This document shows positions 1-64,000 of a stretch of DNA of 64,000 bases, in pieces. The notes under the pieces are model-generated. The model saw only the letters and a list, made by a program, of their open reading frames with translations, was not told where the DNA came from and searched no databases. The position numbers were made by a program, and so were the translations under genes. Within the stretch, counting starts at the first letter, position 1; each line of letters opens with the position of its first letter. This DNA is from Ginglymostoma cirratum (lineage: Eukaryota), in NCBI GenBank assembly GCA_024137785.1, contig JAHRHZ010000021.1, forward strand, positions 20,827,129 to 20,891,128. The letters run 5' to 3'.

Positions 1-26
1 CGTTTCGGGCCTAAACCCTTCATCAG
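1..26 (-). ncRNA. Minimal hammerhead ribozyme core (Penelope type), partial
   Basis: Minus strand reads CTGATGA-A-GGG-TTTAGG-CCC-GAAACG: CUGANGA box, stem II, GAAA box. Confidence 0.6.
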
Positions 27-99
27 GCCCGAAACGTCAAGTTTTCCTGCTCCTATGATGCTGCTTGACCTGCTGTGTTCATCCAGCCCCATGCTTGTT
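1..99. mobile_element. Penelope-type pLTR-derived fold-back insert, cut by the window edge
   Basis: 1-12 CGTTTCGGGCCT is complementary to 25-36 AGGCCCGAAACG. 25-99 is identical to 34354-34428. Confidence 0.8.
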
Positions 100-2544
100 G
101 ACTTGTATCTCCTGCTGGATCCACGTACCTACTAGTAGGCCAAGTAAAACATGAATTTCTGAGTTGAAAGTTTGAGGCCAGTTCCTCTGCAAGTGTAGCG
201 TGTGTTAGCCAGTGTAGGTCTAAACTTGATTCTTGGTGAAGAGAAATGTGTTTACCTTGAATGCAGGGTCAACTTGTACACCGGGACCGAAATAGTGTTA
301 AAGTTCAGATTTTTCACACAATACAATGCTAAAACCTAGGAGAGGTCAAATTATTTACTAGAGTGTAACAAATGCATTTTTAGTGATTTGAACTGCAATG
401 TTTATTACCTAGTGAAAACATTCAGAAAGGAATAAGAGCAGCAAACAAAAGGTTCTTTGTACTTTTTCTTGTGTCTTTCCCATTTTAATCTTTTTGAACA
501 GCCCACTATTTCCTGTAGGGTTTTTGTTTTACAGATTGTTTCCTAGACACTTCTGGAGAGAGGAGAGCACAGTGGACAAGTATGTGAACTAGTCTACAGC
601 TGATTGGGCTGGTTGGCCTCTTTATTGCTTCCTAAACATACAGTTGTCTGTGCCAGAGCTTGGACTGTTCTGTATTACCTCTCTTTGTGTATAATTAAAA
701 CTATCTACTCTTAAAAGTGTAATACGCATGGAATTGTATGCAGTTACATGTGTCAGTAGCAACTGTTTTTGTGAGTGGTGTTTGTATGAGAGAACAGTGT
801 GCTGTGCAGTCTTTCCCCTCTTGCACTGGAAGCATTCCCATAATGCTTTCCCTGTGCCAGCTGGCAGTCGTTCGCCTATCTGTTTATGCTTAGCCAATCA
901 GGAACACTGCAGAGAATAGAATTGTGCCCTGCATCTGAGCTGTGGGCTGCTCAGCCTTCAGACATTAGTCCGAAGCGAAGATCTTGCCGATCTTTATTAT
1001 GCTAATTGCATAGGAGGAGGGCCTATCTACTGTTGTCAACTTGCAGGTTTGCATTGAAGCTGAGACTATATCCTGCAAATGTCTAGTCATACTCTGTGGA
1101 CATTTTCACCTTTTCATTGACTTTTTCTTTTACGTTTCTGGGCCCTTTCCTACCTGTTTACTCATATTGAAGTTTGACTACCTTTATGACTCCTTTTAGA
1201 AAGCATACACTCCACTGTTGCTCACATGGCTAATCCTTGGCTGTACGACAGAAACTGTTGGCAGGGGACTCGGGGAACTTGACAGCAGCAGGAGGAAATA
1301 ATTTGGCAAGGAAGGTGAGCCACATGATTGTGATTCATACTGCACTCTTGAAATGGAGCAGGAGGACTAAGAAAAGCTCCAATTGTGAACTAACTGAAGG
1401 AAGATGTTTAGAGTCAAATATCAGATCCTTTTTATAGTTCAACCATGCATCATAGGCAAAATATTGAACTTGGCGTTCAGGCCCAGAGTCTGCAGATCCA
1501 GCTGTGATTTTATACCTGGCATGAGTCATTAGTTTAATCAGTGACTTAGTGTAGAACGGAAGCCTTGCATTAGCAATGCATACTTGAAATGGATATATTA
1601 CCTTTTGATGTTACTTTTAAAATTTAAAGTTGTAGTATCCACTTTCCTGTGTTTTTAAAAGGCCACTGTTGAGTTTGGTAACACAATAGAAGTACGTTGT
1701 TCCCTGCTGCTGTTCATGAAATGATTTACTCATTATTTATTCAGTGTGGTTTCCCGTAATCTGTTTACTGAAGGTGCTGCATCTAAATCTGCCAAGAGTT
1801 GGGATGATACATGAGCTTGATATGATACTGAAAACTAATGAGGTTACTGGGAAATAGATACAGAGCCAAAGCCACTTGCCCCAGTTGCTCATTGAGAAAT
1901 GTTTTGCCTGTTTTGGAACTAAGGCACAAAAAGCACGAAAATCCAGATTGATTCCGGGTCTGTGCCAAATCTCGACAAGGATGCTAGGAGGGGCTATATT
2001 TGAACTTTATTTCTTCTCCCTAATGTGAAGTGAATTATCAGCCAGGTTTCCTATTCTTGATAATTTGGGTGTGTAATCAGATTAGGATTAAACTAGGCTG
2101 TAGTGAAAACACTCTTTTTCTTTATCACAAACTCAAATGTCTTATTAATGCCCAATTTTTGCCGCTAACTGGGCACGATGCCAATAGATGACAGTGGAGC
2201 AATGCACTTTGTAAATACTTTAGTAGAGAACCATGAAAATTTTAAAACCTTTGTAAAAATATTTGAATTAACTTTCTCATCCCGAACTCGAATCTTAAAC
2301 GTAATTTTCAAATCAAAATAACCCTTTTGAAAATAATTTGGTAGTTTACCTTAATTTCTGCTGAATTGCAGAGTTAAATTATTTTTAATTGTATCAATAT
2401 GCAGCAAAATTTGATTAGAGAGGTACAGAAAGTGCTTGACTATTAATGATCGTGTAACTTACAAGTATCTTATTCAAAATGTGCACTACTGTGGAATTAC
2501 TGAGCACCCTGTAATGCTATAGCAGTCCCAAAATAGTGCAGGCA

Positions 2545-2790
2545 AAAAAGAATGAATCTGTGTTTATAGATTGCCTGTCACATCTTTGAACACCCCAAAG
2601 TTCATACGTTTGAAATTGTCACTGTTGTAATGTAAACAAATGCAGCAGCTAATTAGTTCACAGCATGATTCCACAACAGTAATGAAAAAATTCATTTTAA
2701 TGGTGCTGGCTAGGATCAATTATAAAACTCATCTGTTCTGAATAGTACTGTTGGATCTTTTGTGCCCCCTAAAAGGCCAATTTGCTTTAC
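2545..2790 (-). mobile_element. Decayed Deu-domain SINE (SacSINE1-like)
   Basis: TTTGAAATTGTCACTGTTGTAATGT...GCAGCAGCTAAT...GGATCTTTT resembles the reverse complement of the copies at 24550 and 45530. Confidence 0.55.
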
Positions 2791-3150
2791 CATGTGCACA
2801 TATATATATACCATAAACAAGATGCGTTGCAAAAATGCTCCAAGACTACTTTGACACCCCTTCCAAACCTGCAATCTTTATTACCCAAGGAGGATAAGGG
2901 CAGCAGATTCATAGGAATACCACCACTTAGAAGTTTGCCTCCAAGTCACACGCATTCCTGACTTGGAATTCCATCACCATTCCTTCACTGTCGCTGGGTT
3001 AAAATCCTAGGACTAGCCTGCATATAGGACTGAAGATGTCCCTGCATCAGATGGTTTCATTAAAGAATACAGCTCATCGGTAATGTTTCAGTAGTTACTG
3101 GAGGTGGGCAACAGATATTGGCTTTGCCAACAACGTCCACATGCCCATTA
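2790..3150 (+). mobile_element. 3' end of a CR1/L2-superfamily LINE
   Basis: CAAGATGCGTTGC...CCTTCCAAACC...CCTTCACTGTCGCTGGGTTAAAATCC. Same family as 29340-29700 (-) and 49645-49735 (+). Confidence 0.65.
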
Positions 3151-4769
3151 CAGAACTTTGAAAAATTGAAACAATTAATACTATGATATCCTGATTGACC
3201 TATCGTGTGTCTATATTCATTTGACGTGCATTGGATCCTATCTGTATACCTGGTGCAGTGGTAGCAATGATTAATATCAACTTAAACTCGTGTCACAAAA
3301 TATTTAATTTGTTTTGCACTATAATACGGAATCATATCACACGGAAGTTTTATTTAAGCTTAGATTTTTGCTGTGTGGAATATATAAGAACTGATAAGCT
3401 TGATATATTCTCACATTCCGGGTTTGTTTTAATTTTAAGTGAGTCCTATAAAAAGACTTTCTTTGGCTTCTCCCAGACAATTCATTTCACTAAGATGGGG
3501 AATAACTGAGCCATATGTCCAGCAAGTTGTGTTCTCTGGCTGTGGTGAGTTAACTGATCTCAGGTGGGCCAGCAGTTTGTCGCTACAATTGACCTTAATG
3601 CTCTCCACTCTTCCTCTTCTGTGGTGGATAGCATGCTGATCTTGTACAGCCTTTTGGGCACTGAAGGGCACATGTGACATCTGTTAAATCATACACTAAC
3701 AAGCCTTTAAGTTGCCGAGATGCTGATTTCAAACATATGGTGGGACACAGTTTTGGTTCCTAATCTCGGCTACTTCAATAGGTAGCTACCACGTGGAAAC
3801 CCAGTACTACATAATTTGGGAGGGTAATCCAAAGCTATCCTGCAATTACTGTATTTCATAAAGGAGCTTTGACAGAAGCTGTAGAGCGGGTTACCTATCT
3901 GCCCCCTTGGAGCACAAACTTCCATGGGGAAAAGTGATCTGCATGTACGGAATTCCCAGTTGCTCAGCAGTATAATGGTCCCCCACAGAATTACTTGATG
4001 GACTGTATTACTGAGTTGTGTGTGCTACAAATGGACAAAGTTAGGCAAAGGTAACTAGTTAGTTCCACTTCCTCCAGCACTAAAATCACAAGCAACTTGG
4101 CAGACTACAGTTCTTTAGTCAAGAGCAGTAGCATATTAATGAGGTATGCAGAGAAAAAAATGCAGGAATGTCATGGGTTTTATTCAGGAACTTGTCAACA
4201 TATCTAATACACTGTGAACTTTAACTCAAAATTCCTTCGAATGTTTGTGGGTAATTTCATTTAAACATAAAGAAAGCAATTGAGTACAAGTTAATGCATT
4301 ATAGGGCAATTATGTAGATTAAAAATGAAATACCTCTATAATGCAATGCCTCATTTTCAGAATCATTCCCTGTAATATTGCTTCATGTTAGTCAATGTAA
4401 TTTTGAATCATTATGTTCTAAATTGTGGGAATAAAATAAACTTTTATAGGGGCACATGAGACATATTCAGTTGGCAATGCACTAATGTGAGAGATTATAT
4501 AATCAGCCAATGACTCTCACAACACAGTGGGAAACCATTCATACCATCGTGCCTGTTCGAGCTTTCTGAAAATATCTGCCCAGTTAATGCCATTTCCCTG
4601 TTTTTACCTTCATTCCCTGAAGATATGAGAGGGTGTTAGCAGTTCTCAATGCCCTCTGACTGTTCAGATGTTGGCTGTTTGCAAGGCGACTAATTATGCA
4701 CCTGAAAGCTGTCCATGGCAAATCTCTATTCAAAGTATTTAACACTCTGGCAACTTTGAAGTTTTATAA

Positions 4770-5790
4770 AGATAGAAATATAGAGAATAGGAATAGGAGT
4801 AGGAGTAAGCCATTCAGCCCATCAAGTTTGCTCTGCCATTCATTATGAGTAATGAGCTTCATCCAGCTTAGTAGCCTGCTTTTGCTTTTCTGCCGTATCC
4901 TGTGATCCCATTACCTCCAGATGCTACAACAAGGTCTTTCTTGCAATCAAATAGTATGACTAGTTTAATTGTGAAAATAGGGCAGCAAGGACAAGTTGGG
5001 CTAAAGGACCTGTTTCCGTGCTGTGCAGCCTGATGACACCATGACTGTATATAATGATTTGGCATCAACTACTTTGAGATAGTGATTTCTACAGACTCAC
5101 CACTCTCTGGGTGAAGAAATTTCTGTTTATCCCATTCCTGAATGGTTTACTCGATATCCTTGGATTGTGACCCCTGATTCTGAACATCACTTTGATTGGG
5201 ACCATCTTTTATGCATCTACTCTGTCTAGTCCTGCCAGAATTCTTTAGATTTCTATGAGCTCCCCCTCATTCTTCTGAATGCCCAGTGAATATAATCCTA
5301 ACTGATTCAACCCCTCCTCATATGTCAGTCCTGTCATCCCAGGAATCAGTCTGGTAAATCTTGCATCCCTCAAGCAAAAACATCCTTCCAAAGGTGAGAA
5401 GACCTAAACTGTGCACTATTCCAGGTGTGTTCTCATTTAATACAATGTCTAATTATAGCAAGACAATCTTGTCCCTGTCTTCAAATCGTCTCACTATGAA
5501 AGCCAAAATCCCATTTGCCTTCGTGACCACTTGCTGCACCTGCATGCTTACTTTTAGTGACTGGTGTGCAAAGACAGCCAGGTCTTATTGCACACTCCCC
5601 TCGCTCAATTTCTTGTATATCGAATAATCCACCTCTGATTTTTGCTACTAAGGTGGATACTTCACATTGTTCCCCATCGTACTGCATCTGCCCACTCGCT
5701 CAGCTTGTCCACGTTACCCGGAAGCATTTCTGCATTGTCCTCAAAGCTCATCCTTCCACCCAGCTTTGTCATCTCCTTCATGTATGAGCT
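4770..5790 (-). mobile_element. CR1 LINE 3' fragment, containing an opposite-strand CR1 tail at about 4950-5050
   Basis: Minus-strand ORF MQYDGEQCEV resembles CR1 WQM.FN..KC.V. Tail AGAATAGGAGTAGG...CCATTCAGCCC at the left end. Confidence 0.8.
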
Positions 5791-6549
5791 CTTGATATGA
5801 ATAATGTCATGTTTAAGAAGCATTGACAACTTATAACATTTTTTCTGCTCCGAACCTAAGAATGTCTCTTTGGGACTTGGTGTTCTGCACGATACTTTTG
5901 CAAAGAGAGCTGCTTGAAAATCGGGAGCTGTTCAATTCATAGTCGCTGGTATCATTGAACTAGAGTGACCTGGAACATCACAGTACCCTTAAAAAACAAC
6001 TTACTTCAGAGAAATGCTGCTGCATAAATTGCATTGTGATTCCTGCACACTTGAAACTTAAGATGTTCAGTACAGTATTGCTATTTCTGAAAGAAAAACT
6101 TACTCTGTGGTTATTAATTAGAACTATGGAGCAACTACCAACATGCTTGAGTTTGAATATATTATTAGAGCTTCCTCAATGATTTGGCATTTATTGTTTC
6201 AATGAGTCTTTGATCTATGTAAACCATAAGATCCCAGTGATCCCACAAGAAATCAGTCCTGTGAATTTACCTCATCCAGGGCACGAACATGTCAATCCCA
6301 TCAGCAACCTGGCTTATATAGGGATAAGTCAGTCTGCACACGATTGCCTCCCCATTTGGAATTGTGTAGTTGTGTGAGAGTTAGGATTTGAGTGACACTG
6401 ATACTTCCTGCAGTCGAATTGTTTTCAGTTATTCACAGCCCGGTTTACTGAAGAGGAAAGATGAGACGAGAGATTCTTGAAGGTATCCAAATAAAGGGTT
6501 AACTCTTTCAGAGGAAGTAGAATAATGAATTCAAATTGCAGTGCGGGGT

Positions 6550-7060
6550 GTAGAGATCAGAGCAAGAATGGACCATTCAGCTCATCAAGCCTGCTCTGCT
6601 ATTCAGTAAGATTGTGGCTGACCTTCTACCTCAATTCCACCATCCCACACCATACCTACATTCCTCGGTATTTTTGGTCTACAGAAATTTTAGAACTCCT
6701 TTTGGAATATATTCAATAGATGAACATCTACAGCATTCTCTCAGGAGGAAAGTTCCACAGAACAAATCTTTCCCATCTGTCTGAAATGGCCACCCACTTT
6801 ATTGTTAAACTGTGACCATTGTAGTTCCAGACTCTCCAAACAGTAGAGACATCCTCCCTATCAAGCCCTTATGACCTTAAGAATTTTGTTTCACTAAATC
6901 ACCTCTTATCCTTCTAAATTCAAGGGAATATAAAACAGACTATTCAATGTCTCTTCAGGACAATCCGCTCATCCCAAGAATCAGTCTAGTGAACCTTTGT
7001 TGCTTTCAATACAAGGCTAATATATCTTTCCTTTGGTAAGGCAGTCAGAACTAACCATAG
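6550..7060 (-). mobile_element. Decayed CR1 LINE 3' fragment
   Basis: CCATTCAGCTCATCAAGCCTGCTCTGCTATTCAGTAAG...AATCAGTCTAGTGAACCTT, paralogous to 4770-5790. Confidence 0.7.
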
Positions 7061-7070
7061 CACTGGTGGT

Positions 7071-7192
7071 GAGACAACACAGTCTGGTGCTGGAGGAACA
7101 GAGCAGGCCAGGCAGCGTCAGAGGAGCAAGAAAGTTGATGTTTCAGGCCGGGGACTGTCTCTGACGCCAGCATGTGCAGTTCTTGCTGTCTC
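7071..7192 (-). mobile_element. Penelope-type pLTR-derived short insert
   Basis: GCAGGCCAGGCAGCGTCAGAGGAGCAAGAAAGTTGATGTTTCAGG matches the family at 34226, followed by an inverted CCAGCATGTGCAGTTC tail. Confidence 0.6.
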
Positions 7193-8099
7193 ATAGTACT
7201 GGTGTGTTCACTTCTGTGTTTGATTATGTTTGTTTGTTAATTGCTTATTACATGTGATTAGTTAAGTCTAGATGTGGTCACTTACAGAGACAGAGAGAGT
7301 GAACTGACGCTAGCTCCTGAAAACCTGGGAACAGACACTTTTTAAGCATTGAGAGTAAAGCTCTTTCAAACATATAAACTGGATTACATCATCTATGCAT
7401 ATCTCCGAGGCTTCAATCACAATAATATGGTCTTACTGAGCTTCTATATCATTTCAGTAAGTCTTTTCTCACTCTTGTATGGCAATGCCTTTTGTGTTAA
7501 AGGTTTAATAGGCCATTGTGAAGTAAGAAATGGGCAGAAGTCACGGTACCCATCAAAAAATGCTTTTTGACCTACAGGGGAATCGAGACTAATGGGGAGG
7601 CAGACAAAGTCAAGTTAAGACCATAATCAGATCAACCATGATCTTATTGAATACAGGCCCAAGGGGCTAAATGACTTACTGCGCCTATCATTAATTAATT
7701 AACCAAGGTTCAGCAGTGCTGAGTTTGACTGGGAATCACAATGGGTGGAGCATTGGTTAGCATGTAGGTCGATGCCTGCTTAAAAAAATACTAGCCACGT
7801 TCAACAAAGACACTCCTTTAAAACAAAAGTGTGAGCTTTAGGTCCCAGACTGAAGAATGCCGGGTGGTTCCAGTCACTGACTAGTCCATATTTCATGTTG
7901 TGGCAAGGGCTTTGGAGAGAGTTGTGGGGATGAGGGGTGGATTTAGCTGTGAAATCGAGATATTATAAGGGATGATAGTGATTTGCAGAATTGCTGAAGC
8001 ACCTAAAGAAGTAATCCTTTTGCTTCAGTTCCCAAAAAAAATGAAAGATTGTATTTCCATGTTATGAGTAGCTGCAAGGGGTAGGTGGAGTTAGTAGCA

Positions 8100-8860
8100 C
8101 CAGCATAGGACCCTGATTTGCAATTAAGGATAGCTTTCTACTTGCAGCTTATTAGCCAAATCCTGAATATTGTCTAGGTCTTGCTACATTTAGACATAGA
8201 TCACTATTGCAAAAGGTGCTCGATATGGTGCAGTCATCAGTGAGCACTTCTTAACCTCATGATTTGGATAGATACATGAATAGGAAAGGTTTGAAGGGAT
8301 ATGGGCCAGGAGAAGGCAGTTGGGACTAGTTTAGTTTGGGATTATATTTAGCATGGACTGGTTGGATAGAAGGGTTTATTTCCATGCTGTGTGACTCTGA
8401 CTATGACTCTATAAAGCAGCTGAAGATGGTTAGGCCGAGAACATGACTCTGAGGAATTCCTGCATAGATGTCCTGTGGTCAGATTGACTAATCGTCAGCC
8501 ACAACCACTATCTTTGTGCAAGTATGACTCTGTCCTCTTAATCCCATTGGCTCCAGTTTTGTTAGGGTTCCTTGATGCCACACTTCGACAAATCACCTTT
8601 GGTATTGAGGACAGCCGCACTTATATCACCTCTGAAGTTTAGCTGTTTTGTCTGTGTTTGAACCAAGCTGTAATGAGGTTATAGGCGGAGTGGCCCTGTC
8701 AGAACCCAAACTGTTGATGACCTTTTCCATCGCTTTACTGATGAAAAAAAAGACTAATGGGCTGGTAATTGTCCAGTTTGGTTTTTTATGTACAAGACAA
8801 TACGTGGGGAATTCTTCACATTGTCAAGATGCCAGTGCTGTAGCTAAATCCAGGCCATTT
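8100..8860 (-). mobile_element. Decayed LINE internal fragment, interrupted by a plus-strand CR1 tail at about 8262-8412
   Basis: The insert TTTGAAGGGATATGGGCCAGGAG...GACTATGACTCTAT is the reverse complement of the family at 21641-21808. Confidence 0.6.
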
Positions 8861-8917
8861 ATTGTGTTGGGAGATGGAATAGAGCAATTAGTAGATCTGA
8901 ATAGTTTTACTGAACTT

Positions 8918-9053
8918 GAAATGTTAAGCTCTGTGTTTTTTTTCTCTCCACAGATGCTGCAAAACCTGCTGAGTTTCTCCAATTTGGATTTTATTTTTAT
9001 TTTTTATTTGTGTTTTTATTTTGGAATTCCAGCATCTGCAGTATTTTGCTTTT
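8918..9053 (+). mobile_element. Old Penelope-type pLTR remnant
   Basis: GAAATGTTAAGCTCTG...CTCTCCACAGATGCTGC...CCAGCATCTGCAGTATTTTGCTTT. Confidence 0.6.
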
Positions 9054-11479
9054 ATTCTGGTAATGGATGGACCCGGTTTAGGGGCTAACTTTTGTTCTGC
9101 CTGTAACCTTAAAGGTTTCCTTTCCATCCTTGCATTTGGTACTGATTTCCTTTCTGCCATTTTGTCGATGTTGCCCTACTAACCAACTCCCTGCTGGGGT
9201 GAAGTGATGAGTGCAAGAACATACATTTATCGAACCAGCAACAAGACTTTCCATGCTTCCCGTTGTCTTGATTAATTGGAAATGAATAAAAGGTTTTTTT
9301 AGGAACGCATTGAAATCTAATGGTTCCATGAAGGTCCCTGCTATTCCTTTGACTTGCTGTCAACATGGGATATATCCAATGAGCATTGTCAAATAGGAAC
9401 TACTGTGTTAAACTTCCAGAAATGATCCTTAATAGATCACAGGTGTGTCAATGGAAGCATGTTCATACACTACCTGTATTTCAGATTGGTATGGATCAAG
9501 CTGGAAAAGATTTCTTGCTAATCTTGGCTCCATCTACTCGGATCACTTCAGCCAATAAGATGGATTTTAATGCTACAAAGTTTTCAGAAGTTACAGGTTA
9601 CCCAAAGCTGAATTTATTAACCTGTTCACCAATGCAGATCCATATTCCATTTCATTTCTTGGTTCTCATCAGGATCCTATGAGCAAATGCTGACAAAACT
9701 ACGAAGATTGCAGTGTCAGTCAACAGTTAAACAAACTGGGGAAAGCATAAGTATCTCATAGCAAGTTCTATTTTAACCACAACATTATTCTGAAATGTAG
9801 TTAATTTGTAAACTGCATCATTTGCAGGAGTAATAACACATTTCTAAGTCCCTGGGTTTTGATACCAATAGAATTGAGAGCTAACCTTTTGGAGTTGGTT
9901 GCAAGTAGATGATGGGTGTGGAATTTTAATTTTACTTTTAATGGAATCCAGGCAGAACAACATGGGCGGGGTGGAAATTCAACCCCCAAAAATGGGGTAT
10001 GGTTGGCGTTGTGTGGAAATTTAAAATGTTTAACATCTCCAGCCCCACTCTGACCAAACCCCACTCTCTGGCTTTATGTGAAGGATGAAGGCCAACTAAT
10101 CCACTCCCAGGAGGTCACTTGTCTATTTAAATATTCTAATGAACCTGTGTGCCTCAGATCAATTCTGGCAGGTTGAACCAGACAACTAAAGAAAGACACG
10201 GGCTGTACAGCATTGCAGAAACATTTAGAGCCTTGCCACACTGTACTATGGGCCAAGATGAAAGGGAGTGCTCCCTTCCAGCTCTCATCCCTACCACAAT
10301 CAAACCATCCCCGACTCTCTACAAATTCAGTGATTTGGATTTCTGGGTGTCCCAAACAAAACTCCTCCTCATTTACAAAACGTGCACTAGTCAAGACCAG
10401 GATCATAGATTCATAGTCCGGGAGTACCAAAGAGGCCCTTCAGCCCCCTAAGTCTGTACTGCCAAAAATCATCACTGATGACATATATGAAAAAACAATG
10501 TTAACATTTTTTAATTTGTCAGAACTGCAGTTTGATTATTAACCTTCTGTCAGTTAATGTTGTAATCTACACCTAATCTACATCTACCCAATATTAGCAA
10601 ATTGAGCCTTTGATAGTAATTAGTCTGAACTGCAGTATTACACTAGGAGAATAATGTAACTAAAGAAGACATCAGTTTTACAAGTAATTCCAACCAATTA
10701 TCTGAGTTCTGTTTACTCTGTCCACAGAACTGCCAGACAAAACCTCCAGTCATATTTGTAGGAATAACGAGAACTATAACTTTGTGGAAAGGATGAAGTT
10801 TTGGATACTTTATCGAATGAGTACTTTTTTTCTGAAAAAATCCTCACATGTGACGTTCACCCCCTGAGACTGTGCAAATAATTTGTTTGAAAGATTCACT
10901 GCTGTGTTTTTTCAAATTGCACACTTAGAGCAGTCAACTTTCATTTCTGGCTAACCTAAATCGTGGAAAGTTTAGAATTTGCTGTGAAACTGAAAGCTGT
11001 TTCGAAGTTTATTCTTTCACTTTAGGAGGTTTTTTCTGGCACTCTGGTTAAACTGGGCTCTTGTCTGTAGGCTTGGACGTGGAAAGCAAAATACATAGTT
11101 TAACTCTGTGGTGGTCAGGGCTGGATGCCATATTTTGGCGCATTTAGGTATTCCCCTGGCCAGCTGGCAGATTGGCAGTATTACTGTAATTCAGTACATT
11201 GGAGCACGTCAACTTTAGCTGATGTCACTATGAAGTCTAAACAAATTAAAATAAGCCTTGAAATTCAGTAGCACAATCAGACCCACTTGTTATATCTCGC
11301 AAGTATTTACTGGTGGTCTAAATATTCCCACATTCGATCCTTTTCTGTACTTTGTTCTATGAATACATTGAAACAAATATACTTTTAAATTAGTTTTATG
11401 AAATCCTGGAATATTTTGAATAAAAATACTCCAGTTGTATTAAATCCTCAAGTTTGGAGGCAAGTATTTGACAGAGTTT

Positions 11480-11920
11480 CCATTTATTTGTTACTTGTGT
11501 CTCCATGTCCTAAAGCATTTTATAACCATAAATAGCTATGAAACCTAATCAATATTGTAGGGTCGATAAATGAAGTGACTTGTTGTTTGTGGAGCATTAC
11601 TAATTAAATAATGAGGCAAATGATGAATAAATCTGCGTTTGGTGTTCCTAGGAAAGAGCAGAATGTTGACTAGGACAAATTAGGAAACTCCCTACTCCTC
11701 TTTAAATAGCTTCCTGGAATCTTTAACACCCAATTCAACCACTGGAACAGGCTGACAGCGATTCACTTAGTTGAATGCCTCATCTGAAGGATAGTACCAC
11801 CAATAGTGCAACACTCTGTCAATGCTGCATTTGTCTGTCGGTCTCAATTGTATGCTGAAGTCCTTGATGAAAGCAAGAAGCCACAATCTTCTGACTCAGC
11901 TGAGCTAAACTGACATTGAG
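11480..11920 (-). mobile_element. Decayed Deu-domain SINE (SacSINE1-like)
   Basis: GAAACTCCCTACTCCTCTTTAAATAG...GAATCTTTAACACCC...CTCATCTGAAGGATAGTACC...CTTCTGACTCAG. Confidence 0.6.
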
Positions 11921-12540
11921 ATTCTTATATAGTTCAGACATGACTAAGTGGCTGAAAAATTCAACGTGGAGTCTTTAAATTTCTTGGTTTTCACCCAGTA
12001 ATGTTGACTGTATTATTTTTAAATATGTAACTACTTGCAGACAGTTGGTTCTATGTTTTAACTCTGCTACCTTTTAGTTTTTGTTGAAAATAGCAAATAA
12101 TTTAGCTTCAGTGTGCATTGTTTCTTTCTGCAACACAGTGAGACCATTTCAAAGATCTGTGCTTTGCATCTGTGAATTGCTGTGGAATGCTTTTCAATGT
12201 TAAAGGCACTATAGAAATGCAATTTGTTAGCCACTACTTTTGAGAGGAGGTCTTGCGGTGCAGTGGGTAGAGGTTTTGAATCAGAAGCTCTATGTTCAGT
12301 TTACATTCCATGATGGCCAAGGAAGGAATGTTCATAATGTGGCCAAACAGCTTGAGTGCTAACTCGTAAATCCTTCCAGTACACACCACTGGTCGGAAGT
12401 AAAAGCAGGAGAGATTCCTGGTCAGCTATCTGATGGCAAGAGCTTCGACTACCAGTTGTCCAGAGTTCCAGGCTACAACATACAACGTTTCTGGATAGGG
12501 AGGGGTTAGTGCCTCAGATGTGGGGAGTGGATCAGTGTGT

Positions 12541-12897
12541 GGGCGTCACAGTGCCCGAGTGGTTGGCACTGCTGCTTCATAGCGCCAGGGACCTGCTTTC
12601 AATTCCACCCTTGAGCGACAGTCTGTGTGGAATTTGCACATTTTGGCCGTGCCTGCGTGGGTTTCCTCTGGGTGCTGCAGTTTCTGCCCACAGTCTAAAG
12701 ATGTTCAGTTTAGGTGGATTGGTCTTGGTAGATTGCCCCATAGTGTCCACGGATGTGAAGGCTAGGTGGAATAGCAAGGATCGGGTAGAGGGGTGAGTCT
12801 GGGGAGGGGGCAGTGGGGGGGGCGATGTTGTTTGGTGGGTCGGCTCAGACTCAATGGGCCAAATAGCCTCTGCCTGCACTGTAGGGATTCTATGATT
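12541..12897 (+). mobile_element. HE1 (V-SINE) tRNA-derived SINE
   Basis: tRNA-like head, V-domain TGTGTGGAATTTGCACA...GGGTTTCCTCTGGGTGCT, CR1-like tail CTGTAGGGATTCTATGATT. Confidence 0.9.
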
Positions 12898-13519
12898 TGG
12901 TTCACATGGGTGCAGTGCAATCCCTGTTCAGGCTCGGGTGAGTTCAAGGTGTTATATAGCCCTACCCATGTTGGAGGCAATGACGTTTTAGAGCCAGACC
13001 TGCCGTTGGGCAGAGAACTTGAAGAAGAATCCACTACTTCTTTCTTTATTGAAAGAAGTCTTAGCTGATGTATTCGAATTTCTCTTCCTAAAACATATGG
13101 GTTGAAATCTAGCACCATCTCACTATTTATTTTCCAATTCCTGAGTAATACAGCCACATTGTGCCTGCCTACATTAGGTTTAGCCTTCTCCTGTATTCGT
13201 ACACTAGCTCCTAATGCTCTATTGATGCGTGTGAACGTGCACTTGTACGTCATAGCCCTCAAACGTATAGGAAAAAGTGGCATAAGGTCCCTTCAGATAA
13301 TATTTATTTAAAAAGAGAAGTTACACATGCACGCCTGTCCCCTCTTCCAAAACAAACAGCAGTTCCCCGTAGAAATGCTTGTAGGTTATATTTTGTATTA
13401 TGCTTTGTCAAAGCAGAGAATTTTTCTCTAGACTAGAGTTGGCAAAAGAAGCAATCCTGATATCATGTAACAGAACATACAATTTGTGTTTGAATTTTTA
13501 ATTTTTAAAAAAAATTCAA

Positions 13520-13640
13520 CCTATTTTTCCTAACCAGGCTATTCAGAGATATTATTACACACCTCTGGAGCAGGTGGGACTTGAACCCTGGCCTCCCTGG
13601 TCTAGGACAGGGACACTACCACTGTGCGACAAGAGGGCCA
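13520..13640 (-). mobile_element. tRNA-derived SINE head (related pieces at 12248-12360, 14255-14352, 59345-59400)
   Basis: Minus strand has A-box-like GCACAGTGGTAG and B-box GGGTTCAAGTCC. Confidence 0.6.
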
Positions 13641-15104
13641 ACTTAGTTTGAAAAACACTCAAATTATATTGACTGAAAGTGTCCATTTAGGTTAAGTAAA
13701 CATGTGATGAGCCTCTAATGAATCCTGATAAGTAGCTGATTAATTATGATTGAATTTCCACATCAGTCAGGCAATAATTTGTAAAGTCAGGCCTAACTCT
13801 TAACATTCTGGAGAAAAATCTGTTCAAACTCAAATCGCACCTTTTTTTTGAAAAATACTACCATATAAATTTGTATTCCTTGGGAAATAGGGGAGGATAT
13901 AAATCAGGTTCTGTGCTAAGGCATTGAGTTTAAACTGTTCCGATCAAATAATTCAGCCTGAAAGCTCTGTGCTTCAGAGCAGCTGTCTAGATTCTCCATT
14001 AGAGAATATGAGTGTTTTTTGTAAACTACATGTGCTGATGTCAGTTGTCAATTTTCACCCCATAGATTAGTCGCCCCATAAACCTGTAATTATCTCACCC
14101 AGTTTAGAGAGCAGCTTTTTAGATAAGCCATAGTGCAGATCTCTGACTTTTAAAGTCACCAGTTTTAGAACTCCAGAATAAGTGGATCAGAACTTTCATT
14201 TTTATGTAAAGCTACTTGTGATGTTGATATAATTCAATACAATGGCTGCTGTGATGAGTGGTAGTACCTCTACTTCTTGTTGAAAAGGTTCGGGTTCAAA
14301 TCCCACCTTCCCCAGGAATGTGTCATGTCTGAACAGATTGATGAAAAATATCTGCAATTTGTTACATCTGTGTATCCACTCTGATCAGTGTTTGGCCGTT
14401 CAGATTTTTAAATTTAGTTTGTCTCAATCAGTGACGTTCAGCTAAGTTTCACTCTAGCTTTTAAAATTCTCTTACTTTCATGGGCTATGCTACCTTTTTA
14501 AAGGTACTAAAGTTCTTTAAGTTGCTATGTAGCAATAGCCCATGATAGATTAAAGTCTACTAAACTTATCCCCAGATCCTTTTGAAACCCTACATGTATT
14601 TTAACTTTCAACCTTGCATAATATTGTCCAACCAAGTGGTTTACAGCCAACCCCAGGATTCTGTTTGTTCTATTTTACAGATGGAAGAAAGTGGATCATT
14701 TCATATATTCCAGTTATTTTCGTAGCCTAAACTCCAGAGTGCATCTGAATCAATGTCTTTGCTGGAGCAAAAACTATTTTCAAAGAATTGGAAATGTGAG
14801 CACCCCTTTCTAAGTATGACACAGGAATGTTGTGTAACAATGATCTTCTGTTGCTGTGTGCTGAATTTTGTCCTTCAAGCATCAAGGATGATTTCTGGGT
14901 CATGAACCTGGCCAGTCGGTGCTGGGTGGTCAGTAGATACACCATGAGCATCTGTGCTTCTGAGTTGAATGGAACCAATGATGTTGCTCAAAATAGGGCT
15001 GGAGGGGATCCATAGTGCTGTAGGGAGCATTAGCCAATGTCTTAATTCTCTCCACCATCTAGTGGAGTTGGATTTTTGCAGCTGCCAAGCAAGCAATTGC
15101 AAGT

Positions 15105-15227
15105 AAAAGCAAAATATTACACATGGGAAACCTGAAAATGGAAACTGCTCGAGAAACTCAGCAGGCCTGGCTGCATCTGTGGAGTGAAAGTTAATGCTTC
15201 AAAGCCAAAGACTCTGCTGCAGAACTG
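15105..15227 (-). mobile_element. Old Penelope-type pLTR insert with 10-bp TSD
   Basis: AATTGCAAGT at 15095-15104 and 15228-15237. Body GAGAAACTCAGCAGGCCTGGCTGCATCTGTGGAG. Confidence 0.65.
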
Positions 15228-17959
15228 AATTGCAAGTGTTTGCTAAGGATTTCCTGAAGTTTGCCAGTTTTGTTCTTTAAAGTGACAATGAAAGATATTC
15301 CATTCTATTCTAGTCTAAAGTGACCACAGCGAATGAACCTTACCTTGATTCAGCTTCCCTGTTCTGTCCTCCCCTGCTGTGAGCTGCTGAAGTAGCAGCT
15401 GGGCCCTGGTGGTAGCATTCCATATTCCTTGAACAGTGTTCATCGCTGTCTGTATAATCACTTTATTTGTCTTCTCACCACTGACAAGCGTATCCCTATC
15501 AACAATTGTATCGCTCACCCAGGTAAAACCTCTGGAGATGATAATGCTTGAGCAAACCATTCTGGCACACATGCCTGCTGATTTTCTTGACCTATCCTGC
15601 TTCTGATCTTGTCTCCAATGGCCTGGGAAACCCCCATCCCCGTTTCTGCCCCCATTCTGAAACCTTATAATTGTAGAAATTGCTTGGATTATGATTTATT
15701 GTATCTCAATGTAAGGCATGCCGATTGGGAATTAGTTTGTGTGTATTGGATGCCTCCATCCTCTTACAAATGGTGAGTAAAACAGTTCCTGGAAAAAGTA
15801 CAATCCTGTTCACAAGTGGTCCGAGAGTCAGAGTTGATACAGCACTGAAGGAGAGCATTCAGCCTGTTATGTTTGCACCAGCTTGCTGTAGGAACAGTTC
15901 CAGACCCTTAACCGCTTGCTGTGTAAAAAAAGCTTTTCCTCATATCACTGTCACTTCATTTGCCAATTACCTTATATCTGTGATCTATGCTACGAGAGTA
16001 GAAATCATCGGTAGAAAATAGATTATGTGAAATTGTTGAAAACATGATGACCAGTACCAGTGTTGAAAGAAGATGACTCAAAATATCTGACTAAAGCCAT
16101 TAACTGTGTTCCCATTAAAAGCACCAAGATATTGTTGCTCATGCTAAAGGCGGTGATGTCTTACTGGATGTGCTAGAATTACTAAGGTCACTGCCATCCT
16201 GTACAATAACTGATTTAAGTCATGTGTGATTTCTAGATACAAGCTGGAAACTAGACTGGGCATCCAGAGAATGCAGACCTCCTCCCAGTCAGCATTCCAC
16301 GATGAGGAAATGAGTCACCCGAGCAAATTTGTCTGCAAAGTCTGAAATGAAGTTATTATTAGTTTTTCAACTATTCCAGCGCTAAAAATGATAGCATTGT
16401 ATGATTGGCATCTGACTGTTGAAGCTGCATACAAATTGGGTGGATATTCTCATACAAATATGTAGATTGTTTTTCATCTTTTCTCATTGCGTGGTTCACG
16501 GAAAATGTGACTAATAGGTCAAAATCTAAGTTTTTAAAAGTACAATCTTACGTTTTTGAAAATATTCATATTAAAGGTAAAGACAGATTTTTGGCACGCT
16601 GTCAGATTTGACATTTGTACAACTTTAAAGAAATGGTACAATTGCCAATGATGATGAACGTGTGCAGGACACAGCTGCACTTATTCTTTTTTTATTCTCT
16701 AAAAAAGAACTCCTATTCATGGGGTCTTAAGCTATGACTAAGAAATATGAAAAGAAAATTCCATGCGCTTACCATGAAAATGACAATGAAATGTAATATT
16801 TCTGAGTAGAGGTCTCAGTAACGCAGCTTTCTTTAGTATACTTTCTTTTACTGCCTGTGGCAGACTTTATTGATGACTTCATGTCATACAAATACAAGCT
16901 TCTATTATATTCTAGCTCTTATGACTTAGCCCCATTTCCTGCTAAAGGTGAGATGAGGTCTTGCGCAGATGAAGATGAAATTACATCTGAACATTTGAAT
17001 TCCCTCCACCTCTGAAAAATTGGATTAACAATATTTTCAATTATATAAAAGAAACAGTTGCTGACTTTCATTTAAAAAGAACAAATTCCCATCAGTACCA
17101 CCCTTTACAAAGTCAGAAGATTATCAGTTGTAGCTATTTCAGTTTTGAGTTCTGAGGTAGTTGAGATGAATCGGGGCGTTAAGTGTTGGGATCTGACAGG
17201 GCAAGATGAGGATTTACACTGTAGGCTTCAGTCTGTATTCCACAGTATGATAGTTGGAGAGTTTCAAAAACTTGACCTGTCAAATACATTCACTTAACTG
17301 CCCATGAATGTAATTAAACTGTCAAGAGCTGTTACTAAAAAGGAATGGAAAGTTCATACTTGTAATATGAATTTTCTAATGCATATTCTGGCCAGGATTT
17401 TTAATAATCCTTTGCAGATATTGTATTAGGATTCAAGTGCAGTAGATGCAGACGCTTGAAATAACAGTGCGATATTTCCAAGTGCTTCTGTTGATCTTTT
17501 TAATACTCTCTCTTCAGCCCTTTGTTTGTAGTAGTTCCCCTTTAATTACAGTCACTCAACATTGCTCATCCTGACATCTATATCCACATCATAACTGGCC
17601 TCGGTTTCTGGTAGCCTTCCATTTTGTGTGATGATTTCTGTATCTTGGTGAGTCAGCTCTTTAAGTTCAGCAGAACTGGAATTTCATTCACAGAGAGTGT
17701 ATGTCGGGGCATACTTTATGGAGACCCGAGCTAACTCAGTAGCATAACTAGAGACAGGTAACATCTCTATTTCTAGGAAATGCTGCAATAAGGGTTACAA
17801 ATGCAGTTATTTAGAGCAAATGAACAATTTTCTGAATCCCAAACCCATGATCCTGAAGTGAATTATGGTGCAGTCCAAATGAGTTCTTATTTTCTCTTCT
17901 TTTGGCTGGATAGGACCTTCATTGAATTCTAATAAATTGGATAAACTTGATTTTCCCTT

Positions 17960-20290
17960 TCACAAAACCATCTCAACTCTGCTCAAGTGCCTAGCACTTA
18001 TCTAAGTGCCATTTCACGACCTTTTAATAATAGCTCCTAATGTTTTCCCTATGGCAGATGTTAAGCTAGCTGGCAAGTAGTTAAACTGCTTTCTGTCTTT
18101 CTCTTTTCCAATAAAGGAGTTCCATTTGCTCATCATCAAACCCAACGGAACTTGTTTGAATCAAAAGGGTTTTAGGAAATTAAAGTCAATGCATCAACTA
18201 TTTCACCAGCTTCCTCTTTAAGATCCTAGGATGAAATCTATCAGGACCCAGGCACTTGTTAGGCTGCAGCTCCAACCATTTCCTCAATATTACTTCTCTG
18301 GTGATTACCATTTTTCTAAGTTCTTCTCTCCCTTTTCCTGATTTATTGCTGTTTCTAGGCTGTTACTTGTAATCTCTGTAGCAAAGACAGATGCAAAATA
18401 CTTGATCAATTTATCTGTATTTCCTTGTTCTCCATTATTAATTCTCCAATTTCACTTTCTATAGAACCAGTGCTCACTTTATTGACTGTTTTCTTTAAAT
18501 ATTTACAGAAGCTCTTACTGCCTGTTCTACCTTTTAACATTTCTAGTTAACCATTGATTGGGGTCTGTCCCTTCAAATTTTTCTTGCTCTTTGAAATATA
18601 TCTATATAAGCCTTAAAAGTTTTCTATTGCTTCTGTATTGATCAATCCTTTAATCAAATTTGCCAATTCACTTTAGTCCGCTCTTGCTTTCATGCCTTCA
18701 TAATTGCCTAAAATTCAAATTTTAAACAATAGTCTTGAAACTCGTTCCTCTGTCAAATTGAATGTAATATTCAATCATTGTATGATGGCAGCCACCTAGG
18801 GGTGCCTTCACTATGTGATAATTAATCTTATCTCATTGCATAATCTCAGTTCTGGTATAGTTTGTTTCTGTTCGTATTGTCTCGAAATTGTTCTGTGAAC
18901 TCCTTGTCTACTTTTGCCATTTGACTTTTCCAGTTAACGTTTAGATTGAAATCTTCCTTGATTGATTGTTCCTTTCTGTCGAGCTCTCTCTTTAGGCTCC
19001 ACTCTACCATGTGGTTACATTTAGGAGGCCTGTACACCATTCTCCCAAGTGACATCTTCATTTTATCAGTTCTCGTCTCTACCCAAACAGTTTCCACATT
19101 CTGGTTTCCTGAACTTGGGTCATCCTCTCATCATTAACTGATAGGGCCACCACTTCACCTTTTCCGAGTTTCCCAGCCTTCTGAAAAATCCTGGCCTTGA
19201 AAACACAGGTCTAATCTATGCTATTCTGTAGCCATGTCTCTGAAATAGCCACAGATCAAGCTTGTTTATTTCCATTTGGGCTCTCAAATCTAATTTTGTT
19301 TGAATGCTACTTGCGTTCAGATACAGTATCTTTAGCTTTATCCCTTTCTTTATTTTGTAAATTCTAGTCTTATCTGTTGGTTTAGACTTAAATTTATATT
19401 CTTTATCCTTTCCTGTCATAGTCTTGTTTATCACTTCCCATATAGATACCATTCTGTTTTTGACTCTACCCTTTGATCCTTTGTCCCTACTATATGGTAT
19501 CAAATTATCTCTCCTCTAGTTGTGCAGTTGGGAAGCACACTGGCCCCAGCACAGTTCAGGTGGAGATTATCCCCTTGGTACTGGTACTAGTGCCCTATGA
19601 ACTGCAACCCACTTCTCCCACACCAGTCTTTTAGCCACACATTCATCTGTCTAAACTGATTTGCCGTATGCTGATTTGCACGTGACTAAAGAGATAATGT
19701 AGAAGTCATGATCTTTGAGGTTCTCCTTCTTATTTTGGCTCCTAACTCTTCACTCTGACTGTGTAGAACTTCTTTCTTTGTTCTGCCTGTGTCATTAGTA
19801 ACTACATGGACCAGACCAACTGGATTCTTCCCACCTTCTATTGCACATTCTCCTCCAGTCCTGAGCCCTGGCACTAGGCAGGCGACGTGGCCTTGATGCT
19901 CTTTGTTGTAGAGAACAATGTCAATTCCTCTCCTTAAACTGTCACCTACTACCACTCCACTCCTCCGTACACCCCAGCCATGGCCAGTTAGCTCAGTCAC
20001 TCAGCAGCCCTCCCTTTCATCCAGAAAAGCTGGAAGAACCTTGGTCCTTTTGGACGAGCACAAAGGCTGAGGTTCCTGCTCTCTGTTTCCCCTTACCTCC
20101 CTCACTCATAGTCACACTGCCCTGTCCCTGAACACTGATTGTGTCAGACAACCCAATCTTAAGTGGTGTAATTGGCTCCTTGTACAAAGAATCCAGTTAA
20201 CATCCTCCTTCCTGTTGTGTTCCAATATCTGTCATTAAGTTTCCTGCTCCTAAGCTGATCAAACTTGTTCTGGTACTAACTGCAGACATG
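17960..20290 (-). mobile_element. Decayed CR1 LINE 5' half: ORF1 SGNH esterase and ORF2 AP endonuclease
   Basis: 19686-20000 VVVGDSL...VACLVPG...VHVVTND. 19216-19503 LKILYLNASSI. 18846-19097 ETVWVE...VYRPP. Many stops and frameshifts. Confidence 0.85.
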
Positions 20291-20454
20291 TCAATAGCTG
20301 GAAATTTTTTGTCATTTGCTAATTGGAATTAATATACTGCATTCCAGATGTATCAGTTCTAGTGTGTTGTACAAACCTATAATCACCTCTGGTTACAGGC
20401 TCCAAGATTAAATTCGCTTTCTTTACTGTAATGCCACAATGTATTAGTTATTTC

Positions 20455-20815
20455 TTTTAAATCCTTTCATGGATTGTGGACAAATGTCAATATTTATTGC
20501 CAATCCCTAATTGAACTCCCAAGTTTGCTAGGCCTTTGGTAAGCCAACCACATTGCTTTGGGTCTGGAGTCCCACGTAGGCCTGACTGCGTACAGATGGA
20601 AGATTTCCATAAAGTGAATTTGTGAACTAGGTAGGATCTTGCAACAAAAGATGATTTCCCCCATGGTCACCTTTACTGAGACTGACTGTGTTGCAGATTT
20701 ATTACGTCTAAATCCCACCAGATACCATTGTGGGATTGAACTCTTGACCCCAGACATTTGTCTTTCTATCTATTTACAAATCCAGTGACATTACTACCAT
20801 GCCACCATCTCGCCG
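20455..20815 (-). mobile_element. tRNA-derived SINE with a LINE-derived tail
   Basis: Minus-strand head GATGGTGGCATGGTAGTAATGTCACTGG and B-box GAGTTCAATCCC. Tail AATTAGGGATTGGCAATAAAT. Confidence 0.65.
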
Positions 20816-21044
20816 TAAACATACAACCCATCATTGCTGTACATCTCACTGCTGCATTGTGTTCTGTACTCTCCAGGCATTTAGTTTTTCTCCCCTCTGC
20901 TATTCCCCTTCTGTAATCTCATAATCTTGCCTTTTTGTTTAAGTCAAATATTAATTTACCCTCTCAGTCTGCAACATCTCATTAGACCATTTGGATTCTT
21001 TTGTATCCTGTCTGCCTATTTCCCAGCGTTTAAATAAATTCTTT

Positions 21045-21600
21045 AATGCCTCCAATGTGTCAGCTCAGCCGTTGCCTGCTGACGAAAGGGTGTTTGGTGA
21101 CCAGAATCCCAAGCCCAAGACCAAGATCATGGTTTGCTGAGTGGCAGAGATACCCTTACCTGCTTCAGAGACTTGGGCAATGTACAACAAACATCACAAA
21201 GCACCAAAGCATTACCACCAGCGATTCCTTCACAAGATCCGCAAGCACAGTGGCAAGGAGGCTGTCCAACAGCAAGGTACCACCTTAAGCCAATATGGCC
21301 AGTGCTATAATCCTAGTCACTTAAAATTAGTACCATTGGACAAGACAGCTGCTCCACTTGGAACTCAATCTCTGCAAGTGGCCAAGTAAAGCAATGGAAA
21401 TGTTTTCAGAATGTCCTCAAATCATACTGGAACAGGTCAAATGTAGCCATTGATTGATAGGAAACTTGGCTTGAAACCAAGCAAACTGGAGAACGTTCAT
21501 TCAGGAAAGCACTGCTCACATTTGCACACCCTCAATGAAGCCTCTTGAAGATCAAGCACAGAGAGTTGGCAAACCTACAGAGCCCTCATCTATCCAACCT
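21045..21600 (+). mobile_element. RTE-clade LINE RT C-terminal remnant
   Basis: ASETWAMYNKHHKAPKHYHQRFLHKI resembles RTE ETW.....LE..HQRCLRKI. Confidence 0.7.
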
Positions 21601-21640
21601 TTCAAGCACCACCTTCCTTACAAGTCGCACTGTCTGCTTA

Positions 21641-21808
21641 ATAGAGTCCTAGAGTCACACAGCATGGAAACGGACCCTTCGGTCCAACCAGCCCATACCG
21701 AACAAAATGTCAAACTAAACTAGTCCCAGCTGCCTGCTCCTGGCCCATATCCCTTCAAACCTTTCCTATTCATGTACTTATCCAAATGTCTTTTAAACAT
21801 TGTAATTG
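21641..21808 (-). mobile_element. CR1 (HER1-like) 3' tail
   Basis: ATAGAGTCCTAGAGTCACACAGCATGGAAACGGACCCTTCGGTCCAAC. Confidence 0.8.
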
Positions 21809-24549
21809 GACTGATCGTCCCATTGAACTGGCATGGAAACAAGTAACCCTTGGCCCTGAGGGACCGCCTTAGAGGCGGATGGCTAAATTAAATACCCCAT
21901 CCACTAGTGCCAACTAAGGTGGTGTCACCTACAACCTTTGACAGTCTTATCTCTGTCTCCAGCTTAAAACCACTCATTTTCAATGTAAATAGCAAATTAT
22001 CAGGATGTTTTATTATTCAAGGTTGGGACATGAGTATCACTGGCCAACATATTGCCCATTCTTGGTTGCCCTAGATAAGGTGGTAGTGAGCACATTTTCC
22101 TTCTGTAGCACAATGTGTGCAGTTTGATTTACTTTGAAGTAATACATTGCCATCCATCACTCGCAGTTTAAAATAATTCTAGCTATCTAACGTCCTGCCT
22201 TACACTCCCCAAGTAATTGTCTACGTGCCAGAGTACGGGCCAAATACGTTCAAGTAACACTGCTTATAAAAAAGCCATAATACCATATTAACATAATTTT
22301 CTTTCAGTGAAAGAAATGACACTGCTGGGAGTTGGAAAATTTAAAATAATGGTAAGGAATGTTAACTGCTCAAGAGAAGGAGGAAGGGGGGTGACAACAA
22401 TTTGCAATTACATGCATTGTTGAGGTCCCAAGCGAAAGAAGCCATGAATAGTCAAAGAAAATTGAGAAAATTAAACTGAAATTTGGAGTCAAGAAAGGGC
22501 TAAAGGTGGAGGAGAGAAAAACAAGCCTGCTGAGCACTGTGGGATGTATTACTACTTTCATTGGCACTACATAAATGCAAGTTGTGGGAAGCCAAAGATA
22601 AAAGGGATGGGTTGGTAAAATGAGGGCTAATGCCGCTCAAGGAAGGTTCGGTCTTGCAAATGTCTCCATGCTGAAATCACAATCAGTGAACCATTCAATA
22701 TCACTTTGCAATTGTGTTTGGAAAGCAGAAGGAGGAACTTTTATGAGAGGCTGAAAAATTAGTTTGAGTTTTCTCAATTATTGGCAGTCCCGGAATGAGG
22801 ATTCAAATGTAACAGATGTATTCTATTATAGCAATAAAGATCACAAACATTTTTATATTAGTAAACATTTACACCTGCATGATATCAATAATTGTTTAAA
22901 CAGTGAATGATTAGTGAAGTGCTTTGAGTTTATAGAAGAGACAAAGGGTCTGCAGTTTGTCTCAAGCATGGAGTGAAATGTTGTATCACACTACCACTTA
23001 GTTGTTATCTCTTGGGTAGATAAATAGCTATTCTGTCTTGTCTCTGTGCATATTGACAAACATTCCCCTCTCTATTTCAGTGACCTACAACTAGATGGGT
23101 TTTCTCTGTATAATATACTTGATGGCCAGTAGAGAAAATTTGTTAGTGGGGGATTATTTTAGCTCAAAATATCTTGGCCTAACCACCCAATCTGTGATCA
23201 TTCAGGTTTGTGGTTTTTTTTAAAGAAAGCAGGAGATGGACCTTTTTCTTCAAATACTTTTTTTCTTGCTGATGTAGAGAGGAGACCTAATTTGTCTGTG
23301 CCTTTCTTTGCTCCAGAATACGCCTGAGCTGGCAACAAAGGAGTGCCTGTGCTCCCAGGAATTTTCTACATTCCACTCTGGAGTAGGCATTTTTCTCGGC
23401 TACAAAGGCTCTTTGGCGAATTCTCTCTAATCACTGGATTTACTCTTGGCTCTGATAGGTGCCATTCATGGCTATGGCCTGCCATTTGATTGGGTAGAAG
23501 TATTAATGGATCTTTTCATGGTGAACAAAGCTTGAAGAACATTCCTCTGAAGATCACAAAGCTGCAGTTGTGGATTTGACCACTGCTGCTCTCTAGATAG
23601 CATTTCTTGTTCTCTACTTCCACTTCTTAAATAACAGTGCGTGTTGGCACTGTTCAGAGGAAATATGTGATTGTTTATTTCAAATCTTGGTTTATGCTTT
23701 TGCACAGCATTTGATGTACACTTTTTTTTTGAATTTTTTTATTGGGTATACTTTACATAGTGAAGTTGTTAGGTTTGTGCTTTCCTTTTTGTAAACGTTG
23801 CCTTGTATTAATAAACCGTAACTGGATGTTATCAATGGGAACTGGATAGCTACTGTTTAACACTACAGCATCTGTCTTGTATAGATAGTCTGCAAATGTT
23901 TTACTTGGGAAACTATTAATGTTCTTTCTGCTCCTCCTCCAACATTCAAATAAAATGAACGAATAGGATAACCTCTCCATTTCCACTTTATAAAAATCTT
24001 ATCTTAAATGATAATGCATTGCAGCCAAACATGGGACAGGCTGGAGCATGGAATTAAAACTTCCCAAAATATGTCCCTTTTTTAAAATTTATAGTAGTTT
24101 TTACTTCAGAGTTTTGCCATTTGAAGAGTTGCAATATTTTTCTTTACTTATTTTTGCTATTATAAAAATATGTTCCTCTTTGCATGTTGTTGTTTTAAGT
24201 AGAGGCACACAGTCATCCAGAACGTCTGCAGCTGCTGCTTCATGGAGTGAAATGATACATCAGTCCACCAAGTGGCATTTTAATTGTACAGGCTAGTTGA
24301 TGGAATTTACCCAATTCCGGTAAATCACGTAGAGTGATGGGCTGCTCTAGGGCCTGAATATCCAGCTTTCAAGTTAGTGGTCTGTTCTGTGTTAGCCGTG
24401 AGCTATTAGGTCATGAAATACCTTTTTCGCCTCATTTTATTAGGCCTTCTCTGAATAATGCAGAAATCTAAAATATTCCAAGTGCATCTGTAACAGCGTA
24501 GTTAAAGCAAATTCTTTAATAAACTTCAGCTCGTCCAAAATTCAGCAGC

Positions 24550-24748
24550 CAGATTCAAGCCCCGTGTCACGGATGCTAAGGGAGTACTACATGGTTGAAG
24601 AAGCTTCCTTTAGGCTGAGACATTAAACCGAGGGTTTCTCTGCAGTCTGAGATTGTTGTAAAAGATCCTATTTTGCAGGAGGTGCAGGGGAGTTATCCCC
24701 GCTGTCCTGGCCAATATTCATTCCTCAGGCAGCATCACTCCAAGACAG
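24550..24748 (+). mobile_element. Deu-domain SINE, 5' part (continues at 26526)
   Basis: GAGACATTAAACCGAGGG...GTAAAAGATCC...GGGGAGTTATCCCCGCTGTCCTGGCCAATATT. Confidence 0.75.
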
Positions 24749-26525
24749 GGCTGAATCTTAAGATTTTTTTTCAGCTAAGTTAGAGTTAGTTGCATCAAGT
24801 ACTTTGAAGGGATTTACACTTGGAGGCCTGGTGGGTTTTCTCACCATATGCTACCAAACTCCCACCTTGTTAATTCTCTGCCCTGGCCTTGCAACCTATG
24901 TAATGCCCATTTCCAGCCGCATCTTACCGTATGCCGTTCCCAGAGCTGCTCACCACTGAGAAGATAGCCTAGATTTCACTGCCATCCCTTATGCCTGTGC
25001 CATCTTTGAAAGCGTTGTGCACCTGGATGAGCAGTCTGGCTGTAATGCCCGGCTCAGCTCCTGGTGTTTGCTCCCAGACACGGCAGAGGAGGGGATATTG
25101 GCACTATCGCTTTGTGACCAAGGACCTGGAGCTCCTTCTGGAATGGGAGGTACAAACGCAGGACTTTCTCTTGTTTCAGGACCAATAGTGGAAGGAGTGA
25201 CAGCAGACCATGCCAGCCTGCTCCATGGTTACCACCTGGGTTGATGCCCTCTGGAGGAGTGCATAGCAGGGTAGACAAAAGGTCAATGACCACCTTCATT
25301 ACGCCAGGTTAAGGTTCACAATCTTCTCTCCACTATGTACTCACTATTTCTCAGCTAACATACCCAACTGCCGTCAAGACTGAGGCACTACCACTCTCTC
25401 AATTACCAACAACATCTTCTCTCCCTCACCCTTACTCACCCAAACCCCCACACCACAAACACTGCATGCCCTCTGCACTTCCCAGTCACTCGCACTTGCT
25501 CACCTGCACCAAAAGTAACAGATATGCCCCCCACTTCCATCTCCTGTAATACCTGCCCCCGCCTCTCATTGCAGGAGAAAAGCAGCCTGCAATAGGGCAG
25601 AAAGGGTCAAGATGGACAATGACCTGATTGCTGTTCAGACCCCACACCCCTGCCCACCCTTAGGAGAACATCCTGACTCTGACTGCCTCAAGTGGCTGGC
25701 TGACTGACCATGTCCAAGTCCTGGATTGGAATTGAAGGCTATCCTTTGACTTACTATGCCAGGATCCCATTAGTGATGGTTCTCTCCCTTGACTGGACTG
25801 AGGCCTGCTGACAACCAGAACGAGCTTGCTGACATTGTATCAGTGCAAAATAGCGAGGCACGGCAGAAATATTGTGAGCCTGGTATCTCTGGCTGAGAGG
25901 GGCAAGGCACAAAAAGGCAAAGCAATACAAGACAGGGATACTGTGAGCATCCAGGAGGGCTCAAATTGAGTTAGTGCTGAGACAGTGAACGAGGAGCCTG
26001 GAGTGCAGCCCAGTGCAGTCCATGAGCTGGGTGCATGTCCCCTGAGTGCACAGCATCCTCACTGCAGTATTGAAGTGCTGAAGCAACCCACAAGTGGGTT
26101 GGAGATGTGCCGTGAACATTCTTGGGAGCAGATACATATTGGATGCCAATATTCATGGATGTGCATTGTTGTGGCTGGTGCCCAGTTTCTAACATGGGGG
26201 TCATTTTGGAGCAAGTAGAGAACTAAATTTGCAAGGTACACATTTTTCCATGTTGAAATTTTTTCTAACATCTAGCATTTTTGACGAGTTCGATAAGATA
26301 GAAAGCCGAAAATTAAGGATGTTGAGTTTGGCCATTAACAAGGCATTTAACGAGCTTTAATCTCCCTCAATTGGCAACTTGTCACTGTCTAGCAAAACGG
26401 CTCACATCGTCACTCGTGTGAAGCATAAAAGATGGATTGAGATGTTCCCAAAGTTGAGATTGGCTTCTCATCTGATTCTATCACCAAGCTTGCACATGTT
26501 GCTCAAACCTCTAGAAGGTTCAGCC
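24749..26525 (+). mobile_element. PIF/Harbinger DNA transposon derivative with TIRs, CAG TSD and a decayed Myb/SANT gene
   Basis: Left end GGCTGAATCTT, right end AAGGTTCAGCC (reverse complement GGCTGAACCTT). CAG at 24746-24748 and 26526-26528. RFVTKDLELLLEW and QKVND motifs at about 25105-25310. Confidence 0.8.
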
Positions 26526-26660
26526 CAGATTATCTGGTCATTAAATTGTTGTTTGTGAGAACGTAGTGTGTGCAATTTTGCTGCCAGAGTGACTACATTT
26601 CAAATTTTCTTTGGCAAAAAGGCATACTGGTAATCATGAAAGGCATTTTGTAAATTCAAT
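26526..26660 (+). mobile_element. Deu-domain SINE, 3' part
   Basis: CAGATTATCTGGTCATT...GTGACTACATTTCAAA...ATGAAAGGCATTTTGTAAAT continues the element at 24550. Confidence 0.75.
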
Positions 26661-26699
26661 TTTTCATTTTTTCCCATCTTGTAAATCTGCACCAGTTCC

Positions 26700-27146
26700 T
26701 GGACACCCAGTTGCACATTGATCTATGCTGGATCCTGGTTGATTAACAGCTCCAACTTAAGATTTTCGACCTTGGGTTCAAGTTTCTTCATGACCTCGCC
26801 TTTCACTAACTCCATAAGCCCCTGCAGCCTTACAATCCTTCACGTCTCCTTTCTCCTCTAGCCCATTGTACTTTGCCATTTCACTTTGAACTACCACTGC
26901 CATCTGTCTTTTTCAGCCATCCAGGCCATACACCCTGGAAAATTCCCTCCCAGAACATCGTTACCTCTCCACTTCTCTATTTATGACCTTCCTTATCATT
27001 CACCTCTTTCACCAAGCTTTAAGTCAGCAACTTAACATCCCCTTCATTTGCTCAGTGTCAGTTTTTGTCTGTTTTGGAAACTGAAACACCAAAAGCGCAT
27101 TTCCTATGTTAATGCACTATATAATTACAAGTTGGTGCAGTTGTTT
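26700..27146 (+). mobile_element. L2-like LINE 3' end
   Basis: TTTTTCAGCCATCCAGG...TGGAAAATTCCCTCCC (FS...WNSLP-like). Tail GCACTATATAATTACAAGTTG. Confidence 0.55.
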
Positions 27147-29339
27147 CTATGTAGGGTCTAAATTTTAACCTGATCGTGAACTGAAAAGTGATGGATCTAC
27201 ATCAGAAGCCTGGTTTATGCCTTGCTTAATGTTACTCAATTGAAGTAAATCATAAAATCAGGCAAGGTACACAACGGGAAGTTGACTAAACCCACCAATT
27301 TTACGACCCAGCAAGTTAAGTTAGTTACACGATTCTGAAATTGTTAAATGAGAGCACCTGCTGCTGTTAGCCCTTCCCCAGTCATGCGCACAAACCATTG
27401 ATACCCAGTTGTGAAGGGTAAAATTAATAACTACCAGTTAATTTCAATATGGTTTTATCTTGTTTCTGTTCTAGGCTGGCTTTCTTGGAAAGTTTTTAAG
27501 CAAAATTGCTGTTGTTCAGAAGTTTACAATAGCTGCAGGCAATGCTGAAATTGCAGATCTTTGTCATCATAAAGCTGTTTTGTGATAACTTTCAAAAGAT
27601 CCAGGATTCCGAAAAGGCTTAAAGAATAGTTTGCTTTTTCATTTCGTTAAGTAAGGTGAGACTCCAACACAATGTGGACATAGATGATGAGATCTTTTTT
27701 CTTTCACACGCTAAGTACCTACCCCTTTCAAAGACTTAAATTTCATTAGAAACCCTACGGAAAGGGATTTTACTTGTTAATTCATATTCCTTTAGGTCTT
27801 AATGCACAGCATTTTTGTTATAATCCTACTGTGATATCTCCCCATTACCTTTTCTTCACGCCTAGTCAAAAACATAGAGTCGTGCATTGTCCTCCAACTC
27901 TCGTTGTGAGGTTGGACTGCTAAGTAAGGTGATAAATCCTACAGACAATTATGCCTCATTTTCTATCAAATATGGTAATATAAGCAGACACTAGCCATCT
28001 CTTTGAACTTCACTTCTTGATTGCATCTGATCATCTTGCTTTGTGGTTAAACTACCAACCTGTAACCCTGCAGTAAATAGCATCCAGGAGATTAGTCACA
28101 AGGTTAAGTTTAATGATTGAAGGTGGGTTTCTCTTGGCTTTGCTCAAGCCTCCAACAGGACACCAAGAGGTCAAACTGGAGGTCAGCATTACTGACTGAG
28201 TGTTCCAGCTCTGTACTGATTTATTAGTTACACAGAGTTGGATTTGGGAGGAGCTGTAAGAGCAGCCGTTTTGAGTGAATAAAGCACATGTTTGAACCTT
28301 GCAAATAAAATATTGAAGGAGTGTTGGGATTTGGAGAAAAACAAGTGTTTCATCTGCATTTTAATGTCATAAACTGAAGATCCTAATGCTCGTGGGTCAG
28401 CCAGTAAGGAAACAAGGGTTAACTCTAGAAATGCCTCAAGAATTGATGTGCATTTATACTGGGGATGGCTGAGGTATGATTACAAATCTAGAAGTTTCCT
28501 ATCACAAGGGGAGGCACACGTAGCATCATTTCTCAGTAAAATCCTCTCCCATCTGATAGTCACTGGCCATGTTTCTGCATGTTTCTCAGAGTAGATAATA
28601 TTAACATGCTGCCATTTGTAGCTCTCTGTGCAGGGCTCTGTTTCTACCTGTCACCTTCAAAAAACAGTCTTTATATTTCTGCATGAAAATATTCAGATCT
28701 GACTGGGTTATTGGAGGAAGACCATTTATGTTGAGCTGAAAACAAATCTTTATAAAACCCACACCCTGGGAATCCAAAATTACAGGAGGGATTACAGCAG
28801 CTAGCAAAAATAATTCATCTTATTCACGCAGTGCAAAGAAATCTCTTCTGTATTTTATACTTTGCCTATAATTGTCTTTTATAAAACACTCCATATTCAA
28901 ACAGTTTTCTAGGTATCTGATGAAGCATGTGAGTAAGGTCGCTTCAGTGGGAAAATCCATTGGGAAACTGTACCTTCGTGTTGAATAGGGATGGTCAACT
29001 ACGGGCAACTGAAAAATTGGCTGATTAAAGTTATGGTGCAAGAGTTATATCATGTCCAACTTTTTAAAAAGTGAAAGCAGCTATTTGTGCAGCTTGTCTG
29101 CCTTTTGGCAATGGATCAGTCTCCAAAAACAAGGATAACATGCTAAAATGCTTTCTTTTAACTAGTGTCACAACTGGTAGTTATTGTACTGGGTGATGCT
29201 GCTATTACCGGGGCTTGAGGTTATTATTGATGAAGAGAGAATTGTTCCTAACTGATGTATTTACCAAGGATAGCCATGCTTATTGATTGAACAGTAAGGT
29301 AAAGGAGGAGGCTATTGCTTTGAGATCACCTTTTTATGT

Positions 29340-29700
29340 TACTCATTCATGAGATGTACATGTTGTTACCAATTCCTAATTGTCCTTGAGAAGGTTGCAT
29401 CAAACTGCATTCTTGAACCACTGCAACATCTGTGATGAAGCTACTCCTACAGTACTGTTATGAAAAGCATTCCAGCATTTTGACCTGAAACAGTGAAAGA
29501 ATTGCGATATAAATCAAAATTAGGATGGTGTGTGTCTTGACTAGGAATTTGGCAGTGGTGGTGGTCCCATGCAGTACCTTCAGTGCTGGAGGTGGTAGTT
29601 TGGAATATATTGTTAAAGCATCTTGGCAAGTTGCTGTAATGCACCATGTGGATGATAGTGCAACTATTGTACACTGGTGTGAAAGAAGTGTTGAAAATGG
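29340..29700 (-). mobile_element. CR1/L2-superfamily LINE 3' end
   Basis: ORF fragment HHPNFDLYRNSFTVSG. Reverse-complement paralog of 2790-3150. Confidence 0.65.
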
Positions 29701-30934
29701 CCATCTTTTCTGACTGTACACTTAACGGCTCAAAACACATCATGAGTGTGCTTTGTTGAGTTTGTGGAGAGCTTTCCAGTCACTGACGACCTCTCCCAGT
29801 CAGGAAAATTAAGTTGTGAAGTACCCAGGTTTTGTTGTGGTGTCCAAAGTCTGATATAGATGCAGAATCAGCAGCTCAGGAAACTACATATACACTTTCT
29901 GAAGCATTTTTGTCATATAAATGTAACGTTATAAACTCCAGAACCCAAATTTCAGTCTGATTTTCCATTTCTGTTGAAATAAATTCAAATATTTAAGCCA
30001 CTTCTTCTCCTGTGCCTTTCCACAGAGGTATATCTAGGTAAAAGCAATTTGATAGGAAGTCCTGTTTGGGCAGAAAATTTTAAGTTTTATTTTTGTTTCT
30101 CTTGAACCTTACAAACAATAATTTCTCGTGTAAAATATTAAAGTGGCTTGTGAGCATTCAAATGATTCAGTAACAGTTGTTACAAGTGGTGAAAATAGAG
30201 CCAAACACACACCCTGTCTGCATTCAATTTCGGTTCAAATTCATCCCCATGGGGTAAACTGATTATTCTTTTAAAATAATGTCATTCCTGCAAAGAACAT
30301 TCCAACTGCACACCTACCTGAAGTATGTGTCTTTTGAAGCTGCAATGTCGTGTGAAACAAATCTTGAAACTGTTCAAATTTTGCTTCTGCCTCTAAGAAA
30401 TGTATACATTGGAAGAACCATGTTATCCTCTACAGCCCATGGAAGTGTAGTTTCGGTTTTTGTTTTGCCACTTTCAACAGACATCTGGGTGAAAAAGTGA
30501 CAAGAAACACTCCTGCTTATTAATTTAAGCATCTATCTTGGTTTGTGTGACAAAATGAATGAATAGAGATTAAGAGATAACTCTCTAGGGATTTAAAATC
30601 ACCTGTCGTTTGGATGAGGTTTCCCTTTCTAATTATTTGTTCGAGTTGGCCCAATCTAAGACCAATTTCATGATAATTACTTCCCAGTTCCATGTAACAT
30701 ATTCCTATCAGCTCAGGATGAACTCTGATCCTGGAGCATCCTCATGTACTTCGAGTGTTTAAGGGTCCAGGAGCCTTGGTTACTGAGGACAAGGGGCATC
30801 CACTTGTGACCTTGATGTTCCCTGTAAACTGTGGCTGATTGACGTTATCGGCATGCCTATTCATTAACTTCTGTTTTCGGAAGTCGCAACCATGCAGAGA
30901 TCTCGAAGATTCACACAGCAAAACACACAATTAG

Positions 30935-31320
30935 AGGTAGTATTGCTCATGATACCATCGCACAATCCCCTGACTGAAGAGGTATGCAGCTTTAATGCTG
31001 CCCTTTCCTTGACCAGGGCCATGGTGGAGCAGGTAATAGTGCTGCTGAAGAGCAGTACCACTGCTTGGACCATCTGGGGGTGCCCGCCTGCCCATCTGAG
31101 CAGTGTGTGCCACATCTTGATGTAGTGTACTCTGTACAATTGGAGCAGGCAATGTGCTGATCTGATAGATGCCAAGGAACTGGGGGTCTGAGAGCTGTCT
31201 TCTGAGGAGGAGGTTGAGGACATTGAGTTGAAGGAAGCTGTCCTTGACCATAACAGAGCTCAGCTGTGTTGGGTATTACAAGCCCGACAGAACTTTAACG
31301 CCCGATTCCATGAGAGCTAG
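30935..31320 (+). mobile_element. Harbinger (HARBI1-like) DDE transposase C-terminal relic
   Basis: LLMIPSHNPLTEEVCSFNAALSLTRAMVEQVIVLLK resembles WLMTP..NP....E..YN..H..TR..IE...G.LK.RF. Confidence 0.75.
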
Positions 31321-32386
31321 ATACAGTAGACAGTCATGGACCGTAAAGTAGCCATTGATCAAAATGCCAGCATTTGGTTTGCATTTTGGGGGTGAACATC
31401 TGCCTCTGTCGGTTTTCAATCATTTGTGATGTTCTCCTACTGGACAGTGACTAGATGCAGGTCTACAGTAGGCTTTGAGGACAGAGTAGCAGTCACCGAG
31501 AGATGGTGATTATATGGGTGTAGCCACAGCTAGGAAACAATGTGTCCTGGTGGTTAAATTGTGACTACAGTGAGAGAATGGGGCTGTAGGGGTGAGGGAG
31601 TATCAGCCGTACTGTCTGTGTGACGTGGGCGGCCTAGCTTCATGGCTGCTGTGCCATTAAATTGCCCATGAGGAGCACTACTGGATTGTAAATATTTGTC
31701 CTGGTGCAGAGTGGCCTTTCAAAGATGGCATGGGCACAAATGATGCCTGTCTTTGGGTGGATATCCGCTGAGGGGCGAATTGTTCTGGGAATGGCATTAG
31801 GGTTCTAGGAATGGAGGAAGCAGAGATGGAGAGGTTAAAAGCAGGGTGGTGGGTGTGAGGGTGTGGTGTCCTTATGAAGCTCACTATGCCTGATCTCCAT
31901 ACCCTCATCGGGCAACAAGTGCATTTTATCCAGGGTTTGCTCCCTGGCCCACTCCACTCGGCTGACAAGCCACACCCTCCCAGGAATTCTGCATGGCGAT
32001 AGGCTCATTCACTCCAGTGGTGATGGACTACGGCCTCTAACTGAACATTAATTGGCCACTTAAGAATAAGTTGACCATGAACCTTCCTGACCCGAATGTA
32101 ATTCCGGTGGAGGTGAGAAAGCAGCATGGATCGGGGGTGCCATCTCATTAAATGCACTTCCACCTCCTACCTCACCACCTCAAGACCAGAAGACTCCCAC
32201 TTCTGAGTGTAATATACTCATTCTGAAAAGAGTTTTATGGGAGTGAAACTCCTTCATAAACTAATGGTGCTGCTTCAAATCGAAGAGTAAGAGACTGTAT
32301 CTGCTGTATGAGCTCGTGCTTTGATTTGCCCCACCTTCTTTTTGACTGTATGGGCTTTATTTGTAAAGCTGCTGTCACTGTTATTC

Positions 32387-32461
32387 AGAGATAGTAGGAA
32401 CTGCAGATGCTGGAGAACCTGAGATAACAAGGTGTAGAGCTGAATGAACACAGCAGGCCAG
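32387..32461 (-). mobile_element. Penelope-type pLTR fragment
   Basis: GAGATAGTAGGAACTGCAGATGCTGGAGAACCTGAGATAACAAGGTGTAGAGCTG, near reverse complement of about 56897-56970. Confidence 0.8.
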
Positions 32462-34225
32462 ATTATGTGGGGAAACTAATTCATTACTTATCAGTGTTCT
32501 GACTGTCAGGTAAACTTACAGCAGATAAGTTATTTGACTTGGGTAAGGCAGTTGCTCCTGGGACTTCTGGCCTACCTGTGAAGTGAGTGCTAACTGTGCC
32601 TTCTGAACCGTTATACTGAGATTGCAATTTACTGGTTGCAGAACAGGATTCCACATCTATCTTTCTGTCCAGGCTCAGTTCTCAATCTCTGGACAAAGCC
32701 AATTGGAACCAGAGTGCTTGGGCATCATGAAGGAGTTAGAGGGTGATTAAATTTGCAGACAAACACCAATTAATTTACACATTAAAATCCAGAGACCATA
32801 TTTTGGAGAGGAAGTGGAAGGCGGGAGGTGTGGCAAGAGGACAGTTGACAATTCAGATGTGTCTTGGTGATTCTTGCACCACTTTGAAATGTTGAAACAA
32901 AAGCTTGGGAGCATTAATTTTTGAATTTCTCTAGATAAGCAAGCGTGTGACTGAATTCCACAGTGTTCTGAACATTTTCCTCTTGTAATGGCCATACTTC
33001 TTGGGTCCCTAGCAATGCATTAGGGTTAAGTGAACTTTGGTCTGTTCACAGCAGCTGTATTTTTCGCTGTTTTGTTTTAGCTTGGATCCAAACCATCTAA
33101 TGTAATACACACTTGAAGAGGAAGTGTCATGCCTCCGGCTAAGCTGGTAACCTTCCCACCAAGCCATGTGCTACATGATCTAACTGGCTACACTCTACTG
33201 GACAAAGCTATCCCTAGGGCAGGGACAGCTTTGATTTCACATATTTGACTGGAGCATATGTTTATAGTTTGCTTTAAGTCTAAACCTGATCGGGTAATGT
33301 TCAAAAATGCAAAGTCTTTAGTTGAATTTCACCCCAAGTGCTTGAAATTTAAAGGACAAAAATTGCAGAATCGTCTTGCTTTTGATCAGAACTTGATCTT
33401 ATCAGGCATTTTGCTGCACTTTGTGTTGATTGAGTATTTTCAGTATATACTGGACTAAGAATTTCCCTGGAACAAGGTTGTCATTCTACAAATGCTGTCT
33501 AATTCAGTGATTATTTTGTGATCATCAGGTGTCACAAAAATAGAGTACATACACCTAGCCAACTCTCTCCAAAATGAAAAACAACACCATAAATGAATGA
33601 AGCTATATGGTTTTAGGTGTCTTTCTTCACCCTAGTTTTGCTAGTGTTAAGTAGAGATCACTGGACCTTGCTGGTGTACTGCAGAGATCCAGTTCAGCTC
33701 CTTCTGATAGAAAGAGCAGTCTGACATTGGCATATCTTTGCAGACGTACAATCTCCTCAATCTGCAAGGCTGACAATGTCCATTTACAACTGGGTGCACC
33801 TGATAAAGGGAGAACTGCATGACTGTTATTGGCTGCACACTTGTAAAGTGAAAGCACCTTTTTAACAAAAAAAAAGCAAACCATCTAATTTCTTCCGGTT
33901 TCAGAGCTCGAGAAACTTCGATATTGAGTTTAGTACCTTGCAGTAAAATAATAGTGTAGAAATTTAGACAAAATAATCTGAGAGTAAGGGTTTATAAATA
34001 CAGCAATACATGTAATCCATCATTACTGATCCATCATGAAAAGCATTTTCCAGCCTTTCCTAAATATTCTTCATTCAGAGAAAGAATCCACTTAGCTAAT
34101 GATGGAGGCTATGGAATATTTGAACAGCCCTTGGCGTAAGTTGAGGGTGTTCAATGTGGAATTACCTTGCATGTTCAGATTTACCTCCACAGTGTGCGGA
34201 GTCCTTATTTAAATGAGCAGCTGAG

Positions 34226-34428
34226 ATAAAAGGTACTGCAGATGCTGGAGAATCCGAGATAACAAGCATGGGGCTGGATGAACACAGCAGGTCAAGCAGC
34301 ATCATAGGAGCAGGAAAACTTGATGTTTCGGGCCTAAACCTGATGAAGGGTTTAGGCCCGAAACGTCAAGTTTTCCTGCTCCTATGATGCTGCTTGACCT
34401 GCTGTGTTCATCCAGCCCCATGCTTGTT
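34226..34428. mobile_element. Penelope-type fold-back insert with 17-bp TSD
   Basis: Arms 34260-34340 and 34349-34429 are complementary with one mismatch. TTAAATGAGCAGCTGAG at 34209-34225 and 34427-34443. Confidence 0.88.
34340..34367 (+). ncRNA. Minimal hammerhead ribozyme core (Penelope type)
   Basis: CTGATGA-A-GGG-TTTAGG-CCC-GAA-ACGT-C: both catalytic boxes, stem II, palindromic ACGT stem III and a GUC triplet. No 5' stem I strand is evident. Confidence 0.65.
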
Positions 34429-34489
34429 AAATGAGCAGCTGAGTGTGTTTTGTACCACAAGGTCTGTTTCATTTTAGTGAGAAACTATT

Positions 34490-34880
34490 CCAGTGATATC
34501 TGTGCTGTTCAGTCATGTTCATCAGACGGACGATTGCTGTCTACCCAAAAATATTCAGGTCAGTGAACTGGCCATAGGGTCACAGCCTCCTGGGGGCCCA
34601 TACATCACTACGTGGACATCTGCATGCGTGATAGGAAGATGGTGGATATTGAGCCTGGCAACTGGGAGACGGTTGCAGTGACCTCTGAAGGCTGTCTATT
34701 TAGAAGAACACTAGAAGAAGTGAACAGAAATGAACAGCACAACTGGCCAAGCAGAGGGTTCAGAAAGGGAAAAAGAACAGGCCGGCAAATCGTGCACCTT
34801 CTCAAGCTACTGGTGACCTCCACCTCAAATATGGCAGAGGTTGCCTTGACAGAGTGGGTCTCCTGACCCACTGAAGCTAT
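34490..34880 (+). mobile_element. RTE-clade LINE 3' remnant
   Basis: SHVHQTDDCCLPKNIQVSELAIGSQPPGGP, then DIEPGNWETVA. Resembles RTE GHV.RM...RLPK..LYGEL..G.R..GRP. Confidence 0.7.
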
Positions 34881-35759
34881 TGCAGTTGACCATCATTGCA
34901 CAAATCATCTGAACATGTGGAAGGCTGCCACTGAGAGGTTTAAAGTTTTGATATTTAATTTGGCAAATGATTAATAATTCCAATACTCCCATCATTAACA
35001 TTTTAAATATCTTGCTGCTGCAGAATTTCTGTCTTTACCGGAGTTCCTGCTATCACACAGTCAACTTTTCCATTACGCTTATAAATTCCTTTATCTGTAC
35101 TTGTGATGAAAATTTTGCAAGTAAACTCATTTATCTGTGCAATCTGGCTTCTGAATTCTTGAAATACACTCAGGATCCTACTTGGAGTTGTTTCTCATCT
35201 ACCAGGTCTTTTTTCAAACAGAGATCTGGTATCTAAATTAAAAGAACAAAATAGATGTATTTATTGAGTTTATTTAATTTCATCATTCCAATCTTTTATT
35301 TGGAAGGGTTCAGTCTCAAACAAAACCCTGTGCTTGCAATTGCTATTTCAGCTCAGTTGTAATGCTCTAAGTTGAATTTGAATTGTGCAGTCTGATTAAG
35401 TGTACCTAATTTTCCCAAATGCCATTTATTTATCTTCTGGAAACATCTAAACAAAACAAATAGAAGTAAAAGACAAAAGACTGGGGTGCAATTGTCTGAA
35501 GCTTTATTCAGATAAAATTTCATATTGAGTTAAATAAAGCCTAATGCATGACTTCCCAAGGTCAGAGTTCAGGATCCCAAGTGAAGGTACAAACTGAAAT
35601 TGAGGTCCTGAGCTCAGCGGCAACATGGTTACCATGGCACTTTTCAGTTAAAAATAGTTGCGCTCCTGCTTTAACAGGTCCCTGCTCCTACAACCTCCCT
35701 ACTCCGTGCTTACGGATCCCACTGAGGGTTTGCAACAACTTTCAATAATATGGGGTCAC

Positions 35760-35975
35760 AGTAGGAAAAGTTTGGGAAGTATTGGACTTGGGCCTAAAAC
35801 TTCCAGCACTACGCACATAACCTTGAATGTTGTAATACTTCAAGTGCTCATCCAAGTACTTTTTAAAGGTTGTAAGATTACCTACCTCAGTTACCCTCCC
35901 ATGCAGTGCTTCCAAACCTCTGCCATACACTGGGTGAAAAGACTTTTCCTCAAATCTCTTCTAAATCTCTTACCT
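35760..35975 (-). mobile_element. CR1 3' fragment
   Basis: LEALHGRVTEVGNLTTFKKYLDEHL resembles WN.LP..VVEA.....FK..LD. Confidence 0.75.
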
Positions 35976-37420
35976 TGAAAGCAGAAGAGAGACTTAACAT
36001 GAGAGGTGACAGGGAAACATCAGGTCAGGTAATGGTGAAACCATTTTCTCTGACTCTGCAGTTCTCATGATGTTGAGTGTAATGTCTTGTTAATATTTCC
36101 ATCATAAACAAATACACGCATTTATAATGGAGTTGCTTATGTAAATATGAGTGCATTTCTTAAAATCTGCACTTTAAGCCAGAATTTGGTCATGTGGGCT
36201 AATAATACCTTGTGTGGTCTGCTGTCAGAATTCTTTTGATAACAGTCCTATGAAGTACCTCAGAACAATTTTACTACATTAAAGTGATAACTAAATGAAA
36301 ATTTTCATTAGTTATAAAGTTTTTTGTTTTATATAGATGCTGTAATGTTGCCATGAATGATAGTGTGTAGTTGTAGCATGACATGTACGTAATTCCCCTT
36401 AAATGTGCCGTAACGGGTGGAATCCGGTAGTGAGATATGAGCCAATCCCCTTCCGCTTTCCAGCCTAGGATATGTGCAGGAAGGCCCATGGTCAACCTAT
36501 CTACCAGTTCTAATTGATGCCTTTAAGTGGCCAAATAAGCACCTCTTCCTGAGCTGCTGGGATTAACCGAGACTTGCTAATGTGTAACATTCATGGAAGT
36601 GAAATGAGTGGGTGCAGCTTTGGTAGCTGGAGGGTGATATCTGATTAAGGTCATGGACGTTGAGCAAGGGAATGGGAATCGTATTCACTGTCGTTTCTCA
36701 CTGAAACCTCTCTTGCCAGGGCTCTCACCCTGCAAGATCCGCTCTCACCACTTACCTTTGACTTGGGTCCTGAGACTGTTGGTGTGCTCAACAGCCACAG
36801 CCTCCACATGGCACTGCCAAGCACATGAGCAGCCGACTTTGGCCTGCAGTTTCTGATGAGCCAGACTTTCCAGCCGACAGATGACACACCCCACCTAACA
36901 CCATTGGAAGTTTCCATCTTTGTATTTTGGTATTTCCATTATAAATCCAAAATGAATATGGAGACCAATACAAATCAGACTTCCAGTCCTGCCCCACTGT
37001 AAGACCAATGGCCTTCACTACTGCAATGTCATAGGAAGATGGCTAATGCACAAAAATAATGTAGTTATTACCACTGACGTTGAATGGAATGAACCTCAAC
37101 AAAGGGTAGGAAAAGATAAATCTTCCTCATTTAGGAAATTCACAAAATATCAACCATTAACTATGCTGACTGCTGAGGGAGCCAAACCAAAGACAATAAT
37201 CCCAAGGCCAGTTTTTTTTTTTGGGGGGGAGCACGGGAGAAACTTGGGTTAATTTTTTTTAATGATCCTCATAGTCAATCTGACCATGCTGAAAGAGGAT
37301 GCAGTATCCCATCGTTAATGTTCATTGCCATTACCAGACAACTCCCTTTTCATAACTGGACAGATCCTCCCCTTAGGAACTTGCTTTGTTTTTAAAGAAC
37401 ACTAGTGGATTCAATGTAGG

Positions 37421-37616
37421 AACAAATTACTGCAGATGCTAGAATCTGTACAGAAAACAAAAAAACGCTGGAGATCACAGCAGGTCAGGCAGCATCCATG
37501 GAGAGAAAGCAAGCTAATGTTTTGCATCTGGATGACTCTTCTAAACTCACATTAGGTTGCTTTCTCTCCATGGATGCTGCCTGACCCGCTGTAATCTCCA
37601 GCATTTTTTATTTTCA
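37421..37616. mobile_element. Older Penelope-type fold-back insert
   Basis: Arms about 37453-37520 and 37549-37615 are complementary. Starts with the CTGCAGATGCT family motif. Confidence 0.75.
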
Positions 37617-38289
37617 CCAGCAAATTCAAGCCCACCTCAGGTTTTGCTGGTCCACAGAGCTGTAGTTCTGCAAAATAAAAATCAAACCTGGCTCTCTGAC
37701 GTTAATTTAGAAATGTAGCCATTGCTTTTGGAAGATGGGTGAGAATAAAAACCTTGTTGATCTGCTCAGGTGGATTTAAAAGAACCCATCCCTTTGGTAG
37801 AAATGTTAGATGTTCTTCCAGTTTCAGAACCAAGATTTCTCCCTCAGCCAGCACTTTCTAAAATACATTTTATTTTGTTCCTGCACCTGTTGTGTATATT
37901 AGTTTAAACAAGGTAGAAATAAGACATAGGTACAAAAGAAAGCTGTACTGTCCACTAATGATTTTCTACTCATTCAGTGCTGGACTTCACACACTACAGT
38001 CGTCTGTTACCAGGATCTCTGAAATCTTGTTTGTCTATAGCCATACCCCTTTCCCACCAGTAGCTAAGCTCAATCCTAAACTCAAAGATTGACGTCTCAA
38101 TTCATCTATTTTTGCCATACATCTGGTTCTCTTTACGCCTTCTCACTCCACCCTTGCCAGAACTCCCTGGCCCATGGTTTCCTGGACCCAAGTGAATTGA
38201 CTTCAAAGCCTAATTTTCAAACCCCTCTAGGGTCTTGCTTCACCCTCCGTGACCAATCCTCTCCAGCTGCACATCTTGACTCTTCTTGC

Positions 38290-38520
38290 TGACCCAGGAT
38301 TACAACTCATTCCCCACTGCAACTCTGCCGTCATTAGAAGCATTTGACTACTATGATATGATACTTTTGAAATGCCTCCAGAAATCCCTCTACCTTTGCC
38401 ACTTTGCTCCATGATTTCAAAAGTCACCTTTAAAACTCTTCCCTGTGTGCATATGTCTTCCCTCCCACTTTTAAAATTAATTATCTCCATTCCCCTGGTT
38501 TTGTCTTGTTAAGCTTATTT
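38290..38520 (+). mobile_element. Highly decayed L2-like 3' end
   Basis: AGAAGCATTTGACTACTATG...TTCAAAAGTCACCTTTAAAAC (AF......FKSHLK-like). Confidence 0.35.
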
Positions 38521-39684
38521 CTTAATGCAGTGCGACAAGAAGTGAGGTTAATGTCTGCATAATAAAATCCGGGATACAAAAATAACCACGTGTATTGAAC
38601 CAGTTCACCTTTTCAAAATAGCTTTTGTACATCAGACATTGACAAAGCTTGCAATCTTAATCTTGTTAAGGCTCTTGTTAATTATTTAACAGTGTAAAAT
38701 GTATTAACTTTAGCTGTAGATAGTTACAAATTTAAAATGTTTAATTTAAATTCTGGTTTGTTTTTTGAACTAAAGTATAATGGAACTGAAATTTATTCGC
38801 TAGACGAGTCAGCAGGCAGGATCCTTGTAATAATTGTGTGTAATGAAGTTCTGATGGGACACTGCTTGACTTCATATCTACCAGTTTGGACTGCTTTAGC
38901 TCCACGTAATTGCTGATAAAGGAAGGTGAACTGAGACATTTGTTATCTATTTCAGATAAAAGTTCTTTCAATGAGACTTTTGAGTGTGCAGTGTTATTCA
39001 ATCAGTTGTATTATAGTAAAAGTCCTGAAACATAGAATAAAATGCAGTATGTGTATACTGCAAGAGAAAGATCCCATAATTTGTGGACTTGCTTTTTTCA
39101 CTCTGTTCTGAAAAGTTTTTTTTTGTTGCATCAATCTTGTCAGCAAACTTGTTTGTCTTTGTAAAGGACTGTTTTAAACATAATGCACAATTTTTCTTAT
39201 TCTATTCTGAACTCTTAAAAAGATGAGATGTTGTCTTTCTGTTCTTCTGGGACCAATAGAAAGTTCAGTTTGTGCAAAAAAAAAAAGCTCTGCCTTCATT
39301 GGTTGATGCTGCCAAAAATATATTGTTCATAGCTTGTGGCTAACAGGCTATTGCATAGGTCAAAATGTTTTAGATGATCACTTCAGTTCAGTAACACTGA
39401 TATCTCCTATAATTGAATCCTGTGCTCATTCCATTAAAATGATTTATCTTTGTCGCCCAATATCTATTCAACAATAGCATGGCACAAACAGAGGAAACCC
39501 TTTGTTCCAGAAACTGTGTGTGTTAAGTTTTTATATGCCTCCGAGTGTGTTTCATTATTAATTAAGTGGGAGACAGCCTGCCATTCATGAGACAGTATCA
39601 AGTCTAAGGTAACAAATTTAACCAACAGCACTAGTTGTTTTGTAGTACAGAACTTGAGTAATGCTGCAAGAAGACCCATTTTCA

Positions 39685-39760
39685 TTGAATCCCCACAGTG
39701 TAGAAACAGGCCGTTTGGCCCATCGTGTCCACACCAACCCTCTGAAGAGCATCCCACCAA
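39685..39760 (-). mobile_element. HE1 SINE 3' tail fragment
   Basis: GAATCCCCACAGTGTAGAAACAGGCCGTTTGGCCC...GAAGAGCATCCCACC. Confidence 0.75.
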
Positions 39761-41787
39761 TGAAACAGTTGCATACAATAGACAATACAAATGCAACCAT
39801 GGCTCGCTGGTGTTGAAGTGTGTGGACGTTCAACTGCAGTGCCAATTGACTAAATTGCTTGACCTTGAATAGAGGTTTTTATTGCAGTCATGCAGACAAA
39901 TGAAGACCAAACTGCATTCAATGATTCAACCTGCTGCAGCTGTTTGAAGTTTTTTTTTAAACTGTAGAATAAGGGAGGACATTGAATTGCACTGGACTGA
40001 TATTGCATGTTTTCTGAGGTGCTGAGAATATACTTTGATTACATTCTTCCCATGTCTCTGTAATCTATTTCTCTCTCTAAATTCCTTATCTTTAATTTTT
40101 TGCTTTTGTTTGTCTCTTCCTCTTGTTTTCTATTTCTCTCTCCTCCCCATGTATCATATATACAAATTTTAACACGCCGACTGTTACAAATCCTTGAGGG
40201 TTTTCTGTAATGGGTCTTTTAATGATAAAACAGCAATGTAATGTTTTATATTCATTTTTCAGCAGTTAGTGCATTCCAGTGCAGTTTCAATTAAGAACTG
40301 AAATAAGTTAATATATGCAGAGTTTTGGCAAGTGTCCAGATTTCAAAGCACATTTCAGTTTGCAGGTGTGACTTGACAGGTTTCATTTTACAGTCTTCCC
40401 GTGTGAACTTGTCCTGTTGAGGGATATTGGCTGACCTATCCCATAGTTCATTACATGCATTCTGGTGTATGTGTGTCTCTATGATAAAACCCTGAAAGGT
40501 GCTCACAGTCCACTATCTCTCACCTCAGTTTAAACAAGCTATCTGATAGGAAACAGTGGTTTGATCACTATCACTGTGGCAAAATTGAGGGCAGCTTGCC
40601 AAAGTGTTGTTGGAGGTAATGTGATACAGGCTGTGGTTGAGTTTTTTTGACCTTTTATGATCACTGGGATTGCTATAACAAACTGTTAGTTTTAGTTATC
40701 TGCAGCCACAGACTCTTGACTATCTTGGTTTATGAAGTCATCTAAGCAACTCAGTGCAGCCTTGTAATGCACTTCAATCTATAATGTAGCGTGAAAGCAT
40801 TTGCTACTGTTTTGTACAGCCTTAAAAGCTGTCATCAAGAGCCGCTGTAAAGTACATTTCAACCAGGCTGTTAGAGAAGAGAGCAGAAAAGGGGTATACT
40901 TAGAGTTGAGGTAGCTATTAAGAAATTGGTAGACTGATGAAAAAGAATGCTGTGACTATTGGCAGATATCCCCTATCTATGTACAGATAATAATCTCATT
41001 AAGGTATTTAGATGACATTTTAAATGGGACCAGAAGCTGCTGCAGGTTCTCCATTATTTTTAGTTTATATACTGAGCAGTCAAAATGGGTGGTTTTGTAT
41101 TTGCCCGTGTGAACCTGTCATCCCGTGTTGCTGTGTAGTGACATTCATTTTGAAGAAATAACAGCTGTGCCTTGAACAGTGAATTTGTGGTTCATTATAT
41201 TCAGTAGAAAGGAGCTGATCTTTTTTTAGCCAGTACAAGTTTTATTTGAGGTCATTGGAGAGATTCTTGCCGCACCTCACTGACTCCCTACCTCACCCCT
41301 ACACCATTCCTTGTGTCCAATTCTAGCCCAACCTTATCATTGATATGACAAAAGGCTAGCATCCCTTGAACCCATACCGTCTTTGAGAAGCTGCTGCACA
41401 CCCAGACAAACTTTAGCCCCTCACCAGCAGCATAATGGCACAGCAGCTGTGAAGCCACAATGCCCATGTGAAGAAAAGATACACCTGCAATGGCTAATAC
41501 TCATTCACACCTATAACCCTGTTCTCTCACCCTAGTTGTTGTTTAACCACACAGCTTAGCTGTCTTCAGATTCATCCGAGTCCTGCTACTGTTTCTCCAG
41601 TGCCCAGGGGTCACCCACATATTGTTATTGTTCGGTAGATGAACACCACTGACAGGCAAGTGTTTGGTCAAGTCCAATGATGCATTCTTATTGACAACCA
41701 GCTAAAGCAAACACAGTGGAAGTGAATCCAGGCTGCAGTTCGCCCGCACAATGTAAACGAGATGCAGGCATCTTGACCTTGACCGTT

Positions 41788-41905
41788 TCATAGAATCCCT
41801 ACAGTGTGGAAACAGGCCCTTCGGCCCAACAAGTCCACACCAAACCTCAGAGCATCCCACCCAGACCCACCCCTCCAACAACAACCCACCTAACCTACAC
41901 CTCTT
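41788..41905 (-). mobile_element. HE1 SINE 3' fragment
   Basis: CATAGAATCCCTACAGTGTGGAAACAGGCCCTTCGGCCCAACAAGTCCACACC. Confidence 0.8.
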
Positions 41906-41929
41906 TGAACACTTTGTGATGGTCTTCTG

Positions 41930-42560
41930 CATCCAGCTCATATCTATTGAAACTGCCTGTCAATCAGGTTTTGTCTGTCCTGTAGTACCTGAATTCTGTT
42001 GTGCACAAGGAGACCTTTCTCCAGTTCTGTGTCATCTACCTCCTCCTCAGAAGACTGCTATTGCACTGGCTCCTCAGCATCTATCACATCAGCTCATTGC
42101 CTATTCTAATTGTGCAAAACACAGCTATCAATAAGACACAACACACACTCTCCAGACTATACAGGAGACCTCTGCCTGACCAGTCCAAGCTGTGGAACTG
42201 GACCTCTGTCAGTCCTAGTGTCTGCTCCACCACGATCCTGTTCGCAGCATGCGAACCAGCTTGGTGAAGGTACTCCAATAGTTGGGAGTGGCCAATGAAG
42301 TCTGTCAAAAAGAAGGGTCTTCTGTACTGTCACCCCCTTCCCATCCCAGACACTCATCTCCCATTCAACTTCTCATTGCATTGATTAGAATCCATCATCA
42401 CACTTGCATGATGTGTGTTGTTATGGTATTACCCTCATTACACAGTATTCTTGGCAGCCCCATAAATGATGGGACACCGTTTTTTAGTATTCGCTTCTTT
42501 TTAAGTCATTACCACAAACTCTGCATCAATATGGTGACAATGTTTGATTAGCCAGTTCCA
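41930..42560 (-). mobile_element. Harbinger transposase relic
   Basis: 42084-42308 HAANRIVVEQTLGLTEVQFHSLDWSGRGLLYS resembles H...R..IEQ..G.LK.RFRCLD.SGG.L.Y. Confidence 0.75.
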
Positions 42561-43004
42561 ATGCAATGGTGCAATCCACCTTGGAGTATGTTCATCTGTA
42601 CACAGTGCAACTGGGTGAAGAAATGTTTACAAATTAAACATAGCAGGAGTTTGCTTCATGGTTTTGGTCCTTCAAAGTCACAACATCCAGCAGACATAGA
42701 TCCGGAGCTTTTGAGCATCGAAGTTTTACTGATTCTATACACCCATTGTAGTGTCTGAGTCATTTTTCAGTGCATTTCACATCCAGAGAATGACAACTCA
42801 TGGTAGGGAATGCATCTCATGGTGGACAAAATCAACACTAGGTCCTGCCTCACTCTGATTATGCAACACAAGCAGATGTACATACATATACGCACACTTA
42901 AAAAGGACCATAATGAGTATAATAGAATATGCAGATTAAAATCCTGAGGGTGTTCTTCAAATGCTAGAATTTAAGCTGTGACCACAATTGGATAAGGATA
43001 TCCT

Positions 43005-43069
43005 GGATCATCAACAGCCTTGAGTATTGAGGTAATCTTCCCGGATCATCATCAGCCTTGAGTATTGAG
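43005..43069. repeat. Two-copy tandem duplication, period 38
   Basis: GGATCATCA(A/T)CAGCCTTGAGTATTGAG at 43005-43031 and 43043-43069. Confidence 0.9.
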
Positions 43070-43469
43070 ATATCTTTGATTTTCTTGATATTCAGATGTT
43101 TCTCCAGCGTGTTTTTGTCATTGAGCTTTGTTCTTTGTCACTGAGCTTTTGTCCTTTGAGTGAGCAGAAGAGGAGGAGAGAGCTACCTTCAGTTATTGTC
43201 ACAAATCCACCTCCTCAGCTCTGCTATAGCAAATGTTTGAAAGACAACTCGTTTGTGTATTCCTGTGTCTGTGTTTATTGTCTTCAAGCTGGATAATTGT
43301 AGGCAATGCGTTTATATCTCTAACACGTGAACCTCTCAAAGTGTAAATCGAATAACAGATTTCTTCCCACCTGGGTGATTCAGTCACTTCCGATAAAAAT
43401 GCTAATTTCAGTTTTGACTGGTTCTTGTTTATTGATGATTTCCTGAAACTTAGCTCAACTTGTGGTCAA

Positions 43470-43822
43470 GGGGCGGCACGGTGGCTCAGTGGTTAGCACT
43501 GCTGCCTCACAGCGCCAGGGACCCAGGTTTGATTCCAGCCTCAGGCGACTATCTGTGTGGAGTTTGTACATTCTCCCCGTGTCTGCGTGAGTTTCCTCCG
43601 GGTGCTCCGCTTTCCTCCCACAGTCCAAAGATGTGCAGGGTAGGTGAATTGGCCATCCTAAATCGTCCATAGTGCCCAGGGATCTTTAGGTTAAGTGGGT
43701 TAGATATGGGGAATCAGGGGTAGGGAAATGTATCTGGGTTGGATGCTCTTTGGAGAGGCGTTGTGGACTTGTTGGGCCGAACGGCCATTTTCACACTATA
43801 GGGATTCTATGATTCGATGATT
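43470..43822 (+). mobile_element. HE1 (V-SINE), full length
   Basis: GGGCGGCACGGTGGCTCAGTGGTTAGCACTGCTGCCTCACAGCGCCAGGG...GGGATTCTATGATT. Confidence 0.93.
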
Positions 43823-43880
43823 AATCACTGAGGTAACTTTTTAAGTCAGTGTTTTTTTTAATATTTGAAATTATTTTCTT

Positions 43881-43980
43881 CCAGCTACTTGCCACTTTAC
43901 TCCATCAGCTACTTGCCATCCTATTCCCTCAGCTACTGGCCACCTTAACCTCTCGGTCACTTGTCACCTTAATGCCCCTC
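43881..43980. repeat. Four-unit 24-bp minisatellite
   Basis: CAGCTAC(T)(T/G)GCCA units start at 43882, 43906 and 43930; a diverged unit starts at 43954. Confidence 0.85.
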
Positions 43981-45529
43981 GCTTTCTGTTAGTAGAACAT
44001 CAGAGCGTTTGGGACCTTTTAAGCTATGTTTCCTCATTGGAAAATAGCAGTTATTGCATGGCTTGGGGCATTGCTGCACTGAGATTCACTCCAATGCTTC
44101 CTGTATGGTTGACTGAACTGTATCTGTTGGGTAGATCCTGTATAGGAGGCCATGCCTGGAAAACCTTGGGAAGGTAAGAAGGTGCTGTTTTGTTTGGTCT
44201 AGGTTGAAATAGTGATTCTGACCCAGATTGGAAGAATTGTGCCATCTATTGATCATTTAAAGGAGGAAGTTTACAAGTCCGTAACTTTCATTGCAAGCCC
44301 AACTTTCTTCGGGTGGATCTTTGGCTAACAGATGGTGAGCTTGGAGGTGGGAGAGCATTTAATTAGTTGGGGTGGTGGTGGATCTCAACCCCACTGCCTC
44401 CCTGCCTTTGCTTAAATTGACATCTGGACAGAAAAGCCCATGGCTGAACAATTGAGATCCCCAAGTGGACAAGTAAAGACATCTTAAGGGCTTCAGCCTG
44501 CTGCCGCTAGGATTAAAGCAGCTGTCAGTGGGCCTCTTGCCGGGCAGTGTGCAGCATTGACAGTACCCTTCAGGTCGTTTCTTACCTGGTGAGGTGGTGG
44601 GTGTTCCTCTATCAAAGGCAGTGAGGTTTGCTCACACACAGACATATATACAGACACATGCACGCAGATACAGACACAAATACAGACAGACACTCAAAGA
44701 GCTGCGATTGGCAGCATTGGGCAGCACTTCCTCCCACAGGGTTCTGATTCTAAAGGAAGGCCCATTGTGGCCTCGCCACACACTAATTAATTGGCAATTG
44801 GTTTGGAGAACTATCTTTGGAAGAGGTGACGCGAATCACTTGCCTACTGTGAAACTACCAGTTGAGACCCTCCAGTTGTTCGATATGATTCCACCCCTTA
44901 ACTCCATTGGCAAACAGTTATCCATTTGCATTGTAGCAATTGTGTAATTTTCGGCACTTCAGTTGTTCCACGAAGTGTGGAATTTTATACTACAGATCTT
45001 GTAACAGACCTCCATGAAGTATATTTGCCTATTTGTAAAGCTGAAGGAGGCGCACAAAAATGTATTCCAGGCAAATTTTAGGAATGCTAGTGTCAATCTT
45101 GTGACACAAAGCACTGGCTTATTTATAAGTACTACCTTTGTGATATAACGATGCACAGAGAAACATGGTGGCTGTGATTACTCATATTAGCACCCCGTGC
45201 TATAGAGTCAGAATGAATACATGTTTAAAATCTGCTACATCAGCTGCAAAATGTGAGCTGGGCCAAGCAGTGAAGTGTTGAGTGAAGGCTTTGTTGTCTC
45301 TGAGAAGGAAATAAAAATGGTCAAACAGAAGTGTTCTTAATGGCTACAGTGAAGTGCAAAGAAAGGTTTCAAAGGAAATTGTGTAAATATTAACTGTTTA
45401 AAAAGAATTTGTAAATGTAATTATTCAGTTGTTAAATGTTACAACTTGCTGAATGGGACTATCTGTATGTCCATAGTTGGCAGCACTTTGCCTAACAGCC
45501 CAAAAAGCTATGGGTTTGACCCTTGCAGC

Positions 45530-45950
45530 AACTACTTGGTTAGTGATCTCGCTTCTGAGTCTGAGATTTGTGGGTTCAAGTCTTGGGCACATAAATTTAG
45601 ATGCTCCAGTGCAGTAATAAAGGACTGCTACATTGTCACTGATATGTGAAGCATTAAATTAAGGTCCCATCTACTCTCTCAAGTATATGTAAACCCCGTA
45701 TGGCACGGTTTCTAAGGAAAGTAGAAGAGTTATTCCTGGTGTACTATCCCTCAGTCAACTTCACAAATAGATTAATCTGGTCACTTTCCCATTGCTGCTT
45801 GTCAGAGTTTTAAATGTGTACACATTTGCTGTCACGTTTCCCACATTACAGCCGTGATTACACTTCAAAAGTAGCTTGTTGGTGGTAAAGCACTTTGGGA
45901 TATTCCGTGGTCATGAAAGGCCATGAGGCCAAAGATATCAATGCTTGTGT
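45530..45950 (+). mobile_element. Deu-domain SINE (SacSINE1-like), near full length; second partial copy at about 45970-46160
   Basis: CTTCTGAGTC...GTGGGTTCAAGTC head. ACATTACAGCCGTGATTACACTTCAAAAG...AAAGCACTTTGGGA tail. Confidence 0.75.
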
Positions 45951-47782
45951 TTCTTTTCTCATAACAGGAATTCAGCACTTAATCTAGATTGGCATTCCAG
46001 CTCTGTTCTAAGGGACTGCTGCATTGTGAACCTTTGGTCGAGATACCAAACCCTTTCTACTCGTTCAGGTTTATGTTAATGATCCTATGTTACTCATTGT
46101 ACGGAAGAGCAGAGAATTCTTCTGTGGCTTAACCCTCCAACAACCAGCACCGTTGAAACATTTTTGTAGAGGGGAATACTAGTTTATAATGAGGAAATGT
46201 TGATTGCACTGTACTGCATGATACTTGGCAATTGTTTGTTATAAGTGCTACTTAGCAATAACGAACAAAAGGTTAGAATAGTTTAACAGGCGACACTTTT
46301 CTCTGTCATAATGAATTTCTCCAATTTATTGCCTCTGTATGTGAGGATTTTTTTCTTATTTAATTTGAACATTTTAATTGAGGGATCCATAGAATTGGAA
46401 AAGTGTCTTATTTCAAGCCTAGGATATGTGGAGTCTCATTCATATGAGCCCAGCGGCTGTTCTAGTGGGATGCCAAGCAGTTGACATAAGGCAGCCTCGG
46501 GCTATATACCCACTGCTTGTTTCACTGCTGTTGGTTCCACGGCCGAAGACATAGGGAGTTTTCTTGTGTATTTGTTACAATAATGAAGTGGGAGAGTGCT
46601 GTGAACAGAATATGTAGCATTTTAAATAAATCCTAACTATATGGGCTCTGGTCCTGAGTTCATTTTGTACTGATGGAAAATTCCTTGTCTATTAAGTATG
46701 ATTTGAAAAGCTTCCAAAACTTTGCTTCAATGAAGTTGAGGCAATACAGCTATCACTGTGTGGTGTTGAATTTCATCCTCTGTTGCTCACACTGTAACAC
46801 ACGAGCACTGTTCAAACAGTCTGAAGCATAACATGTCTTTGTTTTTGATATAAATTAGTACAATGTGCATTTTGATTCTTGGTCTCTCACAATATTAAGC
46901 AATATATTTTAACAATACAAATTGACCAGAGGGTGTTGTCTGTGCAAACCCACTTCCTTTTGATGCAAGGAAACAAAGTATTTAACGGGTTAAATCTTTC
47001 AAAAGAAGCCAAAAAGCCAATAACTCCGACTACAACCTGAGGCACTTGTTAATAAGGTCTGTGACTTCAATTGTTACCAGGTTTCTGAGCAATGTGTAAA
47101 TCCTGCCTCTTTTCATGAATGACAATTAGAAATATATCGCACTCAATCTGTTTTCCTGAAACCATTCATAAAAATCAGATGGCGGAGCCTGGCCAGTACT
47201 TTTCTGGATGCTGGGGTGAGAAGGATTGGGAATAAGCAACAGTAAACTCTTGCCCCCGCCCTCTTCTGTCTCTGCAGTCATCGATGGTCCATTTGTTGAG
47301 ATTATGGGAGGATTGAGTGCTTTTTGGAGGGCAGCTGGTAAAATTACTTTGACACATACTGGGCTCCGAGCCAGTGCTGGCCTTGATTCAGACATTGTCT
47401 TTCCCCTCATTGAACTGTCAGGACCTAATTCATGGGAAAAAAAAGTCAGTGAGCTGGCAGCTCTGTCAGAGTGTTTCTCTTAGCCACGGTATGCAGAAGT
47501 CAAATGAATTCAAACTGCGCAACCAAAGCCTTTCTTTTCTTAGTATAACATTTCTCCTGACGTGAAGAGGTACAGGGATATACAGGTATTTGTCTATCAG
47601 TTGGCAAAGAATGAAAGATGTGCAGGCAAGTGTTTTCGAAGGAAAAGCATTTTACTGTGTGAAATTGAGTATAGGATGTTCCGTATTATGTTATACTTGA
47701 CATGCTGGTATGCTTACAATTAAGGAAAGTGAGAAACAGCATGAATACTTGATGGAATCTAACTGTAATTTGTTTCTTTCAG

Positions 47783-47815
47783 CCACAACAAGAGGTCCAG
47801 AAGAAGCCTGCTCAG
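47783..47815 (+). CDS. HMGA2: HMGA2 exon 4 (33-nt internal coding exon, 11-aa linker PQQEVQKKPAQ between AT-hook 3 and the acidic tail)
   Basis: CTAAC branch point at 47759-47763, then TTTGTTTCTTTCAG|CCACAACAAGAGGTCCAGAAGAAGCCTGCTCAG|GTATGT. Phase 0/0. Peptide matches recalled human exon 4 (PQQVVQKKPAQ) at 10/11 residues with the same length. Confidence 0.93.
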
Positions 47816-49379
47816 GTATGTGAACTTTTATTGTCTTATGAATACTCAAATAAGGATTTAAGTCAAGAGATATCAGGAACAGGGGAGGTGATGAGCCTGG
47901 ATTGCTTTCAAAGTTGGAGTTAATAACAAGGACATGAGCTCATGTGGGTTTCCTAATCTCAGCTGTCTGAGGAAAAGTGATAAATTGTATAAACATGGGG
48001 ACTACATGGAAGTTCATGGAGGATAATGTAAATCTTACACTACATTCTGAGGAATCTCTTCATTTTCCATCTGTTTCCTCTACTGTATCCTAACAGATGT
48101 CTTTACCACGTGGTAGTCTGGATCAGTTTAAAAACTTCTGATCTTGAAGTAGACTTCAGGGTTTCTTTAGGTTACACATGCATGGCCCATTACTCGAGCT
48201 AGCCTTTTCTTATGCGGGAAGACTTGGCAACTGGAGTAGAAAGAGAGAACTTGATCCATACAGTTGTAGTTTGAGGTTCACATTCTTGTCAACACAGCGA
48301 TGATAATCCAAATGACCGGACAAGTCAGGAAGCCTCTTTATTGAAGTTAACATATCCAGCTTCTAAAGGAACATTATGTTCAGTTAAGAATCTGCCCAAA
48401 GCGCGCACAGGACCGGAGCAACATAATGTCTGCATTAATTTCAAAGCATCAGCATTACTACAATTTCTTGGCGGTAAGCCATAAGCCATATTACAGCACC
48501 AGCAATTCCGGTAAAGCCTCTATAGACTGAACATTTGTCTGCCATATTGAGAATTTCACTTGTCTTTTTTAATGGAACATTTTATGCTGGCATTAGTGGT
48601 CACTAATTTCTGCAAACAAGTATATAGCTGATGTTTTATAGGCGTTATTTAATGCGCTTGGTGAACTGGCAAACTGTTTAATTAGGTCCTCCCTTACAGT
48701 CAATCCTGACCTTGTTCTTATCCAGAAGCCACAAATGCACTTTCTAGCGAGCATTGCTTGATGATATTGAGCAGCAGAGACCCTGGCCCCTCCCTCCCAC
48801 CAAGATGTATCACATTGAAGCAAGTATCTGTTTATGGCAACTAAGCAATTAGGGGTGCTTAACTTCAGCATGTTTAAAATTGATCTGCCGCTTTCTTGAA
48901 TTTTGTTTAGCCAAAGTGACACATGGAAATCCCATCACTTCATCCTAGAGTCTCCAAACCTAGTCTCCACAGATTAGATTTTCTGTTTGTATAGCACAAA
49001 ATGCATATGCGCTCCCTGTAGGAACACAATTTGCCAGTGCACTATTGATCTTTCCCCTGCTTGACAAGCAGAGATTATTGTAGTCATTTGAGCAAGTCCC
49101 CTGTGACAGACCTGCCTCTCTTAAGGCTCCATTAGTGAGCCAGAGTGGCTGGTCAAATATCAAAAGTGCCCTCAAATCTTATTTACCTATTTACAGGGTC
49201 AAAAAAAAATTGTACTCCATCTGGCAAGTCCCTAGTACTAATGTTTCTCAATCCCACTCAAATATGTATTCAATTTTCCCACATTATAGGTCTCCCTAGG
49301 CACTCCATTCCACATGTTCACCATCCTTTAAATATAACCTGTTGGAAGTGTCTTCCTCCTAAGCTTGGGCCCATATAAA

Positions 49380-49575
49380 ATCATGTGGGGCCTGGATAGA
49401 GTGCATGGGAAAGACCTATTTCCCATAGCAGGGAGGTCAGCAAACAAGGGACATAGATTTGAAGTAATTGGTAGCATGATTAGAGTGGAGCTGAGGAGCA
49501 ACATGGTCAGAAAGAAGGTGGGCGTGCCGCTGCCTGAAAGGTAAATAAAGGTAGAAAATCTCCATTGCTTACATA
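49380..49575 (+). mobile_element. CR1 ORF2 3' fragment
   Basis: AAAATCATGTGGGGCCTGGATAGAGTG...GGGACATAGATTTGAAG (KIM.GLDRV...GH.F). Confidence 0.6.
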
Positions 49576-49736
49576 TCCAAGCATTTTGTTTTATATTTGA
49601 ACTGCTCCACAGACATTACTTTCTCTACCACTATCACTCAATAGCAACAGTATCCCGTCTACAAGATGCACTGCAGAAATTTATAAATGCTCCTTAGACA
49701 GCTCCTTCCAAACCCACGACTACTACCATCTAAAAG

Positions 49737-50132
49737 TTGGATGTGGAAGATTTTAATCCTCTCTGTTACAGCTAAAACCTGGGATTCTCTTCTTGCTGCT
49801 AGAATTACACATGAGATAATACCCAAATTATTAATTACAGTGAAAGTTTGAATTTGCCTCTGCCAAGAGTGTGTTTATGGGATGTTACTATATTGGAACA
49901 GTTAATTAGTAGTGGTTTGTATATATTTTGTTAAGCATTTGGATAGAATTACAGTTAAGCCAATTCTTTTCTTTTTATTTGGTTTTGTATTGTTTTGTTT
50001 CAAGACTGGTTATTTGACCAATCGAATTGCATCCGGAATGCAGCACCTTGTTTACCTTTAAAATAAGAAAAAGTTAGGATTTAGACTATCTTCTTAATCT
50101 ATTTTAGAGGGAGTTTGGTCTGGTCCATAACA
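49737..50132 (+). repeat. 5' LTR (5'-truncated) of the Gypsy element
   Basis: Colinear with 53530-53864. Ends TGGTCTGGTCCATAACA. Followed by AATTAGGGCTTTTGCAGGGAT, a possible decayed tRNA-Pro PBS (TGGGGGCTCGTCCGGGAT). Confidence 0.8.
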
Positions 50133-50936
50133 AATTAGGGCTTTTGCAGGGATCAAAATCTCACATTCCAGGTTGGGCTTAGGACTATTGGACTCAAAGA
50201 CAGTGAGTGTTGTGTGGGTGTTCACTTCTGGGGTGTAGAATTTGGTTGGTTTAAATGTTGTGTCCTCTGTAGTAATGGTGCTTTCAGTCACTAAGTGTTT
50301 CCTTGGGGTAAGAAGTCACTTTGGGAGTTCTGTAGAAAGTGAGCCAGCAAAACTTTTCAAATTTGGCAGACAAGCTGGAGTTGGGATTGCCTTTATCTGT
50401 GTGAAAAGAGGTCACTGCAGCAATAGCTCGACATTTACGACCGCTAGAAATGCCATTGGAATCTTTGGAAATGGCTAAAATTCAATTGCAAATTAAGCAT
50501 GAGAAGGAAATGAAACAGTTTGAATTATGATTGAAAGTATAGGGAAAAAAAAGGAAAGGAAAGGAAGGCCCTAGCAGTAGACAGAGAGAAAGAGTTTTTG
50601 AACTTGAAGTTGGAGCTGAAAAACTCAGTCAATTTAAAATGGTGGAGGCAGAGGTGAAAGGTTAGAGTAGTGATGAGGACATTAATGGAAAGCAATCCCA
50701 TCATAGCCAAAGACCTGGTGGGGATCTGTTTAAATATGTGCAAGCATTGCCTAAGTTCAACAAGAAGCATGTAGAAGCCTTTTTCGTTTCATTTGAAAAA
50801 GTAGCTAGACAAATGAAATAGCTGGTGACCATGTCGGTAATGTTGATCACACCAATGTTGGTAGGTAGAGCTAGTGAGGTATTTGCATTACTATCAGAGG
50901 AAGTATCTGTGAAGTATGCTGAGGGGAGAAAAGCCA

Positions 50937-51236
50937 GGGCGGCACAGTGGCTCAGTGTTTAGCACTACTACCTCACAGCACCAGGGACCCAAGTTCAGTT
51001 CCACCTACAGGCAACTGTCTGTGTGGAGTTTGCACGTTCTCCCCGTTATTTCCTACAGGTGCTCTGCTTTCCTCCAGCAGTCCAAAGATGTGTGGGTTAG
51101 GTAGATTAGCCATGAGAAATGCAGGGTTACAGGAATAGGGTAGTAGGGGGGCGGTGGTTGAGACTGCTCTTTGGAGAGTCGGTGTGGACCTGTTGGGCCA
51201 AGTGGCCTGTTCTAACATCGTTCGGATTCTGTGGAT
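50937..51236 (+). mobile_element. HE1 SINE nested in Gypsy gag
   Basis: HE1 head and tail, flanked by GCCA (50933-50936 and 51237-51240). The gag frame RKA|ILSAYEL rejoins across it. Confidence 0.9.
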
Positions 51237-52634
51237 GCCATCTTAAGTGCATATGAGCTAGTACCAAAAGCCTACAAATAACATTTCAGGAAACTAAAGA
51301 GGGAACCTGGTCAAATGTACACTGAGTTTGAAAGGATCAAACAAAGTAATTTTGGTATGTGGATAAGGGTGCTGAAAATAGATCAAACGTACAGTATGAT
51401 GCTCTTAGGGAGACAATTATTTCGGAGAGTTCAAAGATTCACTTTGTGAAGTAGTGAGAACTCATGTGGAAGAGCAGAGAGTTAAGAATGCAAAATTAGC
51501 AGTGGGAATTGCAGATGATTGAGTTGGTTCATAAATCAAAGTTAGGCTTCTGGCATCAGTTTCAATCTGTGAGGGATAGGAATTGGGGGGTGGTGGGAAT
51601 AAATCCTCAGGCAGTAAGGGAAAAGGAAATATCAGTGAAGATAAAGAGAGTTTACCACTGGGTAAAAAGGAAGGAGAAGTCAAAAAGCTCGGGTGTTTTC
51701 ACTAATAAAGAGGGCCACATGAAGTTGCAGTGTTGGTGGTTTAGAAAAAGCCCTGAGAAGACAGATGTGGGAAAACAGGATAAGCCAGTGAGTTTTGTTG
51801 AAGTAGTAAAGGAAGGCTCAGTGGAAGCTAAAAAGCGGCAAAAGAAATCTACAGCCCAATCAGGGGTTGTTTGAGAAGAAAGGGCTAGATGTCTTTAAAG
51901 AATTTACTTGTGTGGTAAAATTTACTCATGCTTGCCAGGAAGAGCTGGTAAAGAAATTAGATTTTGAGATAGGGGAGCAAGTCAATCTTTGGTGAGAGAT
52001 GGGGAGATATGTAATTCAGAAGGAGTATTGTCAGAAGACATGGTAATATGTGGAATTCACGGTGAGAAGAGTGGTATTCCATTGTATAAGGTGAAGTTGG
52101 AGACCCCAGTGTAAAGTTGTAAATGGTGATAGGAGTAATAGAGAAATTCTTGGTATGAAAAATGTGCCTGCTACGTTTCAAAGACTAACCAATAAAAGTC
52201 TTTTCGGGATTACCCAATTGTATGGTGTATATCGATGATCTGGTAATTTTTAGTCACTCGTGGAAGGAACATTTGGAGCATCTGTCAGAATGGTTCAATT
52301 GAGGCAGGCTTGGTGATAAACCTGGCTGAGAGTGAGTTTGCTAAAGCCTAGGTCATATTCCTGGGCCATTTCATTGGACATGGACAGGTGGCTCCACAGG
52401 ATGTGAAAACAAAGGTTGTTGATGAAGAGGACAGTACTACAATTCCAGGAATTGGGTGGTTTTTATCAGAAGTTTGTACTGAATTTTAGCAGCCTGGTTG
52501 CTTCACTGATTGACTTACTGAAGAAGTGCAGAAAATTTCAGTAGACGGAGGAATATCAGAAGGCATTTAGCAGTCTGAACGCTGTGTTAACCACGGTTCC
52601 AGTGTTAGCTACACCCAATTACACAAAGCCATTC

Positions 52635-52759
52635 AAGAAGGGTCTAGGCCCGAAATGTCAAGCTTTCCTGCTCCTCTGATGCTGCTTGGCCTGCTGTGTT
52701 CATCCAGCTCCACACCTTGTTATCTCGGATTCTCCAGCATCTGCAGTACCTATTATCTC
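52635..52759 (+). mobile_element. Penelope-type pLTR insert nested at the start of Gypsy RNase H
   Basis: AAGAAGGGTCTAGGCCCGAAATGTC...CTGCAGTACCTATTATCTC lies between TKPFK and IDASDVG. Confidence 0.85.
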
Positions 52760-53282
52760 TATTGATGCAAGTGACGTGGGTGTACTGTTGCAAGAAGACA
52801 ATGAGAATATATAAAGACCTATAGGGTATTTTTCTTGAAAATTGAATAATCATCAGAAATATTCCATGATTGAGAAGGAGACCTTGAGATTGGTCTTGGC
52901 GATGCAATATTTCAACATTTATTTTGCCAGTAATGTGTCTGATACAATTGTATATTCTGATCATAACCCCTTAAAGATTTTGGAAATATTTAAGGATCAA
53001 AATACTAAATTGTTTAGATGGAGCTCTGATTGCAACCATTCAATTTGAAAATTGTATATGTGACACGACAAGAAAACGTAATTGCCAGCGCATTTTTGTG
53101 ACTTTGAAAGAAGACAGAGGCATTCAGTGGCAGGATACAGCAGATTGAAATGGACTGTAATATTGAATGCCTGCATGCTTAGGGTCAACGTAATGTATGT
53201 GTATTGCAGTGTACAAATAAAGGAAGACTTCATTTTTAAAAATGAAGCCATCTTTGTATATTGGGTTTTTTAAGGGGGTTGG

Positions 53283-53864
53283 TACGACAATACCATGGCT
53301 TTAAGAGATGTATTTTGTCCTGGCGTCTTTTTTAATGAGGAAAGGTTGAGACAGAGGTATTGAACAGTCTGCTTAAAAGCCAAGAAAGTAAACAGCTTGT
53401 GAAGCTTTGGTTTTTTAAGTTGGAACGTTGGAACAATAGAAGTAGCCTGAGTGGGTGGGGTCCAACTCCCAAAGAACCAGGGTTGTTTTTAGTTTTAGCC
53501 TTTAGTAGCAGTTGCCGGGGTCTTGAAACTGGATGTGGAAGCTCTCATTCCTTTCTCTGTTATAGCTAAAAAGCTGGGATTCTCTTCCTGCTGCTAGAAT
53601 TGCATGTGAGACAATCTATTTTGAGTGTGCCTTTGCCAAGAGTGTGTTTATGGGATATTACTACATTGGAACAGTTAATTAGTATTTTGTTAAGTATTTT
53701 GATGGAGTTACAAAAAATAGTGTGTTTTCTTTCAACACTGGTAGCTTGACCAATCGAATTGCATCGGGAATACGATGCCTTGCACTTAACTTTAAAATAA
53801 GAAAAAGCTAGGGTCTAAACTGTCGTCTTAATATATTTGAGGGGATTTGGTCTGGTCCATATAC
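53283..53864 (+). repeat. 3' LTR of the Gypsy element
   Basis: Preceded by a T-run and AAGGGGG (PPT-like). Shares CTGGGATTCTCTT, GACCAATCGAATTGCATC and TGGTCTGGTCCATA with the 5' LTR. Confidence 0.8.
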
Positions 53865-55309
53865 TGTACTGTTTGCACAGTTCATTGCCCTTCCCTAATC
53901 CAGTTTGATTGTATTAAATGTAATGTGCTACTCAATGTTCTAAAATTCAAAATACGTCCTTTCTATACTGCTGTCTGCTATTGTTTGAAACGCACTCTCT
54001 CCTCCCACCCATCTTCTAAAACATCTGAACTTCTGAATACATCTTTGTTTCTGTTCCCAGAAATAGTTATTCAATTATTGGGTCAGCCTTGGGGCTTTGG
54101 CATGATTCCAAATGTTCACAGGTAGCCATCATCTTGGTGTCATCTTAACCCCAAAGTTAATCTATTTTACCTCCTCTTATTCTCCCAAGCAAGATAATGA
54201 CTTGTTGATCATTACACCGCTGACAGCTTCAGGTTTGACCCTTGGCTCCTGGTACCAGGAGCTGCTCATGAGAGGCCCAAAGAGGAGCACATCTTGTAAT
54301 AGAATTCTATGAACATACTATTACACCGCATTGAATAGTGTTTCCAACAATTGGAACTGCAGAGTTGCAGGACCAGTGACTCGCTTTTTTTTTGTTGAAA
54401 CTTAATCCCGGTAAACTTTGAGAAGTAGAAATATTGAGATTTTGTTCTTCTGTCTAGCCTCAAGGTAACCCCTTCCAAAAACCGTTGTTCTCAATCTCTT
54501 GTCCTTAATAGCGATAGCACGTCTGTCTTCAAGTCATGTGAAGAACTAACCATGTTACTTCTATCATTCCTTTCAAATTTATGTGCAAATTCACTGATAT
54601 CTTGACTGGAATTACATACGAAAGAAAACTTCATTGTTCTTTGCATTTTCAACATCACAACAGGTCTAGGTTTGTGCAAGGATTTGCCCAGACTTTGATG
54701 CACATTTATTAGATTCCAGGGGATTATGTAGATTCTTCATGGCTTCAAATCACCAGTGTGCTTACATTTGGATGGCATTGCAGATTTCCTGTGTTTTTGT
54801 TCTTGTCATTATGTGCACAAAGAAACTAGAAACTGATATCGGAACAAATGAACTGTTCCCATAATTGTAGGTGGATGGAAATTCCTTTATAATTGAAGAT
54901 GTTTTTAATGGTTATGACTGATCCTTTTAGTCTCGCTTTCACAGAATACGTACGGCAGAGAAGGACACCATTCAGCTATACCTGATCAATTGTGCTTTGG
55001 CTGTCATCATTAATTTTTCTTTAATTTGACAATGCAGAATTTTTTCTCGAATCCTTTACTGTGGTTTGTGCTTGTAGTTTTAGAAGCTGATCAGACGGAA
55101 AAATAAACTATTAGTCTCCCACTCATGAGGACAGCTGGAGCTGCAGGCTATTGGTTATTAAGATCATTGATTTGTTGAGGGTTTTCATGCATCAGTTGGG
55201 TGTATATACGCAATTTTCCTCTCCCTGGATGTAGTGAGAAGGGAGGATAATTGGCTGAGTTTGCCCTGGAGAGAAACTGACTCCCTTGTCACAGCAGAGC
55301 TTCAATAAC

Positions 55310-56120
55310 AACATCAACACGTCAGTGGGGTAGACAGATATGTGGCAGATGATGTTCAATACGGAGAAGTGTGAAGATGCAGTTTGTACCAAGGACAGTG
55401 TGAAATAATGAAATTGTAAAGAATTTGCAGGAGCCAAGAAGCCTAGGTATATGTGTATATAAGTTATTTAACATGGCAGCACAGGTAGGGAGGACCGTTA
55501 ATAAAGCATACAGTATTCTAGGATTCTTTAAAGGGGCTTTAGAGTAGATTCTTCAGAGTACATGACAGGTAATGCTGAACTTGTATTGGATACTAGTGAA
55601 ACCTCCACTGAAGTTTTGGACACTGTTTTTGGTGCCACACTACAGGAAGGACGTCAATGCATTGGAGAAGGTGCAAGAAGAGGTTTGTGCGAATGGTTCC
55701 AGAGACAAGAAACCTCAGTTGCGAGAATAATTTGGAGAAGTTGACTGTTTTCCTTGGAAAGGAGAAGGCTGAGGAGATTTTAAAAAGATTTTCAAAATCT
55801 TTAAGGGCCTAAATACAGTAGATGGGGAGAAATTGTTCTCACACTTAAAAGGATCAAGATCCAGAGGGCACAATTTTAAAGTCATTTGCAGAAGAAGCAA
55901 ATGCAAGGTGAGAGAACTTTTTCATATAGTGTGTGGTCCAGTTTGGAATGCGCTGCCTGGAAGAGGGGGCCATTTTAATTGAGATATTCAAGACGGCATT
56001 GGATAATGTTTCTTCTGAAACAAATGTGCAGTGTTATAGGATGGCTAAAATGCTCAGAGAGCTGCTGCAGACAACATTGGCCAAATAGCTTCCTTCTGTA
56101 CCAGAACAATTCTGTCAATC
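55310..56120 (+). mobile_element. Decayed CR1 ORF2 3' part and tail
   Basis: TGGCAGATGATGTTCAATACGGAGAAGTGTGAA (WQMMFNTEKCE). TGGAATGCGCTGCCT (WNALP). Confidence 0.8.
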
Positions 56121-56738
56121 TGATCTTCTCAGCCTGACAGTCATTTAAGGCCTTTAAGTGATCGGTTAATGGTTACTTGAGGGCCTCAACCTGCCACCTC
56201 CAAAGGGCCAAGAAAGGATCCTAGTTTCCCTTTGGGAAATCATGGCAACCTGATATCGGGGTTAGCTGGGTGTGCACCAGTTTCCCCAATTTGGGGCATC
56301 TTGAGGTATCGCAGATGCGGGGCATGGGGATGGCCTCTGAAAACCACTGCTCCTGCCCTTACTTCCAAGACCTCTGACCCTCCTCCTGCTACAGTCCCAC
56401 TGCCCGAGATGATTCTAGAAAGTACAGGCCTTATCGCTGTTGGATTCCCCCAAGGAGCAGCCCTGGGTTGGCTGACTTTCAGAACCAGTTTCTGCCAGTC
56501 AGAGTCACCAGTGTCGAGACTTGAGATGGTTGAGAACCATGCCCTGACTGTCAGCTGGAATGAGCCTGATTGGTGTTTGATTGGACGAGTTTTCTCAGAG
56601 GTGGGTGGGTTGGAAAGTTGGTTCCCACCTAGTGCGCACATACCCTCACATCTAAACAAAGAAATGGCAAAATTCTGCCATTTGATGGGTATGATTGCCA
56701 ATACTACAAAGCAAAAGATTAGACAACGTTTATGTGGA

Positions 56739-57120
56739 AACATAGAAAATAGTAACAGGAGCAGGCCATTTGACGCTTCAAGCTTGCACTGCCATTCAAT
56801 ATAATTATGGCTTTTCATCCAAATCAGCATCCTGTACCACTTTCTGAAGAAGCGTCTAGGCCCGAAACGTCAGCCTTCCTGCTCCTCTGATGCTGCTTGG
56901 CCTGCTGTGTTCATCTAGCTCTACACCTTGTTATCTCAGATTCTCCAGCATCTGCAGTTCCTACTATCTCTGAAACCACTTTCTCCCCGTACCCTTTCAT
57001 CCCTTTAGCCCTAATGAGCTATATCTAACTCCCTGAAAACTTCAGTACTTTGGCATCAACTGCTTTCTGTGCCAAAAAAATCCAGTGGCCTACCTTTTTC
57101 TGGGTGAAGAAATTCTTATT
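56739..57120 (-). mobile_element. CR1 3' tail fragment (host of the insert at 56844)
   Basis: CATAGAAAATAGTAACAGGAGCAGGCCATT...TTTGGCATCAACTGCTTTCTGTG...GGGTGAAGAAATT. Confidence 0.75.
56844..56974 (+). mobile_element. Penelope-type pLTR insert with hammerhead core and 10-bp TSD
   Basis: CTGAAGAAGCGTCTAGGCCCGAAACGTC start. ACCACTTTCT at 56836-56845 and 56975-56984. Confidence 0.85.
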
Positions 57121-58971
57121 TTTAAGAAAAGTCATGGGCATGTGATTGAAAAAGCGACCATTCTTTTTCAGGGATAGGCACAGGGGAGGGTAGGTACAAA
57201 ATTTTTGAATAGCATTTTGTTTTCATTTACCTGTCCCCTTTTGTGTTGTGTTTTTGTTTCCCGTGTGGCTGCTACCGCCGTCATTGAGAGAGAGGGATGT
57301 CACTGAGTTAATGGAGCTCTCTCACTGCTTGACATCTGGAGATCCAGTGAGATAACCCTGGCATTTCCGTACATGTGCCGTTTCAACTGTATGGGTTGAT
57401 CTGGCTCCCTCTCACTGCCTGCTTTAGTAACTGCTCCCAACCAGTTTCCCTCAATTATGTCATTAATGCTCCCTGTCAAAACACAACCAGAAAGGCAGGG
57501 AAGGAAATGAATCATAATTCTTTGAAATGTTCCATGACTTGTATCTAAAGAATCCTGGCAGAGATATTGTTTGAAATGCAGGCTATTACAGGGTAGAGGC
57601 ATCACGGCTGATGCTTGAATCACCTGCCACACCCCCTCTCTCTCTCAAGTAAATACCTTGTTGGGAATTTGCTAAAACCCCAAGATCACTATTTTTCTCT
57701 CCCTGGGCGAGTTTCAGTCATGGCTGGGTGGGAATGAGGGAGCGGGTGACAATGCAGGGGGTAATTGATATCATGTGTAAATTGGACTGTCAGGGGAGAG
57801 AAAAAGAATTGACGTCTCACGTTAGTACGTTCTCATGGTGCTTCCTGCCAGTCCTAGGAAAATCGGGTGACTGTCCTCTCACTGCCTGCCAGAAGGACAA
57901 AGTGGGAAGAGATGTTCTAAGAGTGGGTTTCTCCCTGTTGAGGTGGGCTTGATGACTAGCAGAGGGATGTCCGCGACTTTCCTTCGGCAAAATACAAGAT
58001 GAGTTTTGGTGCCCTTGGAGCTATACCCCAGCAAAGAGAGAGAGGGAGGGAAGTCACCAAGCCCTAGCAAGGAAAGTTTAAAACAAATGCACCTGTCATC
58101 TTCTGGCAGGTCCTAATCCTGACTTTAGTTGCTAAGGATGTTTCAGCAACTTTCCCGCTCAGGCCTGACTGAGTTAAAATCACAGTTGGAGCGCAGTGTC
58201 ATTGTTGAGTCCTGATCCGCATAATCAATGGAAGGGCCCACTGACCTTGGCCAGGCAGCTTAAGCTGCCTGTCAAGATGCCGGAGTGAAAATCGCATTCC
58301 CAATGATCCGGGGGCTTTCTGGTAGGTAAATAGTTGGGGCTGTTCAACATTTGCAGCCTCCTGCTCCCCCTCCTACATTTCCTGTAGGGCTATAGAGCTC
58401 AGTCTGGCGATCAAGTTTCCTACATCAGCATATACTACTCCCAAGTCCAGCAGCAATTCAATTCAAAGTTGTTCTTGAGGGAAATGACATTGTGGCAGCA
58501 TGCAGAGAGTATGCTTTGAATAATTTATGTGATACTAATATATGTCCAAATTCGTTCTGACAGAAACTAATCAATTACTCCTCTATTGAAAGTCTAAAAA
58601 TAACCAATGTTGAACAAATGTTTGTGGACAACTGTGAGGGCTATGTAACTGATCCTAAGAGAATAAGACATAGGACCAGAAGTAGGCCATTTGGCCCATC
58701 AAATCCTCTTCTCCATTCAGACATTATGTTCAGATTCGTTAATTATTTGGTATTCTGTTCTATTTTTATGAAGAATTGTTCCAGTTTGCTTCATAGAATT
58801 GACATTTTGGATAATGGGATTCAGTTATTTTAATTCAGGCTGAGGCTTCCAATACTTGCCAGTGACAGCTCGAGCTGTCAAGAATCAACATGTTAAGAAG
58901 AACTGGAATTATCAACAACACCAATATGCTGAACTGGTATGAAAATGGGATTTTTCCTGACGTTAAACTTA

Positions 58972-59260
58972 AGGGTGGCACAGTGGCTCAGTGATTAGCA
59001 CAACTGCCTCACAGTGCCAGGGACCTGGGTTCGATTCCACCCTCAGGCGCCTGTCTGTGTGGAGTTTGCACATTCTCCCCGTGTCTGTGTGGGTTTCCTC
59101 CGGGTGCTCCAGTTTCCTCCCACAGTCCAAAGATGTGCAGGCTAGGTGGATTAGCCATGCTAAGTTGTCCATAGTGCCCAGGGATGTTTAGGTTAGGTGG
59201 GTTAGACATGGGAAATGCAGGGGGAGGGGAATGGGTCTGGGTGGGATGCTCCTAAAAGAC
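58972..59260 (+). mobile_element. HE1 (V-SINE), 3' truncated
   Basis: GGGTGGCACAGTGGCTCAGTG...GGGTTCGATTCC...GGGTTTCCTCCGGGTGCTCCAGTTTCCTCCCACAGTCCAAAG. Confidence 0.92.
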
Positions 59261-59889
59261 TTGCCTGTTTCAATTTGTAAGCCCATTTCACTATAAGCGT
59301 GGCAACTCTAGAACCCAGATAACTTGTTACATTGGAAATAGTTGGAATGTGCAGTAGCTCAGAGGTAGGGACAGTACCATTGTGACACAAGAGGCCCTAA
59401 TATAGGGAATGAGTTTTCTGTGGCTCATGTTTCATTGGGTGATCAGCTGGTTAATGACTGCATCTATGTTGCACACAACAACCTGCTGTCAAATCACCCT
59501 TCACTCCTGCAGCAGGTAATGAGGGCTAATCTAAACAGGCTTCTCGGAGTCTGCTTTCAGTCACTTATCACAAAGCTCAATCAAAACGATATCATAATAT
59601 CATGATGTTCCAGGCTTTGCATGGAAAGCAGTGTTAGTTTGTAACTCCAGCTGCTTGAGGTGCTTTGCTCTATGTTGCACAAGATCTGCAGTTTGGGATT
59701 CGGGCTTATTGCTTTTGAGTTTCTAGTGTATCGGGAAGGCTGAGTGCAGATGTGATTGAGTGCAATCCCAACAGTGGCATCACAGTAAAGTAGAAGCTGC
59801 TTTAGTGTGCATTAAGTTGGCATGTATATACATGCAGAGGCTGCTTAAAGGGCTGGTGGTAAGCTTGGCAGTCTTTCATTCAACCAGTA

Positions 59890-60240
59890 CCGCCATTCCA
59901 GGGACTTGAGCACATAATCCAGACAAACGCTTTGGTGTAGGAGCCAGGGAATGGTGTCAGACCCTGCCTTACCCCTCCCGGCCAAGGTTGATTTTTAAAA
60001 GTTCTCGAGGCATTGTTAGAAGTTCTGTGGAGTTTTTTTTCTGATATTAATGCCAATTTTGTCCTTAATAAACATTACAATTTGGTGATGATTGCTGTCT
60101 ATGGGAGCTTGCTGTGCACAAAAAATGGGCATTGAATTTCACACATTAGAGCAGTAACTACACTTCCAAGATACTTCATTGGTTGGAAAGCGCTTTGAGG
60201 TTATGATAGATGTAGACGTCATTTAATGGCAAATCTTTTT
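59890..60240 (+). mobile_element. Decayed Deu-domain SINE
   Basis: GACTTGAGCACATAATCCAG...GGGAGCTTGCTGTGCACAAA...CTTCATTGGTTGGAAAGCGCTTTG. Confidence 0.65.
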
Positions 60241-63065
60241 TCTTTAAGTGCCTCAGAAATCATTCACAGTCATATGTATAAGATATATATGTTTCCAGTT
60301 CTTTATGCCCACTCCCCACAAAACACATGAGTGCAGTAAGGTATGAAAAGTATTTCTAACATATCTTTGGTCTGAGAGAATTTGCATTTATGTAGCGCTT
60401 GACTAGATTTCTATGAGCATCCAAATATAATGACTGTTTTTTCCTTTCTACTTTCAGTCACTAGGTGGGGAGAGTTCATGGATTTGGAAGTGGGGATACC
60501 CACAAAAATCTACAGAAAAACAGTTGTGCCAGTTCACCAACATGTTCCTGCTTCCTGCTCCTTTAGTGACAACAATCCATCACCCATGGCAGGAAGCCAA
60601 TTTAGGCTTTTTGGCCACCAATTGGCAGCCATTTTTTTAGCGTAATTCACATTTTACTGGCCAGTCAGCGGACCCCTGCCGTGGCTGCAGCTGGTCAGGA
60701 GGCAGGTGCAGGGCTGGAGGTTACACACTTTGAGAAATAAATTAAATCTATACCTGCTTTAAGAAGCACATTGGTAAGCCTTCAACTGCTTTGCAGTCAG
60801 GGACTTGGCATTTTCTCCCAAACTCCTCGATGTGATGGATATAATCACCAACTGATTCACTCCTTTGTATTGTACATTCCCCCTCATATCTCATTTCTAA
60901 CACGCAGCACTCTCACTGCATAGCCCACGGAGGTGGCTTGGTCTTGCATGCAATCTTGCCGTCCTACCTCTGTACCTGGCCTGCTGCCTCTCACTTGACA
61001 GTGATCCTGCAAGTCACCTCTTAACTGTTGTAATATTACTCAGGAGGTGTTCTGCTGCTGCTGTTGCGAACAGGATCGGGTCCTGAAGAAAGTCTGGACT
61101 GCCCAAAGCATTCCAAGTCTGTAAGGTTCAGCACACAGTTATTATACAGGCAAACACGTAGCCATTGAATGAACTGCAATTCATTAAAACGGACAGTGAA
61201 ATAAATAAACTGTTGGTTTGCTTCACGGTATTGTTGGTTTTGGGAAGACTGTTGCGCTTGGGCATCTGTTCATTTATTTTCTTCAAATTGAAGATTTTTG
61301 ACATTTATTTTACACTTTGGATCCTAGTTTTGACAGCTTGTCCAAGGATTGAAATGAGTACTGCCTCTGTTCTGAATTCGATTTGTCAACCTAGAGAAAT
61401 GCTGAGTCTCTTGGTTTGAACAACACATTGATCAAGGATCTGCAGATAATATTATCCAACATGAACATAGAACATGAAATAAGCATTAGAAGCATCTCTT
61501 CCAAACCGATTCTGAAATAGCAAATTTCCTAATGCAGTGAGCTTCTCTCTGCAATTTTCATCCCTTCCCCAGGTTATATTCCTAATGGGTAGTGACTCCT
61601 GTCTGAAAGATTAACCAACCAGCCATTATAAAGTGTGAACTTTGACAGTGGATTTTTAGCGGTCTCTTTGACTCTGGGGAGTTCAACAGCTGCGAACAAT
61701 CCTATACATACACAGCATCCGTTCAGACGCTTGTGGCTGCAATTGAGAGATAGCAAACTGAAGCAGAATCCCTTGGCTTCTTCCAGCCAACCCAACACTG
61801 CCGTTCCAGTCTTAGTGAACAGGGTTTAAGGCCAGGTTGAGTAAAAGTCGCAGAGAGGAACGCAATTGTTTGGGGTAGACCGGACATCAAACAGGGCATT
61901 CAAGATCTGTTTGTGTCATCTATTCCCCTATTAAACAGGCTGAACTATTGGACACGCAGCTCATTTCTCCAACTGTGTGGACACGCACAATTCCAATTGG
62001 ATTATACAAGTTCGGTTGGAAAATCCCCAGAGGCTTATAGATATGGGAAGAATGATACTCAATCTGAAAGACAGTAAATGTAGTATACATCTGCAACAGC
62101 ATTAAAATAGGTCAATGTCAAGTGTTTCATTGGACATATTTATATACCCCTGTAGACTATATAAATTTAAAGAAACCCATTTGTGAAAAATGTTGCTACA
62201 TTCATGATGAAGTTGCTTTGATATTTTTTGAACCTGTCTTCCAAAGCAGTGCTTTGGAAATCCAGATATTCAGATGGTCCTCTGCTGGATTTATCTCCTT
62301 TAACAAGTGATAGGTTTGGTATTCAGTACATTTTGGGCAAGAGGAGGACACTATCTGAGAGTTAACTGTTGAAGCCTGGGCTATGCTGGGGTTGGTAAGG
62401 AGGAGGGGAAAATCTGATGAGAGAATGGCCCAAGCAAAGGTGGTGGGGATGAGGGGTTCTGAGACTGAAACTTAAAGACTGATGGAAGAACTAAGATGGC
62501 ATGGATGGGAGGAAGAGGCTAGAGGCTCTAACTCCTGTAGGCTCAGATGTATTCCTGTTATATAGTGTCCAGAAAGGAAAATACTTTGCATGGCTTCATT
62601 AGACCATTTCTGCCCATCTTGGCTGATGTGATTAGTTTTGTTCAGGCTTTGGGCTCTCTGATGGAAAGTGTTTCACTCTCTGCCCCAGCTGAGTAGTCTA
62701 CCCGTGCCTGTTTTGAATGTGAGTTGCAATCATAGAGATAGATGGCTGGTAATGCTCTGTGCAAACCCCCAGCTGCCATTTTAACAACTTGCCCATCTTG
62801 TTGATGGTGAATTGGATTAAAATTTAGCCCAAGTCGCAAAAAGAACACGCTGTCTATGGTTTTACAACTGAGAACCTCAGACTGGTTTTCAGTGAAGAAG
62901 TTACACAGCAGATTTGTGTAACCTAATCATAAGGTGTTCTCATTGTCAAGAAGAAAAACACTTAAGGCCTCTTGTTATTTTATCCCTGTTTCAGCATTCT
63001 GCCTTTGCTACGAATATTCCTAACAAAATAACTTTATTTACCTCAACTTTTGGTAATCACTGTTC

Positions 63066-63835
63066 CATAAGAACGTAGAACATAGAACAGTACAGCACAG
63101 TACAGGCCCTTTGGCCCACGATGTTGTGCCGACCTATTATCCTACTCTAAGATCAGTCTGCCCTGCATACCTTACATTTTACTGTCCTCTGTGCCTATCC
63201 CACAGTCGCTTAAAAGCCTCTAAAGCATCTGACTGCACTACTACTGCCGGCAGCGCATTCCACATGCCCACCACTCTCTGTGTAAAGAACCCATCTCTGA
63301 CATCTCCCCTATACCTTCTTCCACTTACCTTTAAAATTATGCCCCCTCGTAATAGTCATGTCCACCCTGGGAAAAAGTCTCTGACTATCCACTCTATTTA
63401 TACCTCTTATCATCTTGTATACCTTTATCAAGTCACCTCTCATCCTTCTTCGCTCCAATGAAAAAGCCCTAGCTCCCTCAACCTTTCCTCATAAGACCTG
63501 CCCTCCTGTCTAGGCAGTCCTCTGCACCCTCTCGAAAGCTTCCACATCTTTCCCATAATGAGGTGACCAGAACTGAACACAATATTCAAAGTGTGGTCTA
63601 ACCAGGGTTTTAAAGAGCTGCAGCATAACTTCGTGGCTCTTAAACTCAATTCCCCTGCCACTGAAAGCCAACACACCAGACGCCTTTTTTACAACCCTGT
63701 CAACTTGGGTAGCAACTTTGAGGGATGTATGGACGTGGACCCCAAGATCCCTCTGTTCCTCCACACTGCTGAGAATCCTGCTATTAACCCTGTATTCTGC
63801 ATTCAAATTCGACCTTCCAGAATGAATCACTTCAC
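63066..63835 (-). mobile_element. Relatively well-preserved, 5'-truncated CR1 LINE
   Basis: 63510-63830 EQRDLGVHVH...LVRPHFEYCVQFWSPHY. Tail (CATAGAA)n-like repeats and CAGTACAGCACAGTACAGGCCC. Confidence 0.92.
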
Positions 63836-63903
63836 AAAGTAAGTAAGAAAGAATGTCATGATGCTGTAGGCCTTTTATAAATCCTTCTGGAATTTAGCCT
63901 TTT

Positions 63904-63998
63904 CTGAAGAAGGGTCTAGGCCCGAAACATCAGCTTTCCTGCTCCTCTGATGCTGCTTGGCCTGCTGTGTTCACCCAGCTCTACACCTTGTTATCTCT
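63904..63998 (+). mobile_element. Penelope-type pLTR insert starting at a hammerhead core
   Basis: CTGAAGAAGGGTCTAGGCCCGAAACATCAGCTTTCCTGCTCCTCTGATGCTGC. Confidence 0.85.
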
Positions 63999-64000
63999 AA

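Follow-up and report, generated by a model that had tools for sequence, protein, structure and literature searches.

Structure of the insertion and its flanks

The 64-kb stretch of DNA analysed here (termed the window) carries, between positions 34209 and 34443, an insert of ~200 bases flanked by a duplicated target site (Table 1). The body of the insert is a hairpin whose two arms, each of 81 nt, are 99% complementary and are separated by a gap of 8 nt. The sole mismatch, T34324 opposite G34365, corresponds to a CpG-to-TpG change, and would form a G.U pair in RNA from the + strand and be unpaired in RNA from the - strand. The folded hairpin RNA reaches -182.2 kcal/mol (z -23.95), a stability equalled by none of 200 shuffled sequences. 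The flanking 17-nt direct repeat is perfect and scores 17 in a flank scan in which the top score among 300 random control intervals was 10. An earlier note on this DNA had described the arms, their single mismatch, the 8-nt loop and the 17-bp repeat, and all of its coordinates were confirmed. Its account of the extent of the insert holds for the hairpin and the repeat; it missed an extra segment of 34 nt on the left (34226-34259), which belongs to the same repeat family as the arms and renders the insert asymmetric.

Each arm thus holds private sequence, the left the 34-nt tail and the right CTGATGAAG. At the junction of the two arms there is a 1-nt microhomology at C34340. Both junctions with the target carry a 3-nt microhomology, in that the GAG ending the left repeat and the TTA starting the right repeat both match the element; the GAG overlap is likely to represent primer microhomology. 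Just to the right of the hairpin lies a 21-nt inverted pair (34501-34521 and 34721-34741, 86%, 199 nt apart), possibly an old small element or a chance occurrence.

Table 1. Features of the insertion at 34209-34443 and related copies elsewhere in the window.
Feature	Position	Strand	Remarks
Left copy of 17-bp target site duplication (TSD)	34209..34225	+	Last 3 nt (GAG) also match the distal 3' end of the element
34-nt tail, left arm only	34226..34259	-	Spans the two 3' end points of the family, both TATCTC, ~33 nt apart
Left arm, 5'-truncated family copy	34260..34340	-	Begins at hammerhead stem II, without CTGATGA box
Minimal type I hammerhead motif, CTGATGA..GAAACGTC	34340..34367	+	In the right-hand copy; features according to PMC4209133
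Hairpin loop, TGATGAAG	34341..34348	+	5' start of the right-hand sense copy, no spacer
Right arm, tail-less sense copy	34349..34429	+	Stops 4 nt before the proximal TATCTC end; last 3 nt (TTA) common to the target
Right copy of 17-bp TSD	34427..34443	+	Direct repeat of 34209..34225
Inverted copy, same young subfamily	1-99		Right arm (25-99) identical to right arm of the hairpin at 75/75 positions; cut by window start
Head-to-head insertion	7056-7204		80-nt tail-less arm and tail-only arm of ~38 nt; 13-bp duplication with 1 mismatch
Older inverted insertion, related subfamily	37424-37631		83-nt arms, 83% complementary; 28-nt loop; tail on left arm
Solo family copy	52635-52760		Sits in a decayed, presumably gypsy-type RT/RNase H remnant (52200-52900); no TSD
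Solo full unit with tail	56836-56984		10-bp duplication, its last bases overlapping the 5' start of the element

The hammerhead motif

The hammerhead core that the earlier note had placed across the loop and right arm was located in the right-hand copy. Its conserved C3-A9 segment (34340-34346) is followed by an extra A (34347), a stem II of 4 bp (34348-51 paired with 34356-59), the GAAA box (34360-63), a palindromic ACGT and a GUC site, with cleavage predicted after C34367. The CUGANGA and GAAA boxes, stem II, the palindromic positions 15.2-16.2 and the GUC triplet are all present and are kept across the family. As the note had expected, the core boxes are conserved: they are retained in the loose-end consensus lines of three sequencing runs, where the free position 7 alternates between T and A. 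A search with Rfam gave no hammerhead match at either the gathering or the e-value threshold.

A stem I of 4-5 bp closing the core is lacking at this locus. C34339 faces A34368, and the T-rich CATTT that supplies the 5' strand of stem I in the family has been displaced in this copy by the left arm. Within the hairpin the pairing probability of stem II is 0 and forcing it to form costs 30.7 kcal/mol, which bears out the proposal that the hairpin would sequester the core. The left arm has no CTGATGA box and has lost G16.2 through the CpG change at 34324. We predict from these features that the ribozyme at this locus is catalytically dead, and the hammerhead would be a passenger derived from the pseudo-LTR of the element.

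Reads of the family likewise show no sign of cleavage. Family-wide read depth in polyA RNA from a related organism is flat across the cut site (9,985 at 34324 and 9,995 at 34321), and read ends do not pile up there. Because both arms of the insert reach 5' of the cut site, the template RNA appears to have been uncut at the ribozyme. Five of the 10 close-family arms begin within 3 nt of C3, a position that precedes the cut site by 27 nt (binomial p, calculated post hoc, from 3e-3 to 5e-5 depending on the range assumed, and with four arms of older subfamilies omitted from the count for their uncertain ends). Cleavage fails to explain this clustering of 5' ends, which might be caused by a structural stop to reverse transcription or by a defined short RNA. 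An extension of the former, which we hold only tentatively and consider rather unlikely, is that the hammerhead fold of the family acts as a reverse-transcription stop instead of a cutter: two target-primed cDNAs, one from each end of the tail, would stop on reaching the core at its 5' side, mass-producing the ~125-nt family unit and, where both cDNAs run long, perfect hairpins of 80-90 bp throughout the genome that would feed dsRNA pathways. If this were true, these stubs would document in nature how Penelope transposition carries out its second-strand step, which is still unsolved.

A family of truncated copies in the window

BLAST searches seeded with four of the copies in the window identified 10 merged family segments in the 64 kb, or ~1 per 6 kb. 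Read in the sense of the ribozyme, the close copies share a unit of ~125 nt that starts near CTGANGA, and the family has a pair of 3' end points, spaced by ~33 nt and each closed by TATCTC. Among nine 3' ends examined, five include the tail (34223, 52760, 56971, 32387 and 7192) and four fall at the proximal point or no more than 5 nt from it (34429, 99, 63997 and 7070; the end at 63997 is 3 nt from the edge of the window). Four of the 10 segments are head-to-head inverted, with a different apex in each, and the other six are not inverted. The family's upstream stretch that is seen in sequencing reads (below) is absent from the window.

The copy cut off by the window start is closest to the hairpin. 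The identity of its right arm suggests, on comparison of the two sequences, a recently active source. Its apex is a mirror image of that at 34340, in that the left arm keeps the core and the right arm begins in stem II, and it has the same proximal end. A 12-bp palindrome is present just downstream of this copy, at 128-139, in a stretch loosely resembling the family tail. In the insertion at 7056-7204 the two arms scarcely overlap, and consequently no long hairpin is formed; its tail-only arm (7155-7192) is a short match whose score is equalled by 24 of 2000 random stretches of the window, some of which are themselves family copies. A different inverted pair of 137 nt (8262-8398 and 21651-21787, 88% complementary) has its members 13 kb apart and probably represents two copies of another repeat.

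The TSDs recovered measure 17, 13 and 10 bp. The flank scan found no flanking duplication in five of nine copies scanned, no TSD was recovered around the older inverted insertion, and an 8-bp candidate duplication at the copy at 15095 is within the range of random controls. These data bear on whether the insert could be a DNA MITE with terminal inverted repeats. It is short and non-coding and combines long inverted repeats with a TSD, as a MITE would. However, its inverted repeat is not terminal, 34 nt being extra on one side, its relatives have TSDs of differing length or none that could be found, and solo single-arm copies exist. Throughout the family the 3' ends are fixed, the 5' ends are ragged and poly(A) is absent. 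Fixed 3' ends, ragged 5' ends and varying duplications are as expected of a target-primed retroelement. A MITE, which should have fixed ends and a constant short TSD, was therefore rejected as extremely improbable, in agreement with the earlier note, which had also preferred a retroposon.

Abundance and inverted junctions in related sequencing runs

Four coded sequencing runs were compared with positions 34050-34365, comprising the left flank, left arm and apex. Two sets of DNA contigs from organism A yielded 6,821 and 4,474 matching contigs, which cover the element almost exclusively and hardly touch the flank, and from this distribution we conclude that the family is very abundant. In polyA RNA run X22, from organism B, 44,814 of 12,895,792 reads (0.35%) matched, equally in both orientations, and run X23 gave 17 reads only; it should be borne in mind that X22 and the best DNA data come from different organisms. 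Read depth drops sharply at 34223, where 14,762 loose ends agree with each other at only 0.48, a low value that indicates many different flanks. A further 5,351 loose ends lying behind 34340 continue through the antisense core into another family segment, and a DNA contig from organism A has CATTT immediately before the core. Both observations show that family sequence continues upstream and that the apex of the hairpin is the junction of two truncated copies.

Junctions in the reads show how often inversion has occurred. Among the 15 joints listed of a total of 97, 11 are head-to-head inversions in X22, one more is an inversion in a DNA contig, one on the opposite strand (34319-34361) is the colinear native unit, and two are one skip and one step back. 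In the listed X22 inversions the tail arm stops at 34254, 34255, 34260, 34266, 34272, 34282, 34291, 34317 and 34319, with three of the 11 joints next to the proximal site, at 34254-34255. Indels that distinguish subfamilies fall at 34266, 34317 and 34319, which makes the apexes at these three stops inexact. The step back, joint 34332 -> 34231 of X22, is made by 46 reads that return 102 nt on the same strand, and could reflect a head-to-tail tandem in organism B, whether retrozyme-like or partial. Inversion is common in the family and its position is variable. The idea that inversion occurs at the ribozyme as a rule is consequently not upheld, since the apexes differ among the four inverted window copies and among the read joints, though 5' ends are enriched near the core.

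The same data were used to weigh a more novel possibility, namely that the hairpin is a distinct non-autonomous retroposon that moves as a unit, is inverted at the ribozyme and has its dsRNA processed by ADAR or Dicer. The clustering of arms near C3, the family's share of X22 polyA reads on both strands, and the small RNAs reported to arise from Penelopes of A. vaga would all fit such an element. Nevertheless, no apex is common to two inverted copies, even where arms are identical at 75/75 positions, most segments in the window are not inverted, and reads show the family continuing upstream of the core. Of the 45 variant places in the RNA, 22 are A>G or T>C changes, as are 10 of the 20 in DNA run X4; in this comparison across different organisms the shares are alike, and there is no excess that would point to editing. 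We consider a hairpin retroposon of this kind very unlikely.

Chimeric reads can produce near-perfect palindromes, and the exact junction at this locus was not found in an independent run, as might be expected if the hairpin were a fold-back artefact of assembly or library preparation. Such an artefact would not be accompanied by a 17-bp flanking duplication and a CpG-type mismatch, and it leaves unexplained the further inverted copies with their own TSD and the similar junctions that other samples show, both in contigs of DNA and in reads of RNA. On these grounds an artefact was rejected, and we give it almost no credence.

Searches for coding sequences and known RNA families

Pfam searches with 146 of the 160 stop-free window frames of at least 72 aa gave no match apart from a single chance hit below the cut-off (E 0.0089), and none was obtained with the 130 frames of 48-71 aa (of 336 in the window) whose start lies between 22,000 and 46,500; no host exon was detected in the window frames scanned, and the earlier note's suggestion of a host pre-mRNA whose hairpin could be an ADAR or Drosha/Dicer substrate found no support. 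Regular expressions built from reverse transcriptase (RT) and GIY-YIG motifs found no match in the window to a Penelope-like element (PLE). Their one convincing match was a gypsy-type RT motif at 52228, within the remnant at 52200-52900 that we take to be of gypsy type from its RT/RNase H motifs. Judged by translation, the solo copy in this remnant has apparently cost its target about two codons. A frame of 127 aa on the - strand (63510-63893) resembles what is presumably the C-terminal part of a CR1-type LINE RT; it had no Pfam match.

Word-index protein searches for a link to a PLE RT or GIY-YIG domain gave nothing relevant, and a full HMMER search recovered two repetitive unrelated proteins only. 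DNA pattern scans found no loci in viral contigs, four in metagenome contigs and one in prokaryote genomes, all of which were dismissed as chance matches of 22-30 nt lacking the rest of the element. Rfam gave no match to the window hairpin at the gathering score, and a known miRNA precursor was rejected, the generic hairpin matches being far below the cut-off (best 86.8 bits against 297). ARAGORN predicted no tRNA genes in the window, a search that decayed SINE heads often escape. A literature search with sequence words returned newt satellite 2 and unrelated papers only. The searched terms were absent from the portions consulted of the supplements to PMC4209133 and PMC11167929, whose figure-only alignments could contain the family.

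A model for formation of the insert

The locus consists of the end of an abundant repeat, present as two 5'-truncated copies that meet head to head within a 17-bp duplication, and we consider it probable that it is a dead-on-arrival PLE insertion. The architecture of the insert and the type of its ribozyme are what point to a PLE, and in this respect the earlier note's proposal of a retroposon carrying a minimal hammerhead like those of PLEs has held up well, the motif being of type I. The nicking and priming steps set out below are our reconstruction. The GIY-YIG endonuclease of the element would nick the two target strands ~17 nt apart, and both nicked 3' ends would prime reverse transcription on the element RNA. 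The top strand would prime at the distal start site through GAG pairing, and would thereby copy the 34-nt tail, and the bottom strand would prime at the proximal site through TTA pairing to give the tail-less arm. Both cDNAs would pass the uncut ribozyme site, arrest in the ribozyme region after ~90-115 nt, and be joined at the 1-nt microhomology. The 81-bp stem would then be the stretch that was copied twice, either from two RNAs or by strand-displacement recopying of one RNA. The copy at 7056-7204 and the read joints at 34254-34255 would represent the non-overlapping end of the same range.

Two priming events are favoured over a simple fold-back because each arm holds sequence that is absent from the other. 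The 3-nt microhomology at both target junctions is likewise as expected if both nicked strands had paired with the RNA and primed.

The same PLE origin could have been achieved by self-priming, in which a cDNA folds back near the ribozyme and copies itself, with the apex later trimmed asymmetrically. Palindrome apexes are prone to deletion, which would make such trimming easier to accept. Moreover, the arms are identical except for one CpG change, both young copies have their apex inside the ribozyme motif, and self-priming is the explanation favoured for palindromic inverted junctions in PMC3846280. At this locus, however, it demands an extra deletion, as the loop is sense sequence missing from the left arm, and it cannot yield the copy at 7056-7204 or the 34254-34255 read joints, where the arms barely overlap. 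We therefore judge self-priming to be unlikely, and prefer twin priming. In a search of the open-access literature no report turned up in which PLE inversions are explained by twin priming, although this is weak evidence of absence.

The insertion is real and young, is likely to be an ordinary dead PLE stub of known architecture, and is probably inert; by itself it matters little. Its value is mechanistic. How PLEs generate inverted insertions has yet to be settled (PMC8557442; PMC3846280), and copies that are short, young, very numerous and bounded by TSDs preserve the two sites of priming along with the two points at which the cDNAs stopped. A genome-wide count of such copies could separate twin priming from self-priming without bench work. 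If many of the copies are intronic, the family would in addition supply long, perfect dsRNA in large amounts. The remaining interest lies in the many 5' ends at the start of the ribozyme core.

Comparison with known systems

Twin priming is familiar from the 5' inversions of L1 elements, in which both target strands prime and the products carry an inverted junction with microhomology and a TSD. In L1 inversions, which start from a poly(A) tail, the two parts scarcely overlap, whereas the present insert lacks poly(A) and had 81 nt copied twice.

Among ribozyme-bearing elements, the non-LTR retrozymes, reported in a chondrichthyan, share a non-coding nature, a type I hammerhead and derivation from PLE pLTRs, as described in bioRxiv 10.64898/2026.07.22.740005. 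Retrozymes are head-to-tail tandems with complete ribozymes, in contrast to the single head-to-head pair with one incomplete ribozyme seen here, and the insert was not assigned to this class. The insert shares more with the minimal type I hammerheads of metazoan PLE pLTRs (PMC4209133; reviewed in PMC6765202), which have the same core boxes, an extra nucleotide between A9 and G10.1, the G10.1-C11.1 pair, palindromic 15.2-16.2 positions without a stem III loop, and an occurrence as dispersed single motifs. In 2014, truncated PLEs had already been described as the source of thousands of dispersed minimal hammerheads, some of them paired on opposite strands at a distance of 100-700 bp (PMC4209133). 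Our example differs in that stem I no longer has its 5' strand and only one arm keeps the core, and its stem II is 4 bp compared with the 7-8 bp of Schistosoma hammerheads.

Poseidon of Anolis carolinensis (PAc) offers a biochemical parallel. According to PMC11167929, the PLE protein in vitro nicks and extends both target strands, starting at either of two sites between which the tail lies, and the template RNA of the anole element is likewise uncut, as no reads terminate at its ribozyme. PAc and the family described here would have in common a tail delimited by two RT start points, an uncut RNA template and extension of both target strands. The PAc open reading frame starts within the ribozyme. 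By contrast, the ATG in the core of our family opens 14 codons only and indels segregate in the arm, and for these two reasons the repeat end looks non-coding.

The earlier note had regarded the hairpin as an under-described system, a view that does not survive comparison with EN+ PLE insertions, for which an inverted truncated copy with a one-sided tail and a TSD is the published pattern. Insertions of PLEs that have a 5'-truncated copy in inverted orientation next to them, together with a tail of 30-40 bp at one end, are described in PMC8557442; inverted pLTRs with a 31-bp tail, palindromic junctions and 8-10-bp TSDs in PMC3846280, which explains the inverted junctions by self-priming and not by twin priming; and inverted pLTRs with 3' extensions are treated as routine PLE features in PMC8969392. 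The TSD at our locus, at 17 bp, is longer than the 8-10 bp of the A. vaga PLEs, and the inverted ends enclose neither an ORF nor a direct pLTR, which makes the insert the minimal form. It nonetheless shares with EN+ PLE insertions the head-to-head truncated copies, the palindrome at the junction, the one-sided tail (here of 34 nt), microhomology, the occurrence of solo ends, and a TSD that is variable or lacking.

Follow-up and report, generated by a model that had tools for sequence, protein, structure and literature searches.

A 33-nt exon in 64 kb of genomic DNA, most likely exon 4 of HMGA2 from a non-mammalian vertebrate, probably a shark

The stretch of DNA analysed here, 64,000 nt long and called the window in what follows, carries on its forward strand a predicted coding exon of 33 nt (47783-47815), whose 11 codons read PQQEVQKKPAQ in phase 0 at both ends and which appears to be the ortholog of exon 4 of HMGA2. 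Upstream of it lie a branch-point-like CTAAC (47759-47763) and, at 47769-47782, a pyrimidine tract (47769-47780) followed by the AG acceptor (47781-47782). On the downstream side, the last CAG of the exon is followed by the GT donor GTATGT (47816-47821), so placed that 8 of 9 positions agree with the consensus. Judging from the sequence and the consensus, the candidate branch A is position 47762, predicted to sit 21 nt upstream of the exon. A purine-rich, putatively enhancer-like motif, GAAGAAG, is found inside the exon (47800-47806) and recurs in a human primer discussed below.

A first-pass annotation of the window, made from its letters, had proposed an 11-codon exon with canonical splice signals at 47755-47822. 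Indeed, an 11-codon, phase-0 exon bounded by canonical splice sites is what is found at 47783-47815, with branch motif, tract, AG and GTATGT all present, and the wider span corresponds to the exon proper plus acceptor and donor. The exon had also been described as invisible to the ORF track, which is fair: the stop-to-stop frame containing it comprises just 56 codons, and the 31 open reading frames of at least 100 amino acids listed for the window do not include it. RNA folding of 47700-47900 gave an unremarkable structure (z 0.43); moreover, the window returned no Rfam matches, no tRNA genes and no recursive-splice-like sites.

The nearest repeats detectable within the window are at 43812 and 49738, and the exon is at least 1.9 kb away from any of them. 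Downstream of it, on the forward strand, a decayed LTR retroelement, presumably of Gypsy type, extends over about 49738-53861 between direct repeats (49738-50129 and 53530-53861) that are 70% identical. It is interrupted by many stops and frame breaks; of 10 fragments, 3 match models of reverse transcriptase or RNase H, with the lowest E, 3e-10, at 52839-53045. Within this element a SINE is nested at 50936-51207 and a LINE-tail repeat at 52635-52760. The former is one of four forward-strand copies of a tRNA-headed SINE (12541-12784, 43471-43714, 50936-51207 and 58973-59216), which are 68-89% identical to the reference copy. At the end of the window, on the reverse strand, a remnant of a LINE reverse transcriptase occupies 63513-63893; a homologue search with its ORF yielded 103 candidates, 99 of which passed, and no shark protein was named among them. 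Three of the matches to this remnant (P0006, P0015 and P0099) carry the name of Proteus mirabilis or of Klebsiella pneumoniae, come from contigs of 301-653 nt and show 53-75% identity; they are likely to be vertebrate DNA in bacterial assemblies. The SINE is probably the HE1 V-SINE and the LINE its HER1 partner. HE1 and HER1 are tabulated for sharks and rays in PMC3747384, and related V-SINEs are reported from zebrafish, lungfish and frog (PMC3747384, PMC2911107, PMC5499810). It is on these repeat families that the likely assignment to a shark is based.

Several inverted repeats complete this picture. A near-perfect one (34209-34443) has arms at 34260-34340 and 34349-34429 that are 99% complementary and separated by an 8-nt loop. 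The arms consist of the LINE-tail repeat, present twice in opposite orientations, and a 17-nt direct repeat flanks them (34209-34225 and 34427-34443). The structure probably arose by inverted retro-insertion, the direct repeat being the target-site duplication, and would fold into a long hairpin in the pre-mRNA. Two further inverted pairs, one at 37438-37631 (83 nt, 83%, 28-nt spacer) and the other at 8262-8398 and 21651-21787 (137 nt, 88%, 13 kb apart), are probably transposon copies. In addition, the forward strand of 18001-22000 is strongly skewed towards pyrimidines, with a GC skew of about -0.2 and an AT skew of -0.23 in its first half; this may be the remnant of a LINE in antisense orientation.

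The splice signals have to be judged against what a window of this size offers. The bare arrangement of an AG and a GT 33 nt apart carries no weight in 64 kb: both strands together hold 506 such pairs, 284 of them open in phase 0. Strict signals left 12 exon-like pairs of 9-300 nt, 7 of which have a branch motif, and of those 7 two are short and frame-preserving, namely 47783-47815 and 62689-62718. Under the strict filter (tract, branch motif, donor of 8/9, length of 9-51 nt and a multiple of 3), which was set with the 33-nt exon already in view, 100 shuffled windows gave a mean of 0.11 sites (none in 89 windows, one in 11) as against two in the real one. The other site that passes, at 62689-62718 on the forward strand, is exon-like, 30 nt long, reads LSSLPVPVLN in phase 0 and has the donor GTGAGT. 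No identity was found for it; it may serve intron 4 as an alternative or cryptic exon, or be a product of chance.

The identity of the exon is defined by comparison with the product of the human growth-control gene HMGA2, residues 82-109 of which are printed in PMC6884478. The window peptide agrees with residues 84-94 at 10 of 11 positions, Glu replacing Val87, and over this same stretch the mouse protein equals the human one according to bioRxiv 10.64898/2026.05.15.725447. Residues 1-83 of HMGA2 are attributed to exons 1-3 (PMC4998094), and to exon 4 the 11 residues that link the last AT-hook with the acidic tail (PMC11291832), so that the AG and the GT of the window fall on the human junctions. 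In agreement with this, the match to a human oligo spanning the exon 3/4 junction (PMC6196634) ends at the AG, and the residue after the exon departs from human HMGA2 at the GT; the similarity to residues 84-94 is therefore confined to what lies between the exon junctions.

At the nucleotide level, a human siRNA given in PMC11143425 covers exon bases 1-17 and is identical to the window at 14 of them, and a human primer given in PMC9240040 covers bases 13-32 with 19 of 20 identical. Jointly, these oligos cover bases 1-32, base 33 falling outside them, and 29 of the 32 are identical, with differences at bases 11, 12 and 15. The first-pass annotation had given about three differences in 33 nt and a Val where the window has Glu, and three is the number observed in the 32 bases covered. 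Codon 4, which encodes Glu in the window and Val in human, is Ile in the rat oligo (PMC11143425), and mouse has another Val codon there (PMC13474244); the change in the window thus falls where mammals also differ among themselves.

The expected number of 10/11 matches to this one peptide by chance, in the six frames of the window, is 8.5e-8, and the next best match to the exon peptide elsewhere in the window reaches 6 of 11. A whole proteome contains some 1e7 11-mers, among which about one peptide match of this quality is to be expected; it is therefore the coincidence of the boundaries and the identity of the bases that decide the case. Since the flanking HMGA2 exons are absent from the window, the naming of the gene rests on 33 nt. 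With length, phase and both boundaries in agreement, and with 10 of 11 amino acids and 29 of 32 nucleotides identical, the earlier naming of the exon holds, and 47783-47815 is, with high confidence, a working exon 4 of HMGA2 from a non-mammalian vertebrate, probably a shark.

Database searches add little to this. A homologue search with the 56-codon frame against longer proteins returned no candidates, and this empty result is uninformative, given that an 11-residue match cannot reach an E of 10 among 5.8 billion sequences. Searches similarly insensitive for 11 residues were a phmmer search of the PDB with a 21-aa stretch (no hit at E 10) and a Pfam search with the exon frame and 10 of the 31 long ORFs, in which nothing passed a curated cut-off. 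A text search of the literature with an 18-nt stretch of the exon found no paper, and no title among the matches listed for HMGA2 in cartilaginous fishes concerned a shark HMGA2 exon, in a coverage that leaves out most subscription journals.

If the gene is HMGA2, the absence of its other exons from the window implies that intron 3 exceeds 47.7 kb and intron 4 exceeds 16.1 kb. Positions 1-47782 of the forward strand, in which relics of SINEs and LINEs occur, would then form the 3' portion of an intron 3 of at least 47.7 kb, and positions 47816-64000, with the decayed LTR retroelement, the 5' portion of an intron 4 of at least 16.1 kb. In the 47.7 kb upstream no AT-hook exon was found, the four motif matches obtained in six frames on both strands not being exon-like; in the 16.1 kb downstream no acidic last exon was found, the 6 and 13 loose candidates not being tail-like. 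Matches to the let-7 7-mer seed are scattered through the window (seven on the forward and four on the reverse strand), and a 10-nt let-7 site motif has no match in it. The AT-hook exons 1-3, the third of them ending in W83, and the acidic-tail exon with its 3' UTR are expected beyond the window edges. MSRB3 and LLPH are conserved neighbours of HMGA2. Sharks commonly have long introns. In the human gene, of about 140 kb, intron 3 is described as the largest intron (PMC11291832).

The balance of T and A on the strands fits this layout. T exceeds A on the forward strand in 29 of 32 bins of 2 kb (two reversed, one tie; sign test 5e-7, the bins being partly dependent). Such an excess has the direction expected of a transcribed sense strand, and therefore fits a sense-strand intron on the forward strand. 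The motif counts do less for it: AATAAA is rarer on that strand (35 vs 61, p 0.01), but this is one of nine motifs tested and partly a consequence of the skew, and U1-like motifs do not differ significantly between the strands (43 vs 30, p 0.16). The observed/expected ratio of CpG is 0.25. We infer that the gene is transcribed from the forward strand and that the whole window consists of its introns 3 and 4, with the exon between them.

When long introns flank it, an exon of 33 nt is recognized by exon definition, in which the branch point is bound by U2, the tract by U2AF, the donor by U1 and the exon by SR proteins. The spliceosome would accordingly find this exon through its branch point, tract and donor, probably assisted by SR-protein sites within it. 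Predicted joining in frame would run from the exon of AT-hook 3 through the 33-nt exon to the last exon, so that an 11-residue linker would carry the acidic tail and the 3' UTR would be brought in. In mammals, the 3' UTR of HMGA2 is reported to be repressed by let-7 (PMC7013770). The conservation of the nucleotides is likely explained by protein constraint combined with the ordinary constraint on a short exon, in which every base is near a splice site.

The low synonymous divergence had been read earlier as a sign of constraint at the level of splicing, with GAAGAAG as an example. Window and human share 8 of the 9 third positions that can be compared. The probability of such identity is 0.20, 0.08, 0.036, 0.011 and 0.005 at dS of 0.5, 0.75, 1, 1.5 and 2, respectively, in a simple model with assumed dS, for nine sites chosen after the fact in an exon picked for its conservation. 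On this sequence comparison, the synonymous conservation of exon 4 seems only modestly unusual. As for GAAGAAG, it occurs nine times on the forward and four times on the reverse strand of the window and arises in the exon because the Gln-Lys-Lys codons end in G. With 13 occurrences and such an origin, it was rejected as stand-alone evidence. What is left of the earlier claim is the weak argument from the shared third positions, and nothing ties GAAGAAG in particular to it.

It is nonetheless conceivable, if somewhat doubtful, that an ancient and specific SR-protein element keeps the bases of the exon in place, rather than general constraint on short exons, slow substitution and the circumstance that an exon must be well conserved to be spotted by eye. 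The third positions would speak for such an element if dS is 1.0 or 1.5, and lose most of their force at a dS of 0.5. GAAGAAG is common to window and human, a point weakened by its dependence on the G-ending codons. A further point in favour comes from human cells: it is reported that human stem cells can skip HMGA2 exon 4 to give a short isoform, and that mutation of an SRSF1 motif within the human exon disrupts this CLK3-regulated skipping toward the short form (PMC10082069, PMC11781073). Against a frozen element, in turn, a synonymous site within the exon differs between mouse and human in the sequences of PMC13474244. A bolder proposal, which we consider unlikely, is that SRSF1-dependent skipping of exon 4 would be as old as jawed vertebrates, its cis-element frozen in the shark exon, and that sharks would toggle between full-length and truncated HMGA2 by means of an alternative last exon in the long intron 3. 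If the switch of human blood stem cells proved to be ancestral, an isoform mechanism relevant to cancer would turn out to be an ancient developmental control.

Returning to the identity of the segment, the reading as a working HMGA2 exon has to be weighed against that of an HMGA-type exon 4 from outside the working HMGA2 ortholog, either an orphan copy left by segmental duplication or an HMGA2-like paralog kept in this lineage. The absence of any other exon of the gene from the window, and the one non-conservative change from Val to Glu, which takes two bases, would both suit a copy of this kind. However, the intact signals, the open frame and the 8 of 9 unchanged third positions imply continued selection; codon 4 varies between rat and human as well; and the account of the family in PMC7013770 describes jawed vertebrates with HMGA1 and HMGA2 only. 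We therefore regard such a copy as quite improbable. Chance resemblance within intronic or intergenic DNA seems far more remote still: exon-like sites do arise at 0.11 per shuffled window, a second and unexplained one exists at 62689, and the search space of a proteome is large, yet 10 of 11 amino acids and 29 of 32 nucleotides agree here, both boundaries line up with those of an 11-codon exon on record, and 8.5e-8 per named peptide stays far below 1 after multiplication by plausible numbers of short exons. Finally, a fragment of a processed, retrocopied HMGA2 pseudogene, which the richness of the window in retroelement relics and the mention of a truncated likely pseudogene for mouse (bioRxiv 10.64898/2026.05.15.725447) might bring to mind, has a negligible probability and was discarded on the junctions, since the match ends at both AG and GT, no sequence of exon 3 or exon 5 lies alongside and the exons are not joined without introns.

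With the exon read as exon 4 of HMGA2, its antiquity is no surprise. HMGA1 and HMGA2 seem to be present in all vertebrates, agnathans and Xenopus being possible exceptions (PMC7013770), and the hmga gene of amphioxus is described as similar to human HMGA2 in how many exons it has and in its genomic neighbourhood (PMC7013770, citing Bozzo 2017). With HMGA2 in jawed vertebrates and its exon layout traced to amphioxus, exon 4 is expected in a shark, and the antiquity of this layout, already argued from amphioxus, is not new. The first-pass annotation had placed both the exon and a giant intron 3 before the split of cartilaginous and bony fishes; the identity of exon 4 would sustain the first part if the window does come from a cartilaginous fish, and for intron 3 the window provides just a lower limit of 47.7 kb, from which homology of size does not follow. 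We thus expect 47783-47815 to be a real, correctly named and ordinary ortholog of a well-studied exon. The biological gain is small, HMGA2 being expected across jawed vertebrates. Its use is rather in annotation: it gives a name to a 64-kb window in which the gene itself has no long ORF, and illustrates how an exon of 33 nt slips past ORF-based tracks.

Among known systems, the CLK3-SRSF1 switch between HMGA2-L and HMGA2-S (Cesana et al. 2018, as reported in PMC10082069 and PMC11781073) has its motif in human exon 4; for the species of the window, a short isoform, an alternative last exon and SRSF1 binding would all be conjectural. To our knowledge, HMGA1 has no exon 4 linker sequence. It belongs to the same family as HMGA2, with AT-hooks and an acidic tail (PMC7013770), and little global similarity is described between the two beyond the AT-hooks (bioRxiv 10.64898/2026.05.15.725447). 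Closer are mouse and rat Hmga2, whose codons 1-3 of exon 4, as contained in published oligos, are identical to those of the window. The closest parallel is exon 4 of human HMGA2 (HMGI-C, P52926): like the exon of the window, it has 33 nt and 11 codons, is in phase 0 at both ends and sits after a long intron, and the window differs from it by Glu in place of Val87 and by one synonymous change at codon 5.
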